Part shown: positions 1-64,000 of the stretch, piece after piece | How positions within the stretch are numbered: position 1 is the stretch's first letter | Layout of the letters: the number at the start of each line of letters is the position of its first letter | DNA from: Escherichia phage HansTraber_Bas100 | Sequence record: PQ850605.1 | Length of the DNA stretch: 64,000 nucleotides | Strand: one strand, 5' to 3' | Program-made: the position numbers and the translations under genes | Notes under the pieces: generated by a model | Told to the model about the DNA's origin: nothing | Database searches by the model: none | What the model saw: the letters and a program-made list of their open reading frames with translations, nothing else

Positions 1-1428
1 ATGTACCAGTTGAATCCTGCTTTAAAAGAAGTCTGGAAGACAAAAGCGCGATACAAAGTAATATACGGCGGTCGTGCATCTTCCAAATCGCACGATGCCG
101 CTGGTTTTGCTATTTATTTGGCGGCAAACTTCAAATTAAAATTCCTTTGCGTTCGACAATTCCAGAACAAGATTTCTGAATCTGTATATACTCTATTAAA
201 AGATAAAATAGAGATTTCTGATTTTAAAGATGAGTTCAATTTATTAAAGAACTCTATCGAGCATAAAAGAACTAAATCTGAATTTCTATTTTACGGTATC
301 GCACGTAACGTTGATGAAATTAAATCAACGGAAGGTGTTGATGTTCTTTGGCTGGAAGAAGCGCACGCACTTACTGAAGAACAGTGGGACATTATTGAGC
401 CGACAATCCGTAAAGAGGGGTCAGAAATATGGATCATCTTTAACCCTGATGAAGAGGCCGATTTCGTCTACCAAAACTTTGTTATGCGACCGCCGAAGAA
501 TGCCATAGTTAAAAAGATAAACTGGCAAGACAACCCATTCTTGTCGCAAACAATGCTGGATGTTATTGCAGGCATGTACGAGCGCGACCCGAAAAAGGCA
601 GAGCACGTTTATGGCGGTGTGCCGAAGACTGGCGGCGATAAATCTGTAATCAACCGTGCATTCGTTAAGGCCGCTCTTAATCTCCACAAACACCCTACGC
701 TGGGCTGGAGTTTGTCAGGGTCTAACCGTATAGGCTTTGACGTAGCGGACGATGGCGACGACCTTAACGCCACTGCATTCGTTACAGGAAACGTATTGCG
801 CGGCATCAAGACGTGGGAAGGTCTGGAAGATGAATTGTTGAAATCGGCAAGCGGAGTTTGGAAAGATGCGCTTACATTTGGCGCTTCTATAACTTATGAC
901 GCCATCGGTGTCGGCGCTTTTGCTGGTTCAAAATTTGATGAACTAAACGAGTATGCAATACATGAAAATCCATCATTTCCAAGAATCGAATTTAATGCGT
1001 TCAACGCGCAAGGGTCTGTTGATGATCCTGATGACGTTTTTCTTGAGCTACCACACGTTGAAATACTCAATAAAGACCATTTCGCGAACATAAAAGCGCA
1101 AAAGTGGACTGAAATTGCAGAGAGATTCAGAAAGACATACGAATATGCAACTGGGCAAGCCGTATATCCGACTGATGAATTGATTTCAATCGACACCGAT
1201 GGTATACCGGAACTTGGGATTCCAGCTTGGACTACTGAAGAGATTGAGACGTTTCTTTTTGAGATGTCAGCGCCGCGCAAAGATACGTCTGTTCTTGGCA
1301 AGTTCAAAGTTGAATCCAAAAAGGATATGGCAAAGCGTGGAGTCAAATCACCTAACAAAGCGGACGCAGCAATCATGGCATTGATGAAACCAATTGTTGC
1401 AGCATCCGGCTTCTTCTCTAACCTTTAA
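1..1428 (+). CDS. terL: terminase large subunit
   Basis: 475-aa ORF starting at window base 1; N-terminal Walker A-like GGRASSKS, Walker B-like VLWLEEAH, C-terminal nuclease-like region. Confidence 0.85.
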   Translation: MYQLNPALKEVWKTKARYKVIYGGRASSKSHDAAGFAIYLAANFKLKFLCVRQFQNKISESVYTLLKDKIEISDFKDEFNLLKNSIEHKRTKSEFLFYGIARNVDEIKSTEGVDVLWLEEAHALTEEQWDIIEPTIRKEGSEIWIIFNPDEEADFVYQNFVMRPPKNAIVKKINWQDNPFLSQTMLDVIAGMYERDPKKAEHVYGGVPKTGGDKSVINRAFVKAALNLHKHPTLGWSLSGSNRIGFDVADDGDDLNATAFVTGNVLRGIKTWEGLEDELLKSASGVWKDALTFGASITYDAIGVGAFAGSKFDELNEYAIHENPSFPRIEFNAFNAQGSVDDPDDVFLELPHVEILNKDHFANIKAQKWTEIAERFRKTYEYATGQAVYPTDELISIDTDGIPELGIPAWTTEEIETFLFEMSAPRKDTSVLGKFKVESKKDMAKRGVKSPNKADAAIMALMKPIVAASGFFSNL

Positions 1429-1431
1429 CAA

Positions 1432-1671
1432 TCAAAGCATTCCGTGCTGAAGGTCAAGCTTTCTTGCGGCAAACGACCTGGCACGGAATCGCTTACCCGC
1501 TCTCACCGCCTGCCGAATCTTCTTTTGCATACACTTACGGTCAAAATCGTTGCGGTCAACGGCTTCGAGTAAATCCCGACGCAAAGCACCTAGTGTCGCC
1601 TTTTCGGATAATTCTACGCCCAGCGCGGCTGCAACGTCTTTCAAAACATCGAGTTCGGTTAACGTTCTCAT
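1432..1671 (-). CDS. hypothetical protein (79 aa, basic C-terminus)
   Basis: ORF with AAGGGG RBS about 8 nt upstream of ATG; ATGA overlap with upstream gene; opposite strand to flanking structural genes. Confidence 0.45.
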   Translation of the reverse strand: MRTLTELDVLKDVAAALGVELSEKATLGALRRDLLEAVDRNDFDRKCMQKKIRQAVRAGKRFRARSFAARKLDLQHGML

Positions 1672-2084
1672 TTGATGATCCCCTTGATGTCTGATTCTGC
1701 CATAAAGATTGGAGTGCCGCCGCCGGGAACAATCGAGCGCGTTACTTTGTCGAACATATCGTTCTCTTCAACTTGAATACGATAAAATTTATTTTTGGAT
1801 GAAGATGGGCACAATCCAATAAATTTACCAATGCCGCGAACGCATTCATCTTCAAAGTATACTGTTTCACCTTGAATGGATTCGATGTTTTCAACCGGAT
1901 ACACCTTGCGACCTAAAAGCCACTCATCCATGGTCGCCTGCAACACGTTTCGCGCATCCAAAATCCAAGGGTCAACTGTGGCACCTTCATATCGCGCAGC
2001 AGTGGCTTTTGCCAGCTCTTCATATTCGCATACGTTTACCACTTCGCCTTGATGAAGGACGACAAATACAATTGTTGTGCTCAT
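1668..2084 (-). CDS. hypothetical protein (138 aa)
   Basis: ORF with strong AAAGGAGA RBS; antisense insertion between terL and portal. Confidence 0.5.
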   Translation of the reverse strand: MSTTIVFVVLHQGEVVNVCEYEELAKATAARYEGATVDPWILDARNVLQATMDEWLLGRKVYPVENIESIQGETVYFEDECVRGIGKFIGLCPSSSKNKFYRIQVEENDMFDKVTRSIVPGGGTPIFMAESDIKGIIK

Positions 2085-2179
2085 TTCAATCTCCTTTCGT
2101 TTGGTTAACTAAAATATAACTCAAAATGATACAAAAGCAAAATATTTTATGAACTATTTATGATTACTATACATATCAT

Positions 2180-2208
2180 TTGCTTACAAACACATGAATA
2201 TTTATAAT
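2180..2208 (+). promoter_or_regulatory. sigma70-like promoter (TTGCTT-17 bp-TATAAT) upstream of portal gene
   Basis: near-consensus -35/-10 hexamers with 17-bp spacer in an AT-rich intergenic region about 40 nt upstream of the portal ATG. Confidence 0.5.
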
Positions 2209-2246
2209 ATAGATTGATTCCCTTTCACTGTCAGGTGGCGTTAACA

Positions 2247-4622
2247 ATGAAAATTCTTGGCATAAAACTCTGGGAGAAGACGCAACCAGAAGCCGAACAA
2301 GCGGAGATGCCGCCGGGCGACCCATTGGCACCGTTTGAACGCCTGGAAAGGCGCGGCAGCGGTCAACGCTGGGATAAGACCGAAAGCAACCGCCCGACCT
2401 TTAAAACCGTTGATGACTTTCCTTTATATGAGCCTGATATCAACGGGGACGGTGTTGCAATCATCAAAGGTCGCTCAGTAGATTCAGCAACCGTATCCAA
2501 AAAAGTTATGGACAATGCTTTGAAGAACATCAGTTCAGAAGGGCAGGTTAATCCATACACAGTACCTATTCAGTTGCAAAACTGGTACTTATCGCAATCA
2601 TTTATCGGATATCAAGCTTGCGCCATCATCGCGCAGCACTGGCTGGTGAACAAGGCTTGTTCCATGGTAGGCCGCGATGCGGTCCGTAAAGGCTGGGAAG
2701 TCAAATCCAGTTCTGAGTCGGAATTGTCAGTACAGGCCAGCGAACGTCTAAAGCAAATTGATAAAGAATTTAATATCAAAGAGCACTTAGTTGAAGCCGA
2801 ACGATTCAAGAATATTTTTGGTATTCGCGTCATCATATTTGACGTGCGCAGCGATGACCCAGAATATTATAGCAAACCTTTTAACATCGATGGTGTGACA
2901 AAAGGGTCTTATAAGGGAATTATTCAGGTTGACCCTTATTGGATGATGCCATTCTTGACGTCTGAAAACACCGCCGACCCTGCATCACAGCACTTCTATG
3001 ATCCAGAATACTGGGTGATCAGCGGCCAGCGTTATCATCGCAGCCACCTAATCATCTTGCGCAACGATGAGCCAGCTGATATTCTTAAGCCGACTTATAT
3101 CTACGGCGGCATTCCTCTGACTCAGCAGATTTATGAACGCATCTATGCCGCTGAACGTACCGCTAACGAAGCGCCATTGCTGGCGATGTCAAAGCGTACA
3201 ACCACGCTTCGGACCGACGTTGACAAGGCGATTGCCAATGAGCGGTCGTTCGCCGAACGTCTGATGATGTGGATTAAGTACCGCGACAACTATGCAGTCA
3301 AAGTGCTTGGTCAGAAAGAAGAGATGGACCAGTTTGACATCAACTTGTCAGACTTCGACAGTATCATCATGAACCAGTACCAGCTGGTGGCCGCAATCGC
3401 AAAAGTTCCGTCGACAAAACTGTTAGGGACATCACCTAAAGGCTTTAACGCCACTGGTGAGTTCGAGATGGTCAGCTATCACGAAGAATTGGAAACTTGT
3501 CAACAGCACGATTTGACGAAGATTCTGGACCGTCACTATAAAATCCTTTTGAAATCTGAAGGTGTTGAAGTCGACGTTAAAGTGGCATGGGAGCCAGTTG
3601 GTTCACTTACTGCTACTCAGCTTGCAGAAATTAACGACAAACGAGCGAATACTGGCAAGACTCTCATTGATGCTGGCGTCATCTCCCCTGATGAAGAGCG
3701 TGACCGCATCAAAGACGACAAAAACAGTGGCTACAACCGTTTGCCAGAAGATACAGCAGAAGAAACCCCAGGGATGTCTCCAGAGAACATGGCGTTGCTT
3801 GGCAAGTCTGCTGGTGAAGTGCTGCAAGGTAAGGCCGATATTGAACAGGCTAAGGCTGATGTTGTCAAGATGGGCGGCCAGTTCTATAGCGAGACTGGTA
3901 TCATGCCGGAAGGTGCCGCGCGTGGTGAGTTGGCAGAAAACCCTGACAGGGCACCAGTTGAGATTAACATGGATGATACCGATGACGAATCAAGCCATCA
4001 CGTCGATGTCCTAACGCAACTGAAAGAAGGTCTGGAGGGTATTGCTGACTATTACCTTAAAGAAGGTCAGGATGTGGATTTTGACCCTCAAAAAGATGCA
4101 AGGTCGGTGCAACCGTCTACGCTTCCAAGCGTAAAAGGAAATGTCGTAAACTTGCGACACAATGTAGGGAAGATGGATGCCGCATCGCTGCCTAAGATGA
4201 AGTTGCACGGGATGATTCTTGGTATTGAGAATCCTCGCAACAGCATTCGCAGGGGCAACAGCCTTGATGGTGAATGGGCAGTTAAGATGCCGCACCATTA
4301 CGGATTTATCAAAGGCACCAAGGGTGCTGATGGTGATGAAGTCGACTGCTTTGTTGGGCCAAATATGAAGTCGCCTAAAGTATTCATCATTAACCAAAAT
4401 GATAATTATTCTGGCGAATTTGATGAACACAAGTGCATGCTTGGATTTGATTCAGCAGAAGAAGCGAAAGAAGCTTATCAAGCATCATTTGGTAACGGTT
4501 GGAACGGATTCGACTCAATTCACGAATTGGATGTAAACTCATTCAAGGAGTGGTTGAAGGGTGATTGCTCTCAAGCATATGGAGCACTCAATAATCCTAC
4601 TAATTCACCGAAGCAAGGTTGA
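2247..4622 (+). CDS. portal protein with extra C-terminal domain (about 170 aa)
   Basis: 791-aa ORF right after terL-side cassette and before MuF-like gene; AGGTGG RBS; ATG at 2247 preferred over track TTG at 2214; unusually long for a portal. Confidence 0.7.
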   Translation: MKILGIKLWEKTQPEAEQAEMPPGDPLAPFERLERRGSGQRWDKTESNRPTFKTVDDFPLYEPDINGDGVAIIKGRSVDSATVSKKVMDNALKNISSEGQVNPYTVPIQLQNWYLSQSFIGYQACAIIAQHWLVNKACSMVGRDAVRKGWEVKSSSESELSVQASERLKQIDKEFNIKEHLVEAERFKNIFGIRVIIFDVRSDDPEYYSKPFNIDGVTKGSYKGIIQVDPYWMMPFLTSENTADPASQHFYDPEYWVISGQRYHRSHLIILRNDEPADILKPTYIYGGIPLTQQIYERIYAAERTANEAPLLAMSKRTTTLRTDVDKAIANERSFAERLMMWIKYRDNYAVKVLGQKEEMDQFDINLSDFDSIIMNQYQLVAAIAKVPSTKLLGTSPKGFNATGEFEMVSYHEELETCQQHDLTKILDRHYKILLKSEGVEVDVKVAWEPVGSLTATQLAEINDKRANTGKTLIDAGVISPDEERDRIKDDKNSGYNRLPEDTAEETPGMSPENMALLGKSAGEVLQGKADIEQAKADVVKMGGQFYSETGIMPEGAARGELAENPDRAPVEINMDDTDDESSHHVDVLTQLKEGLEGIADYYLKEGQDVDFDPQKDARSVQPSTLPSVKGNVVNLRHNVGKMDAASLPKMKLHGMILGIENPRNSIRRGNSLDGEWAVKMPHHYGFIKGTKGADGDEVDCFVGPNMKSPKVFIINQNDNYSGEFDEHKCMLGFDSAEEAKEAYQASFGNGWNGFDSIHELDVNSFKEWLKGDCSQAYGALNNPTNSPKQG

Positions 4623-4623
4623 T

Positions 4624-5475
4624 ATGGCTTTTAAAGCTTCGAAAAAACGTGAACGCCGCTCACCCGATAGAATCGGGCGCGGCAGTCCGATAATCCCATC
4701 CAATGCTATTGCGATGGCCTATCGTCGTGAGATGAAAGGTCTTTGCTATGCGATGATTGACGACTATCAAGCAGGAATTGCTGAGTGGCTTGAAAAGAAG
4801 CAGGTTAAAAAGTTCTTTGCGCAAGACTCTGCTGATTCAACTTTTCAGACCTTGATGAAGCGACTGCAACTGAAATGGGCAAAAGCTTTCGCCCGTGTCG
4901 GGTCAAAGATTGCCGCAGATTTCATCAAGTCAGTTGAAAAGGGTGCCACTTCTGCTACATTTGCAAGTCTTAAATCTGCAGGAATAGAAGCGCCAAAAGC
5001 CACATATAATAAATTCGTTGAGAACACTCTTAAAACAAGCGAGACGTTCAACACGACTTTAGTGACTAAGGTTGGCGAAGATATTCACAACAGGGTGTAC
5101 GAAGCGGTGATGCTTTCGCTTACTTCGCCAGACCCAGCGCAACAAGGCACGTCCGGCATTCAGGCGGCATTAAGGAATGTAAAACACTTCTCTGCAAAAC
5201 GCGTAGACCTTATCGCAAAAGACCAAACGAGCAAACTTTATTGCGTATTAAGTGATGAAAGGATGCGACAGAATGGCGTTGAGGAATTTGAGTGGGCGCA
5301 TTCAGGAGCAGGAAAAGAGCCGCGAATATCGCATGAGCACGTCGACGGAATGAGATTTAAACTTGATGACAAGCGCCTATGGGAAGTTGGCGGCGAATTG
5401 AAGTTCAAAAAGGGTGACATCGGTCCTCCTGGATGGGCGATACACTGCAAGTGCAGAAAAATACCAATTATCTGA
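4624..5475 (+). CDS. head morphogenesis protein (MuF / SPP1 gp7-like)
   Basis: ATG 2 nt after portal stop; C-terminal motifs SHEHVDG and GPPGWAIHCKCR typical of MuF-like minor head proteins. Confidence 0.7.
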   Translation: MAFKASKKRERRSPDRIGRGSPIIPSNAIAMAYRREMKGLCYAMIDDYQAGIAEWLEKKQVKKFFAQDSADSTFQTLMKRLQLKWAKAFARVGSKIAADFIKSVEKGATSATFASLKSAGIEAPKATYNKFVENTLKTSETFNTTLVTKVGEDIHNRVYEAVMLSLTSPDPAQQGTSGIQAALRNVKHFSAKRVDLIAKDQTSKLYCVLSDERMRQNGVEEFEWAHSGAGKEPRISHEHVDGMRFKLDDKRLWEVGGELKFKKGDIGPPGWAIHCKCRKIPII

Positions 5476-5482
5476 GGTCATT

Positions 5483-6403
5483 ATGACGATACCAATCAAC
5501 ACATTCCCTCTATCTGGACAAACTCCAGTCTTGCCTGCGGTGTATGCTAATGGCTTGGCAATTGTCTCAGAATTCACTTCTGATAAAAACTTGATTGTTC
5601 CACTGAGCCCGCCGCTTGCATCAGGGTATAACTCAGTAGGTCAATTCTTTATGATTGGCAATGATGGCGATTCGACCAGCAAGCCTAATCTGACGTTGTC
5701 TGTGCCTAAGATGAACATCACAGACGTTCAAACTGGCTTGACTGCATCTACAATCACCATTGCTTTTGGAGAAGCAGTGATTATAGGGATGGAGTCTGGA
5801 GGGTCCAAGAATGCTGTCGCCGTTAAGGTAGTAAAATCCAGCGACAACCAATACACTTTACCAGCTGCGACGGCTTCCGTTCTCGGCGGCGTCAAAATAG
5901 GAAGCGGAATAAGCGTCGCAGGTGACGGTACAATTAGCGTCACTCAATACTCATTGCCGATTGCGTCAGCATCTACTTTAGGCGGCGTAAAGGTCGGTAC
6001 AACTCTATCAATTGATGGTTCTGGTATGCTTAATGTAGCGCCAAGCACCGTCCAGAATGCTACTAATAGTGTCAGCAATCCTCCAACTACTCTGGTCAAT
6101 CTGGCGACCTTAAACCTTCCTGCAGGGAAATGGCTTGTAACAGCAAGTCAGTTGACTGTCGCGACAGCAGGAATTCAAGCGAATACCGGAATTACAGTCA
6201 AATTGTCAACAAGCGATTCAGATATTACGGATGATGCATTTACAATGTCAGCTGGCATTCGGGCTGCAGGTCGTTTCGGCGGCAATATTCCAACAAAGAT
6301 AATTACTCTTGCCGCGCCTGGCGATGTATGTCTAAACTATCAGTGCACCGATGCGTTGACATCTACCGTTTACGGACAGATCACCGCAATTAAGCTGAAC
6401 TAA
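5483..6403 (+). CDS. virion fibre-like protein with tail-fibre-type repeats
   Basis: GAGG RBS; Ser/Thr/Gly-rich; repeated ATASVLGGVKIGSGISV / ASASTLGGVKVGTTLSI motifs resembling phage tail fibre repeat. Confidence 0.5.
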   Translation: MTIPINTFPLSGQTPVLPAVYANGLAIVSEFTSDKNLIVPLSPPLASGYNSVGQFFMIGNDGDSTSKPNLTLSVPKMNITDVQTGLTASTITIAFGEAVIIGMESGGSKNAVAVKVVKSSDNQYTLPAATASVLGGVKIGSGISVAGDGTISVTQYSLPIASASTLGGVKVGTTLSIDGSGMLNVAPSTVQNATNSVSNPPTTLVNLATLNLPAGKWLVTASQLTVATAGIQANTGITVKLSTSDSDITDDAFTMSAGIRAAGRFGGNIPTKIITLAAPGDVCLNYQCTDALTSTVYGQITAIKLN

Positions 6404-6413
6404 AGAGGAAGTT

Positions 6414-6551
6414 ATGCAAAAGATTATTCAGTCACGTTATGTTAAAGTGCGAAATATTAATTGCAACTCTTTGCTTTCTTGGAAATGGGCTGTTTATGAC
6501 TCAATGCTGATTGGCGTTTTAGTTGCAGGAGTGCTATTTAATATTCACTGA
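6414..6551 (+). CDS. small hydrophobic protein (45 aa), not in ORF track
   Basis: AGAGGAAG RBS 5 nt before ATG; C-terminal hydrophobic stretch SMLIGVLVAGVLF; translated by hand. Confidence 0.3.
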   Translation: MQKIIQSRYVKVRNINCNSLLSWKWAVYDSMLIGVLVAGVLFNIH

Positions 6552-6580
6552 ATTCATCGGCAAAGGATTGCCGCGAGTTT

Positions 6581-6860
6581 TATACGTATAATGACGTATC
6601 ATACGTATCAAGTAAGTTATTGTTTTCAAAAGAATCTTACGGATGATACGGATGATACGCGTTGCCGCCGTACTATATAGGAATTCAAATAAATTAATTT
6701 AAAATTATATATCTAATTTAATTTTATTTTTTTTATAAACTCTTATATATGAAAAGTATCCGTATCATCCGTATCATCCGTAGCACACCAGTGATAGCGC
6801 GGCTTATACACCGATACGGATAAAAATACGCCTCATTTTATCCGTATCATCCGTATCACA
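6581..6860. repeat. iteron-like inverted repeats flanking an AT-rich core (element R1)
   Basis: CTTACGGATGATACGGATGATACG at about 6636-6659 and its reverse complement at about 6756-6783, further ACGTATCA / GATACGGATA copies, about 80-bp AT-rich core with TATATAGGAATTC. Confidence 0.65.
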
Positions 6861-6967
6861 CTAATAAAGGCGCGGCTATATCGGTTGTTATACATATTCA
6901 AACCATAATTATTGTTTGCCTAAGTTTTTTTCATTAGATATAATACACAATACTTATTTGAGGGTGG

Positions 6968-8389
6968 ATGCGAATGCAAACGGCACGCGAAATTGACAAA
7001 AATGGATTCTTGACGATTATGGGTTGTCCAATTTCGTCATTTGGCATTTTTGATTATTCTGCTGGTCAAGTTGGTCTTGATGGTGATCCGAATCGCATCG
7101 TAAAAGTCTATCGCCCTGAGTCAGCGGTGAAAGACCCCGAAGCGATAGATTCATTCAAAAATATCCCTTTCATCGACAATCACGAAATGCTTTCTGGATT
7201 TGAAGGTGATGAGGATAACACAGCACCCGAAGAGTATGGAGTTGATGGCGTTCTGACTGGCAATGTTTATTATGACAAGCCATGGATGCGCGGCGACCTT
7301 AAAGTGTTCAGCCGTCGTCTGAAGAAGGCCATTGATTCTGGAAAGGTTGACTTGTCTTTGGGCTATGACTGTGAATTCATCATACAGTCTGGAGAGTTTG
7401 ACGGGCAGCCGTATGAAGTGGTGCAGACAACTCTTCGCGGCAACCACATTGCTCTCGTGGACGTTGGTCGAGTACCAGGTGCACGGGTGCTGGATGGTCG
7501 TTGCTTTGACCATCTTTGTTTGACGACTGTAACACCATCCAACGAGGATTTAGACATGCCAAAACCGTTAAAAGGTAAAGCGCGTGATAATGCTGTTGAA
7601 CAGCTGAAATCACTGATCCCTGCGCTCGAACAATTTCTGAACGAAGAGAGTACTGAAGCTGCTCATCAGGATGAAGTTGAAGTGAAAGCAGAAGAGAAGG
7701 ACTCAACCGAAAATCGTGAAGAAGTAATGGTTGATCCAGAAGTCAAGGCAGAAGCAGAAGAAACCCCAGAAGGTGAAGAGAAGTTTGAAGTTGAAACTGA
7801 ATCTCACGCTGGCGGCGAACTTCCGCAATTGATCAGCCAAATCGAAGCACTTATTGCAAAACTGAAAGGTGGCGCGGTAGGTGATGAAGAAGAAGTTGAA
7901 GCCGAAGTCAAAGACGAAGAAGAAGTTGAAGTCAAGGCTGAAGATGTATCACCTTGCGACAAAGCTGAAGATGTGGTTAGCGGCCTGCAAAACAGCAACG
8001 TAAAGGGGGCTTCGGTCGAAAAAGATGACAAACCGACAAAAGCGGCGAAAGCGTCGCCAGGTCCAGCAAAAGGGGAACACTCAATGGCATCTGATTCAGC
8101 AGTTGCTGCTTTCTACGCTGATTCTGCTCGTAAGAATAGCCTCTACCAGCGCCTGTCTAAAGTTGTTGGTGCCTTTGATCATGCAACTATGGACTCCAAG
8201 TCCGTAGCGAAATATGGCGCTAAAAAGTTAGGCTTGAAGTGCGTTGATGGGGCTGAGTTTGACGTGGTGGATAATTATCTGCGCGGCGTTGAGCACGGTC
8301 AAAAACAGCGTGTAGTCGCAAAACAAAAGGCCGCTGCGGATTCTGCAGCAACTGACGAAGCATTTGAAGCTTGGTTGAAAGGGGAATAA
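6968..8389 (+). CDS. scaffold/prohead-like protein with acidic E/V/K-rich C-terminal half
   Basis: position between head-fibre gene and capsid gene; low-complexity acidic repeats (EEEVEAEVKDEEEVEVKAED); start may be ATG 6974. Confidence 0.5.
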   Translation: MRMQTAREIDKNGFLTIMGCPISSFGIFDYSAGQVGLDGDPNRIVKVYRPESAVKDPEAIDSFKNIPFIDNHEMLSGFEGDEDNTAPEEYGVDGVLTGNVYYDKPWMRGDLKVFSRRLKKAIDSGKVDLSLGYDCEFIIQSGEFDGQPYEVVQTTLRGNHIALVDVGRVPGARVLDGRCFDHLCLTTVTPSNEDLDMPKPLKGKARDNAVEQLKSLIPALEQFLNEESTEAAHQDEVEVKAEEKDSTENREEVMVDPEVKAEAEETPEGEEKFEVETESHAGGELPQLISQIEALIAKLKGGAVGDEEEVEAEVKDEEEVEVKAEDVSPCDKAEDVVSGLQNSNVKGASVEKDDKPTKAAKASPGPAKGEHSMASDSAVAAFYADSARKNSLYQRLSKVVGAFDHATMDSKSVAKYGAKKLGLKCVDGAEFDVVDNYLRGVEHGQKQRVVAKQKAAADSAATDEAFEAWLKGE

Positions 8390-8391
8390 AC

Positions 8392-9009
8392 ATGACTTTC
8401 CAAACTAGTGTAGGCCGTCAATATACAACTGGCTTTCCTGGCGACATCGTTCGCGACGGCCCACAGCGTGGGAAGCCAGGCCGAATCGTTAGCGCCAACG
8501 ACGGTGCAAACGTAAACGCCATCAGCCGTGTGTTTGGTTTTAAGGCTGACGTGTCATTAATGGGTACTGGCCAGACCAAAACCTTGGGCGCGCAGGACTT
8601 TGAAGTTGAACTGGGCGGCACCAATTACTATGGCATCCTTGGCAACAGCAAGCGTTACGCTCTGTATGGCAACTCTACTGGTCCTTTGGGTGCCAGCATG
8701 GTTCTGCCTCAATATAGCGAAGGCGAGTTCTATGATATGTGCACGGGCCTCGTAGTTGAAGTATTCAACCCAAGCACCAGTCCGCAGACGCTGAACTACG
8801 GCGACCTGCTCGCTTATGTACCTAAAGGCATTTCCAGCGGTAACAACCCGAACAACTTGCCTATCGGTGCAATTATCGCCTATACTGGCTCACTGCCAAC
8901 TGGCATGGTTGCCATTCCAGGCGGTATCGTGATTGACCCGACTGCTATTGCCCTTTCCGGCCCAAGCGTCCAGTCTTCCACTTATACCATTGTACAATTG
9001 ACTCGTTAA
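8392..9009 (+). CDS. hypothetical head-module protein
   Basis: AAGGGG RBS; ATG 8392 preferred over track start 8371; sits directly upstream of capsid gene. Confidence 0.5.
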   Translation: MTFQTSVGRQYTTGFPGDIVRDGPQRGKPGRIVSANDGANVNAISRVFGFKADVSLMGTGQTKTLGAQDFEVELGGTNYYGILGNSKRYALYGNSTGPLGASMVLPQYSEGEFYDMCTGLVVEVFNPSTSPQTLNYGDLLAYVPKGISSGNNPNNLPIGAIIAYTGSLPTGMVAIPGGIVIDPTAIALSGPSVQSSTYTIVQLTR

Positions 9010-9023
9010 TAGGCAGGTGAATA

Positions 9024-10163
9024 ATGACTCGCATTAGCCAAACACACTCTCGCCTCCCAGCGAGCAAGGTGCGCCCTTTTGATATGCAATCCGTTACTGA
9101 TGCGGCTGTTTCCCAGCTTGCTCGTATCGGTATTGTGTTTGATTCCGCGATTGTGCGTGATCAGATTGAGCACTTAAACCGTGCAGGCGCTTTTCGCGTA
9201 GGTGACGCCGCGTTTACTGCGCCGCAGACTACTCCGTCAATCCCGACCCCGTTGCAATTCCTGCAGCAGTGGTTGCCTGGCTTCGTCAAAATCATGACCG
9301 CTGCTCGTAAAATCGACGAGCTGGTTGGTATTGATACCGTTGGTCAGTGGGAAGATGCAGAAATCGTTCAGGGTATCGTTGAACCAGCTGGCACCGCAGT
9401 TGAATATGGTGATTTCACCTCTATTCCTCTGGCAAGCTGGAACGTAAACTTTGAACGTCGTTCTATCGTTCGTGGCGAAATGGGCATGGCAGTTGGTATG
9501 CTGGAAGAAGGCCGCGCGTCTGCGATGCGTCTGAACTCCGCAGAAACCAAGCGCCAGCAGGCTGCTGTATCTCTGGAAATCATGCGTAACGCAATCGGCT
9601 TCTATGGCTGGTACAACGGGAACAACCGTACATTCGGCTTCCTGAATGATCCAAACCTGCCAGCGGCGATGACTTCCAACACCACTTCCGGCTGGGCCAC
9701 TGCGACCTTCCAACAGGTGACTGCAGACATCCGTTTGATGGTTCGTCAAATTCGTGTGAACTCTCAGGACCAGATTGATCCAGAGAAGGTTGACATGACT
9801 CTGGCACTGCCGACCAACTCTATCGATTGGCTGTCCAACACCACTGACTTCGGTATTTCTGTACGTGACTGGATCACCCAGACTTATCCGAAGATGAAGA
9901 TCAAGTCTGCACCGGAACTCAACGGCGCACTTGGCAGCGACCCGACTTTCTTGAACGTGGCATACCTGTACGCTGATCACATCGATTCCTCAATCGATGG
10001 TTCAAGCGATGATGGTTCCGTATTCAGTCAGCTGGTTCAGACCAAGTTCATGACTCTGGGCGTTGAAAAGCGTGCTAAGAGCTACGTTGAAGACTACGCA
10101 AACGCAACAGCAGGCGTTCTGCTCAAGCGTCCGTTCGCAGTCGTCCGTATGACTGGTATTTAA
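9024..10163 (+). CDS. major capsid protein (putative)
   Basis: 379-aa ORF with AGGTGA RBS, followed by strong stem-loop; position after scaffold-like gene. Confidence 0.6.
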
Positions 10164-10188
10164 TTGCTGTGATTACACAGTAAAACAC

Positions 10189-10218
10189 ATGGGGCGTGGT
10201 CGAAAGGCTTCGCCCCAT
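10189..10218 (+). terminator. GC-rich stem-loop after capsid gene (no U-tract)
   Basis: ATGGGGCG ... CGCCCCAT perfect 8-bp inverted repeat. Confidence 0.4.
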
Positions 10219-10278
10219 ATCAATAGACCTCAAGGGCTGTAGGGGCTTATCTGAGGCTTATATAAATAGGACTACAAA

Positions 10279-10743
10279 ATGTCAAAATACATCGTTTCAA
10301 CTATGTCTATGTCAGTTAACTACACTTTCTATACGGAAGTGAAAGAAAACCCGAATGCAAAAGCTGGTTCAGGCGCTCTTCCAAATATTCGCAAACAGAT
10401 TCTAATCAAGGGCGGCGCTGGTCTTACTTCAGCAACTTCCGGCTTTGGTGAAATGGCAAAAGGCGCTGACGGTGCACCTTTGTGGACTCCTGAAGGAATC
10501 GTCACCGTTGTAAGCGATGCAGATTTTGAGCATCTGAAAGATCATCACGTGTTTAAGCAGCATCTTGAAAAAGGTTTGGTGAAAGTCGTAAATCACGACA
10601 TTGTTGGCAATCACAAAGCCGTCGCTAAAGAAGTTCGCGGCATGTCAGACGACCCGTTTGCGCCTATGACGCGCGAAACTGCTGACAAGCGCATCAAGGT
10701 GAAATTGAGCGGCGACCAAGAAGATGATTTATTCCGCGTTTAA
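10279..10743 (+). CDS. hypothetical structural protein
   Basis: 154-aa ORF with AGGA RBS in head-tail gene block. Confidence 0.55.
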   Translation: MSKYIVSTMSMSVNYTFYTEVKENPNAKAGSGALPNIRKQILIKGGAGLTSATSGFGEMAKGADGAPLWTPEGIVTVVSDADFEHLKDHHVFKQHLEKGLVKVVNHDIVGNHKAVAKEVRGMSDDPFAPMTRETADKRIKVKLSGDQEDDLFRV

Positions 10744-10757
10744 ATAAGGTGAATGCC

Positions 10758-11213
10758 ATGTCATTAGATTACGAAAAGTTCAGAATTAAATTTCCACAGT
10801 TTGCTGATCAGGTTAAATTCCCTGACACAACACTTCAAGTATTCTATGACATGGCATGTGAATTTATTGAATCACAAGACAGTCCTTGTCGTGTTTTAAA
10901 TGGCAGTAAATTGGAGCTGGCATTGGAATATATGACGGCTCATCTTTTATGCATAGCCACAGACCAACAGGTGTCTGTGTCTTCTGGTGACGGAGTTGAA
11001 CAAGGCGGCTTCGTGACTGGTGCAACAATCGGTGACATCACCGTGAATAAGGTAGCGCCGCCTGCAAGTGATGGTTGGGAATACTGGCTTTCAAGCACTC
11101 CTTATGGCATGGCGCTTTGGGCGCTTCTGCAAGCACTGGCTGTCGGCGGCTTGTCGTTTGGCGGTCTTCCAGAGCGCGAAGGATTTCGTAAAATTGGTGG
11201 GGTATTCTGGTGA
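10758..11213 (+). CDS. hypothetical structural protein
   Basis: ATG 10758 with AAGGTGAA RBS preferred over track GTG 10749. Confidence 0.55.
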   Translation: MSLDYEKFRIKFPQFADQVKFPDTTLQVFYDMACEFIESQDSPCRVLNGSKLELALEYMTAHLLCIATDQQVSVSSGDGVEQGGFVTGATIGDITVNKVAPPASDGWEYWLSSTPYGMALWALLQALAVGGLSFGGLPEREGFRKIGGVFW

Positions 11214-11596
11214 GGATTCCTGGCGTAAACTTATATCGAGTTGCGACAAAGGTCATCGGTCGCCAACCGATTCAATATTACATGTACAAGGGGCGCACTC
11301 TTGATAAAATGCGCAACTACGTTACCACTTATGAAGAACCAATCACGCTACTTGCTTCGGTGCAGGCTGTTCTTCGAAATCAATACGTCGAGCTTGGATT
11401 GGAGCTTCAAAAGAACTATGTCAAAATCTGGGTAGACAAAGACATTGTTGACCTTGACCGCGACGCTTCCGGCGACTATTTTGTGTTTGGTGGGAAAACG
11501 TATAAAATGGAAGATGAAACGACATGGTTTGACCAAGATGGTTGGACGACTTGCCTTGCCGTGGAAATAAAACAAAGCTTTCCAGTGTCTACTTGA
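11210..11596 (+). CDS. hypothetical structural protein
   Basis: GTG start overlapping upstream stop (GTGA); operon context. Confidence 0.5.
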   Translation: MRIPGVNLYRVATKVIGRQPIQYYMYKGRTLDKMRNYVTTYEEPITLLASVQAVLRNQYVELGLELQKNYVKIWVDKDIVDLDRDASGDYFVFGGKTYKMEDETTWFDQDGWTTCLAVEIKQSFPVST

Positions 11597-11603
11597 GGTG
11601 TAT

Positions 11604-12179
11604 ATGACAGATGTCGACCTGATTGACATGCTGGCAACGCGAATTGAAGAAGGTCTGGCGACGTATAGTCGTGCAGACCTTTCTGCTGTTCCGGTCCAGA
11701 AAAAGTATCAACCGACTCAACAGGGTATTCCGACTGGTGACCAAATTTGGTTTAACCTTTTATTCTCAGTTCCGTTTGGATGGTCCATGAGGAAAAGTGA
11801 ATTTGTCAATGATGAGTCTCAATTTGTAAACGGAAAATTCAAAGATATTGAAGATCAAATATACGCTACACGTTTTCAAATCAGCGGCTTATTTCCAGAA
11901 GTTCCTGGCAATCCAGAAAAGCCTACTGCTAATGACGTATTGACTTATTTGGCAAGATTCATAACTCATAAAGCGAATTTGAGGGATTGGTTCAACAAGC
12001 ATCAGGCATCAGTATATCGAATCGACATGAATAATAATGAAAAGTTTTATGATGACATGTCGCAATTTGAATCATTCCCTTCTTTTGATTTGGTAATACT
12101 TCACAGAAACGCAATTTCAATTGATACTCCTGCTGTTGCAAGAGCTGTTAATAATGATTTGGGTGATATTCCGGTGTAA
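11604..12179 (+). CDS. hypothetical structural protein
   Basis: ATG 11604 with GAGG RBS; operon context. Confidence 0.55.
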   Translation: MTDVDLIDMLATRIEEGLATYSRADLSAVPVQKKYQPTQQGIPTGDQIWFNLLFSVPFGWSMRKSEFVNDESQFVNGKFKDIEDQIYATRFQISGLFPEVPGNPEKPTANDVLTYLARFITHKANLRDWFNKHQASVYRIDMNNNEKFYDDMSQFESFPSFDLVILHRNAISIDTPAVARAVNNDLGDIPV

Positions 12180-12180
12180 T

Positions 12181-12666
12181 ATGACAAAATCAAAAATGAT
12201 AGAAAAACAGATTAAGGCGCTTCAGTCTATGAAGGGTCTTACTGTTGAGGCAGGATGGTTTGATTCTACCAGATACCCTTCAGAAACTGGTGGAGAAGGA
12301 ATACTGGTGTCAGAAGTAGCGCGGCTTAACGAGTTTGGTCACATAGCCGTTTTGAACTTTGGACAAGGCCCAGTCAGGGTAGAAGTGCCACCCAGACCAT
12401 TCATGAGATATGCCTATGAATTATTCGTTAGTGAGCGCAGTGAAATAGAGAATAAAATTGCTAAAAAGATTTTTTCCGGTAAAATAGACGCTAGACAGGC
12501 ATTGGGTCAAATTGGGCTTGCGATGGAAGCAAAGATTGTCGAATCAATTAAAAACGGACCGTGGCAACCAAATGCCAGATATACTGTACGTGTGAAGGGA
12601 TTCGACAAGCCTTTGATTCACACTAGCCTCATGTGGCAATCTGTCAGCAGCCAAGTCATTAAATAA
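12181..12666 (+). CDS. hypothetical protein (possible neck/tail completion)
   Basis: ATG 12181, 2 nt after upstream stop; track N-terminal extension rejected. Confidence 0.5.
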   Translation: MTKSKMIEKQIKALQSMKGLTVEAGWFDSTRYPSETGGEGILVSEVARLNEFGHIAVLNFGQGPVRVEVPPRPFMRYAYELFVSERSEIENKIAKKIFSGKIDARQALGQIGLAMEAKIVESIKNGPWQPNARYTVRVKGFDKPLIHTSLMWQSVSSQVIK

Positions 12667-12678
12667 GAGGACACCGAC

Positions 12679-14217
12679 GTGATCAGTCAATCTCGTTATA
12701 TTAAAATTGTATCAGGGGTCGGAGCAGGCGCGGCTGTTGCAGTTCGCAAACTGTCGCTTCGCGTCATGACTTCTAATACAGTTCTGCCGCCGGGCATTGT
12801 AGCAGAATTTTCAACGGCTGATGCTGTTGGATCATATTTCGGTTATTCTTCCGAAGAATATAAGCGCGCAGCATTATATTTTGGATTCATCAGCAAGCAA
12901 ATTAACTCGCCTGATTCAATCAGCTTCTCGCGTATTGTTTCAACTGCGATTCCAGCAATGGTCATCGGTGATACTGAGCCTAAAGTGCTTGCTACGTTTC
13001 AAGCATTCACTGGCGCTATTTTAAGCATCACTTATGATGGCACAGACTACCTGACTGACGCAATTAACCTTTCAGCGGCAACAAGTCTGGCGAATGTGGC
13101 TGAACTTCTGGAAACGGCAATCAATACTAAATTTGCAGCAGAAGGTGGCACGTCGGTGCCTGCACTTGCTGATGCAGAAGTGTATTGGAACGCTAATACT
13201 CAGCAGTTCACGCTGGAAGCAGCGCCGTCGACCGCTGGCGCAGGCAACCTGTCTATCAACGTCACAGGCCAACCGACCGACCCGTCTCAAGCATTGGGTT
13301 GGACCACCACTGGCACCGTAACCGTTGCAGGCCAGGGCGTTTCAAGTCCGGTAGAAGCAATCGCAGCATCTGTGGAAATCTCCAACAACTTCGGCTCATT
13401 CCTTTTTGCTGGGGCTGACCGAACTCTGGAAGAAATTACCGCTGTGGCAGCGTGGAATCATTCGCAGAATAATATGTACATGTATTTATTCTCGACTTCG
13501 TTCGCTAATATCGGGTCATACTACACCGCTCTGAAAGGGTACTCAGGCGTTGGCATGATGATTCGCGCCACTAACCTTGCAAACGATTACATCGACCAAG
13601 CGCCTGCTGAAATCCTCGCGGCGACGAACTATAATACTGTGAATGCGACTCAAAACTACATGTATTATCAGTTTGATACTCGCAACGTGACTGTTTCAAC
13701 TGACTCTCGCGCAGATACTGCTGATCAAAACCGTGCTAACTACATCGGTGCAACTCAGCAGGCCGGACAAACCTTGGCATTCTTCCAGCGCGGCGTATTG
13801 ATGGGCGGGTCTACCGCAGCAGTTGACATGAATACTTATGCCAACGAGATGTGGCTTAAATCTGCTATCACTTCTCAGCTGTTCAGCATGTTCTTGAATC
13901 TTGGTCGCGTGCCTGCAAACGAAGAAGGTAAAGCGACTGTACAAGCCATGATTCAAGTTGCTGTTGACAATGCGAAGGTTAACGGCACCATCTCTGTTGG
14001 CAAGGCGCTGACTGAGATTCAGAAACAATACATCACGCAAACTTCCGGTGACAACACTGCTTGGCGGCAGGTTGAAACTATCGGTTACTGGCTGACTGTA
14101 GATTTTGATACTGAAACCACTTCCGATGGGCGCACCGAATACTATGCAACATACACGCTAATCTACTCTAAAGATGATGCTGTGCGTCGCGTTGAAGGTC
14201 GTGACGTCCTTATCTAA
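12679..14217 (+). CDS. tail sheath protein (putative)
   Basis: 512-aa ORF, GTG start with AAGAGGA RBS; size and position immediately upstream of tube-like gene. Confidence 0.6.
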   Translation: MISQSRYIKIVSGVGAGAAVAVRKLSLRVMTSNTVLPPGIVAEFSTADAVGSYFGYSSEEYKRAALYFGFISKQINSPDSISFSRIVSTAIPAMVIGDTEPKVLATFQAFTGAILSITYDGTDYLTDAINLSAATSLANVAELLETAINTKFAAEGGTSVPALADAEVYWNANTQQFTLEAAPSTAGAGNLSINVTGQPTDPSQALGWTTTGTVTVAGQGVSSPVEAIAASVEISNNFGSFLFAGADRTLEEITAVAAWNHSQNNMYMYLFSTSFANIGSYYTALKGYSGVGMMIRATNLANDYIDQAPAEILAATNYNTVNATQNYMYYQFDTRNVTVSTDSRADTADQNRANYIGATQQAGQTLAFFQRGVLMGGSTAAVDMNTYANEMWLKSAITSQLFSMFLNLGRVPANEEGKATVQAMIQVAVDNAKVNGTISVGKALTEIQKQYITQTSGDNTAWRQVETIGYWLTVDFDTETTSDGRTEYYATYTLIYSKDDAVRRVEGRDVLI

Positions 14218-14223
14218 ATAATT

Positions 14224-14241
14224 GCCGCCGTAACTGGCGGC
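14224..14241 (+). promoter_or_regulatory. stem-loop between sheath and tube genes
   Basis: GCCGCC-gtaact-GGCGGC perfect inverted repeat; no U-tract. Confidence 0.35.
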
Positions 14242-14264
14242 CATCTCTCTGAGAGGAATCTGTA

Positions 14265-14732
14265 ATGATTAACGTTTCCGGTTTTGGCGCTTCGATTCGT
14301 TTAGTGGCATCAAACACTTTTCCAAATGGTGTAACTCTTTCTGATTTCGCAGATGATGCTGATCCGATTGACGCGCCTGATCTTCAAATCTCTGAAGCGG
14401 CAATGGGATTGAACGGTGACTTGGTAGTCTGGAACCGTGCCAACCCTCTTGAAGTAGGCGTCAACATCATCCCTACTTCTGAAAGCGATGTAAACTTAGA
14501 TGTTCTGGCAGCGGCTAACCGTGTAGGTAAGCGCAAGAACTCTGCGAAAGACGTGATCACCCTTATTCTGACCTACCCTTCTGGCATGGTCATCACACTG
14601 AACAAGGGAACTTTGACGACTGGTTCAGTGATTCCTGGCATCCAGTCTCAGGGTCGTGTAAAAACACGTCAATATCGCTTTAAGTTTGAGAACGTAGTCA
14701 AAACTGGCGTGAGCAACCAAGAGATTTTATAA
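14265..14732 (+). CDS. tail tube protein (putative)
   Basis: 155-aa ORF after sheath gene, GAGAGGA RBS; paralog of 15683-16180. Confidence 0.6.
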   Translation: MINVSGFGASIRLVASNTFPNGVTLSDFADDADPIDAPDLQISEAAMGLNGDLVVWNRANPLEVGVNIIPTSESDVNLDVLAAANRVGKRKNSAKDVITLILTYPSGMVITLNKGTLTTGSVIPGIQSQGRVKTRQYRFKFENVVKTGVSNQEIL

Positions 14733-15061
14733 TGTATCAAATACCACTTGACAGCGTACCTAACCAGAATATCAGCTTTAACGTTGACGGTGCTTATTGG
14801 CAGCTGCACATATTCGCCGCAATTGAGCACATGTGCGCAGATGTTTACCGCAATGGCGAATTGTTGATTCAGGGGGTACGTTGTTTTGGTGGTATACCAA
14901 TGGTGCCTTATAAATATCTCATGATTGGGTACGGCAACTTTATTTTTGACAGCGTACCCGATTATGAGCATTTTAACTCTGGCGGCTGTAATTTATATTA
15001 CATGTCAGAATCTGAGTTGGCTGAATTCCAGAAAACTGCTGAAGCGGAGTTTGCAATTTGA
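14732..15061 (+). CDS. hypothetical protein
   Basis: TAATG start/stop overlap with tube gene. Confidence 0.5.
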   Translation: MYQIPLDSVPNQNISFNVDGAYWQLHIFAAIEHMCADVYRNGELLIQGVRCFGGIPMVPYKYLMIGYGNFIFDSVPDYEHFNSGGCNLYYMSESELAEFQKTAEAEFAI

Positions 15062-15414
15062 CAACTCTAACGATTGAAGTTAATGATAACAATGACCTGT
15101 TTCTGCCTGATGGAAGAAATTTGAATATTCTGTCAGGAGAAAAGGCCATGGTACAAGTTATCAAGGCGGCGCATCAAATGCGACTTGGTGAAGACTTGTA
15201 CGATATAGAAAACGGGGTCGATTATTTGGGGACCGTTTTCAAGTCGCCCGTTGACGAAGACGGTGCGCGAAAGTCGATTGCAGATGCTATTCTGAAGAAA
15301 GCAGACGTTGCCGGAATCGACTCATTGACTGTCACCATCCAAAACGGTATTCTTGGATTCACCGCTGAAGTGGTGACTATTTATGGCGAACGTATAAAGG
15401 TGAGTAATCAATAA
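15058..15414 (+). CDS. hypothetical protein
   Basis: ORF with probable TTG start overlapping upstream stop. Confidence 0.45.
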   Translation: MTTLTIEVNDNNDLFLPDGRNLNILSGEKAMVQVIKAAHQMRLGEDLYDIENGVDYLGTVFKSPVDEDGARKSIADAILKKADVAGIDSLTVTIQNGILGFTAEVVTIYGERIKVSNQ

Positions 15415-15680
15415 TGGCACAAGTAATTCATTTTGCAAATGGCGTCATGAAATTTGGCGAAAAATTTGAAGACGCATCAGAGCTGTTTAATAAGAAGGTT
15501 GAGCCTGTTGCAGAAATCAAAGAGCAGGTCGAAGAAGAATCCGTTGAACAAAAACTAGATTTTGATTCCATGAGCGTTTCAGAATTGAAGTCTTATGCTA
15601 AAGAAAATGGCATTGACATCAAGGGTCTTTCTTATAAGGATGAAATTCTTGCTGCAGTTAAATCTGCATCTGCGGAGTAA
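15414..15680 (+). CDS. hypothetical acidic protein
   Basis: TAATG overlap start; 88 aa. Confidence 0.5.
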   Translation: MAQVIHFANGVMKFGEKFEDASELFNKKVEPVAEIKEQVEEESVEQKLDFDSMSVSELKSYAKENGIDIKGLSYKDEILAAVKSASAE

Positions 15681-15682
15681 AC

Positions 15683-16180
15683 ATGGTCAATATTAGTGGA
15701 TTTGGCACAAGCATTAGAATTGTCGCTCTTCAATCTTTTCCTGTTGGGCTGAATATCAGTTCTTTGTCTGATGACCAGGATTCGCTAATTATTGAGGAAG
15801 TTGAATCAGTAGGTTATCAACTTACTTACGACGGCGGCATTTGCATATACGACAAAGCCGCCGTCGTTCGCGTATCCATTGCGGTCATTCCAAACACTGA
15901 AGATGACATAAATCTTAAGCTTTTATTATCTGCCCGTAAAGGTGGATTCAAGTGGTTGCCAATTCAGGATGTGACATCGATGCTTATTACATATCCTGAC
16001 GGTGGAAGGGTAGTATTCTCGAACGGAACAATAATCAGCGGTCCGCTTGGTGACTCCATAGAGCAATCAGGCCGTCGCAAGACAAACCGATACACATTTG
16101 TGTTTGCCAGCTACGGTGGCGCACAGAGCACGTCTCAAATTGCCAAGGGCGTGGTGCAGAGCATATTGGGGTCCATTTAA
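15683..16180 (+). CDS. tail tube protein paralog
   Basis: N-terminus MVNISGFGTSIRIVA aligns with MINVSGFGASIRLVA of 14265-14732; shared LITYP..G motif. Confidence 0.6.
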   Translation: MVNISGFGTSIRIVALQSFPVGLNISSLSDDQDSLIIEEVESVGYQLTYDGGICIYDKAAVVRVSIAVIPNTEDDINLKLLLSARKGGFKWLPIQDVTSMLITYPDGGRVVFSNGTIISGPLGDSIEQSGRRKTNRYTFVFASYGGAQSTSQIAKGVVQSILGSI

Positions 16181-16713
16181 TGGCTATCGATTTACTGTCA
16201 TATAGTCTATCAAACAGAAGCTTCACGATAAAGAGCTTCAACCTTGGAGAAGTATCCACGCTTGGATGGGCCATAGTCAACGTCAAAATAAGACTCCAAG
16301 CGAAGATATTCAAAAACCAAAGGGAAGACGGCAGCTATATTGTCGATGGCAGAGTAAAGATGCCGCGAATACTCACTGTCACCGTGATAGCTCAGACGAA
16401 AAGCGCATCAGATGCAATCGCTAAGATGTTGCAAAACAGGTCGACTATATACACAATTAATTCCCGTGGTCTAATATTCGAACGTATGGTGCTGCAAAAT
16501 AACAACTTCAGCCAGGACGCTGACAATATAACGTCTCAGCCCATACAATTGGTCTTCCATGAGATATTAACACAGCAGGATGTGTCTATTCAAACAGCGC
16601 AGGCAGGCGACTCAACAGTAATAGAGCGCGGCATTGCATACATAAAAGAAACTTCTGCCAGCGTCACTGGCGTCGCTACAAAGGTGATGAATGGTATCAA
16701 GGGGATGTTCTGA
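16180..16713 (+). CDS. hypothetical tail protein
   Basis: TAATG overlap; operon context upstream of tape measure. Confidence 0.55.
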   Translation: MAIDLLSYSLSNRSFTIKSFNLGEVSTLGWAIVNVKIRLQAKIFKNQREDGSYIVDGRVKMPRILTVTVIAQTKSASDAIAKMLQNRSTIYTINSRGLIFERMVLQNNNFSQDADNITSQPIQLVFHEILTQQDVSIQTAQAGDSTVIERGIAYIKETSASVTGVATKVMNGIKGMF

Positions 16714-17273
16714 TGGACTTCGTTTCGATTCTGCTTTCTGGTCAATCTTTGACCATAACGAATGAGTCAACAGGTCTTCCTGTCTGGACAAGGCTTTCAC
16801 CTGTTTCTGCAGAAATAACATCCCCAGCAGAAACAACTCAATTCCCTCTTGCTGGTACAGCCATGCAGGTTGTCGAAGTATCAAGCACGTCATCAGTAAG
16901 CAATTTACAGGCGGCAAAGGTTGTAATGCCAGCCCATATGGCGTTAAACGTAATTTGCAATGACCAGTCTACAATTGAAAATATCATAAATTCATTTGAT
17001 GATGACGAAGTCACATTTTCAATAACTTCTCGAAGCATCATTGCCAGTAAAATGTCGATGTCCGACGTTGAAATAACCCAGTCAGAAGAAAACTTGAATG
17101 GAGTATCAATAGTAATAACTTTCGAGCAAACGTCATTTAGCATTCAAGGAAGCTTCGACCCTAAACAATCTGCAGACGAATCATCAAATGGTGTTGCTAT
17201 TAAAGAACCAGTCAGTTTGACTACAACTGTGAGTTCGTTATATAATAAAATAAAATCAACAGTAGGAATATAG
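16713..17273 (+). CDS. hypothetical tail protein
   Basis: TGATG overlap; operon context. Confidence 0.55.
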   Translation: MDFVSILLSGQSLTITNESTGLPVWTRLSPVSAEITSPAETTQFPLAGTAMQVVEVSSTSSVSNLQAAKVVMPAHMALNVICNDQSTIENIINSFDDDEVTFSITSRSIIASKMSMSDVEITQSEENLNGVSIVITFEQTSFSIQGSFDPKQSADESSNGVAIKEPVSLTTTVSSLYNKIKSTVGI

Positions 17274-17274
17274 A

Positions 17275-17691
17275 ATGAAGATCACCAACAAACAAACTGG
17301 TCGTACAGTAGAAATTAAAATCAGCAAAATGACTGCGATGGAAGGCTGGAATATTCAGCGTCGCTTTGTCGAATTTGCAATGTCGAAAGACCCTGCGTTC
17401 CGTTCAGAGTATACGATGGAAGTGTTGAGCTTCGCAAAAGTCGAGCTTGATGTGGGCCAAGAAATCCCATTAAGTACTGGTGCACTAATTGACAACCATC
17501 TTGGTGACTGGGAAAACCTTAAAGAAGTCTTCGAAGCAGTCCTCATGGAGAACGGTATAAACCCAGATACTCACGCCGAGCGTGAAGGCTACTGGGAACA
17601 AGCTGGCGGCGAAATGGCTGCAGCATTCATCGGCGAATCGATGCGATTAATCGCTCCATTCCTCAGCGGCGAGACTCCAAACAAGGGGTAA
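17275..17691 (+). CDS. hypothetical protein (possible tail assembly chaperone)
   Basis: 138-aa ORF immediately upstream of tape measure gene. Confidence 0.5.
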   Translation: MKITNKQTGRTVEIKISKMTAMEGWNIQRRFVEFAMSKDPAFRSEYTMEVLSFAKVELDVGQEIPLSTGALIDNHLGDWENLKEVFEAVLMENGINPDTHAEREGYWEQAGGEMAAAFIGESMRLIAPFLSGETPNKG

Positions 17692-17694
17692 ACT

Positions 17695-19875
17695 GTGTCT
17701 GACTCATTAGAAAAATTTGTGCTTCAATATACGGTGGACTTGAAAGAGTCCATCAATCGTCTTGAGCAATTGCAAGATAAGGTTGATCAGACAAACAAAA
17801 AGGCAAAATCCGCTGGCAAAGATTTCTCTGGAGCATTCAAAGATGTTTTTGGCGAGCTAAAGCCGCTTACTGGTGAGCTAGGGTCAATTGACGGAATACT
17901 TGCGCGGCTGACATATCGTTTTGCCGCGCTCGTCCCTGTTGTCGCAGGATTGGCAGTCGTCGTCAAATCCATCGTTGATGTTCGAAAAGAATACGAAGCG
18001 CAAAGAAAGCTTGGTTTTGAAGCCGGACTCTCTCCAATGGGTGTCGAACAACTACAACGACAGTTGAATGAAAGTTCAGGTGGCATCCTTGGCGCACAGG
18101 GGTCGCGCGATTTAATCAGCAAAGCTTCTAATTTGGCATTCAATGCATACACCAACCCTGATGTGATGAACAAGGACAACTTGTTGCTGAACAAGATGGG
18201 GACAAGTCCTTTCAACAGTAACGGCGGCATCAAAGACACGAATCAGCTGCTTGATGAAATTGGAACAAAGCTGAGAAGTGTTAATGAGCAAACCGCTCGT
18301 GCCATTGGTGCTCTGGCAGGATTCACGGCTGATGAAGTCCGCGCCCTTCGTGAGCGCAACCAGTCTGTGAAAGAAAGCACGCGCATAAGTGACGAAGAAA
18401 CCGCGAAGCTGCAAAGACAGCAAGCTGCTCTTGAGACTATACGAAATAGTATGGGGCAAATTCAAGAAGATTGGCGGCGTATTGAACTGGTCATCGGTGA
18501 AAACGTTATGCCTGCATTCTCGACGCTTGTCAGCAAAACCGCCGATACAGTCGAAGGATTCCAGATGATGTTCCAAAGAATGTCCGATGGGTGGTCTGAA
18601 TTCGTCGACAATTTCATTGCTGACTTGAAACATCCGTTCGACAAGCAGGCCGCTGTCAACGAGCGTCACGAGCGTGCCGTTGATAGATGGATCACGCAGA
18701 TGGCAGACGGCGATGTGAAACGCCAGAGGAACCAGGAGCAAAACGCTGCTGAACAACGCTCTGCACAAGCACTTTTCACTCGTGATATAAATCTTTTTTC
18801 AAGCGCCGTGTCAACTTTTGCTGGCGTGATTGATGAGCGTCAAGCTTGGGCGGCATGGGCAGGTGAAATTGGGCGCAGCGCAGGGCAATCCGCGATGCCT
18901 GGAACGCCTGCATTGAATACTGGCGCGACCATAGGGAGTAATCTTGGGTCAGGAAACCCGACAGCGTATGACTCAATATATGAGGAAGCTTCAAAACGCT
19001 ATGGCATACCTGTGGCGATGATGAAGGCCGTGACTGAAGTTGAATCTGGATTCAATCCAAATGCTGTGAGCGGAGCAGGCGCGACTGGTTTGATGCAAAT
19101 AATGCCTTCTAACTTCAAGGGTCTTGGAATAACCGATGGCAATGATCCTCGACAAAACATTATGGGCGGCGCTCAACTGTTGAAAGAGTATTTAAACGCT
19201 GCCAACGGCGATTGGAATCTTGCGCTGACGATGTATCACGGTGGCTACGACCGCAGCGGCTGGGGCAAGAATACACGCGCTTATCCTGGAAAGGTCATGG
19301 CCGCTCTCGACCGACAATCCAATGGTGAGTATGCCACGGCAGCGCCGCAAGGTGCACCAGTTACTCCAGTACTTAGCGGTAGCGGAGCGGAAGCACCAAA
19401 GGGCAGCTATGCACCAGTACAAGGCCAATCGCGCCAAACAGTGCAATACAGGCAATTGCAAGAAGCCATTGCAGGATACCTGAACGTACCAGTTGAGCAG
19501 TTGATGCAGGGACAAGTCAACAAAGGTGATATTGACTTTGCTCAAACTTACCTTAAGCTTGGCACGCAAAGGGATTATATTAAAAACATGCAACTGGCTT
19601 CAACTCCAGGTGTAAGACCGAACATTCAAGCCGAAGCTATGAAAAACGCTCGTCTTGCTGCATTCCAACTTGAAGCATTCCAGAAATACGGTGGCGACCT
19701 TTCCGCGAATAGTCGACCTGGTGGGCGTGATATTACTATGGGTCAGAAAAACGTTGTCATCAACGTCAACGGCGCTCAAGACCCACGCAGCACGGCATTC
19801 GAAACGAAACGAGTGCTTGAACAAGATGATATCAACGACATAAACAACCTTACTGCTACACCTTTGAAGTGGTGA
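17695..19875 (+). CDS. tape measure protein with C-terminal lytic transglycosylase (SLT) domain
   Basis: 726-aa ORF, GTG start; TEVESGFNP and GLMQIMPSN motifs typical of SLT domains. Confidence 0.75.
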   Translation: MSDSLEKFVLQYTVDLKESINRLEQLQDKVDQTNKKAKSAGKDFSGAFKDVFGELKPLTGELGSIDGILARLTYRFAALVPVVAGLAVVVKSIVDVRKEYEAQRKLGFEAGLSPMGVEQLQRQLNESSGGILGAQGSRDLISKASNLAFNAYTNPDVMNKDNLLLNKMGTSPFNSNGGIKDTNQLLDEIGTKLRSVNEQTARAIGALAGFTADEVRALRERNQSVKESTRISDEETAKLQRQQAALETIRNSMGQIQEDWRRIELVIGENVMPAFSTLVSKTADTVEGFQMMFQRMSDGWSEFVDNFIADLKHPFDKQAAVNERHERAVDRWITQMADGDVKRQRNQEQNAAEQRSAQALFTRDINLFSSAVSTFAGVIDERQAWAAWAGEIGRSAGQSAMPGTPALNTGATIGSNLGSGNPTAYDSIYEEASKRYGIPVAMMKAVTEVESGFNPNAVSGAGATGLMQIMPSNFKGLGITDGNDPRQNIMGGAQLLKEYLNAANGDWNLALTMYHGGYDRSGWGKNTRAYPGKVMAALDRQSNGEYATAAPQGAPVTPVLSGSGAEAPKGSYAPVQGQSRQTVQYRQLQEAIAGYLNVPVEQLMQGQVNKGDIDFAQTYLKLGTQRDYIKNMQLASTPGVRPNIQAEAMKNARLAAFQLEAFQKYGGDLSANSRPGGRDITMGQKNVVINVNGAQDPRSTAFETKRVLEQDDINDINNLTATPLKW

Positions 19876-19879
19876 TAAT

Positions 19880-20752
19880 TTGAAAAAGAGAATCCTTAAA
19901 GTCACCTTATCTATGCCGGATGGCACAAGCCAAGTGCTTGATGAAGGATTGATGCTTAGATGCCGAATCAAAAAGGCAGCACTTTCCGTGCAAAATAAGG
20001 CCACAATCGAAGTCGCAGGATTAACAGGGTACTTGAGAGAGTACCTGCTTTCCAACTTCACCGCATTCAACAAACGTCTGCGTGATCAAGGCCAATTGGC
20101 GGCGAATTATGTCAACGTAACAATTGAAGCTGGATATAGAGAAGGCAACGTTGTTAGTAGCAACTTAGTCTACAAGGGGCAAGTCACAACGGTCGAGATA
20201 ACAGCGCCGCCGCCGAACATCGTCATACGCATCACTTGCTACACCAACCAGATAAACAGGACTAAGTTCATCACTCAAGCTGCGCCGTCAAACCCAACAT
20301 TCAAAGAGTTTGTGGAGTGGTCGGCAAAGCAAATGGATATTGATACTGTTATATGCGATACTTCGATTAACAATCAGCGCCTTGTTAACCCAGGCCGCAC
20401 AACATATGTTGCAGCCGCCTTGCTGCTTGAGATTCAGAACTATCAAAGGAACTCTATTGCGGCATATATCGATGATGATACGCTCATCGTCAAGGATAAA
20501 GACAAAATTCTGAATCCAGAACAAATAACGGTGATTGAGGAATTTGTCGGAATACCGATGTGGAACGAGTGGGGCGCTGACTTCACTTGCATGTATAACG
20601 CGGATTTGAAGCTTGCCCAAGGTGTGAAATTCAAATCAGTCTTAAACCCAAGCTTGAACGACACCACATTCGTCATCATGCAACTTGAATATGATTTAGC
20701 AAGTCGTGATGACATATTTACGGTGACGGGCGACGTTGCACCATCGGCCTAA
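19880..20752 (+). CDS. tail/baseplate assembly protein (post-tape-measure)
   Basis: 290-aa ORF, probable TTG start; position. Confidence 0.5.
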   Translation: MKKRILKVTLSMPDGTSQVLDEGLMLRCRIKKAALSVQNKATIEVAGLTGYLREYLLSNFTAFNKRLRDQGQLAANYVNVTIEAGYREGNVVSSNLVYKGQVTTVEITAPPPNIVIRITCYTNQINRTKFITQAAPSNPTFKEFVEWSAKQMDIDTVICDTSINNQRLVNPGRTTYVAAALLLEIQNYQRNSIAAYIDDDTLIVKDKDKILNPEQITVIEEFVGIPMWNEWGADFTCMYNADLKLAQGVKFKSVLNPSLNDTTFVIMQLEYDLASRDDIFTVTGDVAPSA

Positions 20753-20754
20753 AT

Positions 20755-21276
20755 ATGAGAAAGAATAAAGTAATTGAGCTGTTTGGAGTTACTTATGAAA
20801 TACATCAATTCAGCGCAATAGATGCGTTTGAAATGGTTGATGCGATAAGCATATTAACTCCACTTGAATTATTGAGTGAATGTCATGTTATCAAATATGA
20901 CGGAACTAAAGTCAGGTTAAACTCTGAGAAGGCAATAAGTGAAGAGGTGAAAAGTGTGCCAAATCACTTGCCGCCCAACCTTGTATTGAAAGTTCTAATG
21001 GAAGCGGTAAAGAAGCACAATTTTGGATTCCTCAGCGATTGGAAAGGTACTAAGATTCCAAATAGATTCTTGGCTGACGTTCCGACCGTAGAGCCTAATT
21101 ATCTTGAGCCGATGGTTGCAAGCCTAATAAACAATGGTCTTGCTTCGTTAAAAGAATTGGAAGAATATTATTCATTGCGTGATGCATTCGCTATGTTTGA
21201 TGGACTAATAGCAAAATCACTTAATGAAGCCTACTCAAACGAAGCTGCCATTAAAGAATCAAAGTCAAATCGCTAA
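20755..21276 (+). CDS. hypothetical protein
   Basis: 173-aa ORF, ATG 2 nt after upstream stop. Confidence 0.5.
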   Translation: MRKNKVIELFGVTYEIHQFSAIDAFEMVDAISILTPLELLSECHVIKYDGTKVRLNSEKAISEEVKSVPNHLPPNLVLKVLMEAVKKHNFGFLSDWKGTKIPNRFLADVPTVEPNYLEPMVASLINNGLASLKELEEYYSLRDAFAMFDGLIAKSLNEAYSNEAAIKESKSNR

Positions 21277-21288
21277 AATATTGCTTAT

Positions 21289-21333
21289 AGACTCCTTATA
21301 GATTATAATTTGTTGATCAGATATAAGGAGTCT
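21289..21333 (+). promoter_or_regulatory. hairpin sequestering the RBS of the downstream baseplate gene
   Basis: AGACTCCTTA (21289-21298) is the exact reverse complement of TAAGGAGTCT (21324-21333), which contains the AAGGAG RBS of the ATG at 21334. Confidence 0.4.
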
Positions 21334-22062
21334 ATGATGGCAGAAAAGTTAACCCAACTTACAAGCCCCAACCAAACTGACAAATCAAGTATGTTTGCCG
21401 CGCTGCAGGGAATGCTGGACCGTGGCAAGTATACCACTGACGGCATGATTCCTGCACAAGTAATATCTTATGACCGCAAACAGAATTTAGCAGTCATAAA
21501 GCCTGTTATTCATTTCGTAAGTCTTGATGATAAACCAGTGGAGCGTCAACCTTTGGTGTCAATTCCTGTATTGGCAATCGGCGGCGGCGGCTTCGTAATC
21601 AACTTTCCTCTGAAAGAGGGTGATTTGGGCTGGATATTCGCTGGCGACCGCGAGTTGTCGACATTCCTTGAAGAATTGAAGCCGACCGCGCCTACCAATG
21701 GCCGCGCGAAAACTTTTGCTGATGGACTGTTCATACCGGATGTATTTCGAAAATACGCCATAAGCGGAGAGGATGCAGGCTCAATGGTAATCCAGTCACT
21801 CAGCGGAGCTGTCCGCATCGCATTAAGTGATGACTCGATAAACATAACTGCATCGGCTGGAGTAAATGTGAAAACACCAATAACCACTATCGACCAACAA
21901 TTGATAGTTAATGGAAAGGCAACGTTCAATGGTGGTATAGAAGGGAAAGAAGGAACGACGGCAACGCTTCCGACTGGCACAACAATCGGCGGCACAAATG
22001 TATCCACTCACGGTCACATAGGTAACGGACCTGGAAACAGAACTGGGGATATGATAGAATGA
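21334..22062 (+). CDS. baseplate spike/hub-like protein (gpV-like, tentative)
   Basis: ATG 21334 with AAGGAG RBS preferred over track 21310; position ahead of baseplate J-like gene. Confidence 0.45.
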   Translation: MMAEKLTQLTSPNQTDKSSMFAALQGMLDRGKYTTDGMIPAQVISYDRKQNLAVIKPVIHFVSLDDKPVERQPLVSIPVLAIGGGGFVINFPLKEGDLGWIFAGDRELSTFLEELKPTAPTNGRAKTFADGLFIPDVFRKYAISGEDAGSMVIQSLSGAVRIALSDDSINITASAGVNVKTPITTIDQQLIVNGKATFNGGIEGKEGTTATLPTGTTIGGTNVSTHGHIGNGPGNRTGDMIE

Positions 22063-23330
22063 GTGCACAATATTCTTACATAGTAAGCACTGGTGTAATA
22101 ACCATCGACACAGCCGATTTGCTGGCTGACGTTCAAAGTGAATGGATTGAGTCATTAGGGGTCGGGCTTGACGTTGATGCCTCGACACCGCAAGGCACCC
22201 TAATCGCAACGGAGACTTTGGCAAGAACTTCAGTGATGAAGAACAACGCCGAGCTGGGAAGTCTCATCAACCCAAATTATTCGTATGGCGTATACCTTGA
22301 TGCCATCGCGGCATTGCTTGGGATTGAGCGAACTAAAAACATCAGCACGATGCTAAAAGGAATTACCGCAGAAGGAACGCCGCTGTTGGAGATTCCTGCT
22401 GGAAGTTTGCTGACGGATTCAAATGGCACATACTGGTATGTTTTGGAAGACGTTCAAATCACTTCGACTGGCAAGACAAGTAATATGACTCTTGCATCAA
22501 AAGAGTATGGCTCATTTACTGTTGCACCTGATGAAGAGTTTACCGTGGTGCAAGGATATGACGTCATCGGATGGTCAAGAACGTATTCAACATCAGCAAC
22601 GACGACCGTACCAGGTACGCAATACATGGGCGACGGAGCGTTAAAGGCCGCTCGCGTTAAGCGCCTTTACCAGCAGGGAATTGCATCGCTTGGTGCTATT
22701 CGCGCTCGCGCCATGTCGGTCGACGGCGTGGAATCGGTGATGGTCGTGGAGAACGACACGGGATTGCCTGGAACGGTGCGCGGCATCACCTTTTCAACGC
22801 CTAACGGTGTCTGGGTGTGCGCAAGCGGAACGTTCGATAAGCAAGTCTTTGCTGAGACTATTTTCAAGGCAAAGATGGGTGGCCAGCCGTGGGACTTTGG
22901 TGCTACCAACCAGGGTGATCCAGTCAACTCGCCTGATGGAATAGAAGTTGTCGACGAAGAATCGCAACTGTCTTATTTCGTAAAGTTCAACACTGCTGTC
23001 ATATATGACTTGTATGTCGATATTACTGTTGTAAGAGGCACCGCAACCGCCGATGCCGAATCTATTATTGCCGCTGTGTTGAATTACGGTAATGGAAATT
23101 TTAACGGCGAGCAAGGATATGCAGTGGGCCAATCTCAATCTTCTTTTGAGATTGCTTCAGCAGTGTCTTGCGAGTATCCAGGTCTGTACATTAAAGATTG
23201 CAAAATTGCAGCAGTAAAAAGCGGACAGGCAGCGCCAAATTATCCATCCGATTACGGCAGCGAGTGGATTGCCAATCCTTGGGATAAGGCTAATACTATG
23301 CGCGGCTTCATCAACGTTAAATTTGTGTGA
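22059..23330 (+). CDS. baseplate J-like protein
   Basis: 423-aa ORF, ATGA overlap; size and position typical of gpJ-like baseplate wedge proteins. Confidence 0.55.
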   Translation: MSAQYSYIVSTGVITIDTADLLADVQSEWIESLGVGLDVDASTPQGTLIATETLARTSVMKNNAELGSLINPNYSYGVYLDAIAALLGIERTKNISTMLKGITAEGTPLLEIPAGSLLTDSNGTYWYVLEDVQITSTGKTSNMTLASKEYGSFTVAPDEEFTVVQGYDVIGWSRTYSTSATTTVPGTQYMGDGALKAARVKRLYQQGIASLGAIRARAMSVDGVESVMVVENDTGLPGTVRGITFSTPNGVWVCASGTFDKQVFAETIFKAKMGGQPWDFGATNQGDPVNSPDGIEVVDEESQLSYFVKFNTAVIYDLYVDITVVRGTATADAESIIAAVLNYGNGNFNGEQGYAVGQSQSSFEIASAVSCEYPGLYIKDCKIAAVKSGQAAPNYPSDYGSEWIANPWDKANTMRGFINVKFV

Positions 23331-23336
23331 GGAACT

Positions 23337-26075
23337 ATGCAAAAGTTTGACACAAACCTGTTGCAAAACCTTAAGTGGATGCAGAACAATGCGCCAAACA
23401 TCACATCTTTGGTGCAAAAGAAAAGTGACTGGTATGAAAGATACCAAGATCAGTTTTGGACTGACTGGTACAATAACATTTTTAACATTGACACTTGTGA
23501 TGCAATGGGCATTTATATTTGGTGCGACATTCTTTGCATACCAAGAGACTTTGTGGACTTAAGCAATTATGAGCACAACTGGGCGTTTGGAACGACGCGC
23601 GACAACTTTGAAGGTGCGGACAACATCGGCGGCAACTTCTTTGGTGCTGGCGGGAAGGTTGTAAAGAATATCGAAGAAGCACGCATACTTCTTAAGCTTC
23701 GTTATCTGACGCTCACAAGTGATGGTCGCATCGAAAGTATCAACCGCATGCTTAAGTGGATTTTCAACCGTGGAGAGGCTTGGGATTACTCTTCATCACG
23801 CTACGCATACGTGACCGACAACACTCAAGGCGCAGTATCTTCATCTGAATCAACAAATGGATCATTCCTTCTATACGACTGGCAGGGGTCAACTGAGATT
23901 CAGCACGATTATAAGCAGATACTTTTAAGCCATGGCAACAACGCCGGACTGACTATCAGCGGAGTGTCAGGCACCGTGTCACGGATGGCGCACCCAGATT
24001 GGTACTCATGGGGGAATGGTTCCGGCACAGGTCTTGTCGGCGGCGACACAAGACAGTATGGCGGCCCTGATTACTATGGGCAGTTGTGTGGCGATTACCC
24101 AGGTGAGGCAATAGAGAATTTTGCCAACGCAGTAAGGGTCGTCAAGACGGCTTCAAGCGGTGAGCCTGTGTATTCTTTGGCCAATAATCCAAGCGCACAG
24201 TCAATTGCCCTTCCTTCGCAGGCTGGCGTTAACGTTTGCTATAGCTTCTACATAAAGGTGCTTTCTGAAAACGTCGCTTCTGTTTCTGTTACAGAGAATA
24301 GTGATGCATCGAGTAATGGAAAGCTGTTTGACCCCGTCACTGGCCAGTTCAACTTGGACCCGTCATTGAGCTATTTCATCAAAGGCAAATTCGATGGAGT
24401 AAGAAGGGAATCAAACCGTGGTGGCATAAAAGCAATTGGCGGCGATTGGTATCGAATCTGGATTGTAGAGCAGACGGCAACCGCTGCTTCTGGAGTAAGT
24501 ACCAGCTTTTCAATAGAGTTGAAGGCGACTGCCGCTGGATCAACTCAAACTCGTGAATTGCCTGAAGGGTCTGATGCTCTTTTGTTTGGATACTCGATTT
24601 GCGTCTGCGACCCTGTTCAGAATCCAAATGGACCTGAGCCTTATTTTTATGGAACGCAAAACCCTCCTTCTGACGGAATAGCAATCCTGTCTGTAACGGC
24701 GGGAACGCTCAATAACATCTCCTGTGCAAACGGACCGCTGACGACAAGAAACGGTGTAGTTGGCGAGTCATTCATGCAACCTGGCTCATCACTTGCATAC
24801 TCTGGCTCAATCGGCGGCTACCCGTACCCAGGGAACGCCACGCTGATTGCAGAGACTGATGGAATCAGACGCTCATGGAACGTTAGCAGGCTGGATGGAG
24901 TACCGCCGCCGCCGACCGCCGACTATTACATGGAATACGTCATCGGACCTTATTTCGCCAACAACCTGTCTGACAACTTTAAGACGCTAGTTGGCGACAG
25001 GAATGAAGGATTCTTGCCAGCAAATGCCGGAATACGCTGGCAGCTTTACCAAGAAGTCGCAGACTTATCTGATATCGATTTGACTGTCAGCGACATAACA
25101 GACACGCGCGTAGGATTTGAAACGGAAGGTGTTGCGTGGATTAACACTGACGGCATCATCAGAGTTGGCGGCATTAACGAGTGGCCGCTGAACAACTTCA
25201 ACGGTGTGATACGCCAGCTTGAATCTTTGAAAGGTGTAAACCAGGTCGTCGACGGCGCGCTTGTCAACGACTATTCAATCTCAAAAGCATCAAGAGATGA
25301 CTTTGGTCGTGAAATACCACGCGCGGCAATCACTAACTATTGGCGCTACACACAGCCAAATGACGGTACATCTTTTGGCAATATCATTGAGGATGGCGCA
25401 AACACTGTCACAGCGACGCCAATCAGCGGTGCGCCCAACCAGTTCCCATCATTCAAGCTTTCCGCTACAATAGGGACTGTGCCAGCGTCCGGTTATGCAC
25501 GCGCTGTACTTGCTACTAAATACACTGGCACCCTGACTGGCCCTTTGTCATTTATCGCAATAGTCAAAAACAACACGGTTAACGGTCAAAAACTTTTTGT
25601 AACTGTACCGGATGGGATGGGCAGCTATATCCCTAAATTCTACAACATAGGCGCAGGTGATTTGCAACGTATCGAAATCGACCTTGGCGCTGAGATTGTT
25701 GAAGGCGCTACCTGGGATGGATCAACAGGCGGCATCAGCATCGGTTTGATATCAGGGAAAGACTTGCCGACCGAAGTTGGTACGACTCTTGAACTTGATA
25801 TTTTAAGCTTGATGCTTGTGTCTGGTAGTACGATGAATGCGCTTGCAATTTCAACAAGCGAAGATTTCGCAAAGAAAACTGCGACTTCTATATACATCAA
25901 AAACCCAGGATCACTTGCCACTGGAGTTCAATTGATTGCTTCTAATGGTGATGTTGTAGCAACAGTAAACTTTCCGAGAAGTGCTGCTGGTGGTTATGTT
26001 TCAAGCATGAACATAACTGACTTAACTGGTGATTGGGCATCAACCCTTTTATCAAAAATTAAATACATCGTGTAG
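23337..26075 (+). CDS. large baseplate wedge / tail fibre-associated protein
   Basis: 912-aa ORF; N-terminus resembles gpI-like baseplate proteins; precedes tail fibre gene. Confidence 0.5.
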   Translation: MQKFDTNLLQNLKWMQNNAPNITSLVQKKSDWYERYQDQFWTDWYNNIFNIDTCDAMGIYIWCDILCIPRDFVDLSNYEHNWAFGTTRDNFEGADNIGGNFFGAGGKVVKNIEEARILLKLRYLTLTSDGRIESINRMLKWIFNRGEAWDYSSSRYAYVTDNTQGAVSSSESTNGSFLLYDWQGSTEIQHDYKQILLSHGNNAGLTISGVSGTVSRMAHPDWYSWGNGSGTGLVGGDTRQYGGPDYYGQLCGDYPGEAIENFANAVRVVKTASSGEPVYSLANNPSAQSIALPSQAGVNVCYSFYIKVLSENVASVSVTENSDASSNGKLFDPVTGQFNLDPSLSYFIKGKFDGVRRESNRGGIKAIGGDWYRIWIVEQTATAASGVSTSFSIELKATAAGSTQTRELPEGSDALLFGYSICVCDPVQNPNGPEPYFYGTQNPPSDGIAILSVTAGTLNNISCANGPLTTRNGVVGESFMQPGSSLAYSGSIGGYPYPGNATLIAETDGIRRSWNVSRLDGVPPPPTADYYMEYVIGPYFANNLSDNFKTLVGDRNEGFLPANAGIRWQLYQEVADLSDIDLTVSDITDTRVGFETEGVAWINTDGIIRVGGINEWPLNNFNGVIRQLESLKGVNQVVDGALVNDYSISKASRDDFGREIPRAAITNYWRYTQPNDGTSFGNIIEDGANTVTATPISGAPNQFPSFKLSATIGTVPASGYARAVLATKYTGTLTGPLSFIAIVKNNTVNGQKLFVTVPDGMGSYIPKFYNIGAGDLQRIEIDLGAEIVEGATWDGSTGGISIGLISGKDLPTEVGTTLELDILSLMLVSGSTMNALAISTSEDFAKKTATSIYIKNPGSLATGVQLIASNGDVVATVNFPRSAAGGYVSSMNITDLTGDWASTLLSKIKYIV

Positions 26076-26085
26076 AGGAACGGCA

Positions 26086-27873
26086 ATGCCAACACTTATT
26101 AACAGACCTTTCGCGCAAAGCGGTGATGTATCCGTGGTGCCGGATGCAAGTCCAAGCGGTTATGTGAACTTCCAGCGCGGCTACACCCCTGACTATGCAC
26201 TTGCGCTGGAAGCCGGAAACGTCGCCGCGAAAGCAGTTGAACGTGAGTCGATGAACTGGTTGCTGAATCTGATCACCGACAACCTTATGTTCATCCAGGA
26301 CCACGGCGCTCAACAGTATTTCTCGTCTGACTTGAAGCCAGATGGATACCCGAAAAATGCCATCGTTGTCAGCAACTCTGGCACCCCTTCAGCGCCTGAA
26401 TGGCGCATTTTCCAGAGTGTGGTAGACGGCAACACCAGCGCAGTCCCAGCTAACGGCGAAACAGAATCTTGGCAGGAATTGACGCTGCCTAGCGAAGCGA
26501 GAAAATATATTCCTATGCCTGCTGGCGGCGATGCGCAAAACCCGTATTTTGTTCGCGGACTGATTTCAAACTTTGTGGACTTTGATAATATCACGACTTC
26601 CACAACTATTGTCATTCAATCTGATGCCGTTGCCGCTCTCTGCTCTAACATCCCGAACGCGGTTGGTGCGACGAAGGTTGCAGGTCGTCTCCAGGTTTGC
26701 GCTTGGCAGGTTGATGCGCAGACTTTCGCCCTGCAACAATACACGTCAATGAACGGATATGTTTTCACCCGCTCTTATACGTCTGGTGCTTGGAGTGCTT
26801 GGATTCAAAATGCAACTGTTCAAGATGTGCAAATCGGCACGCCGAATCTTGCATCAGGTAAAGGCGCACAAGATATAATCCTTACCGTTCCGGCAGGTTA
26901 TGCATGGCCGCCGTCAGCAGGTAGTCGCCTGACAATTGTCAATGATGTAACGACTACCGGACCTGTTACCGTGACCATTGGTGCAAACAAAGTTGCAGTC
27001 CTTGGATTCGACGGCGGCGAGCTGCCAGCAGGGTCCATCGTCGGGCTTCTTCCTTTTACTATTATTTATGACGGCACCGTTTGGCGTCTTCTTCAAGCAT
27101 TCGGCGCGGCGCAAATCGGTGTCGATGCTAGTGAGCCGCAACAGTTTGTTACAAAGCGCCAACTCGATGCTTTGGCCGCGAAGTTGATCACTATGGGTGA
27201 TGTGTTCGAAGTCGGTGAGACTCGATTCTTGACTAATGGCACCAACCCAAATACTAAACTGGGCGCTTACGGTCAGGTATGGACCAGATTGCCTGATAAC
27301 ATGGTCATCAGGACGTCTGGCACGGCAAGAAACGGTCTTGACACTGGAGGTGCAGACTCTGTTACTCTTACTGCCGCCATGCTTCCTCTGCACAATCACA
27401 GCGTGAACATAACTACGCGACAAAGTGGTCCATGGTCCAATACCACTGGAGACGCAGGCAACCATAACCACACAGGCGATACCAGTCAAAACGGTGCTCA
27501 CGTGCACGGAATGGATTCAGCAGGCAACCACCACCATGACAGTAGCTGGGGTGAAGCAAATACGAATGATGCGCGGTATGGCGTGTATGATGGGACGCAC
27601 AACAACTTCGGAAGTCGAAAGGGCGGCGACTGGGACAACTATAAATACAACACCTCAACTAACGGCAACCACGTTCACAATATTCAATCTTCTGGGTCAC
27701 ACACTCATGGGTTGAATATAAATTACGCTGGCAATCACAGCCATGGATATACCCTCCCCGCTCACACTCACGATGTGGTCGGTAACACTGGCGATGCAGG
27801 GCAGTCCGTCCCAACGGCTGTTTCAACTCTGCCGCGATATGTCGTCTTGAACGGCTGGTACAGAAGCGCATAA
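26086..27873 (+). CDS. tail fibre protein with His-rich HxH repeat tip
   Basis: ATG 26086 with AGAGGA RBS; C-terminal GNHNHTGD, GAHVHG, GNHHHD, GNHVHN, GSHTHG, GNHSHG, AHTHD repeats. Confidence 0.65.
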   Translation: MPTLINRPFAQSGDVSVVPDASPSGYVNFQRGYTPDYALALEAGNVAAKAVERESMNWLLNLITDNLMFIQDHGAQQYFSSDLKPDGYPKNAIVVSNSGTPSAPEWRIFQSVVDGNTSAVPANGETESWQELTLPSEARKYIPMPAGGDAQNPYFVRGLISNFVDFDNITTSTTIVIQSDAVAALCSNIPNAVGATKVAGRLQVCAWQVDAQTFALQQYTSMNGYVFTRSYTSGAWSAWIQNATVQDVQIGTPNLASGKGAQDIILTVPAGYAWPPSAGSRLTIVNDVTTTGPVTVTIGANKVAVLGFDGGELPAGSIVGLLPFTIIYDGTVWRLLQAFGAAQIGVDASEPQQFVTKRQLDALAAKLITMGDVFEVGETRFLTNGTNPNTKLGAYGQVWTRLPDNMVIRTSGTARNGLDTGGADSVTLTAAMLPLHNHSVNITTRQSGPWSNTTGDAGNHNHTGDTSQNGAHVHGMDSAGNHHHDSSWGEANTNDARYGVYDGTHNNFGSRKGGDWDNYKYNTSTNGNHVHNIQSSGSHTHGLNINYAGNHSHGYTLPAHTHDVVGNTGDAGQSVPTAVSTLPRYVVLNGWYRSA

Positions 27874-27881
27874 GGTGATTT

Positions 27882-28526
27882 ATGATTAATGCAAACGTAA
27901 TATCTAAAGGGACCGGATGCAGCATGGATGTTGCTGAAAAATGGGTCGACCCCTTCAAGCAGGCTTGTGAGCACTACGGAATCAAAAGCAAGAATGCCAT
28001 CGCTGCGCTGCTTGCAAACGTAGGAGTGGAAACAGGCAGTCTGAAGACCTTTGTGGAAAATCTGAATTATTCCGCTCAAGGTCTTGCTAATACGTGGCCT
28101 AGCCGTTACAGCGCCAGCGGTCGTTTCGGTGGCGCACCAAACTCCTTGGCATTGTCGATTGCCCGTAAACCAATGGAAATCGCCAATAATACATATGCAA
28201 ACCGAATGGGAAATGGTTCGGTAGCATCTGGCGACGGTTGGAAGTACCGTGGCCGTGGTGCCATTCAGCTGACTGGAAAGGATAACTATGCAGAGTATTC
28301 AAAGCAATCAGGGTATGACGCATTGAATAACCCTGACATTTTGACTGAGCCGAAATACATTGCTGACAGCGCGGCATGGTTCTTCAAGAACAGCGGTTGC
28401 ATTCCACTTGCCGATGCGGGCGCATTTGATTCGACCGTGAAGCGGATTAACGGGGCCGCGCCAAATACGGCTAACCATGGGGATTTGCGACGAAAGCGTT
28501 ACAAGGAAGCACTAGCAGTTATGTAA
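27882..28526 (+). CDS. endolysin, glycoside hydrolase family 19 type
   Basis: YRGRGAIQLTG matches the GH19 signature; last gene of + strand structural block. Confidence 0.75.
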   Translation: MINANVISKGTGCSMDVAEKWVDPFKQACEHYGIKSKNAIAALLANVGVETGSLKTFVENLNYSAQGLANTWPSRYSASGRFGGAPNSLALSIARKPMEIANNTYANRMGNGSVASGDGWKYRGRGAIQLTGKDNYAEYSKQSGYDALNNPDILTEPKYIADSAAWFFKNSGCIPLADAGAFDSTVKRINGAAPNTANHGDLRRKRYKEALAVM

Positions 28527-28558
28527 GAAAAAGGCCCATATGGGCCTTTGTTTATTTT
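28527..28558. terminator. bidirectional intrinsic terminator
   Basis: AAGGCCCA-ta-TGGGCCTT stem flanked by A-run upstream and T-run downstream, between convergent genes. Confidence 0.6.
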
Positions 28559-28782
28559 ACGGCTTCAACCTGGACGGGCGGCGCGGAACTTGTATCGATG
28601 TCTGGCAAGTCGAAGTAATACCCCGCCATGCCAATCACGCCAACAATCGCGGCCCGTGCCACCTTGTTGCTAATTGACTCCCCAATAAGCTTTACCAACA
28701 GGGACAAGATTTGAGACGTCAAAGCCTTTTTCAGCCTTTTGTTTTCTTCCAAATCTTTCTGCATAACTACCACCCATGTCAA
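28552..28782 (-). CDS. small hypothetical protein with one hydrophobic segment
   Basis: 76-aa ORF, AAIVGVIGMAGYYF hydrophobic stretch; ATGA overlap with upstream gene. Confidence 0.45.
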   Translation of the reverse strand: MTWVVVMQKDLEENKRLKKALTSQILSLLVKLIGESISNKVARAAIVGVIGMAGYYFDLPDIDTSSAPPVQVEAVK

Positions 28783-29321
28783 CGCACATCCTGTGTCTTA
28801 ACATTACCTGAAGCATCTCTTAATGGCAGTGGATAGTAGGCCATTTGGTAGTCTGATACGCCTTCAACATGATAAAACACGATTACGTCTTTGCTGTTGA
28901 TGAGCATGTTAACGACATCTGATTTATCTTCTGGAGTGAGTATGAGTGCGCCGCCTGTCCTGCTGTCTACTGCAACAGGGTATGTCTTATCGACAAGGCC
29001 GCTGTCCAATGTATTATACCTGACAACGATTTCAGGGGCATCAACTTTTGCAATTGACATTCCGAACACAAACGACACGACTTGGCGACCGCGATCATTC
29101 ATTACGCACATCTTTTCCTTGTCAAACCTTTCCTTTATCACATCGTATTTATTCCAGCAAAATTCGAACGATTGGCCGTTGTTAAAATATCTCGTTAACA
29201 CTTTGGCATTACTATTTGGCGGCGTAAACATACTTTCAGCCGCTGCACTTTTGGTGAAGAACAAAACTGTCAGCATAGCCATGATGATGATCAAAACAAT
29301 CTTTAAGTTTTTCGATTTCAT
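28779..29321 (-). CDS. secreted or membrane-anchored protein (N-terminal signal/TM)
   Basis: AAGGTGA RBS; N-terminus MKSKNLKIVLIIIMAMLTVLFFTKSAAA. Confidence 0.5.
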   Translation of the reverse strand: MKSKNLKIVLIIIMAMLTVLFFTKSAAAESMFTPPNSNAKVLTRYFNNGQSFEFCWNKYDVIKERFDKEKMCVMNDRGRQVVSFVFGMSIAKVDAPEIVVRYNTLDSGLVDKTYPVAVDSRTGGALILTPEDKSDVVNMLINSKDVIVFYHVEGVSDYQMAYYPLPLRDASGNVKTQDVR

Positions 29322-29394
29322 TATAATTCACCTTTTGATTACGAATATTAATAGTATAGGCCGAAGGTTTTGAAAGTAAATAAGGCGAAAGGTA

Positions 29395-29425
29395 AATAAA
29401 AGAAAAGCCGGAGATTTCCGGCTTT
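29395..29425 (-). terminator. intrinsic terminator downstream of ligase gene
   Basis: AAAGCCGGA-gatt-TCCGGCTTT stem followed on the - strand by a T-rich run. Confidence 0.55.
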
Positions 29426-29497
29426 ATGTATACACTGTATATTAAATTCTATAAAACGACGCGATAGATTATCCGCACCAATTACTTATCTAGTGTC

Positions 29498-30475
29498 TTA
29501 AAAATACTCCATATCGGTAATATCACGGAAGCATTTATACAAAGCAGAGCGCGGCACGTCGACGATGCCAAAGTTAAAGAATTTATACGTTAGGTATTTA
29601 TCGCGATAGTTCTCGCGATTCTCCCAAAGCATTTTACGCTCTGCCATAGGCATTGAACCAGCGGAGACGCGGAAAGGAATCATTTCACCTTTCTCATCCA
29701 CATATTTTGGATTGACGACTACGAATGAGCCAAGGTATCCTTTCGCAACTAAACCTTCAGCCTCTTTTGAACGCTTGGTGCGACCCAATTCGTCAATGAA
29801 TGCTTCGTTGTTGTTCTCCATCATCTCAACGAAGTCTATGATCAACCCTTCTTCATCGGTCCACGGCTTGTCCTTCCACACATCACGTGACTTCGGCGTC
29901 GCGCGGCCATGCTTATATTTGCCCGTCCAAGACTTGCCATACAAGCCTTCATAGCCAAGCTGGTCTGCTTCGATTTGCATTGCCGCGTACTGGTCCATAT
30001 TTTCGATGTTGCGATATTCGAGAGCGCGAAGGAATGGACGTCGGCCATGGTCAATGAGATGTTGATTGACCTCAGCAACACGTCGATTGTACTTCTCATA
30101 ACGGGCCGAGAATGGCAAATCAGGTTCGCTAAAGTCATCAAACACCCACCATGTAAAGTTAGTGATTGCATCAGTGTTCATGCATGCAGTATAGGCCTGT
30201 TGCATGACGTTCTTGTCATTTGGATTGCCGTCGATTAGCTCTCCATCAAGTCCGTGAATTAATTCACCCAAGAAGAGGAACTCTTTTTTGATTTGAATGT
30301 TGCGCAGCGCCATGCCGGACGTGCCCATTGGCAAGTTGTCATACGCCATTGCGCGTATGCCATCGACCTTGAATGACAATCCGCAAGGCAGCGGCACGTC
30401 TTCGCCGCGCTCGATTATTTGCTTACGCTGGCAACCCTTCATTGGTTTTAATGCTTTGATTTCTCCTGCCATCAC
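29498..30475 (-). CDS. ATP-dependent DNA ligase
   Basis: motif I KVDGIR (adenylation lysine) near N-terminus; 325 aa. Confidence 0.7.
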   Translation of the reverse strand: MMAGEIKALKPMKGCQRKQIIERGEDVPLPCGLSFKVDGIRAMAYDNLPMGTSGMALRNIQIKKEFLFLGELIHGLDGELIDGNPNDKNVMQQAYTACMNTDAITNFTWWVFDDFSEPDLPFSARYEKYNRRVAEVNQHLIDHGRRPFLRALEYRNIENMDQYAAMQIEADQLGYEGLYGKSWTGKYKHGRATPKSRDVWKDKPWTDEEGLIIDFVEMMENNNEAFIDELGRTKRSKEAEGLVAKGYLGSFVVVNPKYVDEKGEMIPFRVSAGSMPMAERKMLWENRENYRDKYLTYKFFNFGIVDVPRSALYKCFRDITDMEYF

Positions 30476-31065
30476 TCAAACTCCTTATTCATCACTTGTT
30501 CCAGCGCATAGGCGTAATCCTGATCAGTCGATTTGATAAACGTGCCGTTGTACATGACGCCTTTGCGGTCTTTGATGTCTTCGTAGGCAGCTTGCGCACA
30601 GTCGGATAAGCGAAGGCCATAATCATGAGCTACGCCGGAAAGGTAATCGACTGCGGCCATGATGTTGACGTCAATATCCATGGTTTGATTCTTGGCAATA
30701 GCATCACCAAGTCGTCCAAGGGTCTTTGCCAGGCGAAGGATAAATGAATGAGGGTGAGCGCCTTTATCAGCGCAACCGCCGCCATTAATGTTTTCGATTT
30801 CAGCACCGTTTTGCGCTGCCAGGATGGTCAACACAACAAGGCAATCGCCAATGTCGTCCTTAATTGCAGCTTGCAAGTCACAGATGGCCTGCTCTGTATA
30901 TCCAATTTCAGGGTCGAAGAACACAAGGTCATGGAGTTGATCAACGTGGTCGGTTAACTCCCCAAACTCGCTGATAAGCTTCGGGTATTGGTCCTTAAGG
31001 TCGCAACCTTGGATGATGTTACGGTCAGAAGCCCACTGGCGAATGTTTGCATAAATCTGTTTCAT
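30472..31065 (-). CDS. mazG: MazG-like nucleoside triphosphate pyrophosphohydrolase
   Basis: 197-aa ORF with EFGELTDHV-type acidic motif; 4-nt overlaps with both neighbours. Confidence 0.65.
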   Translation of the reverse strand: MKQIYANIRQWASDRNIIQGCDLKDQYPKLISEFGELTDHVDQLHDLVFFDPEIGYTEQAICDLQAAIKDDIGDCLVVLTILAAQNGAEIENINGGGCADKGAHPHSFILRLAKTLGRLGDAIAKNQTMDIDVNIMAAVDYLSGVAHDYGLRLSDCAQAAYEDIKDRKGVMYNGTFIKSTDQDYAYALEQVMNKEFE

Positions 31066-31580
31066 TTATTTTCCTTTGATGCATTGAATTGATCGATTTT
31101 TATTTTAGCCTGATTATAAGTATCAATCAAGCTATTAACTTTCTCTTTTAATCGATTTGTTTCTGCGGCGAACTGAACAAGAAATCTGACATCTTCTTCT
31201 GATAGTCCACAGTTTCCTTCTGGGATAGAGAGGCGTCCAGTGGTCGCAGAGTCGGGCACACTCCTGAGTAACTCACGGGAGCAGCTGAGTTGCTCGCGCA
31301 GCTTGATATTCCCAGACTTGTAACGAGCAATAGTGTCATCAGCAACCAGTTGCGCTTCCTGGCGACCTTTCTCATATGCCGATGCCGATTCAACCTGTAA
31401 AGATGCAATTTGCTCTTCGAGTGCATTTATCTTGTCCTTACGCTCATTAAGCGATGTCAGATATTGATTATCCTTGGCCAGTGATGCGTTGGTTTGCTGC
31501 AGGTCTTCAACGTATGATCCAGCGGCGAACGCGCCAACAAGGGCCAGAATCTTCAGGAGCGGTACAATTCTTTCTATCAT
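31062..31580 (-). CDS. i-spanin-like protein (N-terminal TM helix, periplasmic coiled coil)
   Basis: N-terminal IVPLLKILALVGAFAAGSYV hydrophobic helix then heptad-like charged region; contains embedded +1-frame lipoprotein ORF. Confidence 0.45.
   Translation of the reverse strand: MIERIVPLLKILALVGAFAAGSYVEDLQQTNASLAKDNQYLTSLNERKDKINALEEQIASLQVESASAYEKGRQEAQLVADDTIARYKSGNIKLREQLSCSRELLRSVPDSATTGRLSIPEGNCGLSEEDVRFLVQFAAETNRLKEKVNSLIDTYNQAKIKIDQFNASKENK
31148..31426 (-). CDS. o-spanin-like outer membrane lipoprotein, embedded in 31062-31580
   Basis: AAGGA RBS 8 nt upstream of ATG 31426; basic n-region, hydrophobic LLMTLLLVTSLGI, lipobox-like ISSC; alternative start at 31375. Confidence 0.4.
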   Translation of the reverse strand: MHSKSKLHLYRLNRHRHMRKVARKRNWLLMTLLLVTSLGISSCASNSAAPVSYSGVCPTLRPLDASLSQKETVDYQKKMSDFLFSSPQKQID

Positions 31581-31590
31581 GATGCACCAG

Positions 31591-31620
31591 ATAAATAAAA
31601 GGCCGCCAATCGGCAGCCTT
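31591..31620 (-). terminator. candidate intrinsic terminator
   Basis: imperfect AAGGCCGCC / GGCAGCCTT stem followed on - strand by T-rich run. Confidence 0.4.
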
Positions 31621-31637
31621 GTTGATTTGATTGTCGA

Positions 31638-32498
31638 TTAAAACTCTTCTGCGTCGGTCGGAGTTTCATTGACAGGACCAGCGGCACCGCTTGCTTCTTC
31701 CTGCTTGCTGCGGTCAATGTTAACGTTGCCGCCAACTACGTCGTTGTGGAATGCTTTAGCGACTTCGTACAGACCTTTATCCTGCACCAGACCTTCCAGC
31801 TCAAACTTAAGAACTGACCAGGTGTTGCCGTCTTTGGACTGAGATGCAGTGCCCATGCGAACAATGTTCATAAAGGTCGGCGGCGTTTTCAGACCCTGCG
31901 GAGTCTGAACTTTCTTCTGCTGCAGAGCGGTCATCAGCATGCGAGACGGCTTGATCATGGAAGAAGTCAGAGACAGCATTGCGCTACCAAATTCACCAGT
32001 TTCTTCGTTCAACAGAATTACGAAGTGGTTGCGTGTATCTGCGTAGTAAGGCGATTTCTTCTCGTGCACCTTGCCGTTTTCGTCCGGCACGAATACCTTA
32101 CCGTTGATCTCAACAGCGCGGCCTGCCGCGACTTCTGCATCAACGTGCTCTTTGGTGAATTCACCTTTAAAGCCTTTATCGTCGGACTCGCGACCGCCCC
32201 AAAGGATGAAGGTGCGTTTGAATGCGCAAGGGATGATCTGCACGCCTTTCTTGCCGTCATACAACTCACCAGTAACGGTGTTGTAAAGCATGCCAGCTTT
32301 TGCACCAGGAACGTGTTTTGGATCATCTTCGTCGACCATAGGAGACATCTTCTGCAGGACGACGATAAAAGGAATGGCATACGCATCGGCATCGGCACCT
32401 TCAAAACCAGCGCCAAAATCGGTCATGTCGACAAAATCAGCCATAGCGGACATCTGGGTGTTTTTCACTGCAACTTCGGTAGTTTCTTTCTTAGACAT
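31638..32498 (-). CDS. hypothetical protein, possibly an SSB (acidic tail ending in Phe)
   Basis: 286-aa ORF in replication block; C-terminus TPTDAEEF resembles acidic Phe-terminated tails of E. coli SSB and T7 gp2.5. Confidence 0.4.
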   Translation of the reverse strand: MSKKETTEVAVKNTQMSAMADFVDMTDFGAGFEGADADAYAIPFIVVLQKMSPMVDEDDPKHVPGAKAGMLYNTVTGELYDGKKGVQIIPCAFKRTFILWGGRESDDKGFKGEFTKEHVDAEVAAGRAVEINGKVFVPDENGKVHEKKSPYYADTRNHFVILLNEETGEFGSAMLSLTSSMIKPSRMLMTALQQKKVQTPQGLKTPPTFMNIVRMGTASQSKDGNTWSVLKFELEGLVQDKGLYEVAKAFHNDVVGGNVNIDRSKQEEASGAAGPVNETPTDAEEF

Positions 32499-32557
32499 TT
32501 GATATTTTCCTATAGTATCAAGTTTCGTGGCAACCTGATTTCAAGATAAAGGTTAAA

Positions 32558-33115
32558 TTACTTTTTGCTTTTAGGCAAGGTTATTTTAGCTTCTTTGTAT
32601 TCAAAAACGCTAATATCTTCACTAACTGGATTGCCCGCTTCCAGCTGTTCTTTTACAAACGACTTCAGTGTAGCAGAATGAACGCCTTGTTTCAACGTGG
32701 CTTCAACACCATCTTCACGCAGCGCGGCAACAATCTCTTGCGCCTGTTCGATTTCTTCGCGACCGAACTCAGCCGTGACGCTGGACTTGATCAAGCCGCC
32801 GTAACCGTTGTTGACAAGCCAATCGAAAACTTTTAATTCGTTTTCTTTCTTGATTGAAGCGTTCACCTTGGACTCGACCTTGATTTTGGTCTTGTCCTCA
32901 AGCTTGATTTCGGACACACCAAGCTCATCCATAACGCCAGGAAGCAGAACAGTTTTGATTTCACTGATGCGCTGCTTTTGCATATCAGCTTCATCTTCAA
33001 GCTCTGTCAAAGCCTCTTGGCGTTCTGCCAGTTCAGATACTAAGCGCGCAAGGCGCTCTTGAATGCTCTCAGGAGCGACCTGCGGCAAATCATCTTCCCA
33101 ATTAATATTGCTCAT
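32558..33115 (-). CDS. hypothetical coiled-coil protein
   Basis: 185-aa ORF in replication operon. Confidence 0.5.
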   Translation of the reverse strand: MSNINWEDDLPQVAPESIQERLARLVSELAERQEALTELEDEADMQKQRISEIKTVLLPGVMDELGVSEIKLEDKTKIKVESKVNASIKKENELKVFDWLVNNGYGGLIKSSVTAEFGREEIEQAQEIVAALREDGVEATLKQGVHSATLKSFVKEQLEAGNPVSEDISVFEYKEAKITLPKSKK

Positions 33116-33375
33116 ATTTTACCTTCTTGCATTAGCCCTTCAACACGGGTCATTTGATAACGTTCAGGTTTCCAAGCCGCCAAAGCCTTCTCAGCGCCTT
33201 TTAAGGTTTTATATGCCTTGATGCCAGGCATAATAACGGTATTCACCCCAGCACCGTTGCCATAATCAAACTCTTTAACAACGCGGAACATCCCGTCAAT
33301 TTCTTTGACCAAAAGACGTTTGAAAGCGATTGCGCCAGTAGCTTCATTTTTGTAACGTTCAAGGATGCGTACCAT
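33112..33375 (-). CDS. hypothetical protein (87 aa)
   Basis: GAGGA RBS; ATGA overlap with downstream gene. Confidence 0.5.
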   Translation of the reverse strand: MVRILERYKNEATGAIAFKRLLVKEIDGMFRVVKEFDYGNGAGVNTVIMPGIKAYKTLKGAEKALAAWKPERYQMTRVEGLMQEGKI

Positions 33376-33407
33376 TTTGTATTCCTCTGTTTCGTTTCGA
33401 TGAAGTA

Positions 33408-33436
33408 ATTATGACTCATCTTCCGTGACAAGTCAA
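33408..33436 (-). promoter_or_regulatory. sigma70-like promoter (TTGACT-17 bp-CATAAT) on - strand
   Basis: -35 at 33431-33436 and -10 at 33408-33413 read on the - strand, about 25 nt upstream of the ATG at 33375. Confidence 0.45.
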
Positions 33437-33449
33437 ATTATTTTTGATA

Positions 33450-34973
33450 TTAATTCATCTTTTTGCCGTCGAGGATGTGATCAGCAAGCATAGACTTCAT
33501 ACTTAGTGATCGCTGAATTTCTTCGTCGATGGTGTCAACACCAATAAAATCAACATACAACACGCTTGATTTGGTGCCGATGCGGTGATTTCGGTCTTCG
33601 GATTGCTTGCGCAGCTCGTTGTCATAGTTGCAAGAATAATAGATTGCCAAGTCAGCGGCGGTAAGCGTGATTCCGATGCCTGCCGCTGCAGCGTGACAAA
33701 CCAACACTTGCGTCCCACCGTTCTCGACTGTGTTCTTCTGGAAGTCATCAATCAAAAACTCGCGTTGCTCTTTTGATGTTTCACCGTTATATACACCAGT
33801 GACCACGCCTTCAGACTCAAGCCAATCCTTAATCTGGTTCATCTCTTCCTTAAAGATGGCCCACACAATGAATTTGCGCTCTGGGTCGTCTTCCAGCACC
33901 CCTTCCACATAGTCCTTAAAGGCCGTGAATCGTGGGTTGTCTTCCATGTAGACCATCTCATCATACACCTTAACAAAGCCTGATGTCACCTGCTTCATCT
34001 TGGTGCGAGACGCGATCATCTCAAACTTAACGTTTTCTTCTTCGCCTTTGTACTCCATCAGATAGTTGTACTCATTCTTGAGTTCATCGTATACATCGCG
34101 CTGCTTAGGTGACAACTCGAAGTCGATAAACTTGTACACCTTCTCTGGAAGGTCCGGCAAGTATTCTGCTTTTGTCGCGCGGAAATAATGCGGCTCCATC
34201 AGCCGGATAAGCTTGTCAAGGTTTTTGTACATCGGTCGGCCAAACTGGTCTTTGCGCGGCACTTGCGGAATGCCATAACCGTTGCCGCCGATTTTCTTGA
34301 GAATGGCCTGCATCTCTGGGTCGTGCGCTTCAAGCAGCACCGTGAATTCAGAATTGAATGCACGGAACGATTTTGTGCCAAGCAAGCCAGCTTCAAGGAA
34401 GTGATACTGCATGTAAATATCAGCAGGCGAGCGCGGCAGCGGCGTACCGGAAAGGATTCGACGGGCCTTTGCCAGCCGTCCCAATTCCACAACCTTGATG
34501 GAGCGTTTGGCTGTGTTATTTTTGATACGCGTCGATTCATCAATGATCATCAAACAGCGGTACTTCTTCAGGACGGACTCAATGTGTTGATAACCGACTG
34601 GCGTATTCACCGTATCAATGTTGAATGAGAAGATGCGCGCAGGCACTTCACCTTCAGGGTAGTGATCAGCAAACATCTTCTCCCAAAGCGCCTTGCCCTT
34701 TTTAGTCTTCATCTTGTCATTGCCGCGCCAGTAATGACCAATCCATTTGATGGAAAGGTGCTCTGGTGCTTCACGGCGAATCCAGTTCGAGTGGACACCG
34801 TTAGGAGCGATGACAACCATGGCATCAAATGCGCCAGCGGCGAAGTGTTTTTCAAACTCTGCCAAAGCAGTCCAGGTTTTGCCAAGACCCTGCTCCATGA
34901 AATAAGCAAAGTATTTTCTGCGGCCTGCTTTATCAAGCGCCAATAATTGGTGGCGCATTCCTTGTGTTTTCAT
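33450..34973 (-). CDS. SNF2-family DNA helicase
   Basis: Walker A GLGKT, DEST-box MIIDESTRIKN; 507 aa. Confidence 0.8.
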   Translation of the reverse strand: MKTQGMRHQLLALDKAGRRKYFAYFMEQGLGKTWTALAEFEKHFAAGAFDAMVVIAPNGVHSNWIRREAPEHLSIKWIGHYWRGNDKMKTKKGKALWEKMFADHYPEGEVPARIFSFNIDTVNTPVGYQHIESVLKKYRCLMIIDESTRIKNNTAKRSIKVVELGRLAKARRILSGTPLPRSPADIYMQYHFLEAGLLGTKSFRAFNSEFTVLLEAHDPEMQAILKKIGGNGYGIPQVPRKDQFGRPMYKNLDKLIRLMEPHYFRATKAEYLPDLPEKVYKFIDFELSPKQRDVYDELKNEYNYLMEYKGEEENVKFEMIASRTKMKQVTSGFVKVYDEMVYMEDNPRFTAFKDYVEGVLEDDPERKFIVWAIFKEEMNQIKDWLESEGVVTGVYNGETSKEQREFLIDDFQKNTVENGGTQVLVCHAAAAGIGITLTAADLAIYYSCNYDNELRKQSEDRNHRIGTKSSVLYVDFIGVDTIDEEIQRSLSMKSMLADHILDGKKMN

Positions 34974-35392
34974 GACAATTCCTCTAAATACTTGATGATG
35001 TGATGAATAGTTCCCTTCACGATTATCTCACGTTGAACGTCTGCAGTATTATAACGCTTTAATTCAATAGAAGGGTGGACTAAATAAAACATCTTCTCAG
35101 AATCAACCTTAAGCAAAACGAATGATGGGTATCGCCAATCATTCCACGAAGAAAGGAAGCTGCACTGTCCTTTCTCAAATGCATTTCTGAAAGGTGCAGT
35201 GGTTGCCCTTGCAGGCCACGATTCAAAGAACTTCATTTCAAGCCAAAAGCCGCGCCCTTTCCGGTTGGTGCCGATTACGTCCGGCACGCCATCACCAGTC
35301 ATCGACTCGATTCGTTGAAGCTTCAATACCGATTCTGAATGCTTCTTCAAAGGCACGAATATGTATTTCTGCTCACGGTTATTTGTTGCCAT
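34970..35392 (-). CDS. VRR-NUC-like nuclease (PD-(D/E)xK)
   Basis: GVPDVIGTNRKGRGFWLEMK motif; frequent neighbour of SNF2 helicases. Confidence 0.45.
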   Translation of the reverse strand: MATNNREQKYIFVPLKKHSESVLKLQRIESMTGDGVPDVIGTNRKGRGFWLEMKFFESWPARATTAPFRNAFEKGQCSFLSSWNDWRYPSFVLLKVDSEKMFYLVHPSIELKRYNTADVQREIIVKGTIHHIIKYLEELS

Positions 35393-38276
35393 CTGGATAC
35401 ACCTGTTTGATCACGTCAACGATGAACATGTCAATGCCTTCAAGCTTACGACCTTTCATCAGGAAGAATGCGCCGTTCCCGACGTTTTCAGCAATGTACT
35501 TCCCGTACTTCTGGAACTTCTCTGGACGAATCCTGAAGCGCATTGGCGAGTCGGTCGAGTCGTCTTTGCACATAAGGTCGATGAACTGAGTCTCAAGCTT
35601 GTTCCCGTACTGGTCAAACTCTGCGTAGCGGCCATCAGCTTGAAGACCCTTTTTAAGCTTTCCGTACTTTGTATAAATGCCGCGCTCAAGACGTTTGCGG
35701 ATGCGTGTTGCTTCGTTCTCGTCTGCAAGCACTTTCTTTGTCAACTTGCCGATTACTATTGCGCGCTCGTCATCACCGACTTCCTTCATCTGGCGTATTG
35801 AAGCGCCGGACGTCACGCCAATAAGATAAGGGTCATTATACGCCCAGCCAAACTTTGTGTGCATCTCTGTAAGGTCGCCGTATTTGACTTCAGCATTGGC
35901 CAATGCATCCTTTTGCTTTTGCGTTAAGGTTCCGGCTTCACGTGCTTCGATATACTTCATCGCCTTCACCATTCCGTACCCTTTCGCGTTCATGATGCCG
36001 CCGATTAGCTTTCCGTTCGCGATGGTCCAGTTCATCGAAGAGTGATCAGGGTCGATTGGCACATAATCCACGCCTTCCTTCGCAAGTTCACGTAATATCG
36101 CAATCGTCTGGTCTTCGTCCTTAGCAGCGCGTAAGCAGGCAGCGGCAAATTCCAACGGGTAGTGTCGCTTAAGCCACAAGGTCCAGTAGGTCACGACCGC
36201 GTATGACACGGAGTGTGACTTGTTAAAGCCCCATGACCCGAACGTAGCCATCGCTTGCCAAAGCTTTCTTGCATCCGCTTCCGGTACGCCGTTATTGATT
36301 GCGCCTGCAACGAAGTCCTCGCCAAGCTTGTTAAAGTATTCTTCACCCTTACGGCCTGACATTGCCTTACGTACAGCGGACGTTTTCGCCCAGTCAAATG
36401 AACCAATCTCTTTAACCACTGCCATGATTTGCTCTTGGTAAAGAAACACGCCGTAAGTCTCTTTTAAGTACGGCTCAAGCTGCGGCACGTCGTATTCAAT
36501 CGGCGCACGCCCTGCCGCGCGTTCAATGTATTTCTGGGCCATACCGGATGACAACGGGCCAGGTCGACCCAAAGCTGTCAGGTTGTCGATTTTGTTAAAG
36601 TTATCGACGTGAACAAAGTTTGTTACTGATCGTACAGCATCACCTTCAAACTGGAAGATGCCTGACATCTTGTTTTCGTTAAGAATGTCAAGGACGCTTT
36701 GATCATCAAGCTTGATTCCGTAGAGCGTTTCAGCATCAATAACGCCTGTATCAGAAATAATGCCGAGAGTACGAAGGCCCAGCGCATCAAGCTTCAAAAG
36801 GTTGAGGTATTCGCTGTCAGGCTTATCGATTTGCGCAATCCCTTCTGCAGTTACAGTACAGTAATCAGAGATTGGGTCATTACACACGATGATTCCCGCT
36901 GCGTGAACACCTGTGTGGGATGGGTGAATCTCAAGGTCACCCATGCAACGCGCGGCATCAGGATATTTCGCCACGAACTCTTGACCCGTGGTCGTTGTTG
37001 CAAAGGTATCCTCCAGGCCGTGACCATAACGGGCGTCACCGGATGAGTATTCAAGCAATGCGTTTTTAATGTTGGCCGTTTCGTGGTATCCAATGTTGAA
37101 CTTCTTACCAACCTGCGCCATTACTGAGTTGGCCTTAAGCGTGTTGATGTTGCCAAGTTTTGCAACGTTCATTTCGCCGTATTTTTCTTTAAGGTAATCA
37201 AACACCATATAGCGTTTGGTATCCTCAAAGTCGATGTCGATGTCAGGAAGGTCGGCGCGGCTTACGTCGATGAATCGGGCAAACAGCAGCTTATACGGGA
37301 TTGGGTCCACTTCCGTGATGCCGAGGCAATAGCAAACAAGTGAACCAGCTGATGAGCCGCGAGCAGGACCGACGAGCATTTTTGTTTTTGCGAATCGTAC
37401 AAGGTCAGCTACTACCAGAAAGTATGAGTCGAAATCTTTCAGCTGAATCTGGTGAATTTCTTCATTGAATCGGTCCTCATATTCCTGAGTCCATTCTTTG
37501 ATGTGACCTGCTTTTAGACGATACTCCATCCCCTCGCGAGCAAGTTTTACCATGTCACCAGCAAGGTGAATAATCGGTGCCTTGCGCAATTTCAAGTCAA
37601 GTCCGACTATGCCGTTTGCGATGTCAACAGCATTGGCCGTTGCCTGATCAAGTTCATCTTCAGTCAAGATGCCTTTAAGCTGTTTGCGCAAATCTTCAAC
37701 GTCCACGATGCAATGCGGCTTAACCGTGTCGCGCACTTCCCACGCATAAGCGAAGTAAACATGCTCAGGAGAAGGCATGTGATTGTATCCGGTTAAAACC
37801 AGCGGCCTTCCACCACTACGATGAGCCAATGCCTGGCGTTTTGCCAAAAGGAACGACGATGGGTTGACGTCTATATAGTCGTAGTCCTCTGGCCGCAGCA
37901 GCTCCACGGCACCGCCACAGAATTTAACGACGCCATCGAGCGCCCCGAACTCTGCACGGGTAAGCCCGCCGCGCTGCGTTGCAAGCGTTGTAGCATTGTA
38001 AAAAGATTTTAAGTCAAGGGCCAATATCCAAGCCTTCGGTTTAAATCCCTTTTTCGGGTCCGCATCAGGGTCGATGATTGGAATCTCCATCCCAAACATA
38101 GGCTTAATATCATTTTTCTGGCATTCCTTTTCCCAGCGAACGTGACCCCATGTATTGTTATCAACTAATGCCGCGACTTCGCAGCCCAACTCTTTGAGCC
38201 GTGCTATAATTTCAGGATGCCGTCCATAAACTTCTTTGAACGTGTAACCGCTGCGAACTCTCAATTGTGGAAACAT
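35379..38276 (-). CDS. dnaE: DNA polymerase III alpha subunit homologue (DnaE-type, PHP domain)
   Basis: 965-aa ORF; PDIDIDFED and LLKLDALGLRTL motifs characteristic of Pol III alpha catalytic core. Confidence 0.8.
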   Translation of the reverse strand: MFPQLRVRSGYTFKEVYGRHPEIIARLKELGCEVAALVDNNTWGHVRWEKECQKNDIKPMFGMEIPIIDPDADPKKGFKPKAWILALDLKSFYNATTLATQRGGLTRAEFGALDGVVKFCGGAVELLRPEDYDYIDVNPSSFLLAKRQALAHRSGGRPLVLTGYNHMPSPEHVYFAYAWEVRDTVKPHCIVDVEDLRKQLKGILTEDELDQATANAVDIANGIVGLDLKLRKAPIIHLAGDMVKLAREGMEYRLKAGHIKEWTQEYEDRFNEEIHQIQLKDFDSYFLVVADLVRFAKTKMLVGPARGSSAGSLVCYCLGITEVDPIPYKLLFARFIDVSRADLPDIDIDFEDTKRYMVFDYLKEKYGEMNVAKLGNINTLKANSVMAQVGKKFNIGYHETANIKNALLEYSSGDARYGHGLEDTFATTTTGQEFVAKYPDAARCMGDLEIHPSHTGVHAAGIIVCNDPISDYCTVTAEGIAQIDKPDSEYLNLLKLDALGLRTLGIISDTGVIDAETLYGIKLDDQSVLDILNENKMSGIFQFEGDAVRSVTNFVHVDNFNKIDNLTALGRPGPLSSGMAQKYIERAAGRAPIEYDVPQLEPYLKETYGVFLYQEQIMAVVKEIGSFDWAKTSAVRKAMSGRKGEEYFNKLGEDFVAGAINNGVPEADARKLWQAMATFGSWGFNKSHSVSYAVVTYWTLWLKRHYPLEFAAACLRAAKDEDQTIAILRELAKEGVDYVPIDPDHSSMNWTIANGKLIGGIMNAKGYGMVKAMKYIEAREAGTLTQKQKDALANAEVKYGDLTEMHTKFGWAYNDPYLIGVTSGASIRQMKEVGDDERAIVIGKLTKKVLADENEATRIRKRLERGIYTKYGKLKKGLQADGRYAEFDQYGNKLETQFIDLMCKDDSTDSPMRFRIRPEKFQKYGKYIAENVGNGAFFLMKGRKLEGIDMFIVDVIKQVYPDGNK

Positions 38277-38818
38277 TATTTACTCCAGATGTCATATACG
38301 CCAATTTGTTGGCAGACTTTGTGCAGTAATATTACGTCGTCTAATGCACGGTGCTTCTGTTCATATTTTCCGAAATATAATTCATACAACTCTTGAAGCT
38401 TAACTCTTCGGCCAAAAATAGGCAAGGTTTGCTCAACTGTACAGATGTTTATTTCTGGGAAATTAACATCATCAAGTGTAAGTCCTTCGCGCTGTAGTGC
38501 ATAATCAAGAATGTTCTTATCGAACGCATGGTTGTGCGCGATAGTTGCATCCGTCTTCTTGAATATTTCTTTTAGCTGCGGGACAAAATTGATGAATGGT
38601 GGATTGCACTCAAGGTCTTCATTTGTTAATCCGGTAATCTTTGTGATGATTTCTTCAATCACGATTTCAGGATTAATTATGAATTCAAACGTTTCAAGAA
38701 TCTCTTTGCCGTCCGTCAACAGGCCTGCAAATTCAATAGGGCGCGGCTGCATCCCAAGCGGCGCTTTCGGGTGCACGGTCAATCCGGTTGTTTCGAAGTC
38801 ATAAGGGAGAAATAACAC
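38276..38818 (-). CDS. dnaQ: DnaQ-like 3'-5' exonuclease
   Basis: Exo I motif YDFETTGL and Exo III motif HNHAFDKNIL. Confidence 0.75.
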   Translation of the reverse strand: MLFLPYDFETTGLTVHPKAPLGMQPRPIEFAGLLTDGKEILETFEFIINPEIVIEEIITKITGLTNEDLECNPPFINFVPQLKEIFKKTDATIAHNHAFDKNILDYALQREGLTLDDVNFPEINICTVEQTLPIFGRRVKLQELYELYFGKYEQKHRALDDVILLHKVCQQIGVYDIWSK

Positions 38819-38872
38819 ATTAGCCTCCTACAAAAAGGCCGCCCATTAGGACGGCCACAGATTCACGATTCG

Positions 38873-39424
38873 TTATACGGTGTACGGAGTACCGTCTTGA
38901 TTCAAGCGCACGATGAATTTCAAATCGACGCCGATGATTTCACGCGTATCAAAGATCACATAGTTGTAACGACGTTGGCCAGCAATGTTTGGGTTGGTGT
39001 GAGAGTCAGTCACGACTTCCTGTGCAACCTGAATGCCTTCTTCGCTAAAGAACTTACGCCATTCGGCAAGTTCAACGGCAGTAACGTGCATGCCAAGATG
39101 GCTCACTTGATTGTCGTGCGCATCGAGCATTTCGATGTTTTCTTCAATCCAGTTACACCCTTTTGTATAGTCGAGAATTTCAAGCTCAAGAGGCTTACCA
39201 GCGCCGCCATCCGTGCCATTGCCAGACTGATAGTTGAAGCGCAAGTCAGCTTCATTGGTGCAATCGTCGCGACGACCTTTAAAGTCATCAGCTTCAAATA
39301 CGCGACCAGTAGCAACAACATGATCATGGAACCATTCTGTCAGGCCGATTTTAGCCAAGAAATCCTGTGCGCGCTGAGCATCTGGAATTGACAGGGCGAT
39401 TTGTTCAATTTTAAAATGTGGCAT
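38873..39424 (-). CDS. VOC/glyoxalase-like fold protein (tentative)
   Basis: N-terminal FKIEQIALSIPD..AQDFLAKIG pattern resembling glyoxalase/bleomycin-resistance fold. Confidence 0.35.
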   Translation of the reverse strand: MPHFKIEQIALSIPDAQRAQDFLAKIGLTEWFHDHVVATGRVFEADDFKGRRDDCTNEADLRFNYQSGNGTDGGAGKPLELEILDYTKGCNWIEENIEMLDAHDNQVSHLGMHVTAVELAEWRKFFSEEGIQVAQEVVTDSHTNPNIAGQRRYNYVIFDTREIIGVDLKFIVRLNQDGTPYTV

Positions 39425-39521
39425 TTTTGTTTCCTTAATTAAATATTATTGATTAATTACTGTGTTGTCTTCGTCCTGTTTCTTTTCAGGAGCGGGTGTG
39501 ACAACTTCAAATGTTCGTGAT

Positions 39522-40205
39522 TTATTTACCAAATGGAATATCAGTACCAGACATAAAGCGCCATGCGCCAGTAATTAAGATATGGCGAATGAAGTCGGCA
39601 ATTACTTGCGGCTCAGTCTCCAATCCATTCATCAATGCCTTTTTCTGGTATTCAGCGGCGTATTCAGGAGTCCAGCCGCGAGTCGCACAAACGGCATCTT
39701 CAATCTGTTTAGACATGCCGGTGCCGCGCAACTTGTTAGGACTAATAGAGAATACCGTGATGCCGTACTTAGGCGTAAGTTCGTGAGCCATCTGCTTGCT
39801 GATCATAAGCGCAGCAGCCTTGGATGCATTATAACACAAGCTGGACGTCATAGGAATATGCGCAGCGTTGGAAACGATGTTGATCACAAAGCCTTTGTTG
39901 TCGATAAGACTTTTCAGCGCAGCCTGAGTCGTGTTAACGAAAGAGAATGCGTTGGTGTGCATAACGCGGTTAAACTCTTCATAGTTTACATCTTCAAACC
40001 AATTGTTAGAGTTGACACCAGCACAGTTGATCAAGCCTTCAACATCATATGGGCTTAAAATTTCTTTCATCTGTTTAGCATCGCGGACGTCATATCCGTA
40101 TGCTGAATCGATGCCAAGCACGTTATGACCGTAAGCGCCAAGGGTGTCAAAAATAGATTTACCAAGACCGGAATTGGAACCTGTTACAACAATTACTTTT
40201 TTCAT
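39522..40205 (-). CDS. short-chain dehydrogenase/reductase (SDR)
   Basis: TGSNSGLGKS dinucleotide-binding motif, NCAG, catalytic YNASK (YxxxK). Confidence 0.75.
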   Translation of the reverse strand: MKKVIVVTGSNSGLGKSIFDTLGAYGHNVLGIDSAYGYDVRDAKQMKEILSPYDVEGLINCAGVNSNNWFEDVNYEEFNRVMHTNAFSFVNTTQAALKSLIDNKGFVINIVSNAAHIPMTSSLCYNASKAAALMISKQMAHELTPKYGITVFSISPNKLRGTGMSKQIEDAVCATRGWTPEYAAEYQKKALMNGLETEPQVIADFIRHILITGAWRFMSGTDIPFGK

Positions 40206-40271
40206 TTATTTATCCTTTTTTGGACTTCGTTTCGATGAGGTAAATATAACTCATCGAAACGCACAAGTAAA

Positions 40272-41147
40272 CTATTTATTGAAATTAATATTATGGGTGT
40301 TGACAAGACGTTCACACATGGCGCTATAAACACCATCGTCGTGTATCGAGTCTTCATGCTTCAGGCCGCTGATTGCGAAGCGTGTAAGCTTGACAATCTT
40401 AAGCTCGAACAGGTGCCACATGTGGTAGTCTTCCGGTGTCTTCAACGTTACGCCATTAGGGAACAACACCTGCATAACCTGACCTACCATCACAGCGTTA
40501 TCGCCATAAACGGCATTGCGCTCACGGAAGGTCGCGGCCATCGCATCAAGAATATCAGCAGCGGTTGCTGGGGCTTGTTGTTCAACTTCAACAAGTTTAG
40601 TCTCTTCTTTTCCTGTTGCACTTGGATCAACTGCTAATTGTTGCACCACTTCACCTGCCTTGCAAAGATTAAATGTAAAGGCGATTTTATTTTGCGCCAT
40701 GGAATTATAATGCAAAGCTTCTTCTTGCATCCGCGCGAGTACGTCTTGTCTATCTTCAAATACGTTGATTATTCGATAATCGCCGTGTCGCAATACATAC
40801 GATAACCATGCAGATTTCATAACAGTTGATGGACGCTTGTCGCCATGTTCTCTCATCTTGATTGTGAATTCATCAAAAGGGAAAACGTTGTCCAGACGTT
40901 CAAAAGTGACTTGTCTGTATTTTTCTGGTCTTGCAGTCCAATATTCGACCGCCTCACCGCGAAGTGATGCCGTCTCTACTGCTGACGCAATGTTAGGATA
41001 GAACTGATCATAACCAATGCCGCTGTGGTAATCATCATAGTCGGACAACGGGCCTGCCACCCTGATACGGTCTAAGCGCCAACGGTCATCAAACAGAGTT
41101 CCGTCAAGGTCGAATACGTTTAAGATTTGGTTATTTTTGATACTCAT
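40272..41147 (-). CDS. HAD-superfamily phosphatase fused to C-terminal domain of unknown function
   Basis: motif I VFDLDGTLFDD near N-terminus; 291 aa. Confidence 0.55.
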   Translation of the reverse strand: MSIKNNQILNVFDLDGTLFDDRWRLDRIRVAGPLSDYDDYHSGIGYDQFYPNIASAVETASLRGEAVEYWTARPEKYRQVTFERLDNVFPFDEFTIKMREHGDKRPSTVMKSAWLSYVLRHGDYRIINVFEDRQDVLARMQEEALHYNSMAQNKIAFTFNLCKAGEVVQQLAVDPSATGKEETKLVEVEQQAPATAADILDAMAATFRERNAVYGDNAVMVGQVMQVLFPNGVTLKTPEDYHMWHLFELKIVKLTRFAISGLKHEDSIHDDGVYSAMCERLVNTHNINFNK

Positions 41148-41947
41148 CCTTTTGATACTCCATCTTTGGCAACTGGATTATTGGTGATTGGCATCGCATC
41201 CCAAAACTGGATGCGCAACTCTTCTTGCTGTGCAGTGGTATCCATCCAATCACGATACCATGGGCAATGGGCCTTACCGTGACGAGGAAATGCGCACTTA
41301 CCCATACCGATGCACTGCGGCTGTAGTAAAGGATTGGCCCACGGGTGCACCTTAAGGACTTCCGCAACCATTGCACGGAATACTTCTTGATACTCGCCTT
41401 GAGTACGCGTGCACAAGCGGTTAGAGGCCATTTGTTGTAGAGTGCGCAAGTTGAACTTTGCCATGATATGCGTTTGCATATTAGAAGGCAACACGGCACG
41501 TGCATCTTGAATCTCTGCACCAGCCGCGCGAAGTTCTTGGTATAGGGCGTCAATGGTTGCCATTGCATCATCCCACTTCTCTGCAAGTTCAGCGGCCTTC
41601 TTGTCGTGACGAGTCCATCCCCTTGGATCATCCTCTGGGTAAGTGAATTTAGCAGGACGAATCGCATCAAATGCAGAAGATTCCTGAGCGCGGCTGGTGC
41701 GTTCTTGATATGCGCCTGTGCGTGTGCGTACCATCTGATGAGTCATATTCTTTGATACAGCGGTGATGTCAAAGATATAGTCCACAAAGTCAAAAGGCGA
41801 CTTGATGGTGTCAAGCATGTAGTGCCAATGCTCTTGCTTCTCTGATTCCGTCATCTCAGAGACAGGCTTACCAGTCATGCGCGTGCTCTTTGTTTCCAGC
41901 AAAAGGTCAAGTGCATCTTGGGTGTATCGAATTAATTCAACTTTCAT
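41144..41947 (-). CDS. thyX: ThyX-like flavin-dependent thymidylate synthase family protein
   Basis: segments PFDFVDYIFDITAVSKNMTHQMVRTRTGAYQERTSR and ARAVLPSNMQTHIMAKFNLRTL align to ThyX core; canonical RHR is RTR here. Confidence 0.65.
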   Translation of the reverse strand: MKVELIRYTQDALDLLLETKSTRMTGKPVSEMTESEKQEHWHYMLDTIKSPFDFVDYIFDITAVSKNMTHQMVRTRTGAYQERTSRAQESSAFDAIRPAKFTYPEDDPRGWTRHDKKAAELAEKWDDAMATIDALYQELRAAGAEIQDARAVLPSNMQTHIMAKFNLRTLQQMASNRLCTRTQGEYQEVFRAMVAEVLKVHPWANPLLQPQCIGMGKCAFPRHGKAHCPWYRDWMDTTAQQEELRIQFWDAMPITNNPVAKDGVSKG

Positions 41948-41960
41948 TTTAATTATCCTA

Positions 41961-42407
41961 TTAACGGTAATTTACTAGTTGCTGATCACCAGAGAAGGTG
42001 CAATGATAAACGAATTGTGCGTTATAAAGCAACTGAAAACTTTTCTTTGGTTCATTATTAGAACTCATTGATGTAAAGATTTCTGCACCAGAACGGTTTT
42101 CACCAATCAGGTTGATAAAGCCGCCAGTTGAACGAGGCTGAACGAAAGTGAAACGTTGCATCCAAGGAGTGCGGTTGGCACCTTTGCCTGTGAATCCTTG
42201 AATCTGAATATTCAGACCTTCTTGCTCGTTCACGCCGATGTAAGCCGTGATAGTTGCGCCAGTGGCTGCTGCGGTTTTACCGTCCATCGCTTCGCAATCA
42301 TACACAGCGATTGAATCGGAAGTACGGACAGCGGCTTCAGTCGCTTCCATATACATGGTGCCGAGAATAGCAGTTGCGGCAAGCGCGATTCCAGTGATTC
42401 GTTTCAT
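41961..42407 (-). CDS. secreted protein of unknown function
   Basis: N-terminal signal-peptide-like MKRITGIALAATAILGTMYMEATEA; 148 aa. Confidence 0.5.
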   Translation of the reverse strand: MKRITGIALAATAILGTMYMEATEAAVRTSDSIAVYDCEAMDGKTAAATGATITAYIGVNEQEGLNIQIQGFTGKGANRTPWMQRFTFVQPRSTGGFINLIGENRSGAEIFTSMSSNNEPKKSFQLLYNAQFVYHCTFSGDQQLVNYR

Positions 42408-42472
42408 TTTCGTTTCCTCTATGAGTTCTGCTTCAATGATTAAAGTATACGCCCATTGAAGCAGAAAGCAAA

Positions 42473-43468
42473 TTATTTATTAGCAATATAAGCAAATTTT
42501 TGATAGTTATTTGCTTTGATGAGTTTTTCAACTTCAACAAGGTCATGAGCGACATCATCAAGCAAAATGTTGCGCCAGGTAGCAAATCGACCGACACTAA
42601 ACACGTTCAAATCCATAGTCAGCTGCAGGAGTAGGGCGTGTCGCAAGTCCTTCGGAATGTCGACAATCTTGCCATATTTCTGGTCGACCTTTTCAACTTC
42701 TTCAAGAGTAATGTCACTCCATGAGAGGCCAAAGGCTGTCAACACTTCGTCGACTTCTGCGCGCAGCTTCATGTCGCGGTAACGAGTGATGCCGCCTGCG
42801 GCTTCAACTGCAGCTGCACTTACGCTGACCAAAGGAATGGTTTCGATGATAAGTGTGTCACCAGTGATTGATGCGCGGTAAGTTCTGACGGAGTAGTCAG
42901 GGAAGTAAATTGTCTGATACAACTCACACTTACGTTTAATCTTAAAGCGGTAAACACGAATGTTTGTTTTATCAAATGAAAAATCAAGCTTTTGATCAAT
43001 CCCAGCCAGCTTCATCATAACTGGAAGCGGCGACGTGTTGATGATTGGCGTCTCGCTATAGCCGCAAAGCGTGTCAACCGGAGTGTTAAAGAATATACGG
43101 TCCCCCAGTTTATCGACAAGCTGATCATAGAAGTCGTCTGGCGCAATATAACGCGTTGCAGTTTTAAGCTTCATGATTGAGCGGCTGCCAAACTGATTGG
43201 TGACCTTCATGGAATACATATTGGCAAGGTTGATTGGGCAATGGTCGTGATAGTAGTTACCGCGAAAATACACAGCCTTGTCAACTGTCACTGCCTTAAA
43301 AGGGATTCCGGTAATACGGCTTACTTCTTCGCCGCGAAAGCGTAGCAGCGCCTTGTGCTGTGGCGCTCGCTCCCCTGCTTCGTACACAATAGAGTTCGGG
43401 AAGTGACACGCGGTAATAAGTCCTGCCAAACCGCCGCCGATAATCATTACAGGTTGTTTCATGTTCAT
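42473..43468 (-). CDS. FAD/NAD(P)-binding oxidoreductase
   Basis: N-terminal Rossmann motif VMIIGGGLAGL (GxGxxG); 331 aa. Confidence 0.55.
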   Translation of the reverse strand: MNMKQPVMIIGGGLAGLITACHFPNSIVYEAGERAPQHKALLRFRGEEVSRITGIPFKAVTVDKAVYFRGNYYHDHCPINLANMYSMKVTNQFGSRSIMKLKTATRYIAPDDFYDQLVDKLGDRIFFNTPVDTLCGYSETPIINTSPLPVMMKLAGIDQKLDFSFDKTNIRVYRFKIKRKCELYQTIYFPDYSVRTYRASITGDTLIIETIPLVSVSAAAVEAAGGITRYRDMKLRAEVDEVLTAFGLSWSDITLEEVEKVDQKYGKIVDIPKDLRHALLLQLTMDLNVFSVGRFATWRNILLDDVAHDLVEVEKLIKANNYQKFAYIANK

Positions 43469-43546
43469 TTGTCCTTTGTGGGTGATATGAGAAGTATAAT
43501 AGCTAAATTATTTTACAGCAACAAGTCATTTCTATTTAGTACAGAC

Positions 43547-43574
43547 GAAAAAAGACCCACAACAAGTGTGGGTC
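43547..43574 (-). terminator. intrinsic terminator after K/A/E-repeat gene
   Basis: GACCCACA-acaag-TGTGGGTC perfect 8-bp stem, T6 run on - strand. Confidence 0.6.
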
Positions 43575-43602
43575 AATTACCGCTATATAACCGTCCTACA
43601 GG

Positions 43603-44442
43603 TTATTCCGCTTGATCACCGTCTTCAGCATCGTCGTTGGATTCAACATCGACAAACTCGATGTGGCCCATCTCTTCCAGCTTGCTCAGGTAGGAGCGAA
43701 CGGAAGCGCCAAACAGTTGATCTTTAACTTTCTCGCCCAGCTCATCGATAGACTGTGCCACGCCAACTTCGCCTTCTTTGATCGCAGCCAGAACGCGTCC
43801 ACGGGTGGAATGCTCTTGCGGCTGGCTCAGGCCATTACCAGTGTAGATGAAGTGAGTAGCTTTTGCACGACGCTGACCGTTTGCCTTTTTAGCAGCCTTA
43901 CGTTCTGCGATGGCTTTGCGACGTTCTTCAGCTTCTTTCTTACGCTGTTCTTTCTGCTGTTCTGCAGCTTCTTTCGCCGCAATCTTAGCAGCTTCACGCT
44001 CTGCCTTGCGTTTCGCTTTAGCTTCTTCTTTGGCCTTCTCTTTTTCGGCCTTCGCTGCAGCACGGGCTTGATCACGCTCTGCTTTCTTAGCAGCAGCTTG
44101 TTCAGCTTTCAGGCGCTTGGCTTCTTCTTTAGCCTTTGCCTTTTCGATTTCTTTCGCTGCTTTAGCGGCTTCACGCTCTGCTTTCTTAGCAGCGGCCTTT
44201 TCTGCACGCTCTTTAGCTTTCTTGGCTGCTTCTTCAGCACGCTTCTGAGCCTTCTCATCAGCAGCCTGCTTGCGTTTCAGCGCAGCTTCTTCACGCTTGG
44301 CTTGTTTTTCCTGCTCACGCTTCTGGCGTTTTTCTTCGGCTTCTTTCTTTTTAGCCAGGCGTTTTTCTTCAGCCACGCGACGACGTTCTGCTGCAGCTGC
44401 TTGTTTTTCTTCTTTAGATAATACTTTGATTGCTTCGGCCAT
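43603..44442 (-). CDS. K/A/E-rich repeat protein with structured C-terminal domain
   Basis: ATG 44442 with AAGGA RBS preferred over track GTG 44448; about 180 aa of KAEEAAKKAKERAEKAAAKK-type repeats. Confidence 0.6.
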   Translation of the reverse strand: MAEAIKVLSKEEKQAAAAERRRVAEEKRLAKKKEAEEKRQKREQEKQAKREEAALKRKQAADEKAQKRAEEAAKKAKERAEKAAAKKAEREAAKAAKEIEKAKAKEEAKRLKAEQAAAKKAERDQARAAAKAEKEKAKEEAKAKRKAEREAAKIAAKEAAEQQKEQRKKEAEERRKAIAERKAAKKANGQRRAKATHFIYTGNGLSQPQEHSTRGRVLAAIKEGEVGVAQSIDELGEKVKDQLFGASVRSYLSKLEEMGHIEFVDVESNDDAEDGDQAE

Positions 44443-44512
44443 GTTCACAGTCCTTAAATAAATTAGTTTATTTTATATTCCCCGTTTGGGATAACTTAAT
44501 TATGCCTTCAGT

Positions 44513-44545
44513 CGCCGCCAGTAGCAACTAAAAACTATGGCGGCG
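44513..44545. promoter_or_regulatory. stem-loop in intergenic region
   Basis: CGCCGCCA ... TGGCGGCG perfect 8-bp inverted repeat with 17-nt loop. Confidence 0.35.
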
Positions 44546-44601
44546 ATGCCACTTTAATTAAACTGATTTTCAGTTTTATTTTTCGTAAATTTACGTCAAC
44601 A

Positions 44602-45786
44602 TTAACGCGCTTTCAAATCACGGTACACGGTCAGATTCTTCTTAGCACGGGTGATTGCGGTGTACATCATCTTGGAGTACGGAACGCCGCGCAAGATTTC
44701 TTCCAGCACGCACACATTATCCCACTCGCTGCCTTGCGATTTGTGCACCGTGATGACATAGCCATAGTCCATCCCGCCAACAGCGCGTTGCGCTTCTTTG
44801 CGCACTTCCTGATCAGTAGAGAAGGAAAGAGGATTAATCTTAACCTTTATATCTTTACCATCAGTCAATGAACGCAAGTTGACATACATTATTTCATTCG
44901 ACTCATCTTCACCCCTTTCAAAGTCCGGCACTGGCTCATAGCCAATAACAATCCCTTGCTCGCCATTACAGAATCCTGGCCCGTGTTGGTTGAAGGTGCA
45001 AATAACCTTCTCGCCGATTCCTGGCATTGGTGTTATACGTCCGCTCACTTGCCGTAATAATGAATTCCATTTATCTTTGGTGCTATTATAGGAGCAAATA
45101 ATTTGATCATCTTCGCCCATGAATTTCTTCAATGCAGTAACGCGCGGCGATTCTGCCAATACTTTGACGTCATCGTATTCACGCGGAGGAAGGCGGTTGC
45201 CTTGGCGAACGAAGAAGGAAGCACGGATGATGTTGGACTCTTTCCCTTGCCGCATGATTTCTGTTAACAGTACGTCAACGGCTTCTTCGGTAAAGTAGGC
45301 GGCGGCTTTTACCGGAGGGACTTGTCCAATGTCGCCTAATGCCAGTACAGGGATGCGGTGATCAAGAAGGCGCTCTGTGTCCCACTCGCCAACCATTGAA
45401 GCTTCATCAAGGACGACAAGGAGCGGCTTTTCGTCAAGCTTTGACTTTCTCGAAAAGATTGGCTCATTGTCGTCATTCACGCCGCGCACGTTATAGATGA
45501 ACTGGTGAAGGGTCTTAGCGCCACGACAACCTTTCTGCTTTAATCGGCTTGCAGCCTTTCCGGTCGGCGCAATATAGATAGCGCCGTACTCACCGACACA
45601 ACGGCGCACAATCTCGCGAGCAATAGAGGTTTTACCAGTCCCTGCATAGCCAGCAATGAAAAACACGCGCTTCGTCGTTTTACCGTCCTGCAATCGCTTG
45701 TACCATGCAACGGCCTTCTCGATGGCATCGATTTGTTGCGCGTTAAACTGAATCACTGGCTCATCATTAAATTCTGGAATGTTCAT
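44602..45786 (-). CDS. Dda/RecD-like SF1B DNA helicase
   Basis: Walker A GYAGTGKTS, Walker B VVLDEASMV, C-terminal VHKSQGSEWD motif. Confidence 0.8.
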   Translation of the reverse strand: MNIPEFNDEPVIQFNAQQIDAIEKAVAWYKRLQDGKTTKRVFFIAGYAGTGKTSIAREIVRRCVGEYGAIYIAPTGKAASRLKQKGCRGAKTLHQFIYNVRGVNDDNEPIFSRKSKLDEKPLLVVLDEASMVGEWDTERLLDHRIPVLALGDIGQVPPVKAAAYFTEEAVDVLLTEIMRQGKESNIIRASFFVRQGNRLPPREYDDVKVLAESPRVTALKKFMGEDDQIICSYNSTKDKWNSLLRQVSGRITPMPGIGEKVICTFNQHGPGFCNGEQGIVIGYEPVPDFERGEDESNEIMYVNLRSLTDGKDIKVKINPLSFSTDQEVRKEAQRAVGGMDYGYVITVHKSQGSEWDNVCVLEEILRGVPYSKMMYTAITRAKKNLTVYRDLKAR

Positions 45787-46112
45787 TATAACTCCACTAC
45801 GCTTTCAAGGTCCAGATATACTGGAATAAAATGGCAATCTTCTTTTCGTTCAAACATCTCACCATCAACATGGCTGAAGAAAACAGTCGTGTTTGGTATC
45901 TTCCATCCTTTCTCGTCGCGCACTAAGTACGCCATGGATTCAACAGGGATGTACAGCGATACCGGATTTGCGGCAAAAATAAATTTGATTCTGTCTGGTT
46001 GACCCAGGAATCGCATAATTGTTAGGCTTGAGTTCAATCTTGTATTAAGGAAGGACTCAACGATGCCGACGTGTGTTGCACGTTCGCGTTGCTTCGTATC
46101 TTTTTCGTTCAT
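45786..46112 (-). CDS. hypothetical protein (108 aa)
   Basis: first gene of leftward operon; AAAGG RBS. Confidence 0.5.
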   Translation of the reverse strand: MNEKDTKQRERATHVGIVESFLNTRLNSSLTIMRFLGQPDRIKFIFAANPVSLYIPVESMAYLVRDEKGWKIPNTTVFFSHVDGEMFERKEDCHFIPVYLDLESVVEL

Positions 46113-46150
46113 TTCAGGCGACCTTTGTTAGTGCGGAAATATTTTCTGAT

Positions 46151-46179
46151 AGTATAATTGCAGATATAGTATAAAGCAA
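46151..46179 (-). promoter_or_regulatory. sigma70-like promoter (TTGCTT-17 bp-TATACT) for leftward operon
   Basis: hexamers read on - strand about 35 nt upstream of ATG 46112. Confidence 0.45.
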
Positions 46180-46215
46180 AGTAAATCGAAATTGTGAACT
46201 AAATGGTAAATATTG

Positions 46216-46243
46216 TTGACTTTGTATCACTCAATATTATACT
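46216..46243 (+). promoter_or_regulatory. sigma70-like promoter (TTGACT-16 bp-TATACT) for rightward operon
   Basis: hexamers about 30 nt upstream of ATG 46273. Confidence 0.5.
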
Positions 46244-46272
46244 GCAGGTATTGATCACCGAAGGAAAGAAAG

Positions 46273-47355
46273 ATGGCTAGTTTAAGAGAAGAAGCAAAAA
46301 TAATCGAAGAGTTTTTAACAGAACTCCAAAGAGGCATTCCAGAAGATGAGCGCGTCATGACGGTGTTTGCGCCTGAAGCAACGGTGCAGACTGACGAGCG
46401 CGGCAAGAAGATTAACAGCAGCTTCTGGCCTAAGCCTTGGAAGTTGGGCAAGCCGCTCATGCAGCACCAAAACGGCTATGCCTGCATCAGTTCAATGCGT
46501 AAGTCTCCCAACCCGAAGACGGGTGAGATGCGATACTGGCGTACAGAGTCAGCCTTTGGTCACGGTATGGCGATGATGGTCGACGACATCGGTCACGGTA
46601 AAGGGTCCAAAGGCGATTTAGATTTGGAATTCTTTTTCGAGCGACTGAAGCCGACTGTCATTGTCGAGACGTCACCGAACAACCACCAGCTGTGGTACTT
46701 CTTTAAAGAACCAATTGACCATCTTATTCAGTTCAAAGCATTCCTTGGGTCTTTCGTAAACATGGTACTCAAGAAGGGCGGCGACAACACGATTAAAGAC
46801 GTAACGCGCGTGGGCCGTGTTCCTGGGTGCATCAACAACAAGCGCGTGACTCACGACGGCCCCTATAAATATGTCGATGAGAACGGCGACCCGTTCCGCT
46901 GCCGACTTGTCCATGCAGATTACTCCTTGCGCTACACCATCGAAGACATTTGTCAGGCATTCGGCTTTCACGTTGTAATGCCGCAAAAGCGTGAGATTCA
47001 AATTGACGTCGATGAATACAAATACGATGCTGTTTGGTATAAGATAGCCCAGCAGATTCTAGCGCGCAACAAGATGGGTGAAGGGTCTGATGGCGACGTT
47101 ATCGAGAATATGTCAGGTAAGTGTCGCATAATCTGTCCTTGGGGTGAAGAGCACACCAACGGCGACCCGTATGGCGCTTACTTTCGCGGCCCTATTCCTG
47201 GTGCAGAACATGAATTTGTGTTCGGTTGCGCCCACGACTGTCACCGGAAAGGGGAAGGCAAGAAAGGTTGGACCGCTTTTGTTGAAGCAATCGTCATGCC
47301 TTATATTGAGAATCAACTTGACATGATAAATCGTCGTGCAGGTGGCATAAAATAG
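46273..47355 (+). CDS. primase-like replication protein with C-terminal Cys/His zinc-binding motif
   Basis: 360-aa first gene of rightward operon; MVDDIGHG acidic motif; CPWGEEH ... CAHDCH cluster. Confidence 0.4.
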   Translation: MASLREEAKIIEEFLTELQRGIPEDERVMTVFAPEATVQTDERGKKINSSFWPKPWKLGKPLMQHQNGYACISSMRKSPNPKTGEMRYWRTESAFGHGMAMMVDDIGHGKGSKGDLDLEFFFERLKPTVIVETSPNNHQLWYFFKEPIDHLIQFKAFLGSFVNMVLKKGGDNTIKDVTRVGRVPGCINNKRVTHDGPYKYVDENGDPFRCRLVHADYSLRYTIEDICQAFGFHVVMPQKREIQIDVDEYKYDAVWYKIAQQILARNKMGEGSDGDVIENMSGKCRIICPWGEEHTNGDPYGAYFRGPIPGAEHEFVFGCAHDCHRKGEGKKGWTAFVEAIVMPYIENQLDMINRRAGGIK

Positions 47356-47413
47356 TTTGCTTTTATTTTTATAGCAACTATAATCATTTTATGAACTGAA
47401 GCAGAGGTGGTTT

Positions 47414-47560
47414 ATGCAAAGCGAAGAATTGAACATCGAGGTTGAAGGTCTGTTAAAGGCGTTAGAACCTAAACCAGTAGAGCTTCCGACCCTTCAAGGC
47501 GTCATGGCTCACCATCAAGCGGCTGCGGCCCAATACTACTCTGAATTTGTTAAGGAATAA
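47414..47560 (+). CDS. small hypothetical protein (48 aa), not in ORF track
   Basis: GAGGTGG RBS 4 nt before ATG; translated by hand. Confidence 0.35.
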   Translation: MQSEELNIEVEGLLKALEPKPVELPTLQGVMAHHQAAAAQYYSEFVKE

Positions 47561-47563
47561 AAG

Positions 47564-47854
47564 ATGAACGAACCAAAAATGATGACCGTTGAAGAAGCAC
47601 AAAAGCTTCGTGTTGAAAACGAGCTTAAGCTTGTCAACCAGATTCTCCCCTTGTTTGCAGGCTACGCAGTGGAGGAAGTTGTTGGTGCAATCCTTAACGT
47701 ATCAACGCATGTCGCTATGAATCTTCAGGCCGAGCGATTCAACACACTTCTGACTATTAAAGACCTTACCGTCAGCGCAACGTTCACTGTTGAGCCAGTC
47801 AATTTTGACGAAGCTTCAGCCGCGATTCAACAGCAAAGAGATCAAGAGGTGTAG
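47564..47854 (+). CDS. hypothetical protein (96 aa)
   Basis: ATG 3 nt after upstream stop. Confidence 0.5.
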   Translation: MNEPKMMTVEEAQKLRVENELKLVNQILPLFAGYAVEEVVGAILNVSTHVAMNLQAERFNTLLTIKDLTVSATFTVEPVNFDEASAAIQQQRDQEV

Positions 47855-47855
47855 C

Positions 47856-48119
47856 ATGGGCGCTTTCCGTAACGAGTTCATCTGGAACGTTACCAGCAAT
47901 CTCTCGACTTGTCCTAACTGTGCGAGCGATGTTATCAAGGTGCGGCAGCATCGCAACGCGGAGGAAGGTGCCTGGGAAGATGGCGACCTTGTAGAGTGCC
48001 AGTGCTGCTCTCATGAAGGTGTTGTGGAGCTTTACGCTGGCGAAGGTTGCCCACCAGCAGAACGCACAGCACGCGTTGAATGGGATGCGACAGACTCCAT
48101 TGGTGATCCTCAACAGTAA
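47856..48119 (+). CDS. small zinc-ribbon-like protein
   Basis: ATG 47856 with AAGAGGTG RBS; CPNC ... CQCCSHEG cysteine pairs. Confidence 0.5.
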   Translation: MGAFRNEFIWNVTSNLSTCPNCASDVIKVRQHRNAEEGAWEDGDLVECQCCSHEGVVELYAGEGCPPAERTARVEWDATDSIGDPQQ

Positions 48120-48137
48120 ATTTAGGTATAGATACTT

Positions 48138-48242
48138 ATGAAAGCCGTAAAGAAATACACATTAATCATTTCCCTTGTTATCATCCTGGGGCTATTATAT
48201 GTATTGGATATGGCATATTATTTGGCAGGGGTGAGCGGATGA
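48138..48242 (+). CDS. small hydrophobic peptide (34 aa), not in ORF track
   Basis: single hydrophobic stretch LIISLVIILGLLYVL; ATGA overlap with next gene; weak RBS. Confidence 0.3.
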   Translation: MKAVKKYTLIISLVIILGLLYVLDMAYYLAGVSG

Positions 48243-48529
48243 ATATTGTAATTCTTTATGGTGAAAATATCAGCGATGACGACATCGAAGTTGCCGTTGA
48301 TGTTTACGGTATCGATGAGGTGAAACGTGTTGAAGAAATTAGTGGCGCAAATCTCAATGAGATTGTCAAAGAAGCTGGTTGCCCTTCGGAAGAGATTCTG
48401 GTGGTTACTAACGATGACCTGTCTTCTATGGATCATTTGCGCCGCATCTTCACCGATTGCCAATACCTTCATGCTGTTCAATCAGTAAACAAATTGAGAA
48501 AGGCATACGCCAACCAATTTCCTTGCTGA
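48239..48529 (+). CDS. hypothetical protein (96 aa)
   Basis: ORF with GGGGTGAGCGG upstream. Confidence 0.5.
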   Translation: MNIVILYGENISDDDIEVAVDVYGIDEVKRVEEISGANLNEIVKEAGCPSEEILVVTNDDLSSMDHLRRIFTDCQYLHAVQSVNKLRKAYANQFPC

Positions 48530-48665
48530 TAGTTCACCAGTTATATTGCTTTAAATTGAGTTTTACTATATTAATATACAACGCCAGATTTCTGGCGTTT
48601 ATTTACCGCACCCTGAAAGGATATATCCATGCAACAATATAACAAAGCCGTATCAGGAGGATTAA

Positions 48666-50336
48666 ATGTCAATTAATAACGACAATCTTCCAGAGGATAC
48701 AGGTGATGAATTTGGTGCAATCTTTGACGAAATTCAAGATGCAGGCGTTTCGGAAGAAATGCAGGCAGCAGAGCAGCAAGGCACCAGAGCTAAAATCAGC
48801 CTTCAACATAAAGCCGTTGAAAAAGATTCAGAGCGCATGGAATGCTACGGTGAAGAAGACTTGGTTGAAAGAGCACGCTTGCTCGCCTCACTTCAGGTAA
48901 TCAAGTTCCCTCACTACAAGCCGACCAAAGATGACTTCGTTCTACAGGCAGACCGGACGAGTGACATGAACCGTTATGCGGTTTTCGACGCGTTGTTTGA
49001 TAAGGGAAGTGGCGTTGTTCCATTCCCTCACAAAGATACCTTTCGTGGGCGCTTAGTCGACCATCGCGGCGAAACATTCACCGACCGTACTTTGGAAGTC
49101 ACAGAGATAGTTGCCGCTGTCGACGCAGCAGGATTGTCCAACCCAAACTCACGTCAGGTCGCTCAATCCTATAAGGAATGGGCCATGCGTTATCAGCGCG
49201 ACGACCTGATGGACTTCTTCTACAAGAAGCTGCCTGAATGGGACGGTACTGCGCGCATCGAGAAATACCTTATCGAGCTATTCCGACCGTTCGATACAGA
49301 GTTAAACCGACAAATCGGTGTGTATTTTTGGCTATCGCTCTACAACCGCCTGACCAACCCTGGCTGTCAAGCGCCAATCTCCATTGCGCTCATCGGCGGC
49401 CAGAACGCAGGGAAGAGTTATTTTAGCAAGCTGCTTTGCGAAGCTATTATGAACGACCGCCACGCAACACCGATTCCGTTGAACTTAGCCGCGCAGAACT
49501 TCAACCCGTTCTTGCGAGCTATTACGGGTCGCTCAATTATCGCGAACGTCGGCGAGATGACAGGCTTTAAAAAGGCCGACATCGAAAACATGAAAGCATT
49601 CCTGACTAAGACGGAAGATGACCTGGACTTCAAATTTGAAGATACGCAGGTTAAACCACGCCAGTGGATTGCTATCATGGACGGCAACGAATACGCAGGC
49701 ATGCAGCGTGATGACACGGGCAACCGTCGTGTGTATCCTATCTTTGTTGGCCAACTCGCTGACAAGGACGGGCAACCGAACTGGTCGAAAGACTTCCAAG
49801 CTGACCTTTCCACTTTGAAAGAAGATGTTTGGCAATTGATGGCTGAGTGCGCTGCTTGGATGGAGAAGCACGGCGAAGCAGGCTACAACGCGTTTGTTGG
49901 TGAAACATCTCGCATGCTTACTGAGTTCAGTAAAAACGAAATGGAACGTGCGCGCGGCGTTATCCGTGATGAGATGGTTGACAATGACCTTGTTGAAGTC
50001 GTCATCACCGCGCCTTATGACCGACATCACAGCGGACGCTGGCACATCACCAGTGGTGCTATTGCTATGGGATTCAGAGCGAAGTGTGGCAAGTCGCCTT
50101 TCTCTCGTACCCTTGCGCCGCACATGTCGAAGCTTGGTTTTGAGCCTGCAACCTATCGCAACCAGCGCGGTTACTTTACGCCGCTGATTAAGAATGAAGC
50201 AGGGGAATACATTTCTGACTTGATGACCATCTTAGCGTATCTTATCCGTGATGAGTCTGACCCTGAAGATATTGAATTCTTGAAGAAGGTTATCGAGCGT
50301 AAACGTTCTTTGGGAAGAGATAAGGATGAATTCTGA
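48666..50336 (+). CDS. SF3-type helicase / primase C-terminal domain protein
   Basis: Walker A IGGQNAGKSYF; 556 aa; follows primase-like gene. Confidence 0.6.
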   Translation: MSINNDNLPEDTGDEFGAIFDEIQDAGVSEEMQAAEQQGTRAKISLQHKAVEKDSERMECYGEEDLVERARLLASLQVIKFPHYKPTKDDFVLQADRTSDMNRYAVFDALFDKGSGVVPFPHKDTFRGRLVDHRGETFTDRTLEVTEIVAAVDAAGLSNPNSRQVAQSYKEWAMRYQRDDLMDFFYKKLPEWDGTARIEKYLIELFRPFDTELNRQIGVYFWLSLYNRLTNPGCQAPISIALIGGQNAGKSYFSKLLCEAIMNDRHATPIPLNLAAQNFNPFLRAITGRSIIANVGEMTGFKKADIENMKAFLTKTEDDLDFKFEDTQVKPRQWIAIMDGNEYAGMQRDDTGNRRVYPIFVGQLADKDGQPNWSKDFQADLSTLKEDVWQLMAECAAWMEKHGEAGYNAFVGETSRMLTEFSKNEMERARGVIRDEMVDNDLVEVVITAPYDRHHSGRWHITSGAIAMGFRAKCGKSPFSRTLAPHMSKLGFEPATYRNQRGYFTPLIKNEAGEYISDLMTILAYLIRDESDPEDIEFLKKVIERKRSLGRDKDEF

Positions 50337-50983
50337 TGAATAAAGCAATCAACATCGCTAAATTCTTTCAACATCTTGGTGAACTGAACAAAGAAAGTGA
50401 CGTTCACGGCGAAGAAATGAACCGGATGATCTCAACCGTGTTGCGTGGCTTTGGTTATGATAAGGACTCAATCACTTGCAAGCGTACAAAGCTTGTTGAT
50501 GAGTCTTATCTTTACTACGTAGAGCTGCGCATCGGGAAAGATGTGATGATCATTGACCCTAAACTGGAAGGGGCGCACTGTTTTGGCGCTCACCCTCGTG
50601 CGAGTGAATTCAAGGGTCGCGGTCGCAACCGAATCCAGAAGCTTGATGACGCAGGCGACTTGAACATTGCAATGTTCCTCAAAGAGTTCCTTGCTCTTCC
50701 AAAGGTTGCATCATCCACGGGTCGCGATGACCCTTGCAAGATTGGCTTCAGAACTAAAGATTTGCGCAATGCGCTACGCAAGAAGGGATTTGTGCCTTCT
50801 TATGACAACGTCGCCGCGCTGATGGCTTCAATGGAGGAAGCTGAAGCGATGGACAAGGTGCGCGGCTATTTCCTGAATACAGGCTTCACCATGTATGAAT
50901 GGCACACGAAGGGATTGACTGTCGCCGACTTCATCTATTCATTAGAGCAGAAGTATGTACGCAATATGCAGGCCACAGGATAA
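50336..50983 (+). CDS. hypothetical protein (215 aa)
   Basis: ATGA overlap with helicase stop. Confidence 0.55.
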   Translation: MNKAINIAKFFQHLGELNKESDVHGEEMNRMISTVLRGFGYDKDSITCKRTKLVDESYLYYVELRIGKDVMIIDPKLEGAHCFGAHPRASEFKGRGRNRIQKLDDAGDLNIAMFLKEFLALPKVASSTGRDDPCKIGFRTKDLRNALRKKGFVPSYDNVAALMASMEEAEAMDKVRGYFLNTGFTMYEWHTKGLTVADFIYSLEQKYVRNMQATG

Positions 50984-51022
50984 TTATCATCAAAATATTT
51001 GCTTTTCTGACGAGGTGATATT

Positions 51023-51247
51023 ATGATTAATTTAGACAGGATTGAGTTAGCACTTAGTACCTTAATCAAATATTACCAGTTTGCGTTTAAGGCTAGTTTG
51101 TTTGGCTTGTTCAATCCTCATCAAGCAGCAAAGGCGAGAAGCAATGCCAACCGCCTGCGCTGTACTGGTATAGTTATCCATGACCGGATATTGACAGAGG
51201 GTAGATTCAGCCATGAATACACAGGGGAGAATAACAAATCAACGTAG
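51023..51247 (+). CDS. hypothetical protein (74 aa)
   Basis: GAGGTG RBS. Confidence 0.4.
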   Translation: MINLDRIELALSTLIKYYQFAFKASLFGLFNPHQAAKARSNANRLRCTGIVIHDRILTEGRFSHEYTGENNKST

Positions 51248-51422
51248 GGCTTTACAAGTCCTCATCCACTACCTGTCACGCCTTTATCCAACGGCGCACG
51301 AGCAGAATCCAGCAACTGGTCATCTGTTTAAGCGCCGTAACCTTTCGCTAAAAACATTCACTTTAATCCAATATGACCGCTACCTGGACGGGCGCTACTG
51401 CGGCCCGAAGGATTCTCTATGA
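51213..51422 (+). CDS. hypothetical protein (69 aa), overlapping
   Basis: ORF overlapping upstream gene by 35 nt; weak support. Confidence 0.3.
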   Translation: MNTQGRITNQRRALQVLIHYLSRLYPTAHEQNPATGHLFKRRNLSLKTFTLIQYDRYLDGRYCGPKDSL

Positions 51423-51697
51423 TTAATACATACAAAGTATTCTTTGTCAAGTGCACATCATCTATTGATGACCAATTTACTGCTGGCAAGAATTATCCCG
51501 TGATTTCTGAGTCAAGGCTAGATATAATCTTGAATGATCATGAAATCTATGAGCCGATGCCAGCGACTGCGTTTGATGTTATCGGTCACGTTCGGATTAA
51601 GACTAATGTTGAGACGATGCATGACCCGTTGTTCAAGAAACAAATCAAGAATGCCATGCAAGACTTTTGCGCGGCCATGTTTAAATATTATAAGTGA
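51419..51697 (+). CDS. hypothetical protein (92 aa)
   Basis: ATGA overlap start. Confidence 0.45.
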   Translation: MINTYKVFFVKCTSSIDDQFTAGKNYPVISESRLDIILNDHEIYEPMPATAFDVIGHVRIKTNVETMHDPLFKKQIKNAMQDFCAAMFKYYK

Positions 51698-51704
51698 GTT
51701 GAAG

Positions 51705-51926
51705 ATGAGCAAGAAAACCCTTAAGGCTGGCGACCGTATCCGTTGGGTGTCAGGACAGCACATGCGTGCGGGCACCATCCTTGAGCTGGATGAATACCTT
51801 ACCGATTCTCGCGGTCGCAATCATTACCGTGTAAGAATCGATACAGTAAAAGAAGATGACAAGTCAATGGTTGGTGAAGTGGTCATCGTTACTCCACGTC
51901 AAATTAAGGCGGCTTGTGAAGCATGA
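51705..51926 (+). CDS. hypothetical protein (73 aa)
   Basis: internal ATG of track ORF 51534-51926. Confidence 0.45.
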   Translation: MSKKTLKAGDRIRWVSGQHMRAGTILELDEYLTDSRGRNHYRVRIDTVKEDDKSMVGEVVIVTPRQIKAACEA

Positions 51927-52080
51927 ATAAATATCAATTTAGCGATAATAAAATCAGTAAGGCAGATGCAATCAAGCAGCTTCGCCGCGTACTTGAAGCC
52001 AGCGGCCATACGAAAGAGCGCGCACGCGTCCTGGCCAAAGAACATTATAAACGTTTTGTGTCACAAATCAGAGGTTAATT

Positions 52081-52575
52081 ATGATCATCCATCGCCCTTT
52101 AATGTTAAACAAAGAAGAAGCTAAAGAAATTTTACACGCATTGAGACGTGCAGAAGCAGATGTTAACCTTCGTGTAAGGGTGAGAGACTTTATCATGAAG
52201 GAGTTTGAAAGTGATGACGTTGACTATGCCATTGATGAATTACTGAAGCGCAACGTCAAAGGCGCAACAAGACCCATTTGCCATCAATCACGTTGCGTAC
52301 AAGTTCCTATCAAGACTTATGTTGATAAAAAGCCGCGCCTTAAGCCTGTTCCGGCTGATAAAATAGAAGTCGGTGATGTTATCGTCTGCGTCTATTACGG
52401 CAGTCAGATTTTCAATGCTGTTGTAGTAAGGCGATACAGCATAAACGGTTGCCAATACATGGAAGTGACAAACGCAAAGAAAGAACCTGGCAGCTTGAAC
52501 GTGGCTTACGCATTAAGGGAATTCAGCAGTCCTTCTTGCACTCTTTATAAGGTACTCGACCATGGCTCATGTTAA
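52081..52575 (+). CDS. hypothetical protein (164 aa)
   Basis: GAGG RBS. Confidence 0.5.
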   Translation: MIIHRPLMLNKEEAKEILHALRRAEADVNLRVRVRDFIMKEFESDDVDYAIDELLKRNVKGATRPICHQSRCVQVPIKTYVDKKPRLKPVPADKIEVGDVIVCVYYGSQIFNAVVVRRYSINGCQYMEVTNAKKEPGSLNVAYALREFSSPSCTLYKVLDHGSC

Positions 52576-52909
52576 AGACGAAGTGTTGTTTGGCGCAGAG
52601 ATTAAGAAACGTGTCAGAGAAATGGCAGGAGAAGAAAGAGTGAAGCCGCTGCGAAAAGGTTTTGATCACATCAATGGTGTATCCGGCACGAAGGAGATGG
52701 GCGTGTTGGTAAAAGACATTCGCATTGGCGATGTCATGGTCATCGACCGACAAGCGCGCGTCGTTATCCAGGTACAGACGAACGATGATGAAGGTTGTGT
52801 CCTATTGAAGCTGAAGAAGCTTTCATCAAGCCCAGCGAAGGCCGTTATCAAGAAGGTGTGGCCCGAAGGGTTACGCAAACTCATCCGTCGACCCGTGGAG
52901 AATGTATAA
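52562..52909 (+). CDS. hypothetical protein (115 aa)
   Basis: overlapping start; operon context. Confidence 0.5.
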   Translation: MAHVKDEVLFGAEIKKRVREMAGEERVKPLRKGFDHINGVSGTKEMGVLVKDIRIGDVMVIDRQARVVIQVQTNDDEGCVLLKLKKLSSSPAKAVIKKVWPEGLRKLIRRPVENV

Positions 52910-53145
52910 TGGAAGATTATATCAACGCTATGTATATGGCATTCTATGTCGTGCAACTTCCGAATGGCGCGGTATTCTATGGCGAGTATACCTTTGACGT
53001 TCAATATGACGTTTCAGAGCGTACAGTGTTAACAAGGGAGTTGATTGCTGACCTTAAGGACGACATCAAACGCGTCGCGCGGCAGCAGTTCAATTTGGAT
53101 GACACAGTCATCGTTCGAATTACCGGAATAACAGAGGTGCAGTGA
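52909..53145 (+). CDS. hypothetical protein (78 aa)
   Basis: ATG 52909 with GGAG RBS preferred over track 52795. Confidence 0.5.
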   Translation: MEDYINAMYMAFYVVQLPNGAVFYGEYTFDVQYDVSERTVLTRELIADLKDDIKRVARQQFNLDDTVIVRITGITEVQ

Positions 53146-53474
53146 TGACCCGTGATCAGATACTCGCCGCGCACAGACGCGGATCAGTAAAAGACATCTG
53201 GAAAAGACACAACGCCTTTGCCGAAGCCTATTACTTCTTAAAGAAGTGCATAAAAGAGAATGTGAGGATGGGCGATACCGTTTTGACATTCAACCTTTTG
53301 TCTTATGGCAATAAGCTTAATGCAATATATGCTTGTCGCCTTGCAAGCATGAGGTTTGATGCAGGCAGCGACGGAGAGTTGACCATCTATCGATTCTCTC
53401 ACCGGACGGGTGATACAAAGATAACAAGGACAAGGCACGAGATAGAGATTGACCTACTCCACTATGTAAAATGA
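53145..53474 (+). CDS. hypothetical protein (109 aa)
   Basis: ATG overlapping upstream stop. Confidence 0.5.
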   Translation: MTRDQILAAHRRGSVKDIWKRHNAFAEAYYFLKKCIKENVRMGDTVLTFNLLSYGNKLNAIYACRLASMRFDAGSDGELTIYRFSHRTGDTKITRTRHEIEIDLLHYVK

Positions 53475-53492
53475 ATATCAAAAAGGTGATTT

Positions 53493-53687
53493 ATGAGTGT
53501 TAAACTAGACATACAGAAAACTCTTGATAAGGCCGCTGCAATAAAGAACTTCATGGATTGTTATGCCAGTTGCACGCTTTATGGAAGCGTTCCAAACGGC
53601 GACGTAAGACCGGAAAGCATGCTTGAGTGGCTTGTTGAACATCGTTACATCATCGACATAGTTGATGAATACATAAAGCAGAAATGA
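53493..53687 (+). CDS. hypothetical protein (64 aa)
   Basis: AAGGTGA RBS. Confidence 0.45.
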   Translation: MSVKLDIQKTLDKAAAIKNFMDCYASCTLYGSVPNGDVRPESMLEWLVEHRYIIDIVDEYIKQK

Positions 53688-53771
53688 ATATCAAAAGGTG
53701 AGCTAAATGCTTGCCTTTTCTTTTATCAATACTTATACTCTTTTCATCAAGACGAACAAGTGAGGTGAATT

Positions 53772-54089
53772 ATGATTTACTTAGGAATGGACGAAGACGC
53801 GCACAAAGACCTTTCAAGGGTGCCAAACGTTAAGTTAGACACAGCTGTACACATCAAGCCTTGGCCAATCGCCCACCCCGACGTAGTTGTACCAGTTGCG
53901 CCTGGCACGCGTTACGTGGCCATTGATGACGACGGAGTAATTCACTGTTATTCGGAAAAACCAAAGTATATAAAGCAATATCACGGTTGGTTTTTGGACG
54001 AGCACGCAATGGCGCGTTACTGCGGCGAAGTCGGTCTGGAAGGCTGGAGCTTCGAGGCTAGTGAATCGTGTGTCGAGGTGCAATTATGA
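53772..54089 (+). CDS. hypothetical protein (105 aa)
   Basis: AGGTGA RBS. Confidence 0.5.
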   Translation: MIYLGMDEDAHKDLSRVPNVKLDTAVHIKPWPIAHPDVVVPVAPGTRYVAIDDDGVIHCYSEKPKYIKQYHGWFLDEHAMARYCGEVGLEGWSFEASESCVEVQL

Positions 54090-54304
54090 ATGCCGCGCTG
54101 GGTAAGCTGTCTTTCAACAAGCGCAACGAGTTGCGTATGGTGTCGCGCTTTCAACAAACGCATTTATCACTAATCAAGATTGCAAACAAGGCCTACTCTC
54201 TAAATTGTCCTGAAGAAGAATGGAAAGAATTGAATGAGCGTCGTAAACAATTACAAAAGGCTGCATTTAAGCTGCAGCAATATGCTATGGAGTATGCAAA
54301 ATGA
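54086..54304 (+). CDS. hypothetical protein (72 aa)
   Basis: ATG 54086 with GAGGTG RBS. Confidence 0.45.
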   Translation: MNAALGKLSFNKRNELRMVSRFQQTHLSLIKIANKAYSLNCPEEEWKELNERRKQLQKAAFKLQQYAMEYAK

Positions 54305-54684
54305 GAATGAAGCGTTGCCCTTATTGCCACGATGTGATGCACCTTCCACACGAAGAGTTCGTGCAGCACATGATTAACTGTGATAAGAATCCTAAGAGCG
54401 AAAGCGAACTTGAACAGAGGATGTTACTTATTGCATTCAAGACGTCATCTTATCACCGCCAATTAAGTTATGGAGAGCGATGCGACTCTGGGTCGACAAC
54501 AACATTGATAACAGACATTGACTCAATTCAAATTTCTGTCTGGCTAAATGTAAAAGAGGGAATTACACCGCACATAATATCGCGCATACAATCTCAGATT
54601 CTACAAATTAAGCGCGAACATAACAAGCGTATTGCAGAAGTAAAAGTTTTATCCATAACGCCGATGAATAAGGAGTTGCCGTGA
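54301..54684 (+). CDS. hypothetical Cys/His-containing protein (127 aa)
   Basis: CPYCHDVMHLPHEEFVQHMINC N-terminal cluster. Confidence 0.5.
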   Translation: MRMKRCPYCHDVMHLPHEEFVQHMINCDKNPKSESELEQRMLLIAFKTSSYHRQLSYGERCDSGSTTTLITDIDSIQISVWLNVKEGITPHIISRIQSQILQIKREHNKRIAEVKVLSITPMNKELP

Positions 54685-54941
54685 ACAAGGGTCCGATGAA
54701 TAAGTTGGCCGTTGCCGCGCGGAAGCTTCGACAAGCCGTTAATGGGTCGCGGCCCGTGGCGTTAACACTCGACGATGCAAAGGCATTGGTAGAGCTACTC
54801 GACGAGCACAACAGACGCAAGAATCTGGAGAACACATTACGATGGCGCGTTACTCCAGCCGGGCGGGAGAGCGAGAAGAAAGCTTACTTGCGACGCAAAC
54901 TAAGGTCGGTCGGCCTCCACGAAGAGGCGAAGAATATTTAA
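54681..54941 (+). CDS. hypothetical protein (86 aa)
   Basis: GTG start with AAGGAG RBS. Confidence 0.45.
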   Translation: MNKGPMNKLAVAARKLRQAVNGSRPVALTLDDAKALVELLDEHNRRKNLENTLRWRVTPAGRESEKKAYLRRKLRSVGLHEEAKNI

Positions 54942-55019
54942 TTCAAAAAGGTGAGCTAAGTGCTTGCCTTTTTATTTGCCTGTATTATACTTAGTTCATC
55001 AAGCAAAGGAGAGGTGATT

Positions 55020-55325
55020 ATGAGTTGCGACGAAAGGTTTGGCAGAAGCGGATTGTTTCATGATGCTGTATACAAAGACAGCCAAGATGTTGTCTGCGTA
55101 GCGTTGAATGAATCTTATAACGGTGTGTTCAAGCCGTTCAAAATCGGTGAGACATACGAGCTGTTTCACGGATGGTTGACGCGTCGCAACAACCTTCCTG
55201 ATATGGAAGTCTGGTGGATAGAATACAAGGGTCAGGCTCATCGGTGCAAGGTTGTAGAGATGCACGGCGTCAAATACTATCAATCGATTATCAGCGGCTT
55301 TGTTTTTAAAGAGGGTGAGCTATGA
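55020..55325 (+). CDS. hypothetical protein (101 aa)
   Basis: ATG 55020 with GGAGAGGTG RBS; track N-terminal extension rejected. Confidence 0.5.
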   Translation: MSCDERFGRSGLFHDAVYKDSQDVVCVALNESYNGVFKPFKIGETYELFHGWLTRRNNLPDMEVWWIEYKGQAHRCKVVEMHGVKYYQSIISGFVFKEGEL

Positions 55326-55627
55326 GTACCGAAGCGATGAAGAAAAAGATTTTGAACGCTTTGCAAGAAGCCGTGAATTGTGGTGCCATTAAAGAGTTCA
55401 ATGAAGCGGAAGTTAGCGGAGAGAATGCAATAGGATTCAGCAATAATCAAGGTGGAATTGCCGCGATACTTTTATTAAATAACAGCGATGACAAGTTTAT
55501 CCTTTACGTCGGCGGGTATGAGCTTGTTGTCGATGATTTATTCATCACCTGTGCCGACGGCCTTAATCCTATGTTAACATTTGAGCGCTGTGGCATCCGT
55601 GTTGCAACATTTGGAGGGAAGTTATGA
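55322..55627 (+). CDS. hypothetical protein (101 aa)
   Basis: ATGA overlap. Confidence 0.5.
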   Translation: MSTEAMKKKILNALQEAVNCGAIKEFNEAEVSGENAIGFSNNQGGIAAILLLNNSDDKFILYVGGYELVVDDLFITCADGLNPMLTFERCGIRVATFGGKL

Positions 55628-55836
55628 GACTAAGCCTAGCACAAATTCAAACGTTGTACCGAATGGAAGATGGAACGCCATACATGCTGCGCGGCGACCG
55701 AAAGAAGGCTTATGAAAGCGGCCTTCGTTATTCCATGACGTCAACGCGCCATCCATCCCTGTCTTATTCCGGTTGGGCCTTGTTGATTGGGCGATGCCAG
55801 GAGAGAAAGACACAACGCGATATTCATCCGTGGTGA
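55624..55836 (+). CDS. hypothetical protein (70 aa)
   Basis: ATGA overlap. Confidence 0.4.
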   Translation: MRLSLAQIQTLYRMEDGTPYMLRGDRKKAYESGLRYSMTSTRHPSLSYSGWALLIGRCQERKTQRDIHPW

Positions 55837-55898
55837 TGACAAAAGCAGGTCGCGCAGCATTAAAAGAGATTAAAGAGAATATGACCGGAGGTAAATAT

Positions 55899-56060
55899 TA
55901 TGACATCAAATCTTAAAGCCCGTTTATTATTCATCAAGCCGCATGTGCCGTATAAGATTAGTAAGCGCACCTGGCTTAACATCTACAACCGCAGCGGCGA
56001 CCGTTGCTTGTACAAGGCCAAGCGGCGCAAGAAAACCTATTCACACAATACGCAATCTAA
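55899..56060 (+). CDS. small basic protein (about 53 aa), not in ORF track
   Basis: GGAGG RBS 8 nt before ATG; hand translation, end coordinate approximate. Confidence 0.3.
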
Positions 56061-56079
56061 TTGAATCAGGAGTAAAGAA

Positions 56080-56589
56080 ATGAAAATTGAACAACTTGAA
56101 GCAGTTCTGGAAATGGCTGTAAAGGCCGGAGCAATCAAAAGCTACAGCCGCGAGAAGTCTGATGATGCTGCGCACTTTTGTCGCAACTTCTATATCGTCG
56201 GCAACCTTAATGACCACTACACCATCGAGTGGTATACAAATGTCATGACTCTTAAGTCGCGCACCATGGAGCTTTGGTGCGATGACGTTTGCCTTTCTCA
56301 TAGTCACCCGTGCTACGACGTTGCAATTGGATTCTTTCACGAAAGCAAACGTCCAATTGCCCACATCGGCGAGAAGCATGAGCATTTGAAGGATAAACAA
56401 AAGACTGCTGACGGTTGGATTGATTGGGATGGTGGAGACTTGAATCCAGTCCCAGGTAAGAAGGTGCTTTACATGCTGCGCGACGGTGCTACAGCGACAA
56501 AGCCGATTGCATCAAATGAATTGCGCTGGGAGAAGATTGAGCGCCACCGCGACGGCGATGTCATTAAATACAAAGTCGTGGAGGAATAA
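56080..56589 (+). CDS. hypothetical protein with conserved C-terminal W-x-W-GGD-NPVPG module
   Basis: AGGAG RBS; C-terminal 60 aa aligns with that of 57596-58021. Confidence 0.55.
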   Translation: MKIEQLEAVLEMAVKAGAIKSYSREKSDDAAHFCRNFYIVGNLNDHYTIEWYTNVMTLKSRTMELWCDDVCLSHSHPCYDVAIGFFHESKRPIAHIGEKHEHLKDKQKTADGWIDWDGGDLNPVPGKKVLYMLRDGATATKPIASNELRWEKIERHRDGDVIKYKVVEE

Positions 56590-56930
56590 TGGAAGAGCAA
56601 GAAGGCCGTGAGCTAACGTTCGACGAGCAAATGCAAGAGCTTCAGCGCACATCGCCGCTGCGCGGTAAGGTTGTTGACATCGAGGCGAGCGAATCCAATC
56701 TCACCCAGTGGCGGCTCAAGTGCACCAGCACAAGCAAAGAGCTGTCGAGCTTCAAGGTCGGTCAGACCTATTTGCTTTATGAGGCAAAAGGACTTATTAT
56801 TGATGGAAGGCAAATTGTCTTCACGGTAGTCAGCGGAATGCGCTGGTTCGTGAAGCGTGATGTCGAGGGCCGTGACATGTTTGTCGCAGGCTTTCCAGAA
56901 ACAAGATTCCAATTGGAGAAGGTTAAATGA
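56589..56930 (+). CDS. hypothetical protein (113 aa)
   Basis: TAATG overlap. Confidence 0.5.
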   Translation: MEEQEGRELTFDEQMQELQRTSPLRGKVVDIEASESNLTQWRLKCTSTSKELSSFKVGQTYLLYEAKGLIIDGRQIVFTVVSGMRWFVKRDVEGRDMFVAGFPETRFQLEKVK

Positions 56931-57592
56931 CTAATAAAACGCAGCGCATTAATTTCGAAGGCAAAGAATATGAAATCGATGCTCGTGCAAAGTTTATCGC
57001 GCGCGATTCTAACGGAACCATCTGGGCGTATGAGGGAAAGCCTGCATGGAACGATTGGCGCGGCCAGTGGGGATGTGCAATTGGCGATTCACTTTGGTGT
57101 AAGCAAATTGGTGATGGAAAGATGTTCGAAGAGAATAGACCATCATCACGTGATTCATTGAAGGAAGTTGAATCAATCAAAATCCAAGACCAAGCGCCAT
57201 CGACCGATAATCAATACGCAGTCGGACAACGTGACATCGAGCAACTCGACGAGGGCGGCTATTATACGCGCCACATCTATGCCATGACTCAAGAAGGACT
57301 TTACAGCAAGTCGGACATCGCCGCTGAACTGGCCCATCGTGACTTGCAAATTGACCTTATGAGAAATTCAGGTGAAGAATATACTGTTGTCAAAATGGTC
57401 AATGCTCCTGGTAGCGTTTATGCATTCCCGACCAGCGATAACAGCGACGGCATAATCTATGAGATTGTTGACGGTCAACCTTGTCGCACCACTTGGATGC
57501 GTTTCGAACTCCTTCGCGCAATCGAATATAAACGCGCAAAAGTAATTGGAAAGGCCAACGTAAAATTAACTATTCAATACAAACAGGATTAA
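56927..57592 (+). CDS. hypothetical protein (221 aa)
   Basis: ATGA overlap. Confidence 0.55.
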   Translation: MTNKTQRINFEGKEYEIDARAKFIARDSNGTIWAYEGKPAWNDWRGQWGCAIGDSLWCKQIGDGKMFEENRPSSRDSLKEVESIKIQDQAPSTDNQYAVGQRDIEQLDEGGYYTRHIYAMTQEGLYSKSDIAAELAHRDLQIDLMRNSGEEYTVVKMVNAPGSVYAFPTSDNSDGIIYEIVDGQPCRTTWMRFELLRAIEYKRAKVIGKANVKLTIQYKQD

Positions 57593-57595
57593 ATC

Positions 57596-58021
57596 ATGAT
57601 ACAACGTTACGACCTGACATATGATGTGGTATCAGAAGATTGCGCCATCACTCCCGTTCCAGAGAGTCATGAAGGACGTTTTGTTGCATATGAGGACTAT
57701 GAATCATTGCTCAAACTTAATGAGTCGCTAACAAAAGAGATCGAGCAATACCGCGAGCGCATCAAAGCCGCTGAAGATGTTATCAAGCTTTTTAGCGAGG
57801 CTGTTGATAAATACAAGGAGTGCAACGTACCGATTAAGGAGGAAGCGTGGACCGTGTGGCTTGGCGGCGATAATCCGGTGCCTGGCGAGATTGTTGAATA
57901 CAAGCTGCGCAATGGAGGTGATAAAGTACTGTCGAGACTTTCTGACTATCTTCACTGGGGTCATATAGGAGCACTCAAAGGCAGCGACATCATTGCTTAT
58001 CGGGTTGTTAAGGAGGGGTGA
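57596..58021 (+). CDS. hypothetical protein with the same C-terminal module as 56080-56589
   Basis: WTVWLGGDNPVPGEIVEYKLRNG ... YRVVKEG aligns with WIDWDGGDLNPVPGKKVLYMLRDG ... YKVVEE. Confidence 0.55.
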   Translation: MIQRYDLTYDVVSEDCAITPVPESHEGRFVAYEDYESLLKLNESLTKEIEQYRERIKAAEDVIKLFSEAVDKYKECNVPIKEEAWTVWLGGDNPVPGEIVEYKLRNGGDKVLSRLSDYLHWGHIGALKGSDIIAYRVVKEG

Positions 58022-58554
58022 TGGGTAACGATGCAGGATGGGGCAAGCCGCGATACTCAAAACTTGCCCACTACTTTGACGACGGCGAGCAAATCAGCTT
58101 GTGCGGTAAATTCAGCAAAGGCAATACAGAGTTGACCGATGCTCAAGAAATGGAATCAAGTTTGACAATTGGTGATTGCTCTAAGTGCAGAAAGGCATTA
58201 TATGAGTTATTAACTCTAAGGGGATTGAAAGCGGCAAAATCAAGGGATGAATGGGTCATTAACGTCTGTGAAGGGAATCCAGAATTAATGGATGAATTGC
58301 TGAAAACAGATGCCGTAAATGCAATTTTCAAAAGGCATTATAAAACTTGTATGCGTTACAAGATGAATGATGATATTATTTTTATGGTATTATCTTATTC
58401 AAGGAGCACAATGGACGTCAAAAAGCTTCGACAATATCGCCACAAGGTCATGTGTGAATTGCGCCGTTTAGGAGTTATTGTGGATAATAATGTCATTAAA
58501 ACGGAATTGAAGAAGCGTGATAAAAGGAATGGTGACTGGAAGGTCAGCGGATAA
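58021..58554 (+). CDS. hypothetical Cys-containing protein (177 aa)
   Basis: ATG 58021 with AGGAGG RBS; last gene of rightward block. Confidence 0.5.
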   Translation: MGNDAGWGKPRYSKLAHYFDDGEQISLCGKFSKGNTELTDAQEMESSLTIGDCSKCRKALYELLTLRGLKAAKSRDEWVINVCEGNPELMDELLKTDAVNAIFKRHYKTCMRYKMNDDIIFMVLSYSRSTMDVKKLRQYRHKVMCELRRLGVIVDNNVIKTELKKRDKRNGDWKVSG

Positions 58555-58842
58555 ATAAACACTGTTTACGTGTTTTGAAGAATGGAATGTGTGCAATTGG
58601 TCGCTTTATGCGGCCTTTTGTCGTTTGGGTCGTGTTTTGCGATGGAATGATTATGAGGTTGTGTTTTATTTATTGATTGTGCGGAAATATTTAGAAATAT
58701 ATATAAACAGGATTGTTAATATTTTAATAGTGTATGGCTATTGGTCCGTGGTGTTTGTTAGATTATATCTATGGATTGAAATTTTAGTGTCGTGAAACGT
58801 GGTTTTGAACACATTTGATACGCCTAAAATACGGTTAAAAAT

Positions 58843-59175
58843 TAAGCGTATCATGGCTGCAGGCCGCGCCGTTGCTGGATTCCTATTTTCAAAAGTGGTA
58901 CACCCTTACGTCATGATACGTCATGGTTTTCTATCCGTAAGAGTGTACAGCCCTTGCCGCGCCTGGCTTGTACATTAATCTTACGGATGATACGGATAAA
59001 ACTGAGCATCGTTATATATAGAATTCGAAAAATTAATTAACTCCATTTTAAAAACATTTATATTAATTTTTTTCATATCCTCATACTTATGTTAATTTAT
59101 ATATTTAACGTATCATCCGTAAGATATAAGTAAAAACAAAGACTTGCGGCAATACGGATGATACGTCATGATACG
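58843..59175. repeat. iteron-like inverted repeats flanking an AT-rich core (element R2, homologous to R1)
   Basis: ATCTTACGGATGATACGGAT (about 58978-58997) and reverse-complement ACGTATCATCCGTAAGAT (about 59108-59125), outer copies, core with TATATATAGAATTC. Confidence 0.65.
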
Positions 59176-59403
59176 CTTCAACCAGCCAGCAGCGGCTAAG
59201 TCATTGATTTGCATAACAAGCGGCGAAAGGGATGGATTTCTTTTATACGTATCAAACAGTACACCACGCACCACGGTCCGCTATTCATTCAGCACTATGA
59301 TTTATGTACTTTTACAGCCAATCTGAACATCAATCTGCACTTGAATATAATGTTCATTCATTGTATAATTCACACTATTAATTTGCACTATGGGATTTGC
59401 ACT

Positions 59404-59877
59404 ATGAGTCAAGATTATGTAGCAATGCCTGAAGACTTTGAAGACCCGCGATTTGCAGAGCATAATCAGGCATTATTCGATGAGTTCATTGACCTTGTTA
59501 TTCAGGGCCATGACATGCGCGCAGCTTTTGCACTAGTATTTGGCATGGAGGTTGCGACCGATAACTACACTGGCCAGCGAATCCTCTGCACGCAACGCAA
59601 TCCGTACTACAAGATGCGCTACAAAAAGCGTATGGAAGAGATGCCATTGAAGGAATTGTGGAGCGTAAAGAGTTCCATCCACAATTTAGTGAAGCTTGTG
59701 CGTGATCCAGAAGTCGCGGCGTCAGCCAAGCTTAATGCCATTCGTGAACTGAATATCATCTACGGCATCACGATGATTGATGAAAATGGCAATAGTAAAA
59801 TGGGCCGTTCCATGGACGATTTCTACAAGGATTTTGGAGAGGCAGCCAAAGAGGGTGAGCAATTCTCCCGCCACTAG
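59404..59877 (+). CDS. terminase small subunit-like DNA-binding protein (tentative)
   Basis: FDEFIDLVIQGHDMRAAFALVFG resembles HTH region of small terminases; weak RBS; ATG overlaps a copy of the 11-mer. Confidence 0.4.
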   Translation: MSQDYVAMPEDFEDPRFAEHNQALFDEFIDLVIQGHDMRAAFALVFGMEVATDNYTGQRILCTQRNPYYKMRYKKRMEEMPLKELWSVKSSIHNLVKLVRDPEVAASAKLNAIRELNIIYGITMIDENGNSKMGRSMDDFYKDFGEAAKEGEQFSRH

Positions 59878-59894
59878 CCAATTTGCACTATAAA

Positions 59895-59932
59895 ATGGCC
59901 CTAGAACACATTTTCTCCACTTCTAGGGCCAT
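59895..59932 (+). promoter_or_regulatory. perfect 12-bp-stem hairpin after terS-like gene
   Basis: ATGGCCCTAGAA - 14-nt loop - TTCTAGGGCCAT; no U-tract. Confidence 0.45.
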
Positions 59933-60305
59933 CGGTAATACGACGGGGAAGGTTACAACCATAAACGCGTTAGAAAGTGTATTATTATAAGTCATCTTTT
60001 AGTCACTTTACGTAACAATTTACGACCTTCCGCCGTCCAGTCGAACGACTCCACCAGCAGATTTGCACTATAACCTAAGACGATGCGTCCCTTCTCGTTA
60101 TCGACCCGCCAACAAGTCTCGAATAGCATTCGATTTGCACTATTAACTATCGCCGCGACGCGCGTTGGGTAAGCGCAATTTGCACTATGGTCATAAAGGG
60201 ATAAGGTGCGACCGCTTCCGATGGACAACGTAGCGATAAGAATAAGCGTATTCATAAGCCACCAATTTGCACTATGAAAAGCGACCCCGAAGGGCCGCCA
60301 TTCGA

Positions 60306-60932
60306 TTAGATAATCTGGAATGTGTAGGACTTGTTGCCGAACTCGAAGTTCAAGCGTCCAGCTTCCTTAAGCTTCATGCGGAAGCGAATGTGCTTGCTAT
60401 CCGGTAATCCCAGCGCGGCGAACGCTACGCGGACCGATTTGAACTCGCCTACACCCTCGACCATGACACCGTTACGGGTGAGACGCTTTTGCGCCACTTC
60501 CTTATTATCCCAGCTTTTTGCAATACCTTCGCTATTCGAACGGCGATGGGAAGGAGTTCCATTTTGCACTACGCAATTTGCACTATCGTTTAAACCGCTC
60601 TTAACGAAGGCTTCATACTCTTCGTCGGTCATCGCGTCGAGTTCTTCCTGGGTCGGCTCGGCCTTTTTAACGACCGCACGCGCCTTATGCGTTTTTACAT
60701 CGCTGGGCACTTCCTCGCGCGACTTCGCGTCTGGGATGGGCGACTCGTTGGACGGCTCATCGAGCGCGTTTAAGGACTCGATTAACGCTATTACGCGAGT
60801 CTCGGCGGTCCGGCGGTCCGCAAATTTTTTGATCGGCTTCGAACCGGAATTTGCATTGTAAAATGCAACGAGGTCGGCGGTCTTAGTTGCGATAACGTCG
60901 CCGCTAGTCGAGAAACGATTTAAGCTAACCAT
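60306..60932 (-). CDS. hypothetical protein (208 aa)
   Basis: AGGAG RBS; coding region contains tandem copies of the 11-mer (reverse strand) encoding SANCVVQN. Confidence 0.55.
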   Translation of the reverse strand: MVSLNRFSTSGDVIATKTADLVAFYNANSGSKPIKKFADRRTAETRVIALIESLNALDEPSNESPIPDAKSREEVPSDVKTHKARAVVKKAEPTQEELDAMTDEEYEAFVKSGLNDSANCVVQNGTPSHRRSNSEGIAKSWDNKEVAQKRLTRNGVMVEGVGEFKSVRVAFAALGLPDSKHIRFRMKLKEAGRLNFEFGNKSYTFQII

Positions 60933-61012
60933 AATGAACTCCTATTTGTTAGGGCGCTAGGCGCGAAAGAATTTTATTAAAGCGCCGCGCACGACGCTCT
61001 AAAAATCCTCTC

Positions 61013-61297
61013 TTACGCTTCGACGAGGGAGAAGGTCTCAAATTCTTCTTCGCCCATAACGAGTAAGATGTTACCGATTTCGACCGCTTCGAAGAAGTAT
61101 CCGTTAACGTTTACTTCGAAGGCTTCGCGGTCCGATTCCGGTAACGCCGCGTAAAGTTTAAAAGCCTCGGCGACCGTTACCCCACCCGCCTCGATAGTTT
61201 GGTCTACGTTCGCGGCGTAGACTTCGGATAAAATTTGTTTTACGCCGTAGTTCTCGACGATAGCGTTACGAATAGAAGAAACGTTAAGAATAGCCAT
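61013..61297 (-). CDS. small acidic protein, paralog A (94 aa)
   Basis: AGGAG RBS 6 nt upstream; promoter and leader homologous to those of paralog C in inverted orientation. Confidence 0.55.
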   Translation of the reverse strand: MAILNVSSIRNAIVENYGVKQILSEVYAANVDQTIEAGGVTVAEAFKLYAALPESDREAFEVNVNGYFFEAVEIGNILLVMGEEEFETFSLVEA

Positions 61298-61321
61298 TTT
61301 AAACTCCTAGTTGGGAGAGGC

Positions 61322-61342
61322 GTTAACGACCTATTCGTTAAC
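61322..61342 (-). promoter_or_regulatory. 5' leader hairpin of paralog A
   Basis: GTTAACGA-loop-TCGTTAAC; same position as hairpin in paralog C leader with two compensatory base-pair changes. Confidence 0.5.
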
Positions 61343-61365
61343 TCATCCCGTCCCGATATGAGTAC

Positions 61366-61393
61366 ATTATAATATAGTGTAGAAAAAAGTAAA
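61366..61393 (-). promoter_or_regulatory. promoter of paralog A (TTTACT-16 bp-TATAAT)
   Basis: hexamers on - strand; spacer contains CTACACT. Confidence 0.45.
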
Positions 61394-61437
61394 GCACTTT
61401 TTCGATAAAAATGAGATAAATTATTTTATCTTTTTTC

Positions 61438-61465
61438 TTTACTTCTTCGTACACTCGCGTATACT
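61438..61465 (+). promoter_or_regulatory. promoter of paralog B (TTTACT-16 bp-TATACT)
   Basis: conserved spacer TCTTCGTACACT shared with paralog C promoter. Confidence 0.45.
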
Positions 61466-61521
61466 TGTTTATATCGAGACGGGCGATGGCCCTTCCTTCT
61501 ACTAGCATCGGGAGTTTTATT

Positions 61522-61824
61522 ATGACTACTTTAATCTCTTCTATCCTTACTTACGACGAAGACCGTTTAACCGTTCGTTCTCTTATCGCCGCCGTTAACG
61601 CGGAACTAGAATCCACCATCATTAAGGTCCGCGCGGTCGCTTTCGTCGGGCTTTCCTTCGACGATATGAAATACGCCGAACGTAGCGCCATCCGCTTCGC
61701 GAAGACCGACGACGAAGCCGTTACCCTTATCGAGACGGTTACGCCTCACGGCGAAGCGTTAATTATCGTCGAGTATATCGACGTAGAAGGCGATAAAGCT
61801 TATAAACATTTTATCGCAAAATAA
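61522..61824 (+). CDS. small acidic protein, divergent paralog B (100 aa)
   Basis: ATG 61522 with GGGAG RBS; track start 61465 overlaps the -10 and is rejected. Confidence 0.5.
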   Translation: MTTLISSILTYDEDRLTVRSLIAAVNAELESTIIKVRAVAFVGLSFDDMKYAERSAIRFAKTDDEAVTLIETVTPHGEALIIVEYIDVEGDKAYKHFIAK

Positions 61825-61834
61825 CGAAAAGTGC

Positions 61835-61863
61835 TTTACTTCTTCGTACACTAAGACTATAAT
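61835..61863 (+). promoter_or_regulatory. promoter of paralog C (TTTACT-17 bp-TATAAT)
   Basis: hexamers plus conserved spacer TCTTCGTACACT. Confidence 0.5.
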
Positions 61864-61885
61864 GTTTTATATCGAGAGGGGATGA

Positions 61886-61906
61886 GGTAGCGAATAGGTC
61901 GCTACC
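61886..61906 (+). promoter_or_regulatory. 5' leader hairpin of paralog C
   Basis: GGTAGCGA-atagg-TCGCTACC perfect 8-bp stem about 25 nt upstream of ATG. Confidence 0.5.
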
Positions 61907-61930
61907 CGCCCGACCAACTAGGAGATTATT

Positions 61931-62221
61931 ATGATTACTTTAGCCGCTATCCGTTCCGCTCGCGTCGAGACTTCCGAAAACTCTAACGTATTTGGCGAGA
62001 CTTTAGAGAGCGTTTATCTCTCTAACGTCGACGCGACTATCGAGTCTATTTATGAGCCGATCAACTTCCTCGACCTTTACAAGTATCGCGACGAGGACAT
62101 CGTATCGTCCCGCGTAACGATCAACGGCTTCGTTTATACGATTACCGAAATCGGCGGCGAATATATCGCGGTCCCGCAACTCGGCGGCGAAGTAACTTAT
62201 TTTAAAATCGTCTCCTTATAA
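61931..62221 (+). CDS. small acidic protein, paralog C (96 aa)
   Basis: AGGAG RBS; shares IR.A.VE, VY..NVD.TIE and NG(F/Y)..EIG motifs with paralog A. Confidence 0.55.
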   Translation: MITLAAIRSARVETSENSNVFGETLESVYLSNVDATIESIYEPINFLDLYKYRDEDIVSSRVTINGFVYTITEIGGEYIAVPQLGGEVTYFKIVSL

Positions 62222-62241
62222 TACCCTTCCGTTACTAATAG

Positions 62242-62266
62242 GCCGCGCTTAGTCGCGGCTTTTCTT
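62242..62266 (+). terminator. intrinsic terminator after paralog C
   Basis: GCCGCG-cttagt-CGCGGC stem followed by TTTTCTT. Confidence 0.5.
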
Positions 62267-62385
62267 CGTCCCTATCTCGTTGCGCTCCTACGCGAAAACT
62301 CCTTTATCCTTCCCTTCGTCGTCGCATAATCTTCGTCGGTATGCGCCTTAGTTCGCATAACAGGTATTACGTTAAATGGAGAACA

Positions 62386-62459
62386 TCGCGTAAGTCCTTG
62401 TTTTATATAGACACCTATATCGGACCGTTAGGGCGGGTCGCGTAAGTCGTTGTTTTATA
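62386..62459 (+). repeat. two direct copies of a 22-bp repeat, 52-bp period
   Basis: TCGCGTAAGTCCTTGTTTTATA at 62386 and TCGCGTAAGTCGTTGTTTTATA at 62438. Confidence 0.6.
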
Positions 62460-62690
62460 AAGGCGCAAAACTTTCCCTTCGTTCCGAACTAAAACGAGAA
62501 ATATGCGGACCCTTCGCTCGAAAATAGTACGCATGCGAAATTACCGACATCTAGAATAATCCCCATCGATATTATCCTACGCGCAACCATTCGCTTTCGA
62601 ATTGTAACGCTGGAAACTGTAACGGCGATTGATTATTGCGTTCGTGTGGTTTTTAGGGCATGGGTCTTTTGGTGCGTTTTGCTACTTGAT

Positions 62691-62804
62691 GGAATTTGCA
62701 GTACACTAATCAAAATACGACACATTTGGTCCACTAACTTTTCAAAGAAAAAGTCCTAGACAGTACCGTACTATTTTGTATCCACAGGAAATTTGCAGTA
62801 CACT
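62691..62804 (+). repeat. two copies of GGAA(A)TTTGCAGTACACT
   Basis: copies at about 62691 and 62787; shares ATTTGCA and CACT with the 11-mer and GTACACT with island promoter spacers. Confidence 0.55.
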
Positions 62805-62876
62805 CCTGCGCGCGGCAGGCAAAATAAAGGGCCGCACTAAGCGACCCACGATTCACGGTTAAATCAACAACACCCA

Positions 62877-63257
62877 CTATTCACTCTTATGGGCATCACC
62901 AAATCCATCAGCAATCTGGCTGATCAACGACTCAATGGACACAGTTTTACCAATTGATCGAGCGGTTATGGCGAGCATATTATCAATCAAACCGTGATTA
63001 ACACAATACTCTGGAGATTTAGAATCATCTTCAGAACAACCAAAAAGCTGGTCGCGCAGACTTTCAAGAGAACGCTCAATATTTTCCAACTTCTCTTCTA
63101 AATCGGATTGGCGACGTAAAACCCATGTCAAGTCACGGTTGCCAACTTCCAATCCATCAGAATAGCAAGGTGGAGCGTCAATTTTGATGCTGGAACCAAA
63201 AGCAGTGCCGCTGCCTTTAGTATAAGTATGGCTCATAGAATCATTTTTATTTGACAT
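62877..63257 (-). CDS. hypothetical protein (126 aa)
   Basis: ATG 63257 with AAAGG RBS preferred over track TTG 63323, which would run through a terminator hairpin. Confidence 0.5.
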   Translation of the reverse strand: MSNKNDSMSHTYTKGSGTAFGSSIKIDAPPCYSDGLEVGNRDLTWVLRRQSDLEEKLENIERSLESLRDQLFGCSEDDSKSPEYCVNHGLIDNMLAITARSIGKTVSIESLISQIADGFGDAHKSE

Positions 63258-63290
63258 ATCATTACCTTTAATATTTGGGTGATTAACAAT

Positions 63291-63317
63291 AACTATAATA
63301 AAGCCGCATAGCGCGGC
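63291..63317 (-). terminator. candidate intrinsic terminator
   Basis: GCCGC-atagc-GCGGC stem followed on - strand by T-rich run. Confidence 0.4.
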
Positions 63318-63332
63318 ATTCAAATCGATTTA

Positions 63333-63581
63333 TTAATTGTGACGATTGGATTCATCAATCGATACCAATTGTGCAGGGTCGCCGGACACCGTTGCGTCGA
63401 TGATTCCCATTTGAGAGAAAAATTCTGAATAAACTTCTTTCCAGTACTTGCGCGCAGCTTTCTGGGCCTGCCCTTTGCGCTTGTAACTTTTTCCTTGAAA
63501 GATGAAGCGGTCGTTTGCTGCGTTATACTCCACCACACCTTCCAGCCATTGTAAGAATGCTGCTGATTCATTTTGATTCAT
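63333..63581 (-). CDS. hypothetical protein (82 aa)
   Basis: ORF in leftward mini-operon at window end. Confidence 0.5.
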   Translation of the reverse strand: MNQNESAAFLQWLEGVVEYNAANDRFIFQGKSYKRKGQAQKAARKYWKEVYSEFFSQMGIIDATVSGDPAQLVSIDESNRHN

Positions 63582-63588
63582 GTTAACC

Positions 63589-63984
63589 TCAATATTTTAA
63601 TAAGAAAGCACCCAACCAACTTTCCTCAATCTCGCGGCCAGTAGCCACACGGTCGGTCTTGGCTATGGGTCTGGATTCGCCGCAGGGCAATCCGTCCTGT
63701 AGTTGTGTACTATTGCCAATTCTCACCAGAATCTTTCCATCAGGGTCGATATAAGCGCGACAGCCCATGATTTCGAGCCGTTGTAGACACTGGCGAATCG
63801 TTTTCAGCTTCTCACCGGACCGGATAGAGCGCGGTCGCGACCGCTGACCATTCTTATTCACTGTACGCTTGAAGACCGGAATATCATTGGTGCGTTGCGG
63901 CTTCGGTCGGTAGTAGGCTTCTTCGCCAGGAGTCGCGCCTGGCGTCAGTTCGCGCTTAAGCGCCTTTTCAATATCAATGATCAT
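63589..63984 (-). CDS. hypothetical basic protein (131 aa)
   Basis: Arg/Lys-rich ORF; start near window end. Confidence 0.5.
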   Translation of the reverse strand: MIIDIEKALKRELTPGATPGEEAYYRPKPQRTNDIPVFKRTVNKNGQRSRPRSIRSGEKLKTIRQCLQRLEIMGCRAYIDPDGKILVRIGNSTQLQDGLPCGESRPIAKTDRVATGREIEESWLGAFLLKY

Positions 63985-64000
63985 AATTCATGCCGCAGCA

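Follow-up and report, generated by a model that had tools for sequence, protein, structure and literature searches.

Genes and repeat architecture at R2 and R1

The 64,000-nt stretch of DNA analysed here (the window) belongs to a Wifcevirus-type E. coli myovirus with 94-98% identity to phages F13, SP13, WFC and Bas98, and we read its gene order via the curated relative Bas98. Portal and head genes lie between terL and the element R1, which is directly followed in gene order by the head maturation protease gene and then by capsid and tail genes, while the early block, which carries the primase and helicase genes on the plus strand, leads to the element R2 and then to the gene at 59404-59877. 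The first-pass annotation had placed R2 between the end of the early block and a terS-like gene, and this gene context proved to be right. The genes to which we refer are as follows.

1-1428: terL, assigned from the Bas98 annotation
6967-8388: head maturation protease gene, directly after R1
28.5-46.5 kb, minus strand: replication genes
46273-47355: gene for a RepB-type primase (RepB_primase match 4.5e-36), upstream of the helicase gene
48666-50336, plus strand: gene for a VapE/D5-type SF3 helicase with a predicted winged-helix-like C-terminal domain, the candidate iteron-binding initiator
59404-59877, plus strand: small terminase gene terS, the first gene inside the terminal repeat

R2 is built of short iterons around an A+T-rich core, and has the following parts and neighbours.

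58599-58615, plus strand: terminator-like hairpin at the end of the early block, upstream of R2
58817 (plus) and 58847 (minus): extra GATACG sites near R2
58843-59175: R2 as first defined, with iteron arms, AT-rich core and outer iteron copies
58909-58926, plus strand: outer iteron variant CGTCATGATACGTCATGG, with a 10-bp period
58944-58974: hairpin-forming palindrome TGTACAGCC-N12-GGCTTGTACA, just left of the left arm
58977-59001, plus strand: left inner arm AATCTTACGGATGATACGGATAAAA, about 1.5 units of the 9-bp iteron
59002-59107: AT-rich core, 82% A+T versus 54% in the window
59035-59049, plus strand: cut motif AATTAACTCC/ATTTT in the core, the slash marking the cut
59044/59045: homologue of the left physical genome end and first base of the direct terminal repeat
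59045-62669: direct terminal repeat by homology, about 3.6 kb
59108-59125, minus strand: right inner arm ACGTATCATCCGTAAGAT, an inverted copy of the left arm
59152-59175, plus strand: outer iterons ATACGGATGATACGTCATGATACG
59241-59256: palindrome TTTTATACGTATCAAA with one further GATACG site (59248)
59341-59369, plus strand: sigma-70-type promoter TTGAAT-17-TATAAT, between R2 and terS

All of the strings quoted in the first-pass annotation were found at their places. The basic unit of both elements is the 9-bp iteron TACGGATGA, or GATGATACG when read in the other register. The left-arm region of R2 contains ATCTTACGGATGATACGGAT at 58978-58997, and the reverse complement of ACGTATCATCCGTAAGAT equals the left arm at 17 of 18 positions; a repeat search extended the pair to 58968-58994 and 59109-59135 (27 nt, 85% complementary). 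The iterons read in the plus orientation at 58989 (and also at 58915), are interrupted by the core, and read in the minus orientation at 59109. Within the core, TATATATAGAATTC begins at 59013, and boxes that recur across genera are present, namely TATATAG (59015-59021), AAAATTAATTAAC, and a T-run followed by CATATCCTC.

The paralogous element R1 lies upstream of the head-protease operon and is composed as follows.

6558-6573: terminator-like hairpin upstream of R1, counterpart of that of R2
About 6585-6877: R1, paralogous copy of R2
6585-6609: left outer sites
6633-6659: left arm
6660-6757: core
6758-6782: right arm
6767-6804 and 6840-6877: duplicated 38-nt iteron unit
6916-6944: promoter TTGCCT-17-TATAAT downstream of R1, counterpart of that of R2

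The inverted arms of R1 are perfect over 22 nt (6638-6659 and 6761-6782) and hold two iterons each, in the plus orientation at 6645 and 6654 and, beyond the core, in the minus orientation at 6761 and 6770. As in R2, the core is about 100 bp long and 82% A+T. The 13-mer TACGGATGATACG has 12 matches with at most two mismatches in the 64-kb window versus 0.81 expected, and all eight of its exact copies fall inside the elements (five in R1, three in R2); likewise, 17 of the 36 GATACG sites of the window are in the two elements, of about 450 bp each. When the iterons were masked, the two cores still aligned collinearly, with a score of 40 versus a shuffle mean of 27.3 ± 4.9 (35 of 2,000 shuffles reached 40). 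Hence, the similarity is not limited to low-complexity AT-rich DNA, which the first-pass annotation had named as the finding that would speak against a shared element, though the core-to-core similarity is modest. R1 and R2 are homologous. Their separation of 52 kb, as given earlier, is correct within the window; on the unit genome of about 68.7 kb they are also about 16 kb apart in the other direction. The motif AATTAACTCC/ATTTT is absent from R1. Both elements have a terminator-like hairpin on the upstream side and, downstream, a sigma-70-type promoter close to consensus. Folding as single-stranded DNA gave z-scores of -6.8 for R1 and -4.1 for R2 with pairing only between the two arms, which restates the inverted repeat and indicates no specific hairpin function; an Rfam scan of 58000-63200 (E ≤ 1) returned no RNA families.

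Among six Wifcevirus phages, R1 (arms and core) is 97.3-99.6% identical, a conservation equal to that of the protease gene downstream; the corresponding figure for the gene upstream is 88-96%. Of the two copies, R1 is better conserved and has the best-formed arms. In R2, conservation is 88-100% rightwards of the cut, within the repeat. Leftwards of the left arm, the isolates form a mosaic of three unrelated sequence versions; the TGTACAGCC/GGCTTGTACA palindrome occurs only in the left-flank version common to the window, WFC, SP13 and Ro157lw. Every Wifcevirus version of R2 retains ACGGATGATACGGAT about 50 bp left of the cut. The left arm of the version in Mansfield, FEC19 and ECML-117, CATCTTACGGATGATACGGATGATACGCGTCGCCGC, is R1-like, suggesting exchange between the two copies. 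The cut motif AATTAACTCC/ATTTT is invariant in all nine Wifcevirus R2 copies and is also present in a more distant contig (L050).

Position of the left genome end

Base 1 of the linear WFC record (72,472 bp) corresponds to window position 59045, which is nearly midway between the R2 arms (the left one ends at 58994 and the right one starts at 59109) and 360 bp upstream of terS. The direct terminal repeat (DTR) of WFC is exact over 3,784 bp, and those of Ro157lw and SP13 span 3,533 and 3,899 bp with no mismatches. The left junction AATTAACTCC/ATTTT is common to WFC, Ro157lw, SP13 (with one additional A) and Mansfield, and the Mansfield record opens at the same base, with the annotation "direct terminal repeat predicted by PhageTerm". 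The ends of WFC were drawn from reads that "ended abruptly" (PMC6563267) and those of Mansfield from PhageTerm (PMC6753283); the left end in R2 is thus supported across independent laboratories and methods. An A+T-related artefact is unlikely, because R1, which is equally A+T-rich, has never been called as an end; none of the relatives' records starts at R1. The right end of the repeat corresponds to 62669/62670 in Mansfield (by PhageTerm), Ro157lw and SP13 and to 62750 in WFC. It falls in a long non-coding stretch, and no R-like element was found there by BLAST. The terminus was mapped in relatives that are 94-97% identical to the window in this region, and the window junction is identical to that of WFC over ±70 nt; its assignment to the present isolate is made by homology, and the end given here is to that extent a predicted one. 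With high confidence, we consider R2 to be the site of left-end formation. As a separate, post hoc observation, an oriented Chi and near-Chi cluster lies only on the right side of the cut, inside the DTR. We also considered a protelomerase target of the telRL type and rejected it, since the inversion is confined to the arms, the core is no palindrome, and the ends are direct repeats; no protelomerase gene is annotated in Bas98.

Paired modules in other genera and candidate iteron binders

Four genera carry an R1/R2-type pair with an iteron particular to the genus, and its two genomic positions do not change: the DTR/terS junction and the region upstream of the head protease gene. The Serratia phage MTx (Myosmarvirus) has the same synteny and a PhageTerm DTR of 3,566 bp, and its DTR-left junction shares the blocks ACTTTTCGAAAAATGCAAACGTAAA, TTTCAAATCTCGGTAGCTATAAGGAA and AGTAACCCA.TATAGA with the 356-bp gap upstream of its protease gene. 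Its short repeat is a different one, ACTTTTCG, and its PhageTerm end lies about 20 nt right of CTATAAGGAA, a spacing comparable to that in the window, where the cut is 23 nt right of TATATAG. In the Pseudomonas phage Ab27 (Pbunavirus), the junction matches the 650-bp gap upstream of the protease gene over 306 bp (67.6%, E=7e-22), and inverted arms CCTACTGCCGCGAGGCTT and AAGCCTCGCGGCAGTAGG flank an A+T-rich core in which the record starts. In the Pantoea phage PA1 (Kylevirus), the region upstream of terS has exactly one genomic paralogue, 250-430 bp upstream of the protease gene, and 10 of the 13 genomic copies of its iteron TAACCGTT are in this pair. Two metagenomic contigs extend the series: L050 (helicase 75% and TerS 64% identical) keeps GATACG-type iterons and the exact cut motif, and L051 (helicase 54%, TerS 49%) carries the iteron TCTTGCGGATA, one substitution from the Wifcevirus arm TCTTACGGAT, so that the iteron drifts stepwise, from TCTTACGGAT to TCTTGCGGAT. 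In the enterobacterial genera, the core holds boxes in a fixed order, namely TATA(T)AGG, then GAAAATAAATTA, then a T-run that leads into A(A/T)CCC or TCCTC, and the TATA(T)AGG box comes after the left arm in all those compared. G+C-rich hexamers mirror each other around the arms (left TGCCGC, right GCGGCA), and 20 of 20 copies are consistent in orientation. Thus, the arms are genus-specific and parts of the core are common across genera, a pattern consistent with a specificity protein that evolves fast and acts together with more conserved machinery. We predict the iterons to be sites for a dedicated phage protein, and regard this as very likely.

Two gene products are candidates for this role. 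The helicase (48666-50336) matches the Pfam VapE-like family PF05272 at 1.6e-28, and a profile built from it matches 7PDS at 6.5e-23. In its AlphaFold (AF2) model (pLDDT 84, pTM 0.75), residues 436-504 form a C-terminal H-beta-H-H-beta-hairpin unit. The best Foldseek match of the model is again 7PDS, "PriRep1 with dsDNA" (SaPI1 Rep), with E=5e-16 over about 480 columns, followed by NrS-1, poxvirus D5/E5 and the SaPI5 primase-helicases. As judged from this predicted model, the helicase is a full-length structural homologue of SaPI1 Rep, and the global Foldseek alignment and the model together point to a winged-helix-like C-terminal domain. The C-terminal 150 residues are the fastest-evolving part of the protein (32-44% identity in L051 versus 70-76% in the ATPase core). 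The helicase gene is directly upstream of the R2-type element in MTx, Ab27, L051 (with one ORF between) and in L052 and L053, which are chromosomal, integrase-bearing islands of Caballeronia and Cupriavidus with helicase homologues. In the window and in PA1, it lies 6-8.5 kb from the element (in the window, from 50336 to about 58843).

The other candidate is the product of 59404-59877. Pfam and PHROGs gave no informative family for it and its neighbours, but a PDB sequence search matched it to 7UXE, the TerS of phage E217, with E=9e-33, and the Mansfield annotation also names the gene TerS. According to Table 1 of PMC9611059, 7UXE is the decameric E217 TerS, and for this protein no appreciable DNA binding in vitro is described there, on a DNA substrate that is not named. 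In each of the nine genomes and islands examined for this, the terS gene lies 230-640 bp downstream of the R2-type element, and adjacency as an argument favours TerS no less than the helicase. Both the helicase and TerS co-occur and co-diverge with the iterons in L050 and L051, and co-occur with them in L052 and L053. These two islands have a gap of about 650 bp with inverted iterons of a 9-bp period, CTGTAACTC, and CCTTAAGTG with arms of 29 nt that are 97% complementary, and also encode a TerS homologue (E=2e-17 and 3e-31). It is about an even call whether the Rep-like helicase is the iteron-binding protein and the modules are origins.

Putative origin-type modules and the formation of the genome end

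The closest layout among known systems is that of the SaPI/PICI origins, in which 6-12 short iterons, at least two per side in opposite orientation, surround an AT-rich centre; the origin is located just downstream of rep and is read by a winged helix in the C-terminal domain of Rep, and a primase gene is upstream (PMC9371898). Similarly, an AT-rich centre in R1 and R2 is flanked by iterons, two or more to a side and opposed, and the phage has genes for a self-loading SF3 helicase with a predicted C-terminal winged helix and, upstream of it, for a primase; in the relatives MTx, Ab27, L051, L052 and L053, the element is also just downstream of the helicase gene. Unlike in SaPI/PICI, the helicase gene of the window is 8.5 kb from R2 and R1 is unrelated to it in position, the iterons are 9-mers rather than 5-6-mers, and the host of the module is a virulent myovirus in which it is present twice, with one copy at the virion DNA end.

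Several phage systems share single traits with this arrangement. In T7, whose origin-type modules (the primary origin, phiOL and phiOR) consist of phage-RNA-polymerase promoters followed by AT-rich DNA, such modules lie at the edges of the terminal repeat, and in work of Chung and Hinkle from 1990, which PMC13236587 cites, the packaging of plasmids by T7 reportedly requires a T7 origin together with the concatemer junction. The present phage resembles T7 in having an exact direct terminal repeat with sequence-specific ends (in its relatives), and in combining one internal origin-like module with an AT-rich origin-like module at the edge of the terminal repeat, but the modules are iteron-based and the repeat is about 3.6 kb long versus 160 bp in T7; no phage RNA polymerase was found in the annotated relative Bas98. 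In the pac sites of P1 and SPP1, clusters of short repeats flank the region cut by terminase beside the gene for the terminase small subunit, much as the R2 repeats surround a central cut next to terS; however, those phages package by headful from a single site, whereas here the ends are exact, the DTR is long and another copy stays uncut. The satellite phage P4 carries the same iteron in two separated cis elements, ori and crr, which are bound by the C-terminal domain of one primase-helicase initiator. R1 and R2 are likewise two separated cis elements with the same iteron, but crr is a repeat block without an AT-rich unwinding core, 4.5 kb from ori, whereas R1 and R2 are both complete and are 16 or 52 kb apart. 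For gp16, the TerS of T4, binding to two homologous pac-like sites in genes 16 and 19 and their synapsis have been proposed, and its DNA binding in vitro is weak, which parallels the two homologous sites seen here and the behaviour of E217 TerS. Nevertheless, the T4 sites are within coding sequence and have no iteron/AT-core architecture, and T4 ends are not sequence-specific.

We therefore weighed the following readings of the pair. That R1 and R2 are two origin-type modules, of which R2 is also the left-end cutting site, is in our judgment as probable as all other readings together. The earlier proposals of a dedicated trans-acting binding protein and of paired origins are still the readings that we favour, and their support has grown considerably, by the conservation of the pair in four genera with their own iterons, by the SaPI-type origin layout and by the SaPI-Rep-like helicase. 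What speaks against an origin is that a virion end inside the element is a classical hallmark of pac or cos sites. This is what one expects if R2 is purely a packaging site, with TerS bound to the iterons on both arms, the A+T core bent and TerL cutting mid-core; R1 would then be a non-cleaved TerS-binding paralogue that titrates or regulates TerS at the head-gene operon or synapses with R2. The left end mapped inside R2, and likewise inside the MTx element, the constant adjacency of terS, the true TerS homology of its product to 7UXE, and a cut motif conserved in R2 only all fit this reading, and repeats flanking a central cut are generally known from pac sites. Yet it leaves unexplained why a second complete copy, core included, is kept in four genera and is better conserved than R2 itself, and it is at odds with the reported behaviour of E217 TerS towards DNA (PMC9611059) and with the absence of an R-like element at the right DTR end by BLAST. 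We consider it unlikely, though the foremost of the rivals.

A role in transcription, in which the iterons would be operators for a regulator of the terS and protease-scaffold-capsid operons and the position of the end would be incidental, agrees with the placement of both copies, which have a terminator-like hairpin on one side and a strong sigma-70-type promoter on the other and are oriented alike towards the downstream late genes, as well as with the TATA(T)AGG box found after the left arm throughout the enterobacterial genera. It is nonetheless improbable, as the iterons are 60-350 bp upstream of promoters so near consensus that these should need no activator, and neither the base-precise terminus in the core nor the mirror-symmetric design, with its TGCCGC/GCGGCA hexamers, is accounted for. 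Moreover, TATATAGGAATTC, which we tried as a general promoter motif of the phage and rejected, has an exact copy only in R1 and is not enriched (15 matches with at most three mismatches versus 15.9 expected). The suggestion in the first-pass annotation of a mobile element that has transposed, which might be MITE-like or a homing insertion, had in its favour the terminal inverted repeats, the two copies in one genome and the three-way mosaic left of R2. This view did not hold up: the same two positions are filled in four genera by mutually unalignable sequences, there is no transposase gene nearby, a search of 5,426 complete E. coli genomes and of 72,556 plasmids found no copy of the element, and in IMG/VR, clusters of the iteron 16-mer occur only in Wifcevirus contigs. 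We regard transposition as very improbable. Even less credit is due to chance similarity of A+T-rich, low-complexity intergenic DNA, which could be suspected from the base composition of the cores and their modest resemblance, but is refuted by the counts of TACGGATGATACG and GATACG, by the 22-nt perfect inverted arms and by the conservation of R1 and R2 across isolates and genera.

Under the reading of R1 and R2 as origin-type modules, each module would be a replication origin of the SaPI/PICI Rep-iteron type. The self-loading SF3 helicase would read the iterons via its putative C-terminal winged-helix domain, load on both sides of the module and melt the A+T core. The terminase would make the left-end cut in the middle of the R2 core, at AACTCC/ATTTT, where the virion DNA and the direct terminal repeat of about 3.6 kb would start, and R1 would be the internal origin, a copy that would stay uncut because it is without AACTCC/ATTTT. 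In this scheme, we infer the identity of the iteron binder, the firing of either copy as an origin, and the mechanistic coupling of the origin to cutting. The paired design and the position of the end at the centre of R2 suggest a link between origin-type DNA and genome-end formation.

How such a link might work is a matter of speculation. An exact 3.6-kb repeat at both ends, made from concatemers with one repeat per junction, requires that the repeat be duplicated locally. It is conceivable, though on balance doubtful, that end formation is coupled to replication, so that the R2 module fires and terminase cuts the resulting structure: the R2 origin would fire rightwards through the terminal-repeat region of the concatemer, duplicating the repeat, and a stationary fork, or a branched or melted bubble, at the A+T core would be the structure that terminase cuts. 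If true, this model would account for the single-base precision of an end that lies at the centre of an unwinding element, for a TerS that does not bind DNA sequence-specifically, for the lack of an R-like site at the right end, and for the conserved trio of helicase, iterons and terS. The integrase-bearing islands with this trio would then be satellites exploiting the system. For the termini of Pbunavirus, published views conflict, defined ends being reported as well as headful packaging with permuted genomes (PMC12390725; PMC12345254). In headful-packaging relatives of this genus, the R2-type site may act as a pac, with a preferred first cut there followed by headful packaging, which would reconcile the two kinds of report.

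The terminal repeat as such is already known, being annotated for Mansfield and reported for WFC and WFH. In the literature searched, there is no description of the iteron/A+T module at the end, of its paralogue upstream of the protease gene or of their conservation across the Pbunavirus-like supergroup, though an earlier mention is possible; the novelty lies in the paired arrangement and in the coincidence of an iteron origin or pac-like site with the genome end. This group of phages includes therapeutically used Pbunavirus phages and very fast-replicating Wifcevirus phages, and for them the conserved module of about 300 bp is a concrete candidate for the packaging signal and the replication origin. 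R1 (uncut) and R2 (cut) provide two natural variants for comparison, and the finding yields a model, open to testing, of the way in which long, exact terminal repeats arise. For rebooting or engineering these genomes, the results show which non-coding DNA is to be kept intact and where the true ends are.

The left end and its flanks

The DNA immediately outside the left boundary of the direct terminal repeat (DTR), which lies in the core of the iteron module R2, occurs in three unrelated versions (58555-58976 and its homologous counterparts in Mansfield, ECML-117, FEC19 and Bas98), carried by phages that are otherwise ~90-98% identical, and the left iteron arm is the breakpoint between these versions. 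Recombination thus seems to be concentrated at the genome end, as at a hot spot.

A short way upstream of R2, the mostly non-coding stretch 58445-58745 has a strongly G+T-rich and G-skewed top strand, with the G+T fraction reaching 0.74 and the GC skew +0.76. The R2-type elements of the Serratia phage MTx, the Pseudomonas phage Ab27, the metagenomic relative L051 and the chromosomal helicase-homologue locus L052 are likewise preceded by comparable GT-rich DNA, with CA-rich DNA on the other side; R-loop-prone or Rho-related sequence is among the possibilities for this stretch in HansTraber_Bas100.

We also observed, post hoc, one exact Chi octamer and three Chi-like octamers, all in the first kilobase inward of the left end (span 59179-60058):

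60051, top strand: exact Chi, CCACCAGC
59179, 59186 and 59871: Chi-like octamers, one mismatch each

On the usual understanding of Chi polarity, all four are oriented for recognition by RecBCD entering at the left end. No Chi or Chi-like octamer in the opposite orientation was found within 1.5 kb on either side of this end, nor was a comparable set found around R1, the homologous module, and in MTx CCACCAGC is likewise present ~180 bp inside the left end.

Repeats within the DTR and around its right end

The DTR and the ~650-bp non-coding region in which its right end(s) fall (62222-62876) contain several repeats:

59385-59407, 59871-59893, 60051-60073 and 60566-60588, plus strand: ~23-nt motif (repeat family D5), 3' part ATTTGCACTAT(A/G)A
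61375-61401 / 61827-61853: 27-nt inverted repeat, 89% complementary
61460-61483 / 61858-61881: 24-nt direct repeat, near the inverted repeat
~62389 and ~62440: direct repeat CGCGTAAGTC(C/G)TTGTTTTATA, in the non-coding region

The ~23-nt motif, to which the AATCTGCACT repeats at 59319-59342 are related, may be a regulatory motif for the DTR genes. Small divergent ORFs are surrounded by the 27-nt and 24-nt repeats. In the non-coding region, where the reported right-end cut positions are 81 bp apart between records, CCCTTCG and TTTGCAGTACAC motifs also recur.

Duplications in R1 and the early gene block

6767-6804 and 6840-6877, right side of R1: 38-nt unit (iterons plus ...GCGCGGCT), 84% identity
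53693-53724 and 54946-54977, early gene block: AAAAGGTGAGCTAAATGCTTGCCTTTTCTTTT, 91% identical

Owing to the 38-nt duplication, whose copies are 73 bp apart, R1 has extra outer iterons that R2 lacks. The AAAAGGTGAGCTAAATGCTTGCCTTTTCTTTT copies look like repeated terminator-type hairpins.

Chromosomal islands with a possibly shared module

Two chromosomal helicase-homologue loci lie in islands that encode an integrase, a VapE-type helicase and a TerS homologue and also carry an inverted-iteron element:

JALQDQ010000018.1, 3503-8859: L052 island, Caballeronia
PJRP01000009.1, 6001-13443: L053 island, Cupriavidus

Both islands are possible PICI-like phage satellites, which would then draw on the same helicase-iteron-terS module.

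Follow-up and report, generated by a model that had tools for sequence, protein, structure and literature searches.

Organisation of the terS locus

The window considered here is a 64-kb stretch (64,000 nucleotides) of Escherichia phage HansTraber_Bas100 (PQ850605.1), a Wifcevirus: an E. coli myophage with WFC and Mansfield among its relatives. Our focus is the left part of its direct terminal repeat. The left end of the 3,673-bp repeat that PhageTerm defined in Mansfield aligns to position 59045, so that this boundary is placed by alignment to Mansfield rather than mapped in HansTraber_Bas100 itself; the right boundary is at 62669, with the end of the WFC record at ~62751, ~80 bp further right. 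The left part of the repeat contains the gene for a small terminase (terS), two genes on the opposite strand and a series of short boxes:

59045..62669, unstranded: direct terminal repeat, by homology to the Mansfield PhageTerm call
59341..59369, plus strand: terS promoter of sigma-70 type, TTGAAT-17-TATAAT
59368..59378, plus strand: degenerate box ATTCACACTAT, beginning in the final 2 nt of the terS -10; operator-like, over +1
59381..59391, plus strand: box 1, ATTTGCACTAT, first of a tandem pair 5' of terS; unchanged in 12 Wifcevirus genomes
59395..59405, plus strand: box 2, the last two bases of which, plus G, form the terS ATG (59404)
59404..59877, plus strand: terS, E217-type small terminase of 157 aa (homology, profile, AF2 model and Foldseek)
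59526..59536, plus strand: near box TTTTGCACTAG, within terS, codons F-A-L; kept in 12/12 Wifcevirus genomes and in lineage L003
59881..59891, plus strand: box 3, 3 nt past the terS stop, forming the tail of a minus-strand terminator
59895..59933, minus strand: intrinsic terminator hairpin at the end of the leftward operon (-25.1 kcal/mol, z = -4.5); the WFC annotation also gives it as a terminator
59992..60255, minus strand: 87-aa gene for a signal-peptide-like small protein; three boxes within
60061..60071, plus strand: box 4, within the 87-aa gene, read Y-S-A-N
60133..60143, plus strand: box 5, within the 87-aa gene, read N-S-A-N
60178..60188, plus strand: box 6, within the 87-aa gene, read H-S-A-N
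60265..60275, plus strand: box 7, in the interval that separates the 87-aa gene from the 208-aa gene, forming the tail of a minus-strand terminator; unchanged in 12 genomes
60280..60299, minus strand: intrinsic terminator hairpin 3' of the 208-aa gene (-18 kcal/mol, z = -3.1)
60306..60932, minus strand: gene for a 208-aa protein, PHROG 4730; rival candidate for box binding, disfavoured
60562..60586, plus strand: tandem pair of a near box (60562) and box 8 (60576), where the 208-aa gene encodes its variable linker (…DSANCVVQNG…)

The 420 bp that follow terS, called a gap in a preliminary description of this DNA, hold the conserved 87-aa gene with its three boxes as well as two minus-strand terminators, each of which abuts a box.

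A local array of boxes on a single strand

Eight exact copies of ATTTGCACTAT occur in the 64-kb window, all on the plus strand (59381, 59395, 59881, 60061, 60133, 60178, 60265 and 60576). This bears out the preliminary description, which had reported eight same-strand copies between 59381 and 60586, put the chance expectation at about 0.03 copies, correctly for exact matches (2 x 64000 / 4^11), and noticed none elsewhere: with up to one mismatch allowed, there is no further copy in the rest of the window. Shuffled windows contain on average 1.86 matches at this tolerance, and eight were reached in 0 of 100 shuffles. Where a single near copy had been described we find two copies with two mismatches, one at 59526 (TTTTGCACTAG, within terS) and one at 60562 (TTTTGCACTAC, in tandem with 60576), which bring the array to about ten boxes; weaker, more degenerate copies are present at 59368 and 60849. 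The pattern [AT]YYYGCACTAN has ten plus-strand matches in 59381-60576 and only one other match in the window, on the minus strand at 46128.

The array, then, is real, non-random, local and strand-locked. It runs from 23 bp 5' of the terS ATG to 709 bp 3' of the terS stop, or from 336 to 1541 bp rightward of the left end of the ~3.6-kb repeat. Strand bias is absolute, and the boxes are confined to ~1.2 kb rather than spread along the replicon in the manner of Chi or KOPS. Box spacing is irregular, as had been noted (the 61 spacings analysed range from 12 to 608 bp); the earlier list of distances omitted the 486 bp between 59395 and 59881. Helical phasing is absent (at periods of 10, 10.5 and 11 bp the Rayleigh test gives p = 0.96, 0.38 and 0.52), and a period-3 signal in the spacing (p = 8e-4) arises from the coding frame together with avoidance of the stop codon TAG.

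Comparing by eye with the sites known to us, we know of no convincing match between the box and the DnaA box, sigma-54, marbox, IHF, ops, EcoKI or T7/SP6 promoter consensus. In the literature collection searched, a string search for the box sequence returned nothing relevant and nothing in a phage context, and an Rfam scan of 58500-63000 gave zero matches at E <= 1, which lends no support to a known structured RNA. The motif at 62691-62804 that had been thought related to the boxes belongs to another conserved element, located where the terminal repeat ends on the right: at the equivalent place in L003 and in Pantoea phage PA1, the element at 62691/62788 reads GGTACTT-N-AGTACAC and bears no resemblance to a box, which puts it outside the box family.

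Conservation of the boxes around terS

In six further lineages (L003, L017, L018, L019, Pantoea phage PA1 and L032/L033), whose TerS proteins are 40-70% identical, the box (R)ATYTGCACTAT is found around terS in 6-13 copies. These extend from ~100 bp 5' of the gene to ~900 bp 3' of it and without exception share its strand. Across the first six loci the tally is 55 boxes on the plus strand and none on the minus strand, where 0.015 per kb would be expected on each strand. Ten TerS-bearing lineages outside this clade lack the box. The related Serratia phage MTx and Salmonella phage PCSE1, of equal genome layout, lack it. When the viral collection was scanned for boxes in pairs, Wifcevirus alone yielded dispersed arrays; the remaining matches were due to chance or to regular tandem repeats.

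Individual positions are conserved to different degrees. By eye, counterparts of the sigma-70-type terS promoter can be recognised in L003, L017, L018 and PA1; the degenerate box at the terS -10 has its match in L003, L017 and L018, and in L003 a box overlaps the terS ATG as box 2 does here. In five Wifcevirus genomes the site of box 2 reads TTTTGCACTAT by virtue of a 1-bp insertion. Homologues of the 87-aa protein with a conserved Cys pair are found in L003, L017, L018, L019 and PA1 (two copies), and the position of box 5 is kept in L003, L017 and PA1, with a variant box, read N-S-A-D, in L018. The 45-bp spacing of boxes 5 and 6 is the same in L003 and PA1. Box 4 is preceded by a Chi complement (60051-60058), and relatives have Chi sites or clusters, in the correct orientation, scattered among their boxes. 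The tandem pair at 60562/60576 is missing from three of 12 Wifcevirus genomes, which carry a different linker allele, so that one box pair is dispensable within this sample.

Is it the protein or the DNA that is being conserved? Every box within a minus-strand gene is read as xAT-AGT-GCA-AAT, boxes come and go at homologous protein positions, and in L018 the residue changes along with the variant box (N to D). Since the box is read in one fixed set of codons inside these genes, the constraint acts on DNA. Among the 12 Wifcevirus genomes, purifying selection on box columns is not significant (9 of 88 columns variable versus 195 of 1383 in the flanks, p = 0.42).

The neighbouring small terminase

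The gene next to box 1 had been called terS-like, and it does encode a genuine small terminase, a homologue of the solved E217 TerS (PDB 7UXE). The two proteins match with E = 9e-33 in phmmer and E = 3.8e-63 in a profile search, and an AF2 model of the product of 59404-59877 has 7UXE as its best Foldseek match, followed by the PaP3 and NV1 TerS. By sequence, only E217 TerS matches; the protein falls into no Pfam family, and Pfam, NCBIfam and PHROGs assign no function, the sole PHROG (4783) being of unknown function. The helix-turn-helix predicted from the model (pLDDT 72) comprises helices 38-46 and 56-65. At the end of its second helix, all seven box-bearing lineages have Q, K or R at position 64 followed by R at 65, whereas position 64 is E or D in 10 of 10 box-less lineages and residues 64-65 are E-S in E217 TerS, a protein for which no appreciable DNA binding was seen in vitro (PMC9611059).

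This association has to be read with caution. All lineages with boxes belong to a single clade; the correlation between box and TerS is confounded by descent, and it would be matched just as well by any other protein specific to that clade. Moreover, the predicted helix-turn-helix is only ~30-40% identical across lineages, yet the GCACTA core is invariant, which counts against TerS as the reader.

A candidate packaging-recognition array

We read the ~10 boxes as putative binding sites of a single phage protein that recognises DNA by sequence, most likely the E217-type TerS, whose gene lies in the middle of the array. More specifically, we suggest, with a probability of roughly 45%, that they constitute a dispersed, polar array recognised by TerS, a packaging site akin to pac or cosB that doubles as an operator of the terS promoter. 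In this scenario, which we build from sequence comparison, the outward-facing helix-turn-helix of the TerS ring would read (R)ATYTGCACTAT and thereby flag the leftmost ~1.5 kb of the repeat, within replicated concatemers, as the region where packaging initiates. TerS would then place TerL, with the cut made in the AT-rich segment ~340 bp leftward, at the left boundary of the repeat (59045); the shared orientation of the boxes would impose polarity on the packaging complex, and the boxes over the terS -10/+1 and start codon would let TerS restrict its own synthesis.

A number of observations are consistent with this reading. Sites of the pac/cosB kind lie in or beside terS, and so do the boxes, with an equal layout in the six other lineages. 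The adjacent gene is a genuine small terminase by homology to 7UXE, although the assignment of its helix-turn-helix comes from the model only, and a terminase-made genome end, placed by homology, lies 336 bp from box 1. In the headful relative JG024, a putative pac site was placed by its authors ~600 bp 5' of the homologous terS (PMC10913387). The pac-box interpretation offered in the preliminary description is partly supported by the reality of the TerS, the position in the terminal repeat and the clade-wide co-conservation; phylogenetic confounding weakens it. On the other side of the ledger, known pac and cosB sites are compact (<~300 bp), whereas the boxes are irregularly spaced over 1.2 kb; within Wifcevirus, box columns do not differ significantly from their flanks in conservation, and one pair can be missing; and the promoter of terS, apparently of host type, lies among genes that look early, which is unusual for a packaging function confined to late infection.

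The cut itself may depend on other elements. A very AT-rich segment of ~110 bp (~59000-59110), 270 bp from the first box and flanked by inverted repeats, coincides with the packaging-generated left end. Inverted repeats that are lineage-specific directly border that end, and these, rather than the boxes, could be the terminase recognition elements. In the headful relative JG024, a putative pac site was placed by its authors ~600 bp 5' of the homologous terS (PMC10913387).

Comparison with E217 itself is instructive: its TerS is homologous (~38% identity) and is likewise encoded far from terL, last in the same arm, but E217, like the rest of the Pbunavirus phages, is presumed to package by headful, and it has no ATTTGCACTAT array, only weak (T/A)AACACTCA repeats. 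Similar architectures are known from phages with other packaging modes. In lambda, the R3-R2-R1 boxes of cosB lie beside cosN and the Nu1 gene and are bound by the small terminase gpNu1. As at that site, we find several short asymmetric boxes between the cut and the start of the small-terminase gene, or over that start, on the packaged side of the cut. However, cosB measures ~120 bp, comprises an IHF site and three boxes that differ in orientation, and serves a cohesive end, whereas here ~10 boxes in one orientation extend over 1.2 kb and three genes within a 3.6-kb direct repeat, and binding is only predicted. The G1P-bound pacL and pacR of SPP1/SF6 and the pac hexamers of P1 are also short repeated boxes in and around terS that flank or adjoin the cut, and the array would fill the role of lambda cosB or of pacL/pacR. 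In SPP1, G1P binding overlaps the promoter of gene 1, much as a box overlies the terS promoter here. These are headful phages, though, with compact sites (<~300 bp) and TerS proteins of other sequence families.

Alternative readers of the boxes

The 208-aa protein encoded next to the array was considered as a reader and rejected as the likeliest one. Of 66 viral loci that encode its relatives, all chosen by their KHIRFRxxLK helix, 59 are without boxes; the seven loci with boxes also carry a box-clade TerS, and the conserved helix-turn-helix of the protein does not track the boxes. Pfam, NCBIfam and PHROGs give it no function, and a representative search (831 families' worth of relatives), a profile search against the PDB and Pfam on 38 members produced one weak NUMOD-like hint.

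More generally, the boxes may be operator or architectural sites of a phage protein other than TerS, be it an early regulator or a genome-end organiser with a silencing, bridging or protective role at the repeat, a scenario we regard as doubtful. Here one can point to the location of the array among early-type genes, to the oriented Chi clusters beside it in relatives, which hint at end processing, and to the strongly conserved basic C-terminal helix of the 208-aa neighbour, which was found by MS in vB_Eco4M-7 preparations (PMC7048862). There is also the box over the terS promoter -10/+1, and the operator alternative raised in the preliminary description survives at this place, in four lineages, but not at the other boxes: overlap with a core promoter or start is seen only for the copy at 59368, with 59381 and 59395 just 3'. 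Most boxes are distant from any promoter, and being asymmetric and unpaired they are unlike dimer operators. Nor can a candidate regulator be identified among the repeat-encoded proteins, and the 208-aa family is without boxes at 59 of 66 loci.

It is unlikely that the boxes are iteron-like origin sites, read by a phage replication protein such as the primase/helicase of the same arm, with 59000-59110 as the segment that unwinds. Direct repeats in one orientation do lie close to an AT-rich segment with flanking inverted repeats, and in an unrelated viral contig (L133) TTTTGCACTACC boxes form classical 22-23-bp iterons in an HTH_36 replisome-organiser-like gene that adjoins a DnaC/IstB-like loader, so that a box-like sequence can evidently work as an iteron. 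There, as in lambda, whose ori lies in gene O, similar direct repeats occupy a coding linker; the S-A-N / V-V-Q-N translation that L133 iterons and boxes have in common results from the same stop avoidance. Yet the L133 match was picked by the search pattern itself, and its regular 22-23-bp spacing differs from the irregular spacing of the boxes, which show no 10-11-bp phasing (p = 0.38-0.96) and sit mostly within three unrelated genes across 1.2 kb. We see no obvious initiator gene that contains an origin, and the AT-rich segment coincides with the packaging-generated end.

A more speculative role for TerS, to which we assign rather little weight, is that the boxes form, instead of a classical compact pac site, a KOPS-like polar landing strip in the terminal repeat for a repeat-encoded TerS ring expressed early and, with the co-oriented Chi cluster of relatives, a genome-end processing module. 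Such a module would orient the terminase motor, and might also, or instead, pair the two terminal repeats, with RecBCD/RecA recombination yielding the concatemers that packaging needs; this would give TerS an additional, early function in infection. With KOPS and Chi the boxes have in common strict polarity, irregular spacing, tolerance within coding sequence and many redundant copies, but those signals cover whole replichores or genomes and serve host motors, whereas the boxes occupy ~1.2 kb of a phage terminal repeat.

Recognition of the boxes by a host (Enterobacterales) factor, or by a host translocase or nuclease that reads polar signals in the style of Chi, seems improbable: the boxes are invariant in E. 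coli and Pantoea phages, strictly polar and, in relatives, interleaved with correctly oriented Chi, but they are missing from the Serratia (MTx) and Salmonella (PCSE1) phages of equal layout and match no E. coli site that we could name. Phage-specific promoters or another transcription signal, also raised in the preliminary description, are very improbable indeed, for although one copy is located at the terS promoter and the box end CACTAT(G/A) is somewhat like the 3' part of T7/SP6-type promoters, no copy lies 5' of any other operon in 64 kb, five or six are within or antisense to minus-strand genes (60061, 60133, 60178, 60562 and 60576 inside), CACTAT agrees with the sigma-70 -10 consensus at 3/6 positions, the annotation lists no phage RNA polymerase or sigma factor, and the promoter motifs mapped in the relative 14-1 either resemble sigma-70 sites or contain CTGGG as their core (PMC10914365).

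Implications

Read as a TerS recognition array, the boxes give small terminases of the E217/PB1 type, in phages with long direct terminal repeats, a concrete candidate target of 11 bp. We know of no DNA target for a small terminase of this type. The swappable residue pair at TerS positions 64-65 (Q/K/R-R versus E-x) makes specific recognition testable. Wifcevirus phages serve in the biocontrol and detection of E. coli O157 and are already being synthesised in vitro, with an assembly route available for vB_Eco4M-7 (PMC11074155); for such engineering it matters which cis-elements of the terminal repeat have to be preserved.

A polar array of boxes around terS

Searched exhaustively on both strands, the 64-kb window contains the 11-mer ATTTGCACTAT exactly eight times, always in the same orientation, as the preliminary description had it. 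That description had noticed no copies elsewhere, and there is indeed no ninth, even when one mismatch is allowed. In 100 dinucleotide-preserving shuffles, matches at ≤1 mismatch averaged 1.86 and never reached eight (0/100). The single near copy described earlier gives way to two, each with two mismatches.

Boxes and genes of the array (window positions)
59341-59369, +, conserved sigma-70-type terS promoter, TTGAAT-17-TATAAT, with boxes directly after it
59368 and 60849, more degenerate boxes
59381, 59395, 59881, 60061, 60133, 60178, 60265, 60576, all +, exact boxes ATTTGCACTAT
59404-59877, +, terS
59526, +, 2-mismatch box inside terS, member of the same array
59992-60255, -, gene for an 87-aa protein
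60306-60932, -, gene for a 208-aa protein
60562, +, 2-mismatch box in tandem with 60576, member of the same array

The pattern [AT]YYYGCACTAN has ten plus-strand matches in 59381-60576, and its sole other match, at 46128, lies on the minus strand. The array is real, non-random and strictly polar. What had been taken for a 420-bp gap after terS is occupied by the 87-aa gene, which contains three boxes, and by two minus-strand intrinsic terminators, the U-tract of each running into a box.

The gene at the centre of the array, previously called terS-like, is a small-terminase homologue. A Pfam scan assigns its 157-aa product to no family; the product matches 7UXE, a decamer solved by cryo-EM for the small terminase of Pseudomonas phage E217 (E = 9e-33; family profile 3.8e-63), and its AlphaFold model (pLDDT 72) has 7UXE as top PDB match, with the small terminases of PaP3 and NV1 next. 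In the Bas99 annotation terL sits at the start of the window, ~58 kb away, a wide separation of the two genes that E217 shares. We also observe that terS (59341-59877 with its promoter) has a near-consensus sigma-70 promoter of its own, suggesting that unmodified host polymerase transcribes the gene, possibly early; this would be unusual for a packaging gene.

The array lies within the terminal repeat

The window is 94-97% identical to Wifcevirus phages, myophages of E. coli and Shigella such as WFC, WFH and Mansfield. PhageTerm predicted a direct terminal repeat of 3,673 bp for Mansfield, whose record starts at the repeat boundary (PMC6563267). In alignment, the first base of the record corresponds to window 59045 and the end of the repeat to ~62669, so that the entire array, 336-1541 bp from the left end, lies within the repeat, and array and terS are each present twice per virion genome. 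The WFC record carries both repeat copies and ends ~80 bp right of the Mansfield-derived repeat end.

The left end falls within a ~110-bp, very AT-rich spacer, directly 3' of the conserved TTAACTCC. Inverted short repeats bracket the spacer (TACGGATGATACG in the window, arms 58968-58994 and 59109-59135) and are lineage-specific, reading TTACGGATA in the viral loci L017 and L018 and AACCGTT in Pantoea phage PA1. Spacer and repeats together could direct cleavage by terminase, contain an origin or act as a promoter region; that the inverted repeats could be the actual cleavage signals is a caveat for any model in which TerS acts through the boxes. For JG024, a Pbunavirus thought to be headful, its authors suggested a pac site lying ~600 bp before the homologous terS (PMC10913387). 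Given that placement and the left end located here by alignment, packaging appears to begin shortly before terS across the family. Another Pbunavirus, Ab27 (L006 305-430 and 1273), has a weak analogue of the array: four or five same-strand (T/A)AACACTCA, three of them tandem repeats spaced 12-13 bp apart, ~280 bp ahead of terS, and another just past the gene; an AT-rich stretch lies ~550 bp before terS, at the place proposed for the pac site of JG024.

At the right end of the repeat, ≤~30 bp from the boundary, stands a distinct conserved element, GGTACTT-N(12-14)-(A/C)GTACAC (window 62680-62707 and 62788-62804; L003, a related viral locus, ~8980-9011; PA1, L005 ~8650-8680). The motif near 62691-62804 that had been thought related to the boxes belongs to this element and falls outside the box family. 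In the window the second copy lies 97 bp downstream, with a DnaA-box-like GTATCCACA (62778-62786) between the two. In the middle of the repeat (61295-61933), a promoter-like module AAAAGTGCTTTACTTCTTCGTACACTA…TATAAT occurs three times (61393-61366, -; 61438-61465, +; 61835-61863, +; TTTACT-16/17-TATAAT or TATACT), enclosed by 65-nt and 27-nt inverted repeats; by sequence, these look like duplicated divergent early promoters.

Chi (GCTGGTGG) clusters in the left part of the repeat in relatives: PA1 has seven (L005 4861-6433), L017 five (411-1836), Serratia MTx four (L004 179-1276), L032/L033 nine to ten, and L018 seven, six within 323-1824 and the seventh at 4348. Every one has the orientation that RecBCD, entering from the left genome end, would recognise, and often they are immediately beside a box. 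The window has one exact copy (60051-60058, -) and, at 59871 and 60259, near-copies. For P1 and LLS-type lambdoid phages, oriented Chi clusters at the termini have been described (PMC12315714); no description of them in this phage group was found in the literature searched.

The same box recurs with one TerS clade

Six further lineages, found among TerS homologues from annotated phages, IMG/VR and Logan assemblies, have the same box around their terS.

Box-bearing lineages besides the window
L003, TerS ~65-70% identical, 9 boxes
L017 and L018, TerS ~50% identical, 10 and 9 boxes
L019, TerS ~45% identical, 6 boxes, some as ATCCGCACTA
Pantoea phage PA1, TerS 40% identical, 13 boxes
L032/L033, TerS 60% identical to PA1 TerS, 10-11 boxes

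In every one the boxes lie only on the terS strand, from ~100 bp upstream to ~900 bp downstream of the gene; the first six loci have 55 on that strand and none on the other, where 0.015 per kb per strand is expected. The consensus of 53 aligned copies, picked by the core GCACTA, is (R)A-T-Y-T-G-C-A-C-T-A-T-(G), with random flanks. L032 and L033 are opposite ends of one 73-kb contig in which terS begins 356 bp from the contig end; coordinate arithmetic gives a repeat of ~3.6 kb and a layout matching Wifcevirus. Around terS of ten other lineages examined (Pbunavirus, Serratia MTx, Salmonella PCSE1, tabernarius, FoX7, Gekk3-15, L034, L043, L045 and L084) the box is absent. The array thus co-occurs with one TerS clade.

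Constraint falls on the DNA

Several features of the boxes in minus-strand genes indicate that selection acts on DNA rather than protein. Without exception their codons are xAT-AGT-GCA-AAT, encoding (H/N/Y/D/L)-S-A-N; the other open frame would be ATA-GTG-CAA (I-V-Q) and the third would hold a TAG stop. The Ser, Ala and Asn codons are identical in every lineage, despite TerS being only 40% identical, while the residue preceding S is anything NAT permits. In L018, where a box has C for T, N becomes D, and at homologous positions of the conserved small protein a box is present in some lineages and missing in others. Box spacings carry a period-3 signal (p = 8e-4) and no 10-11-bp phasing, both on account of this reading frame.

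Comparison of 12 Wifcevirus genomes reveals no measurable excess of conservation in boxes over flanks (p = 0.42). The 60562/60576 pair is missing in three of the 12 and one has an extra copy near 59281, while the boxes at 59381, 60133, 60178 and 60265 are invariant; the picture is one of redundant sites.

The 87-aa protein, whose sequence has been shaped by its boxes through the S-A-N tripeptides, is conserved in every box-bearing lineage and duplicated in PA1; it begins with what resembles a signal peptide and contains two conserved Cys residues (…SANC…CWR…DW…). Relatives of the 208-aa protein number 831 cluster representatives at E ≤ 1e-3, which makes its unannotated, two-domain phage family a very large one. 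Its C-terminal segment SVRAAFAALGLPDSKHIRFRMKLK is almost invariant, its helix LPDSKHIRFRMKLK included, and by eye resembles a small NUMOD-type helix-turn-helix; one family member weakly matches a NUMOD-type domain. Its gene is convergent with terS in both Wifcevirus and Pbunavirus, and mass spectrometry has shown the protein to be present in preparations of vB_Eco4M-7 (PMC7048862). We do not regard it as the likeliest box reader: of 66 viral loci encoding relatives, retrieved via the helix pattern [KVS]HI[RSK]FRxxLK, only seven have boxes, and these are the same ones that have a Wifcevirus/PA1-type TerS, so the boxes do not track the 208-aa protein.

What the boxes may do

Our favoured reading, to which we give a probability of about 45%, has a phage DNA-binding protein, most probably TerS as a ring, land on the boxes, which would serve it as redundant, polar sites. 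Occupied boxes would designate the left part of the repeat as the region where packaging is initiated, their polarity would set the orientation of the terminase complex, and binding would throttle terS expression. What we observe is an array adjoining the mapped end within the repeat and conserved at the DNA level; from it we infer TerS binding, a packaging role and autoregulation. TerS position 64 is Q, K or R, followed by R at 65, in all seven box-bearing lineages, and is E or D in all ten box-less ones; the two positions close a predicted second HTH helix (residues 56-65). E217 TerS, with E-S at these positions, shows no appreciable DNA binding in vitro according to a review (PMC9611059). 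The pattern fits TerS as candidate reader, although it may reflect descent alone, since the box-bearing lineages form a single clade.

That the sites instead serve another phage regulator or end organiser strikes us as a distinctly weaker prospect. An operator role does gain ground for the copies at the terS promoter, which they directly follow; in four lineages a box begins in the final two bases of the -10 hexamer, making (auto)regulation of terS plausible there. Somewhat less likely still are replication-origin iterons. An IMG/VR scan for paired boxes finds dispersed arrays in Wifcevirus only, and it also finds regular repeats elsewhere. In L133 (7454-7554; also L118 and L171), unrelated viral contigs, TTTTGCACTACC is repeated every 22-23 bp beside an AT-rich stretch, inside an HTH_36 replisome-organiser-like gene with a DnaC/IstB-like loader next to it. 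This is a classical internal iteron origin in which the box core recurs by coincidence, so a box-like sequence can serve as an iteron; the window boxes, however, are irregularly spaced. Host-factor sites we regard as improbable. The phage promoters proposed earlier fare worst and can nearly be dismissed: no box lies upstream of any other operon, half of the copies are within or antisense to genes, the Bas99 annotation lists no phage polymerase, and the promoter motifs mapped in the relative 14-1 differ.

The box region has no Rfam match, and the box sequence was not found in a phage context in the literature searched. In its presumed function the array resembles cosB of lambda and the pac sites of SPP1 and P1, all of them sets of repeated boxes that adjoin the cut at the terS gene. 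Unlike those systems, the present array is four to ten times more extended, strictly unidirectional and embedded in three genes, and the phage has a long terminal repeat and a TerS family without a known DNA target. The array allows a specific and cheap experiment on the DNA target of this family.

Follow-up and report, generated by a model that had tools for sequence, protein, structure and literature searches.

The right-hand 2 kb of the direct terminal repeat (DTR) in the phage analyzed here, a Wifcevirus (PB1-like E. coli myovirus), is depleted of the CA:TG base-pair step, and it encodes small acidic proteins whose genes are each driven by a copy of one promoter unit (the window is the whole 64,000-nt stretch of DNA). 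Selection maintains this purge in four related lineages, all infecting Enterobacterales: within the islands, substitutions altering the number of CA/TG are 2–3 times below the neutral expectation (19/48, 24/52, 15/39, and 20/36), but not in the flank control (119/130). Exclusion of a single base-pair step on the kilobase scale, shared by several phage genera, is a selective signal of great strength and specificity. No paper describing a CA/TG-avoidance pattern of this kind was found in the literature, and the avoidance over 2 kb appears to be new.

The terminal repeat and its CA:TG-depleted island

The small acidic genes lie within a DTR of ~3.6 kb, adjoining the gene for the small terminase. 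The DTR was placed by homology, by mapping that of phage Mansfield (1..3673, a PhageTerm prediction) onto the window with BLASTN; exact DTR copies are present at both record ends in WFC (3784 bp) and Kyle (3603 bp). The left DTR end is conserved across genera, and the reported right ends are 81 bp apart in two Wifceviruses, with the end taken from the WFC record falling ~81 bp further, near window position 62750. The features of the region are:

59045–62669, no strand: DTR
59367–60586, plus strand: array of ~10 (A)ATTTGCACTAT copies on a single strand, which may serve as packaging or DNA-binding sites
59404–59877, plus strand: gene for the small terminase, 157 aa (matches phrog_4783; an HHpred match to a small terminase is given in the Mansfield annotation)
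60051–60058, minus strand: single Chi site (GCTGGTGG), oriented for RecBCD arriving from the left DTR end
60600–62600, no strand: CA:TG-depleted island (TG 0.30, CA 0.36, CG 2.10, and TA 1.22 of expectation)
62272–62600, no strand: non-coding island tail, with two 25-nt direct repeats (at 62386 and 62438)
62601–62750, plus strand: TG-rich zone that holds the reported right DTR ends (a comparable zone is present in Kyle and L103)

The sequence-only reading of this DNA mentioned neither the DTR location nor the CA/TG-depleted island.

Within the island, 300-bp windows have CA/TG scores of 0.19–0.35, vs. 1.19 ± 0.14 elsewhere in the window, and the edges are sharp. Depletion extends to every codon phase and to non-coding DNA, and affects all eight classes of CA/TG-containing triplets, CAG/CTG the most (4 observed vs. 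67 expected) and ATG the least; CTG sites return at the island edge (62607–62622). TCGA, CGCG, and CTAG are enriched 3–10 fold in the island. Outside it, the CA/TG content of the genome is normal, including that of the early genes just beyond its limits.

Islands of ~1.5–2.0 kb were also identified in Kylevirus, Myosmarvirus, and a metagenomic contig (L103), just inside the right DTR end (70–200 bp away where ends are known) and adjoining Chi or ATTTGCACTAT arrays. The (A)ATTTGCACTAT array is shared with the Pantoea phages PA1 and Kyle, as well as contig L103, and relatives have 4–9 Chi sites with the position and orientation of the single Chi in the window. The island edge falls inside the gene for a 208-aa protein in both Wifcevirus and PA1, and phage SMP has a second copy of this gene, carried on the island. 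The 208-aa protein family occurs in Pbunavirus, Kylevirus, Myosmarvirus, and Xanthomonas phages; there is no island at ~70 loci with this gene family, Pbunavirus included, and in a viral-contig scan (79 loci) the island was seen in phages of Enterobacterales only. CA/TG depletion could serve as an easy composition-based key for finding comparable elements in other phage genomes. Island proteins are only 25–48% identical between lineages, and the signature persists. Among minor alleles in Wifcevirus, those creating CA/TG are only mildly under-represented (97 observed vs. 120 expected), a point against the main explanation given below.

Promoter–leader units and the small acidic genes

One promoter/leader/RBS unit is present in three copies, each driving a small acidic gene:

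59992–60255, minus strand: basic ORF, 87 aa, last gene of the leftward unit (with homologues likewise placed in PA1 and L103)
60306–60932, minus strand: 208-aa protein, phrog_4730 family (5' half inside the island, 3' half outside)
61013–61297, minus strand: gene A, 94 aa, pI 4.05, paralogue of C
61298–61393, minus strand: P_A unit (-35 TTTACT 61393–61388, -10 TATAAT 61371–61366, leader, AGGAG)
61322–61342, minus strand: A-unit leader hairpin, GTTAACGA-ATAGG-TCGTTAAC
61438–61521, plus strand: P_B unit (-35 TTTACT, -10 TATACT 61460–61465, short leader with a 4-bp hairpin only)
61522–61824, plus strand: gene B, 100 aa, pI 4.79, separate orphan family
61835–61930, plus strand: P_C unit (-35 TTTACT, -10 TATAAT 61858–61863, leader, AGGAG)
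61886–61906, plus strand: C-unit leader hairpin, GGTAGCGA-ATAGG-TCGCTACC
61931–62221, plus strand: gene C, 96 aa, pI 4.23, predicted alpha/beta fold
62240–62271, plus strand: intrinsic terminator of the rightward unit (terminators are annotated here in Mansfield and WFH)

The sequence-only reading had described near-identical units upstream of A and C, duplicated in inverted orientation, and individually promoted accessory genes adjoining the packaging gene; the close alignment is confirmed, and the other two points are supported. The promoters are of predicted sigma-70 type. The TTTACTTCTTCGTACACT core is present in three copies in 64 kb (0.07 expected), every one of them 16–17 nt upstream of TATAAT or TATACT. 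A portable unit of ~100 bp (-35 TTTACT, conserved spacer, -10 TATAAT, TATATCGAGA start region, 5'-UTR hairpin, and AGGAG) is the building block of two divergent transcription units, by which P_A would transcribe leftward through A, the 208-aa gene, and the 87-aa gene, and P_B and P_C would transcribe rightward through B and C, ending at the terminator. Early expression would fit the DTR location and the sigma-70-type promoters, and is also suggested by analogy with Pbunavirus 14-1. The promoter–leader units are predicted to be compact, strong-looking expression parts for E. coli.

The small genes are gained, lost, and swapped via recombination between the repeated units. The comparison among relatives that had been suggested indicates that the units are portable, with A present, missing, or replaced in close relatives: A is absent from ECML-117 and RCIP0319, where P_A directly drives the 208-aa gene, and WFC, WFH, and Bas98 have an unrelated 104-aa gene in its place. 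Additionally, F13 carries an orphan unit, and a variable 69-aa gene follows C in Eco4M-7 and F13. The promoter and start region of the unit are also present in Pantoea phage PA1 and contig L103.

The leader stem comprises 8 bp, and the A and C units differ by two pairs, each changed on both sides, as the sequence-only reading had noticed. Its proposal that the stem is under RNA-level selection gains support from these compensatory differences, from a third compensatory swap in EC150 (U-A to A-U), and from two changes in relatives that preserve G-U pairs; two natural variants break a pair. Across relatives, 95.8% of cells are paired and covariation is 0.275 vs. 0.135 when shuffled (matched by 10/500 shuffles), statistics that exceed the shuffles and derive from six distinct sequences with few independent events. 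Folding z-scores of the A and C hairpins are only -1.9 and -2.1. The stem, which sits between the -10 and the RBS, is followed by CCGCCCGACC or GCCTCTCCC and has no U-run after it; a role as transcription terminator was therefore rejected, the true terminator starting at 62240. As part of the 5' UTR RNA, the stem most likely modulates the stability or translation of the mRNA.

All three small genes are ORFs encoding acidic proteins, as first read. The claim that they are three paralogues stands for A and C (BLASTP E = 1e-5, 30% identity), for which a combined profile pulls out both families from 1.84 billion proteins searched, and fails for B, which gave no BLASTP alignment with A or C and a profile–profile (hhalign) probability of 0.15%. 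Homologues of B are present in a related contig. A confident model of C had no match among solved structures, and neither a sequence nor a fold relationship was found between A, B, or C and known DNA mimics (Ocr, ArdA type). We infer that A, B, and C are lineage-restricted orphans that probably act on the host or its defenses in the first minute of infection. Because Wifceviruses, which have no known protection mechanism, withstand almost all restriction systems tested, an anti-defense role for the small acidic genes is a reasonable hypothesis, and the ban on CA:TG may itself account for this resistance. As a result of the purge, His, Gln, Cys, Trp, and internal Met are missing from the proteins, and the acidity and odd amino acid make-up of A, B, and C may be partly a by-product of it. 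The 87-aa ORF has a putative signal-peptide-like N-terminus.

Possible causes of the purge

The ban points to an unrecognized activity that reads CA:TG on DNA, or UG/CA on RNA, and that would act as infection begins or as packaging ends in Enterobacterales phages. We give about an even chance to the reading that the last 2 kb of the DTR is an accessory early-gene module kept free of CA:TG steps that a nuclease would target. The terminal stretch would have to stay without targets for an activity needing a CA:TG step, such as a nuclease acting on first-entering DNA, or at the headful cut with which packaging finishes. Because CA/TG content is normal elsewhere in the genome, a nuclease could be responsible only if the DNA entered in steps or the period of action were short. 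Against it, we know of no nuclease specific for the CA:TG step.

Somewhat short of an even chance is the proposition that the CA:TG-free 2 kb constitutes a cis-acting "no-target" zone at the genome end, defined by absence, with the headful nuclease, a host or phage nuclease attacking first-entering DNA, or primase as candidate activities; the small genes inside such a zone would be forced into proteins lacking the five amino acids given above. If the headful nuclease were responsible, the zone would fix the exact genome end despite a headful-type terminase, and it may reveal how fixed terminal repeats arose in relatives of headful-packaging phages. Judged from the TerL sequence alone, the Wifcevirus large terminase is related to those of headful phages (Pfam Terminase_3 match, E = 3e-37; 64% identity to TerL of Pbunavirus JG024). 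Packaging mode and island may be linked, in that Pbunaviruses, for which headful packaging and permuted genomes have been reported (JG024 and Banzai), lack the island. A premature headful cut would probably be non-lethal, a poor fit to a near-absolute purge.

An RNA-level cause, by which the earliest mRNAs would lack UG and CA in order to escape a host or phage endoribonuclease or to leave only true start codons, is unlikely, although contig L103 provides a hint of a cause at the RNA level or linked to transcription. There, a stretch of 1146 bp contains only six CA/TG (those of three ATG start codons, a CA in one promoter, and one TGCA), and the start codons supply the only TG of the 1.1 kb of transcribed sequence, whereas the untranscribed spacer between the divergent promoters retains 8 CA/TG in ~120 bp. 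The island also coincides with the promoter-driven units, and MazF, which spares mRNAs without ACA, provides an analogy. However, Kyle and PA1 have no such contrast between transcribed DNA and spacer, the non-coding tail beyond the terminator is also depleted, and UG and CA are equally depleted in the sense strand of genes on either strand. Moreover, CTG, a poor start codon, belongs to the most depleted triplet class and ATG to the least, and we know of no RNase that cuts UG and CA yet spares UA and CG.

We consider it still more unlikely that the island serves recombination, whereby Chi would switch RecBCD arriving from the left DTR end and render the island a RecA-coated single strand; this would pair with the other DTR copy, circularizing or concatenating the genome, and the composition would serve the pairing. 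CA/TG-free DNA excludes Chi and Chi-like sequences in either orientation, and 4–9 Chi sites adjoin the island, in terminase-side orientation, in Kyle, PA1, SMP, L033, L045, and L103. A passage in one report describes Chi (GCTGGTGG) as specific to enteric bacteria (PMC13181404), which would match the restriction of the island to Enterobacterales phages. Wifcevirus nonetheless retains the island with one Chi site only, and clustered Chi sites may do no more than shield the free end. Furthermore, RecA reportedly prefers GT-rich DNA, and no reason is known to us for RecA pairing or RecBCD to need the total absence of CA:TG.

It is very unlikely that the purge creates a zone free of priming, in which Okazaki primers could not start in the last 2 kb for want of TG on either strand, so that priming would be pushed to the terminal TG-rich zone or a long single-stranded tail would be left for annealing. 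Host DnaG begins primers at CTG, consistent with the extreme loss of CAG/CTG and the return of CTG at the island edge, and 2 kb approximates one Okazaki fragment, the island length being constant at ~1.5–2 kb. The depletion goes beyond CTG to every CA/TG-containing triplet class, however, and DTR phages handle end replication via concatemers; Pseudomonas DnaG probably shares the CTG specificity, yet Pbunaviruses lack the island.

Less probable again is that the virion DNA carries a putative modification at CA or TG, and that the early module avoids these sites for immediate reading by host RNA polymerase. Such a modification would account for the broad restriction resistance, and Mansfield has a sugar/nucleotide-metabolism gene cluster adjoining ThyX; against this, there is no recognizable DNA-modification enzyme among the annotations, the phages resist EcoRI and EcoRV, whose sites are without CA/TG, and other early genes right outside the island are normal in composition. 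Least probable of all is a signature inherited with a cassette from a CA/TG-poor donor and now without function: an island edge within the 208-aa gene that resembles a recombination joint, the second copy of that gene in SMP, and CA/TG-creating alleles nearly as common as expected are consistent with it, but the signature persists across divergent proteins and alleles, CA/TG-changing substitutions are depressed in every lineage, and overall CA/TG depletion marking a donor was found in 0/79 loci of the viral-contig scan.

Relation to known phage elements

The promoter units resemble the promoter-early stem-loop (PeSL) cassettes of T4-type phages (PMC2839356, PMC4122927). Both place a stem-loop beside repeated, conserved sigma-70-type early promoters (predicted in this phage). 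In each, the repeats border non-essential small ORFs that change quickly and make up a hyperplastic region, and the gene turnover between close relatives is ascribed to recombination at the repeats. Unlike the PeSL stem-loop, which is a terminator, the stem described here belongs to the 5' UTR, downstream of its promoter, and lacks a U-run; the lineage is PB1-like rather than T4-like, the cassettes are inside a terminal repeat, and PeSL regions have no reported dinucleotide avoidance.

The first-step-transfer DNA of T5 and the terminal redundancy of SPO1 are pre-early or host-takeover modules carried by long terminal repeats, and likewise combine small genes of mostly unknown function and host-type promoters with a kilobase-scale direct terminal repeat. 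The T5 repeat "enters host cell first" (T5 record annotation). Its dinucleotide signature is mild and of another kind (CG 1.31 vs. 0.79; GC 1.52 vs. 1.08), without loss of CA/TG, whereas here only the right-hand 2 kb of the repeat is affected. Nothing homologous to T5 A1, A2, or dmp was seen in this phage.

Ocr, ArdA, Gam, and gp5.9 are acidic DNA-mimic anti-defense proteins; A, B, and C are likewise small proteins of strong acidity, from a region where expression would be expected earliest, in a phage group with unexplained restriction resistance. They differ in that neither sequence nor fold resemblance to these proteins was found and the model of C is predicted to be mixed alpha/beta, with no elongated DNA-like surface as judged by secondary structure. 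Phage genomes avoid restriction sites and short palindromes, at 4–6 bp sites and genome-wide. In both cases short sequences are selectively lost from phage DNA, presumably escaping DNA cutting; in this phage, however, one base-pair step is purged over 2 kb with sharp edges, at the cost of five amino acids.

The CA:TG-depleted island of the terminal repeat

The phage, an E. coli myovirus of ~68 kb akin to Pseudomonas PB1-like phages, is a Wifcevirus; the region is matched by 28 phage records at 92-97% identity. The direct terminal repeat (DTR) of the related phage Mansfield is 3673 bp long (PhageTerm prediction), with ends that map to window 59045 and 62669, placing the cassette of small acidic genes downstream of the small terminase gene and within the repeat's right half. 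In the WFC record, identical 3784-bp DTR copies stand at either end; the left end coincides with that of Mansfield, and the right end lies ~81 bp further on (~62750 vs. 62669). The open reading frames of the three small genes and of the adjoining 208-aa protein were confirmed where the sequence-only reading had placed them.

Features of the window
59404-59877: small terminase gene, upstream of the cassette
60306-60932, minus strand: 208-aa gene
~60600-62600: CA:TG-depleted island
61013-61297, minus strand: gene A, with promoter/leader unit P_A
61522-61824, plus strand: gene B, with unit P_B
61931-62221, plus strand: gene C, with unit P_C

The island is a robust, conserved feature that is under selection, and it outweighs the cassette inside it as a finding. 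TG and CA occur there at 0.30 and 0.36 of expectation, with CG at 2.10 and TA at 1.22, whereas the rest of the window has TG 1.18, CA 1.17, CG 1.10 and TA 0.67. Measured over 300 bp at a time, TG/CA ranges over 0.19-0.35 within the island and is 1.19 +/- 0.14 outside, and the edges are sharp: the left one falls inside the 208-aa gene, adjoining the last copies of the repeat ATTTGCACTAT, and the right one ~70 bp short of the DTR end, followed by a TG-rich zone that contains the reported DTR ends. Two other low-CA/TG spots, 6501-6800 and 29301-29600, turned out to be unremarkable intergenic DNA rich in A and T. All triplets containing CA or TG are depleted, CAG/CTG most (4 observed vs. 67 expected) and ATG/CAT least, while CTAG, TCGA, CGCG and CGAG are 3- to 10-fold overrepresented. 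Codon positions 1-2 and 2-3, codon junctions and non-coding stretches are all affected, equally on both strands; as CA:TG is one base-pair step, this symmetry points to a duplex-level property behind the purge. As a consequence of the depletion, A, B and C are almost devoid of His, Gln, Cys, Trp and internal Met.

Islands of ~1.5-2.0 kb are also present in the Pantoea phages PA1 and Kyle, in Myosmarvirus and in L103, a metagenomic relative (Logan contig), with a shared gene order of small terminase, small ORF(s), 208-family gene and then small, mostly acidic genes. Kylevirus, Myosmarvirus and L103 carry dense clusters of the Chi octamer GCTGGTGG (4-9 copies in 0.3-1.7 kb), all in one orientation, right beside the island, in the interval that separates it from the small terminase gene.

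Islands and adjoining Chi clusters in relatives
PA1 (L004): island 3250-5100; Chi cluster 5322-6894
Kyle (L106/L030): island end at 3405 within a 3603-bp DTR; Chi cluster present
Serratia phage SMP (L006): island 16900-18750; Chi cluster 15616-16794; islands also in two other Myosmarvirus contigs
L103: island 5400-7250; Chi cluster 4138-5375
L033 (relative's contig): Chi cluster 15839-16936
L045 (relative's contig): Chi cluster 2107-2447

In L103 5950-7095 the sole CA/TG steps are three ATG starts, the CA of TACACT in one promoter and a single TGCA in the promoter that follows. The untranscribed spacer between divergent promoters of the same contig (5846-5968) has 8 CA/TG in ~120 bp, in contrast to the flanking transcribed 1.1 kb, which has them at start codons only; Kyle and PA1 have no such contrast. 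A 208-family gene occurs at ~70 further loci, Pbunavirus and metagenomic relatives among them, where no island was found, and a literature search of limited coverage found no described CA/TG-poor phage region.

Upkeep of the island and candidate explanations

Upkeep was assessed from isolated substitutions between diverged genomes (56-86% identity) against a neutral model. Within islands, substitutions that add or remove CA/TG fall short of the neutral expectation by a factor of 2-3 (observed/expected: Myosmarvirus 19/48, Kylevirus 24/52, L103 vs. contig L105 15/39, Wifcevirus 20/36), whereas the flanks, as a control, gave 119 observed vs. 130 expected. Among Wifcevirus minority alleles, those creating CA/TG are mildly rare (97 vs. 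120 expected) and are more often singletons (58% vs. 41%). Judged from these substitution patterns, the purge resembles the effect of purifying selection, less strong in Wifcevirus.

The leading idea is a target-free zone: the island would offer no site to an activity that requires the CA:TG step. In a packaging version, an uncuttable stretch of 2 kb (~2.7% of the packaged length) could direct the cut triggered by a full head to the first sequence that permits it; the fitness argument is weak, since cutting too early is unlikely to be lethal. In an infection version, if this end enters first, the early genes would have to survive until their products act. We know of no enzyme that would fit either version. 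As background to the packaging version, the large terminase subunit is a Terminase_3 protein with 64% identity to JG024 TerL; Pbunaviruses are reported to be headful and circularly permuted, and the island-bearing genera have fixed repeats. Left DTR ends are alike in Wifcevirus and Kyle (ATTTTAAAAA... and ACTTAAAAAA...), and right-end sequences are not; conservation between genera is confined to the left end, and the reported right end differs between Mansfield and WFC too (window 62669 vs. ~62750; comparison sequences L024/L025 and L001). Cutting of the right end may not depend on a specific sequence.

Among the rivals to a target-free zone, escape from a nuclease at the RNA level is favored by the retention of CA/TG in the L103 promoter spacer, but strand symmetry and the triplet pattern speak against it. 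A pairing zone linked to RecBCD and Chi is a second rival; the orientation of Chi fits RecBCD entry from the terminase-side (left) DTR end, and Wifcevirus has a single Chi copy, at window 60051. The island might also be a zone free of primase sites, or an unmodified window within otherwise modified DNA. Inheritance of the island from an unknown donor is a further rival; a fading foreign signature does not fit the substitution pattern. Several other explanations fail: codon or amino-acid bias alone is ruled out by equal depletion at codon junctions and in non-coding DNA; general restriction-site avoidance by the enrichment of TCGA, CGCG, CTAG and TTAA, and by only about half of possible sites containing CA/TG; ongoing hypermutation by the lack of any surplus of CA/TG-destroying mutations (25 observed vs. 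~24 expected); biased T:G repair by the reasoning that it would deplete TA, yet TA is enriched; and start-codon avoidance by the mildest triplet depletion falling on ATG and the strongest on CTG.

Promoter units, leader hairpin and small acidic genes

The cassette itself is real, and is best described as a hyperplastic early module, similar to promoter-early stem-loop (PeSL) cassettes, in the terminal repeat. The promoter core TTTACTTCTTCGTACACT has three copies in 64 kb (0.07 expected), each with TATAAT or TATACT 16-17 nt downstream and then a conserved TATATCGAGA; the proposed duplication of whole units held, those of A and C aligning along their entire length. Of the 17 Wifcevirus copies compared, most have gene A driven by P_A. 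ECML-117 and RCIP0319 lack A, so that P_A drives the 208-aa gene directly, and Eco4M-7 is likewise without A. In WFC, WFH and Bas98, A is replaced by an unrelated 104-aa acidic gene, the product of which resembles a 93-aa protein of PA1, and the C allele of these three phages has just 65% identity to that of the window. F13 has an additional unit with no gene behind it, and the promoter and start region are common to the window, PA1 and L103. Such portable-unit behavior resembles that of the PeSL cassettes of T4-type phages (PMC2839356; PMC4122927); unlike there, the Wifcevirus stem sits in the 5' UTR without a U-run, and is thus not a terminator. The promoters of Pbunavirus 14-1 are sigma-70-like, and its P001 is strong in E. 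coli too (PMC10914365).

Some Wifceviruses have a 69-aa gene 3' of C, annotated as a transcriptional regulator. It occupies the position at which the window has two 25-nt direct repeats (TCGCGTAAGTC.TTGTTTTATA.AG; 62386-62410 and 62438-62462, 52 bp apart), in the non-coding tail of the island.

Compensatory changes in the leader hairpin were borne out: the 8-bp stems of A and C differ at two pairs, each altered on both sides. Further variants are U-A to U-G in Bas99 and A-U to G-U in ECML-117, RCIP0319 and F13, which keep the RNA pair where a DNA palindrome would break, and a U-A to A-U swap plus a one-base bulge in EC150; two variants break a pair (C-A in Bas98, A.A in kaset). Over six distinct sequences, 95.8% of cells are paired, and covariation scored 0.275 vs. 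0.135 for shuffled alignments, 10 of 500 of which reached it. The folding energy by itself is unremarkable (z about -2). The PA1 units have no stem at this position, those of L103 and gene B have a 4-bp stem only, and a hairpin-pattern scan of viral contigs returned known Wifceviruses only. There is thus modest statistical support for a real RNA stem specific to Wifcevirus.

All three proteins are acidic, as predicted (pI 4.05 for A, 4.79 for B and 4.23 for C). Their proposed paralogy stands for A and C (BLASTP E=1e-5, 30% identity) and falls for B, which gave no BLASTP alignment to either and a profile-profile probability of 0.15%; B homologues are 125-aa proteins in L103 and L105. An A+C profile recovered both families and one further homologue from 1.84 billion proteins. 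None of the three matched a Pfam or PHROGs family, a search of 5.8 billion proteins returned only Wifcevirus copies, sequence and profile searches found no relatives outside this phage group, and profile searches of the PDB gave no matches. A first structure model from a 2-sequence alignment was unusable (pLDDT 44); with nine family members aligned, C was confidently modeled as a mixed alpha/beta domain (pLDDT 88.8, pTM 0.78), for which Foldseek against viral models retrieved only its own orthologue and two uncharacterized phage proteins. The DNA-mimic role put forward in the sequence-only reading is a functional guess.

The 208-aa protein belongs to phrog_4730 (of unknown function), a family conserved beside the small terminase gene in Pbunavirus, Kylevirus, Myosmarvirus and Xanthomonas phages; the protein search returned near-identical sequences only, and therefore no deep alignment for a model. 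SMP has two copies: the one inside its island is a 167-aa form (L006 18078-18581), and the one outside forms the C-terminal portion of a 344-aa protein and has a normal composition (SMP sequence L003, 4605-5639).

Restriction context, other terminal repeats and neighboring elements

The window has 18 EcoRI, 5 EcoRV and 4 EcoKI sites. Wifceviruses withstand nearly all restriction systems against which they were tested but are blocked by K-12 cryptic prophages, and one study is cited to the effect that progeny release comes 3-5 minutes after adsorption (10.1101/2024.09.12.612763). Among the replication genes of Mansfield (L007 48355-53083) sits a run annotated as glyoxalase-family protein, short-chain dehydrogenase, HAD phosphatase, ThyX and UDP-galactopyranose mutase; in view of the restriction resistance, for which there is no explanation, the run is a candidate pathway for modifying DNA or nucleotides.

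Unlike the island, the left terminal repeat of T5 (first-step-transfer DNA) has no CA/TG purge. Compared with 10220-30000, this repeat (L102 1-10219) has a milder signature of its own (CG 1.31 vs. 0.79, GC 1.52 vs. 1.08, AG/CT and GA/TC ~0.8 vs. 1.0-1.15). A composition unlike that of the remaining genome may be common in early regions of terminal repeats.

The repeat ATTTGCACTAT occurs in about ten copies on one strand at window 59367-60586, a stretch that takes in the small terminase gene and continues past it, and the array recurs in PA1, Kyle and L103; it may be a packaging-recognition or other protein-binding array. A variant, AATTTGCAGTACACT, is found at 62693 and 62790, just beyond the DTR right end. 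At window 6560-6900, a very AT-rich core with iteron-like repeats on either side (GATACGGAT / ATCCGTATC, in several tandem pairs) resembles a replication origin, and the related TACGGATGATACG occurs at 58982 and 59153, just left of and just inside the DTR left end.
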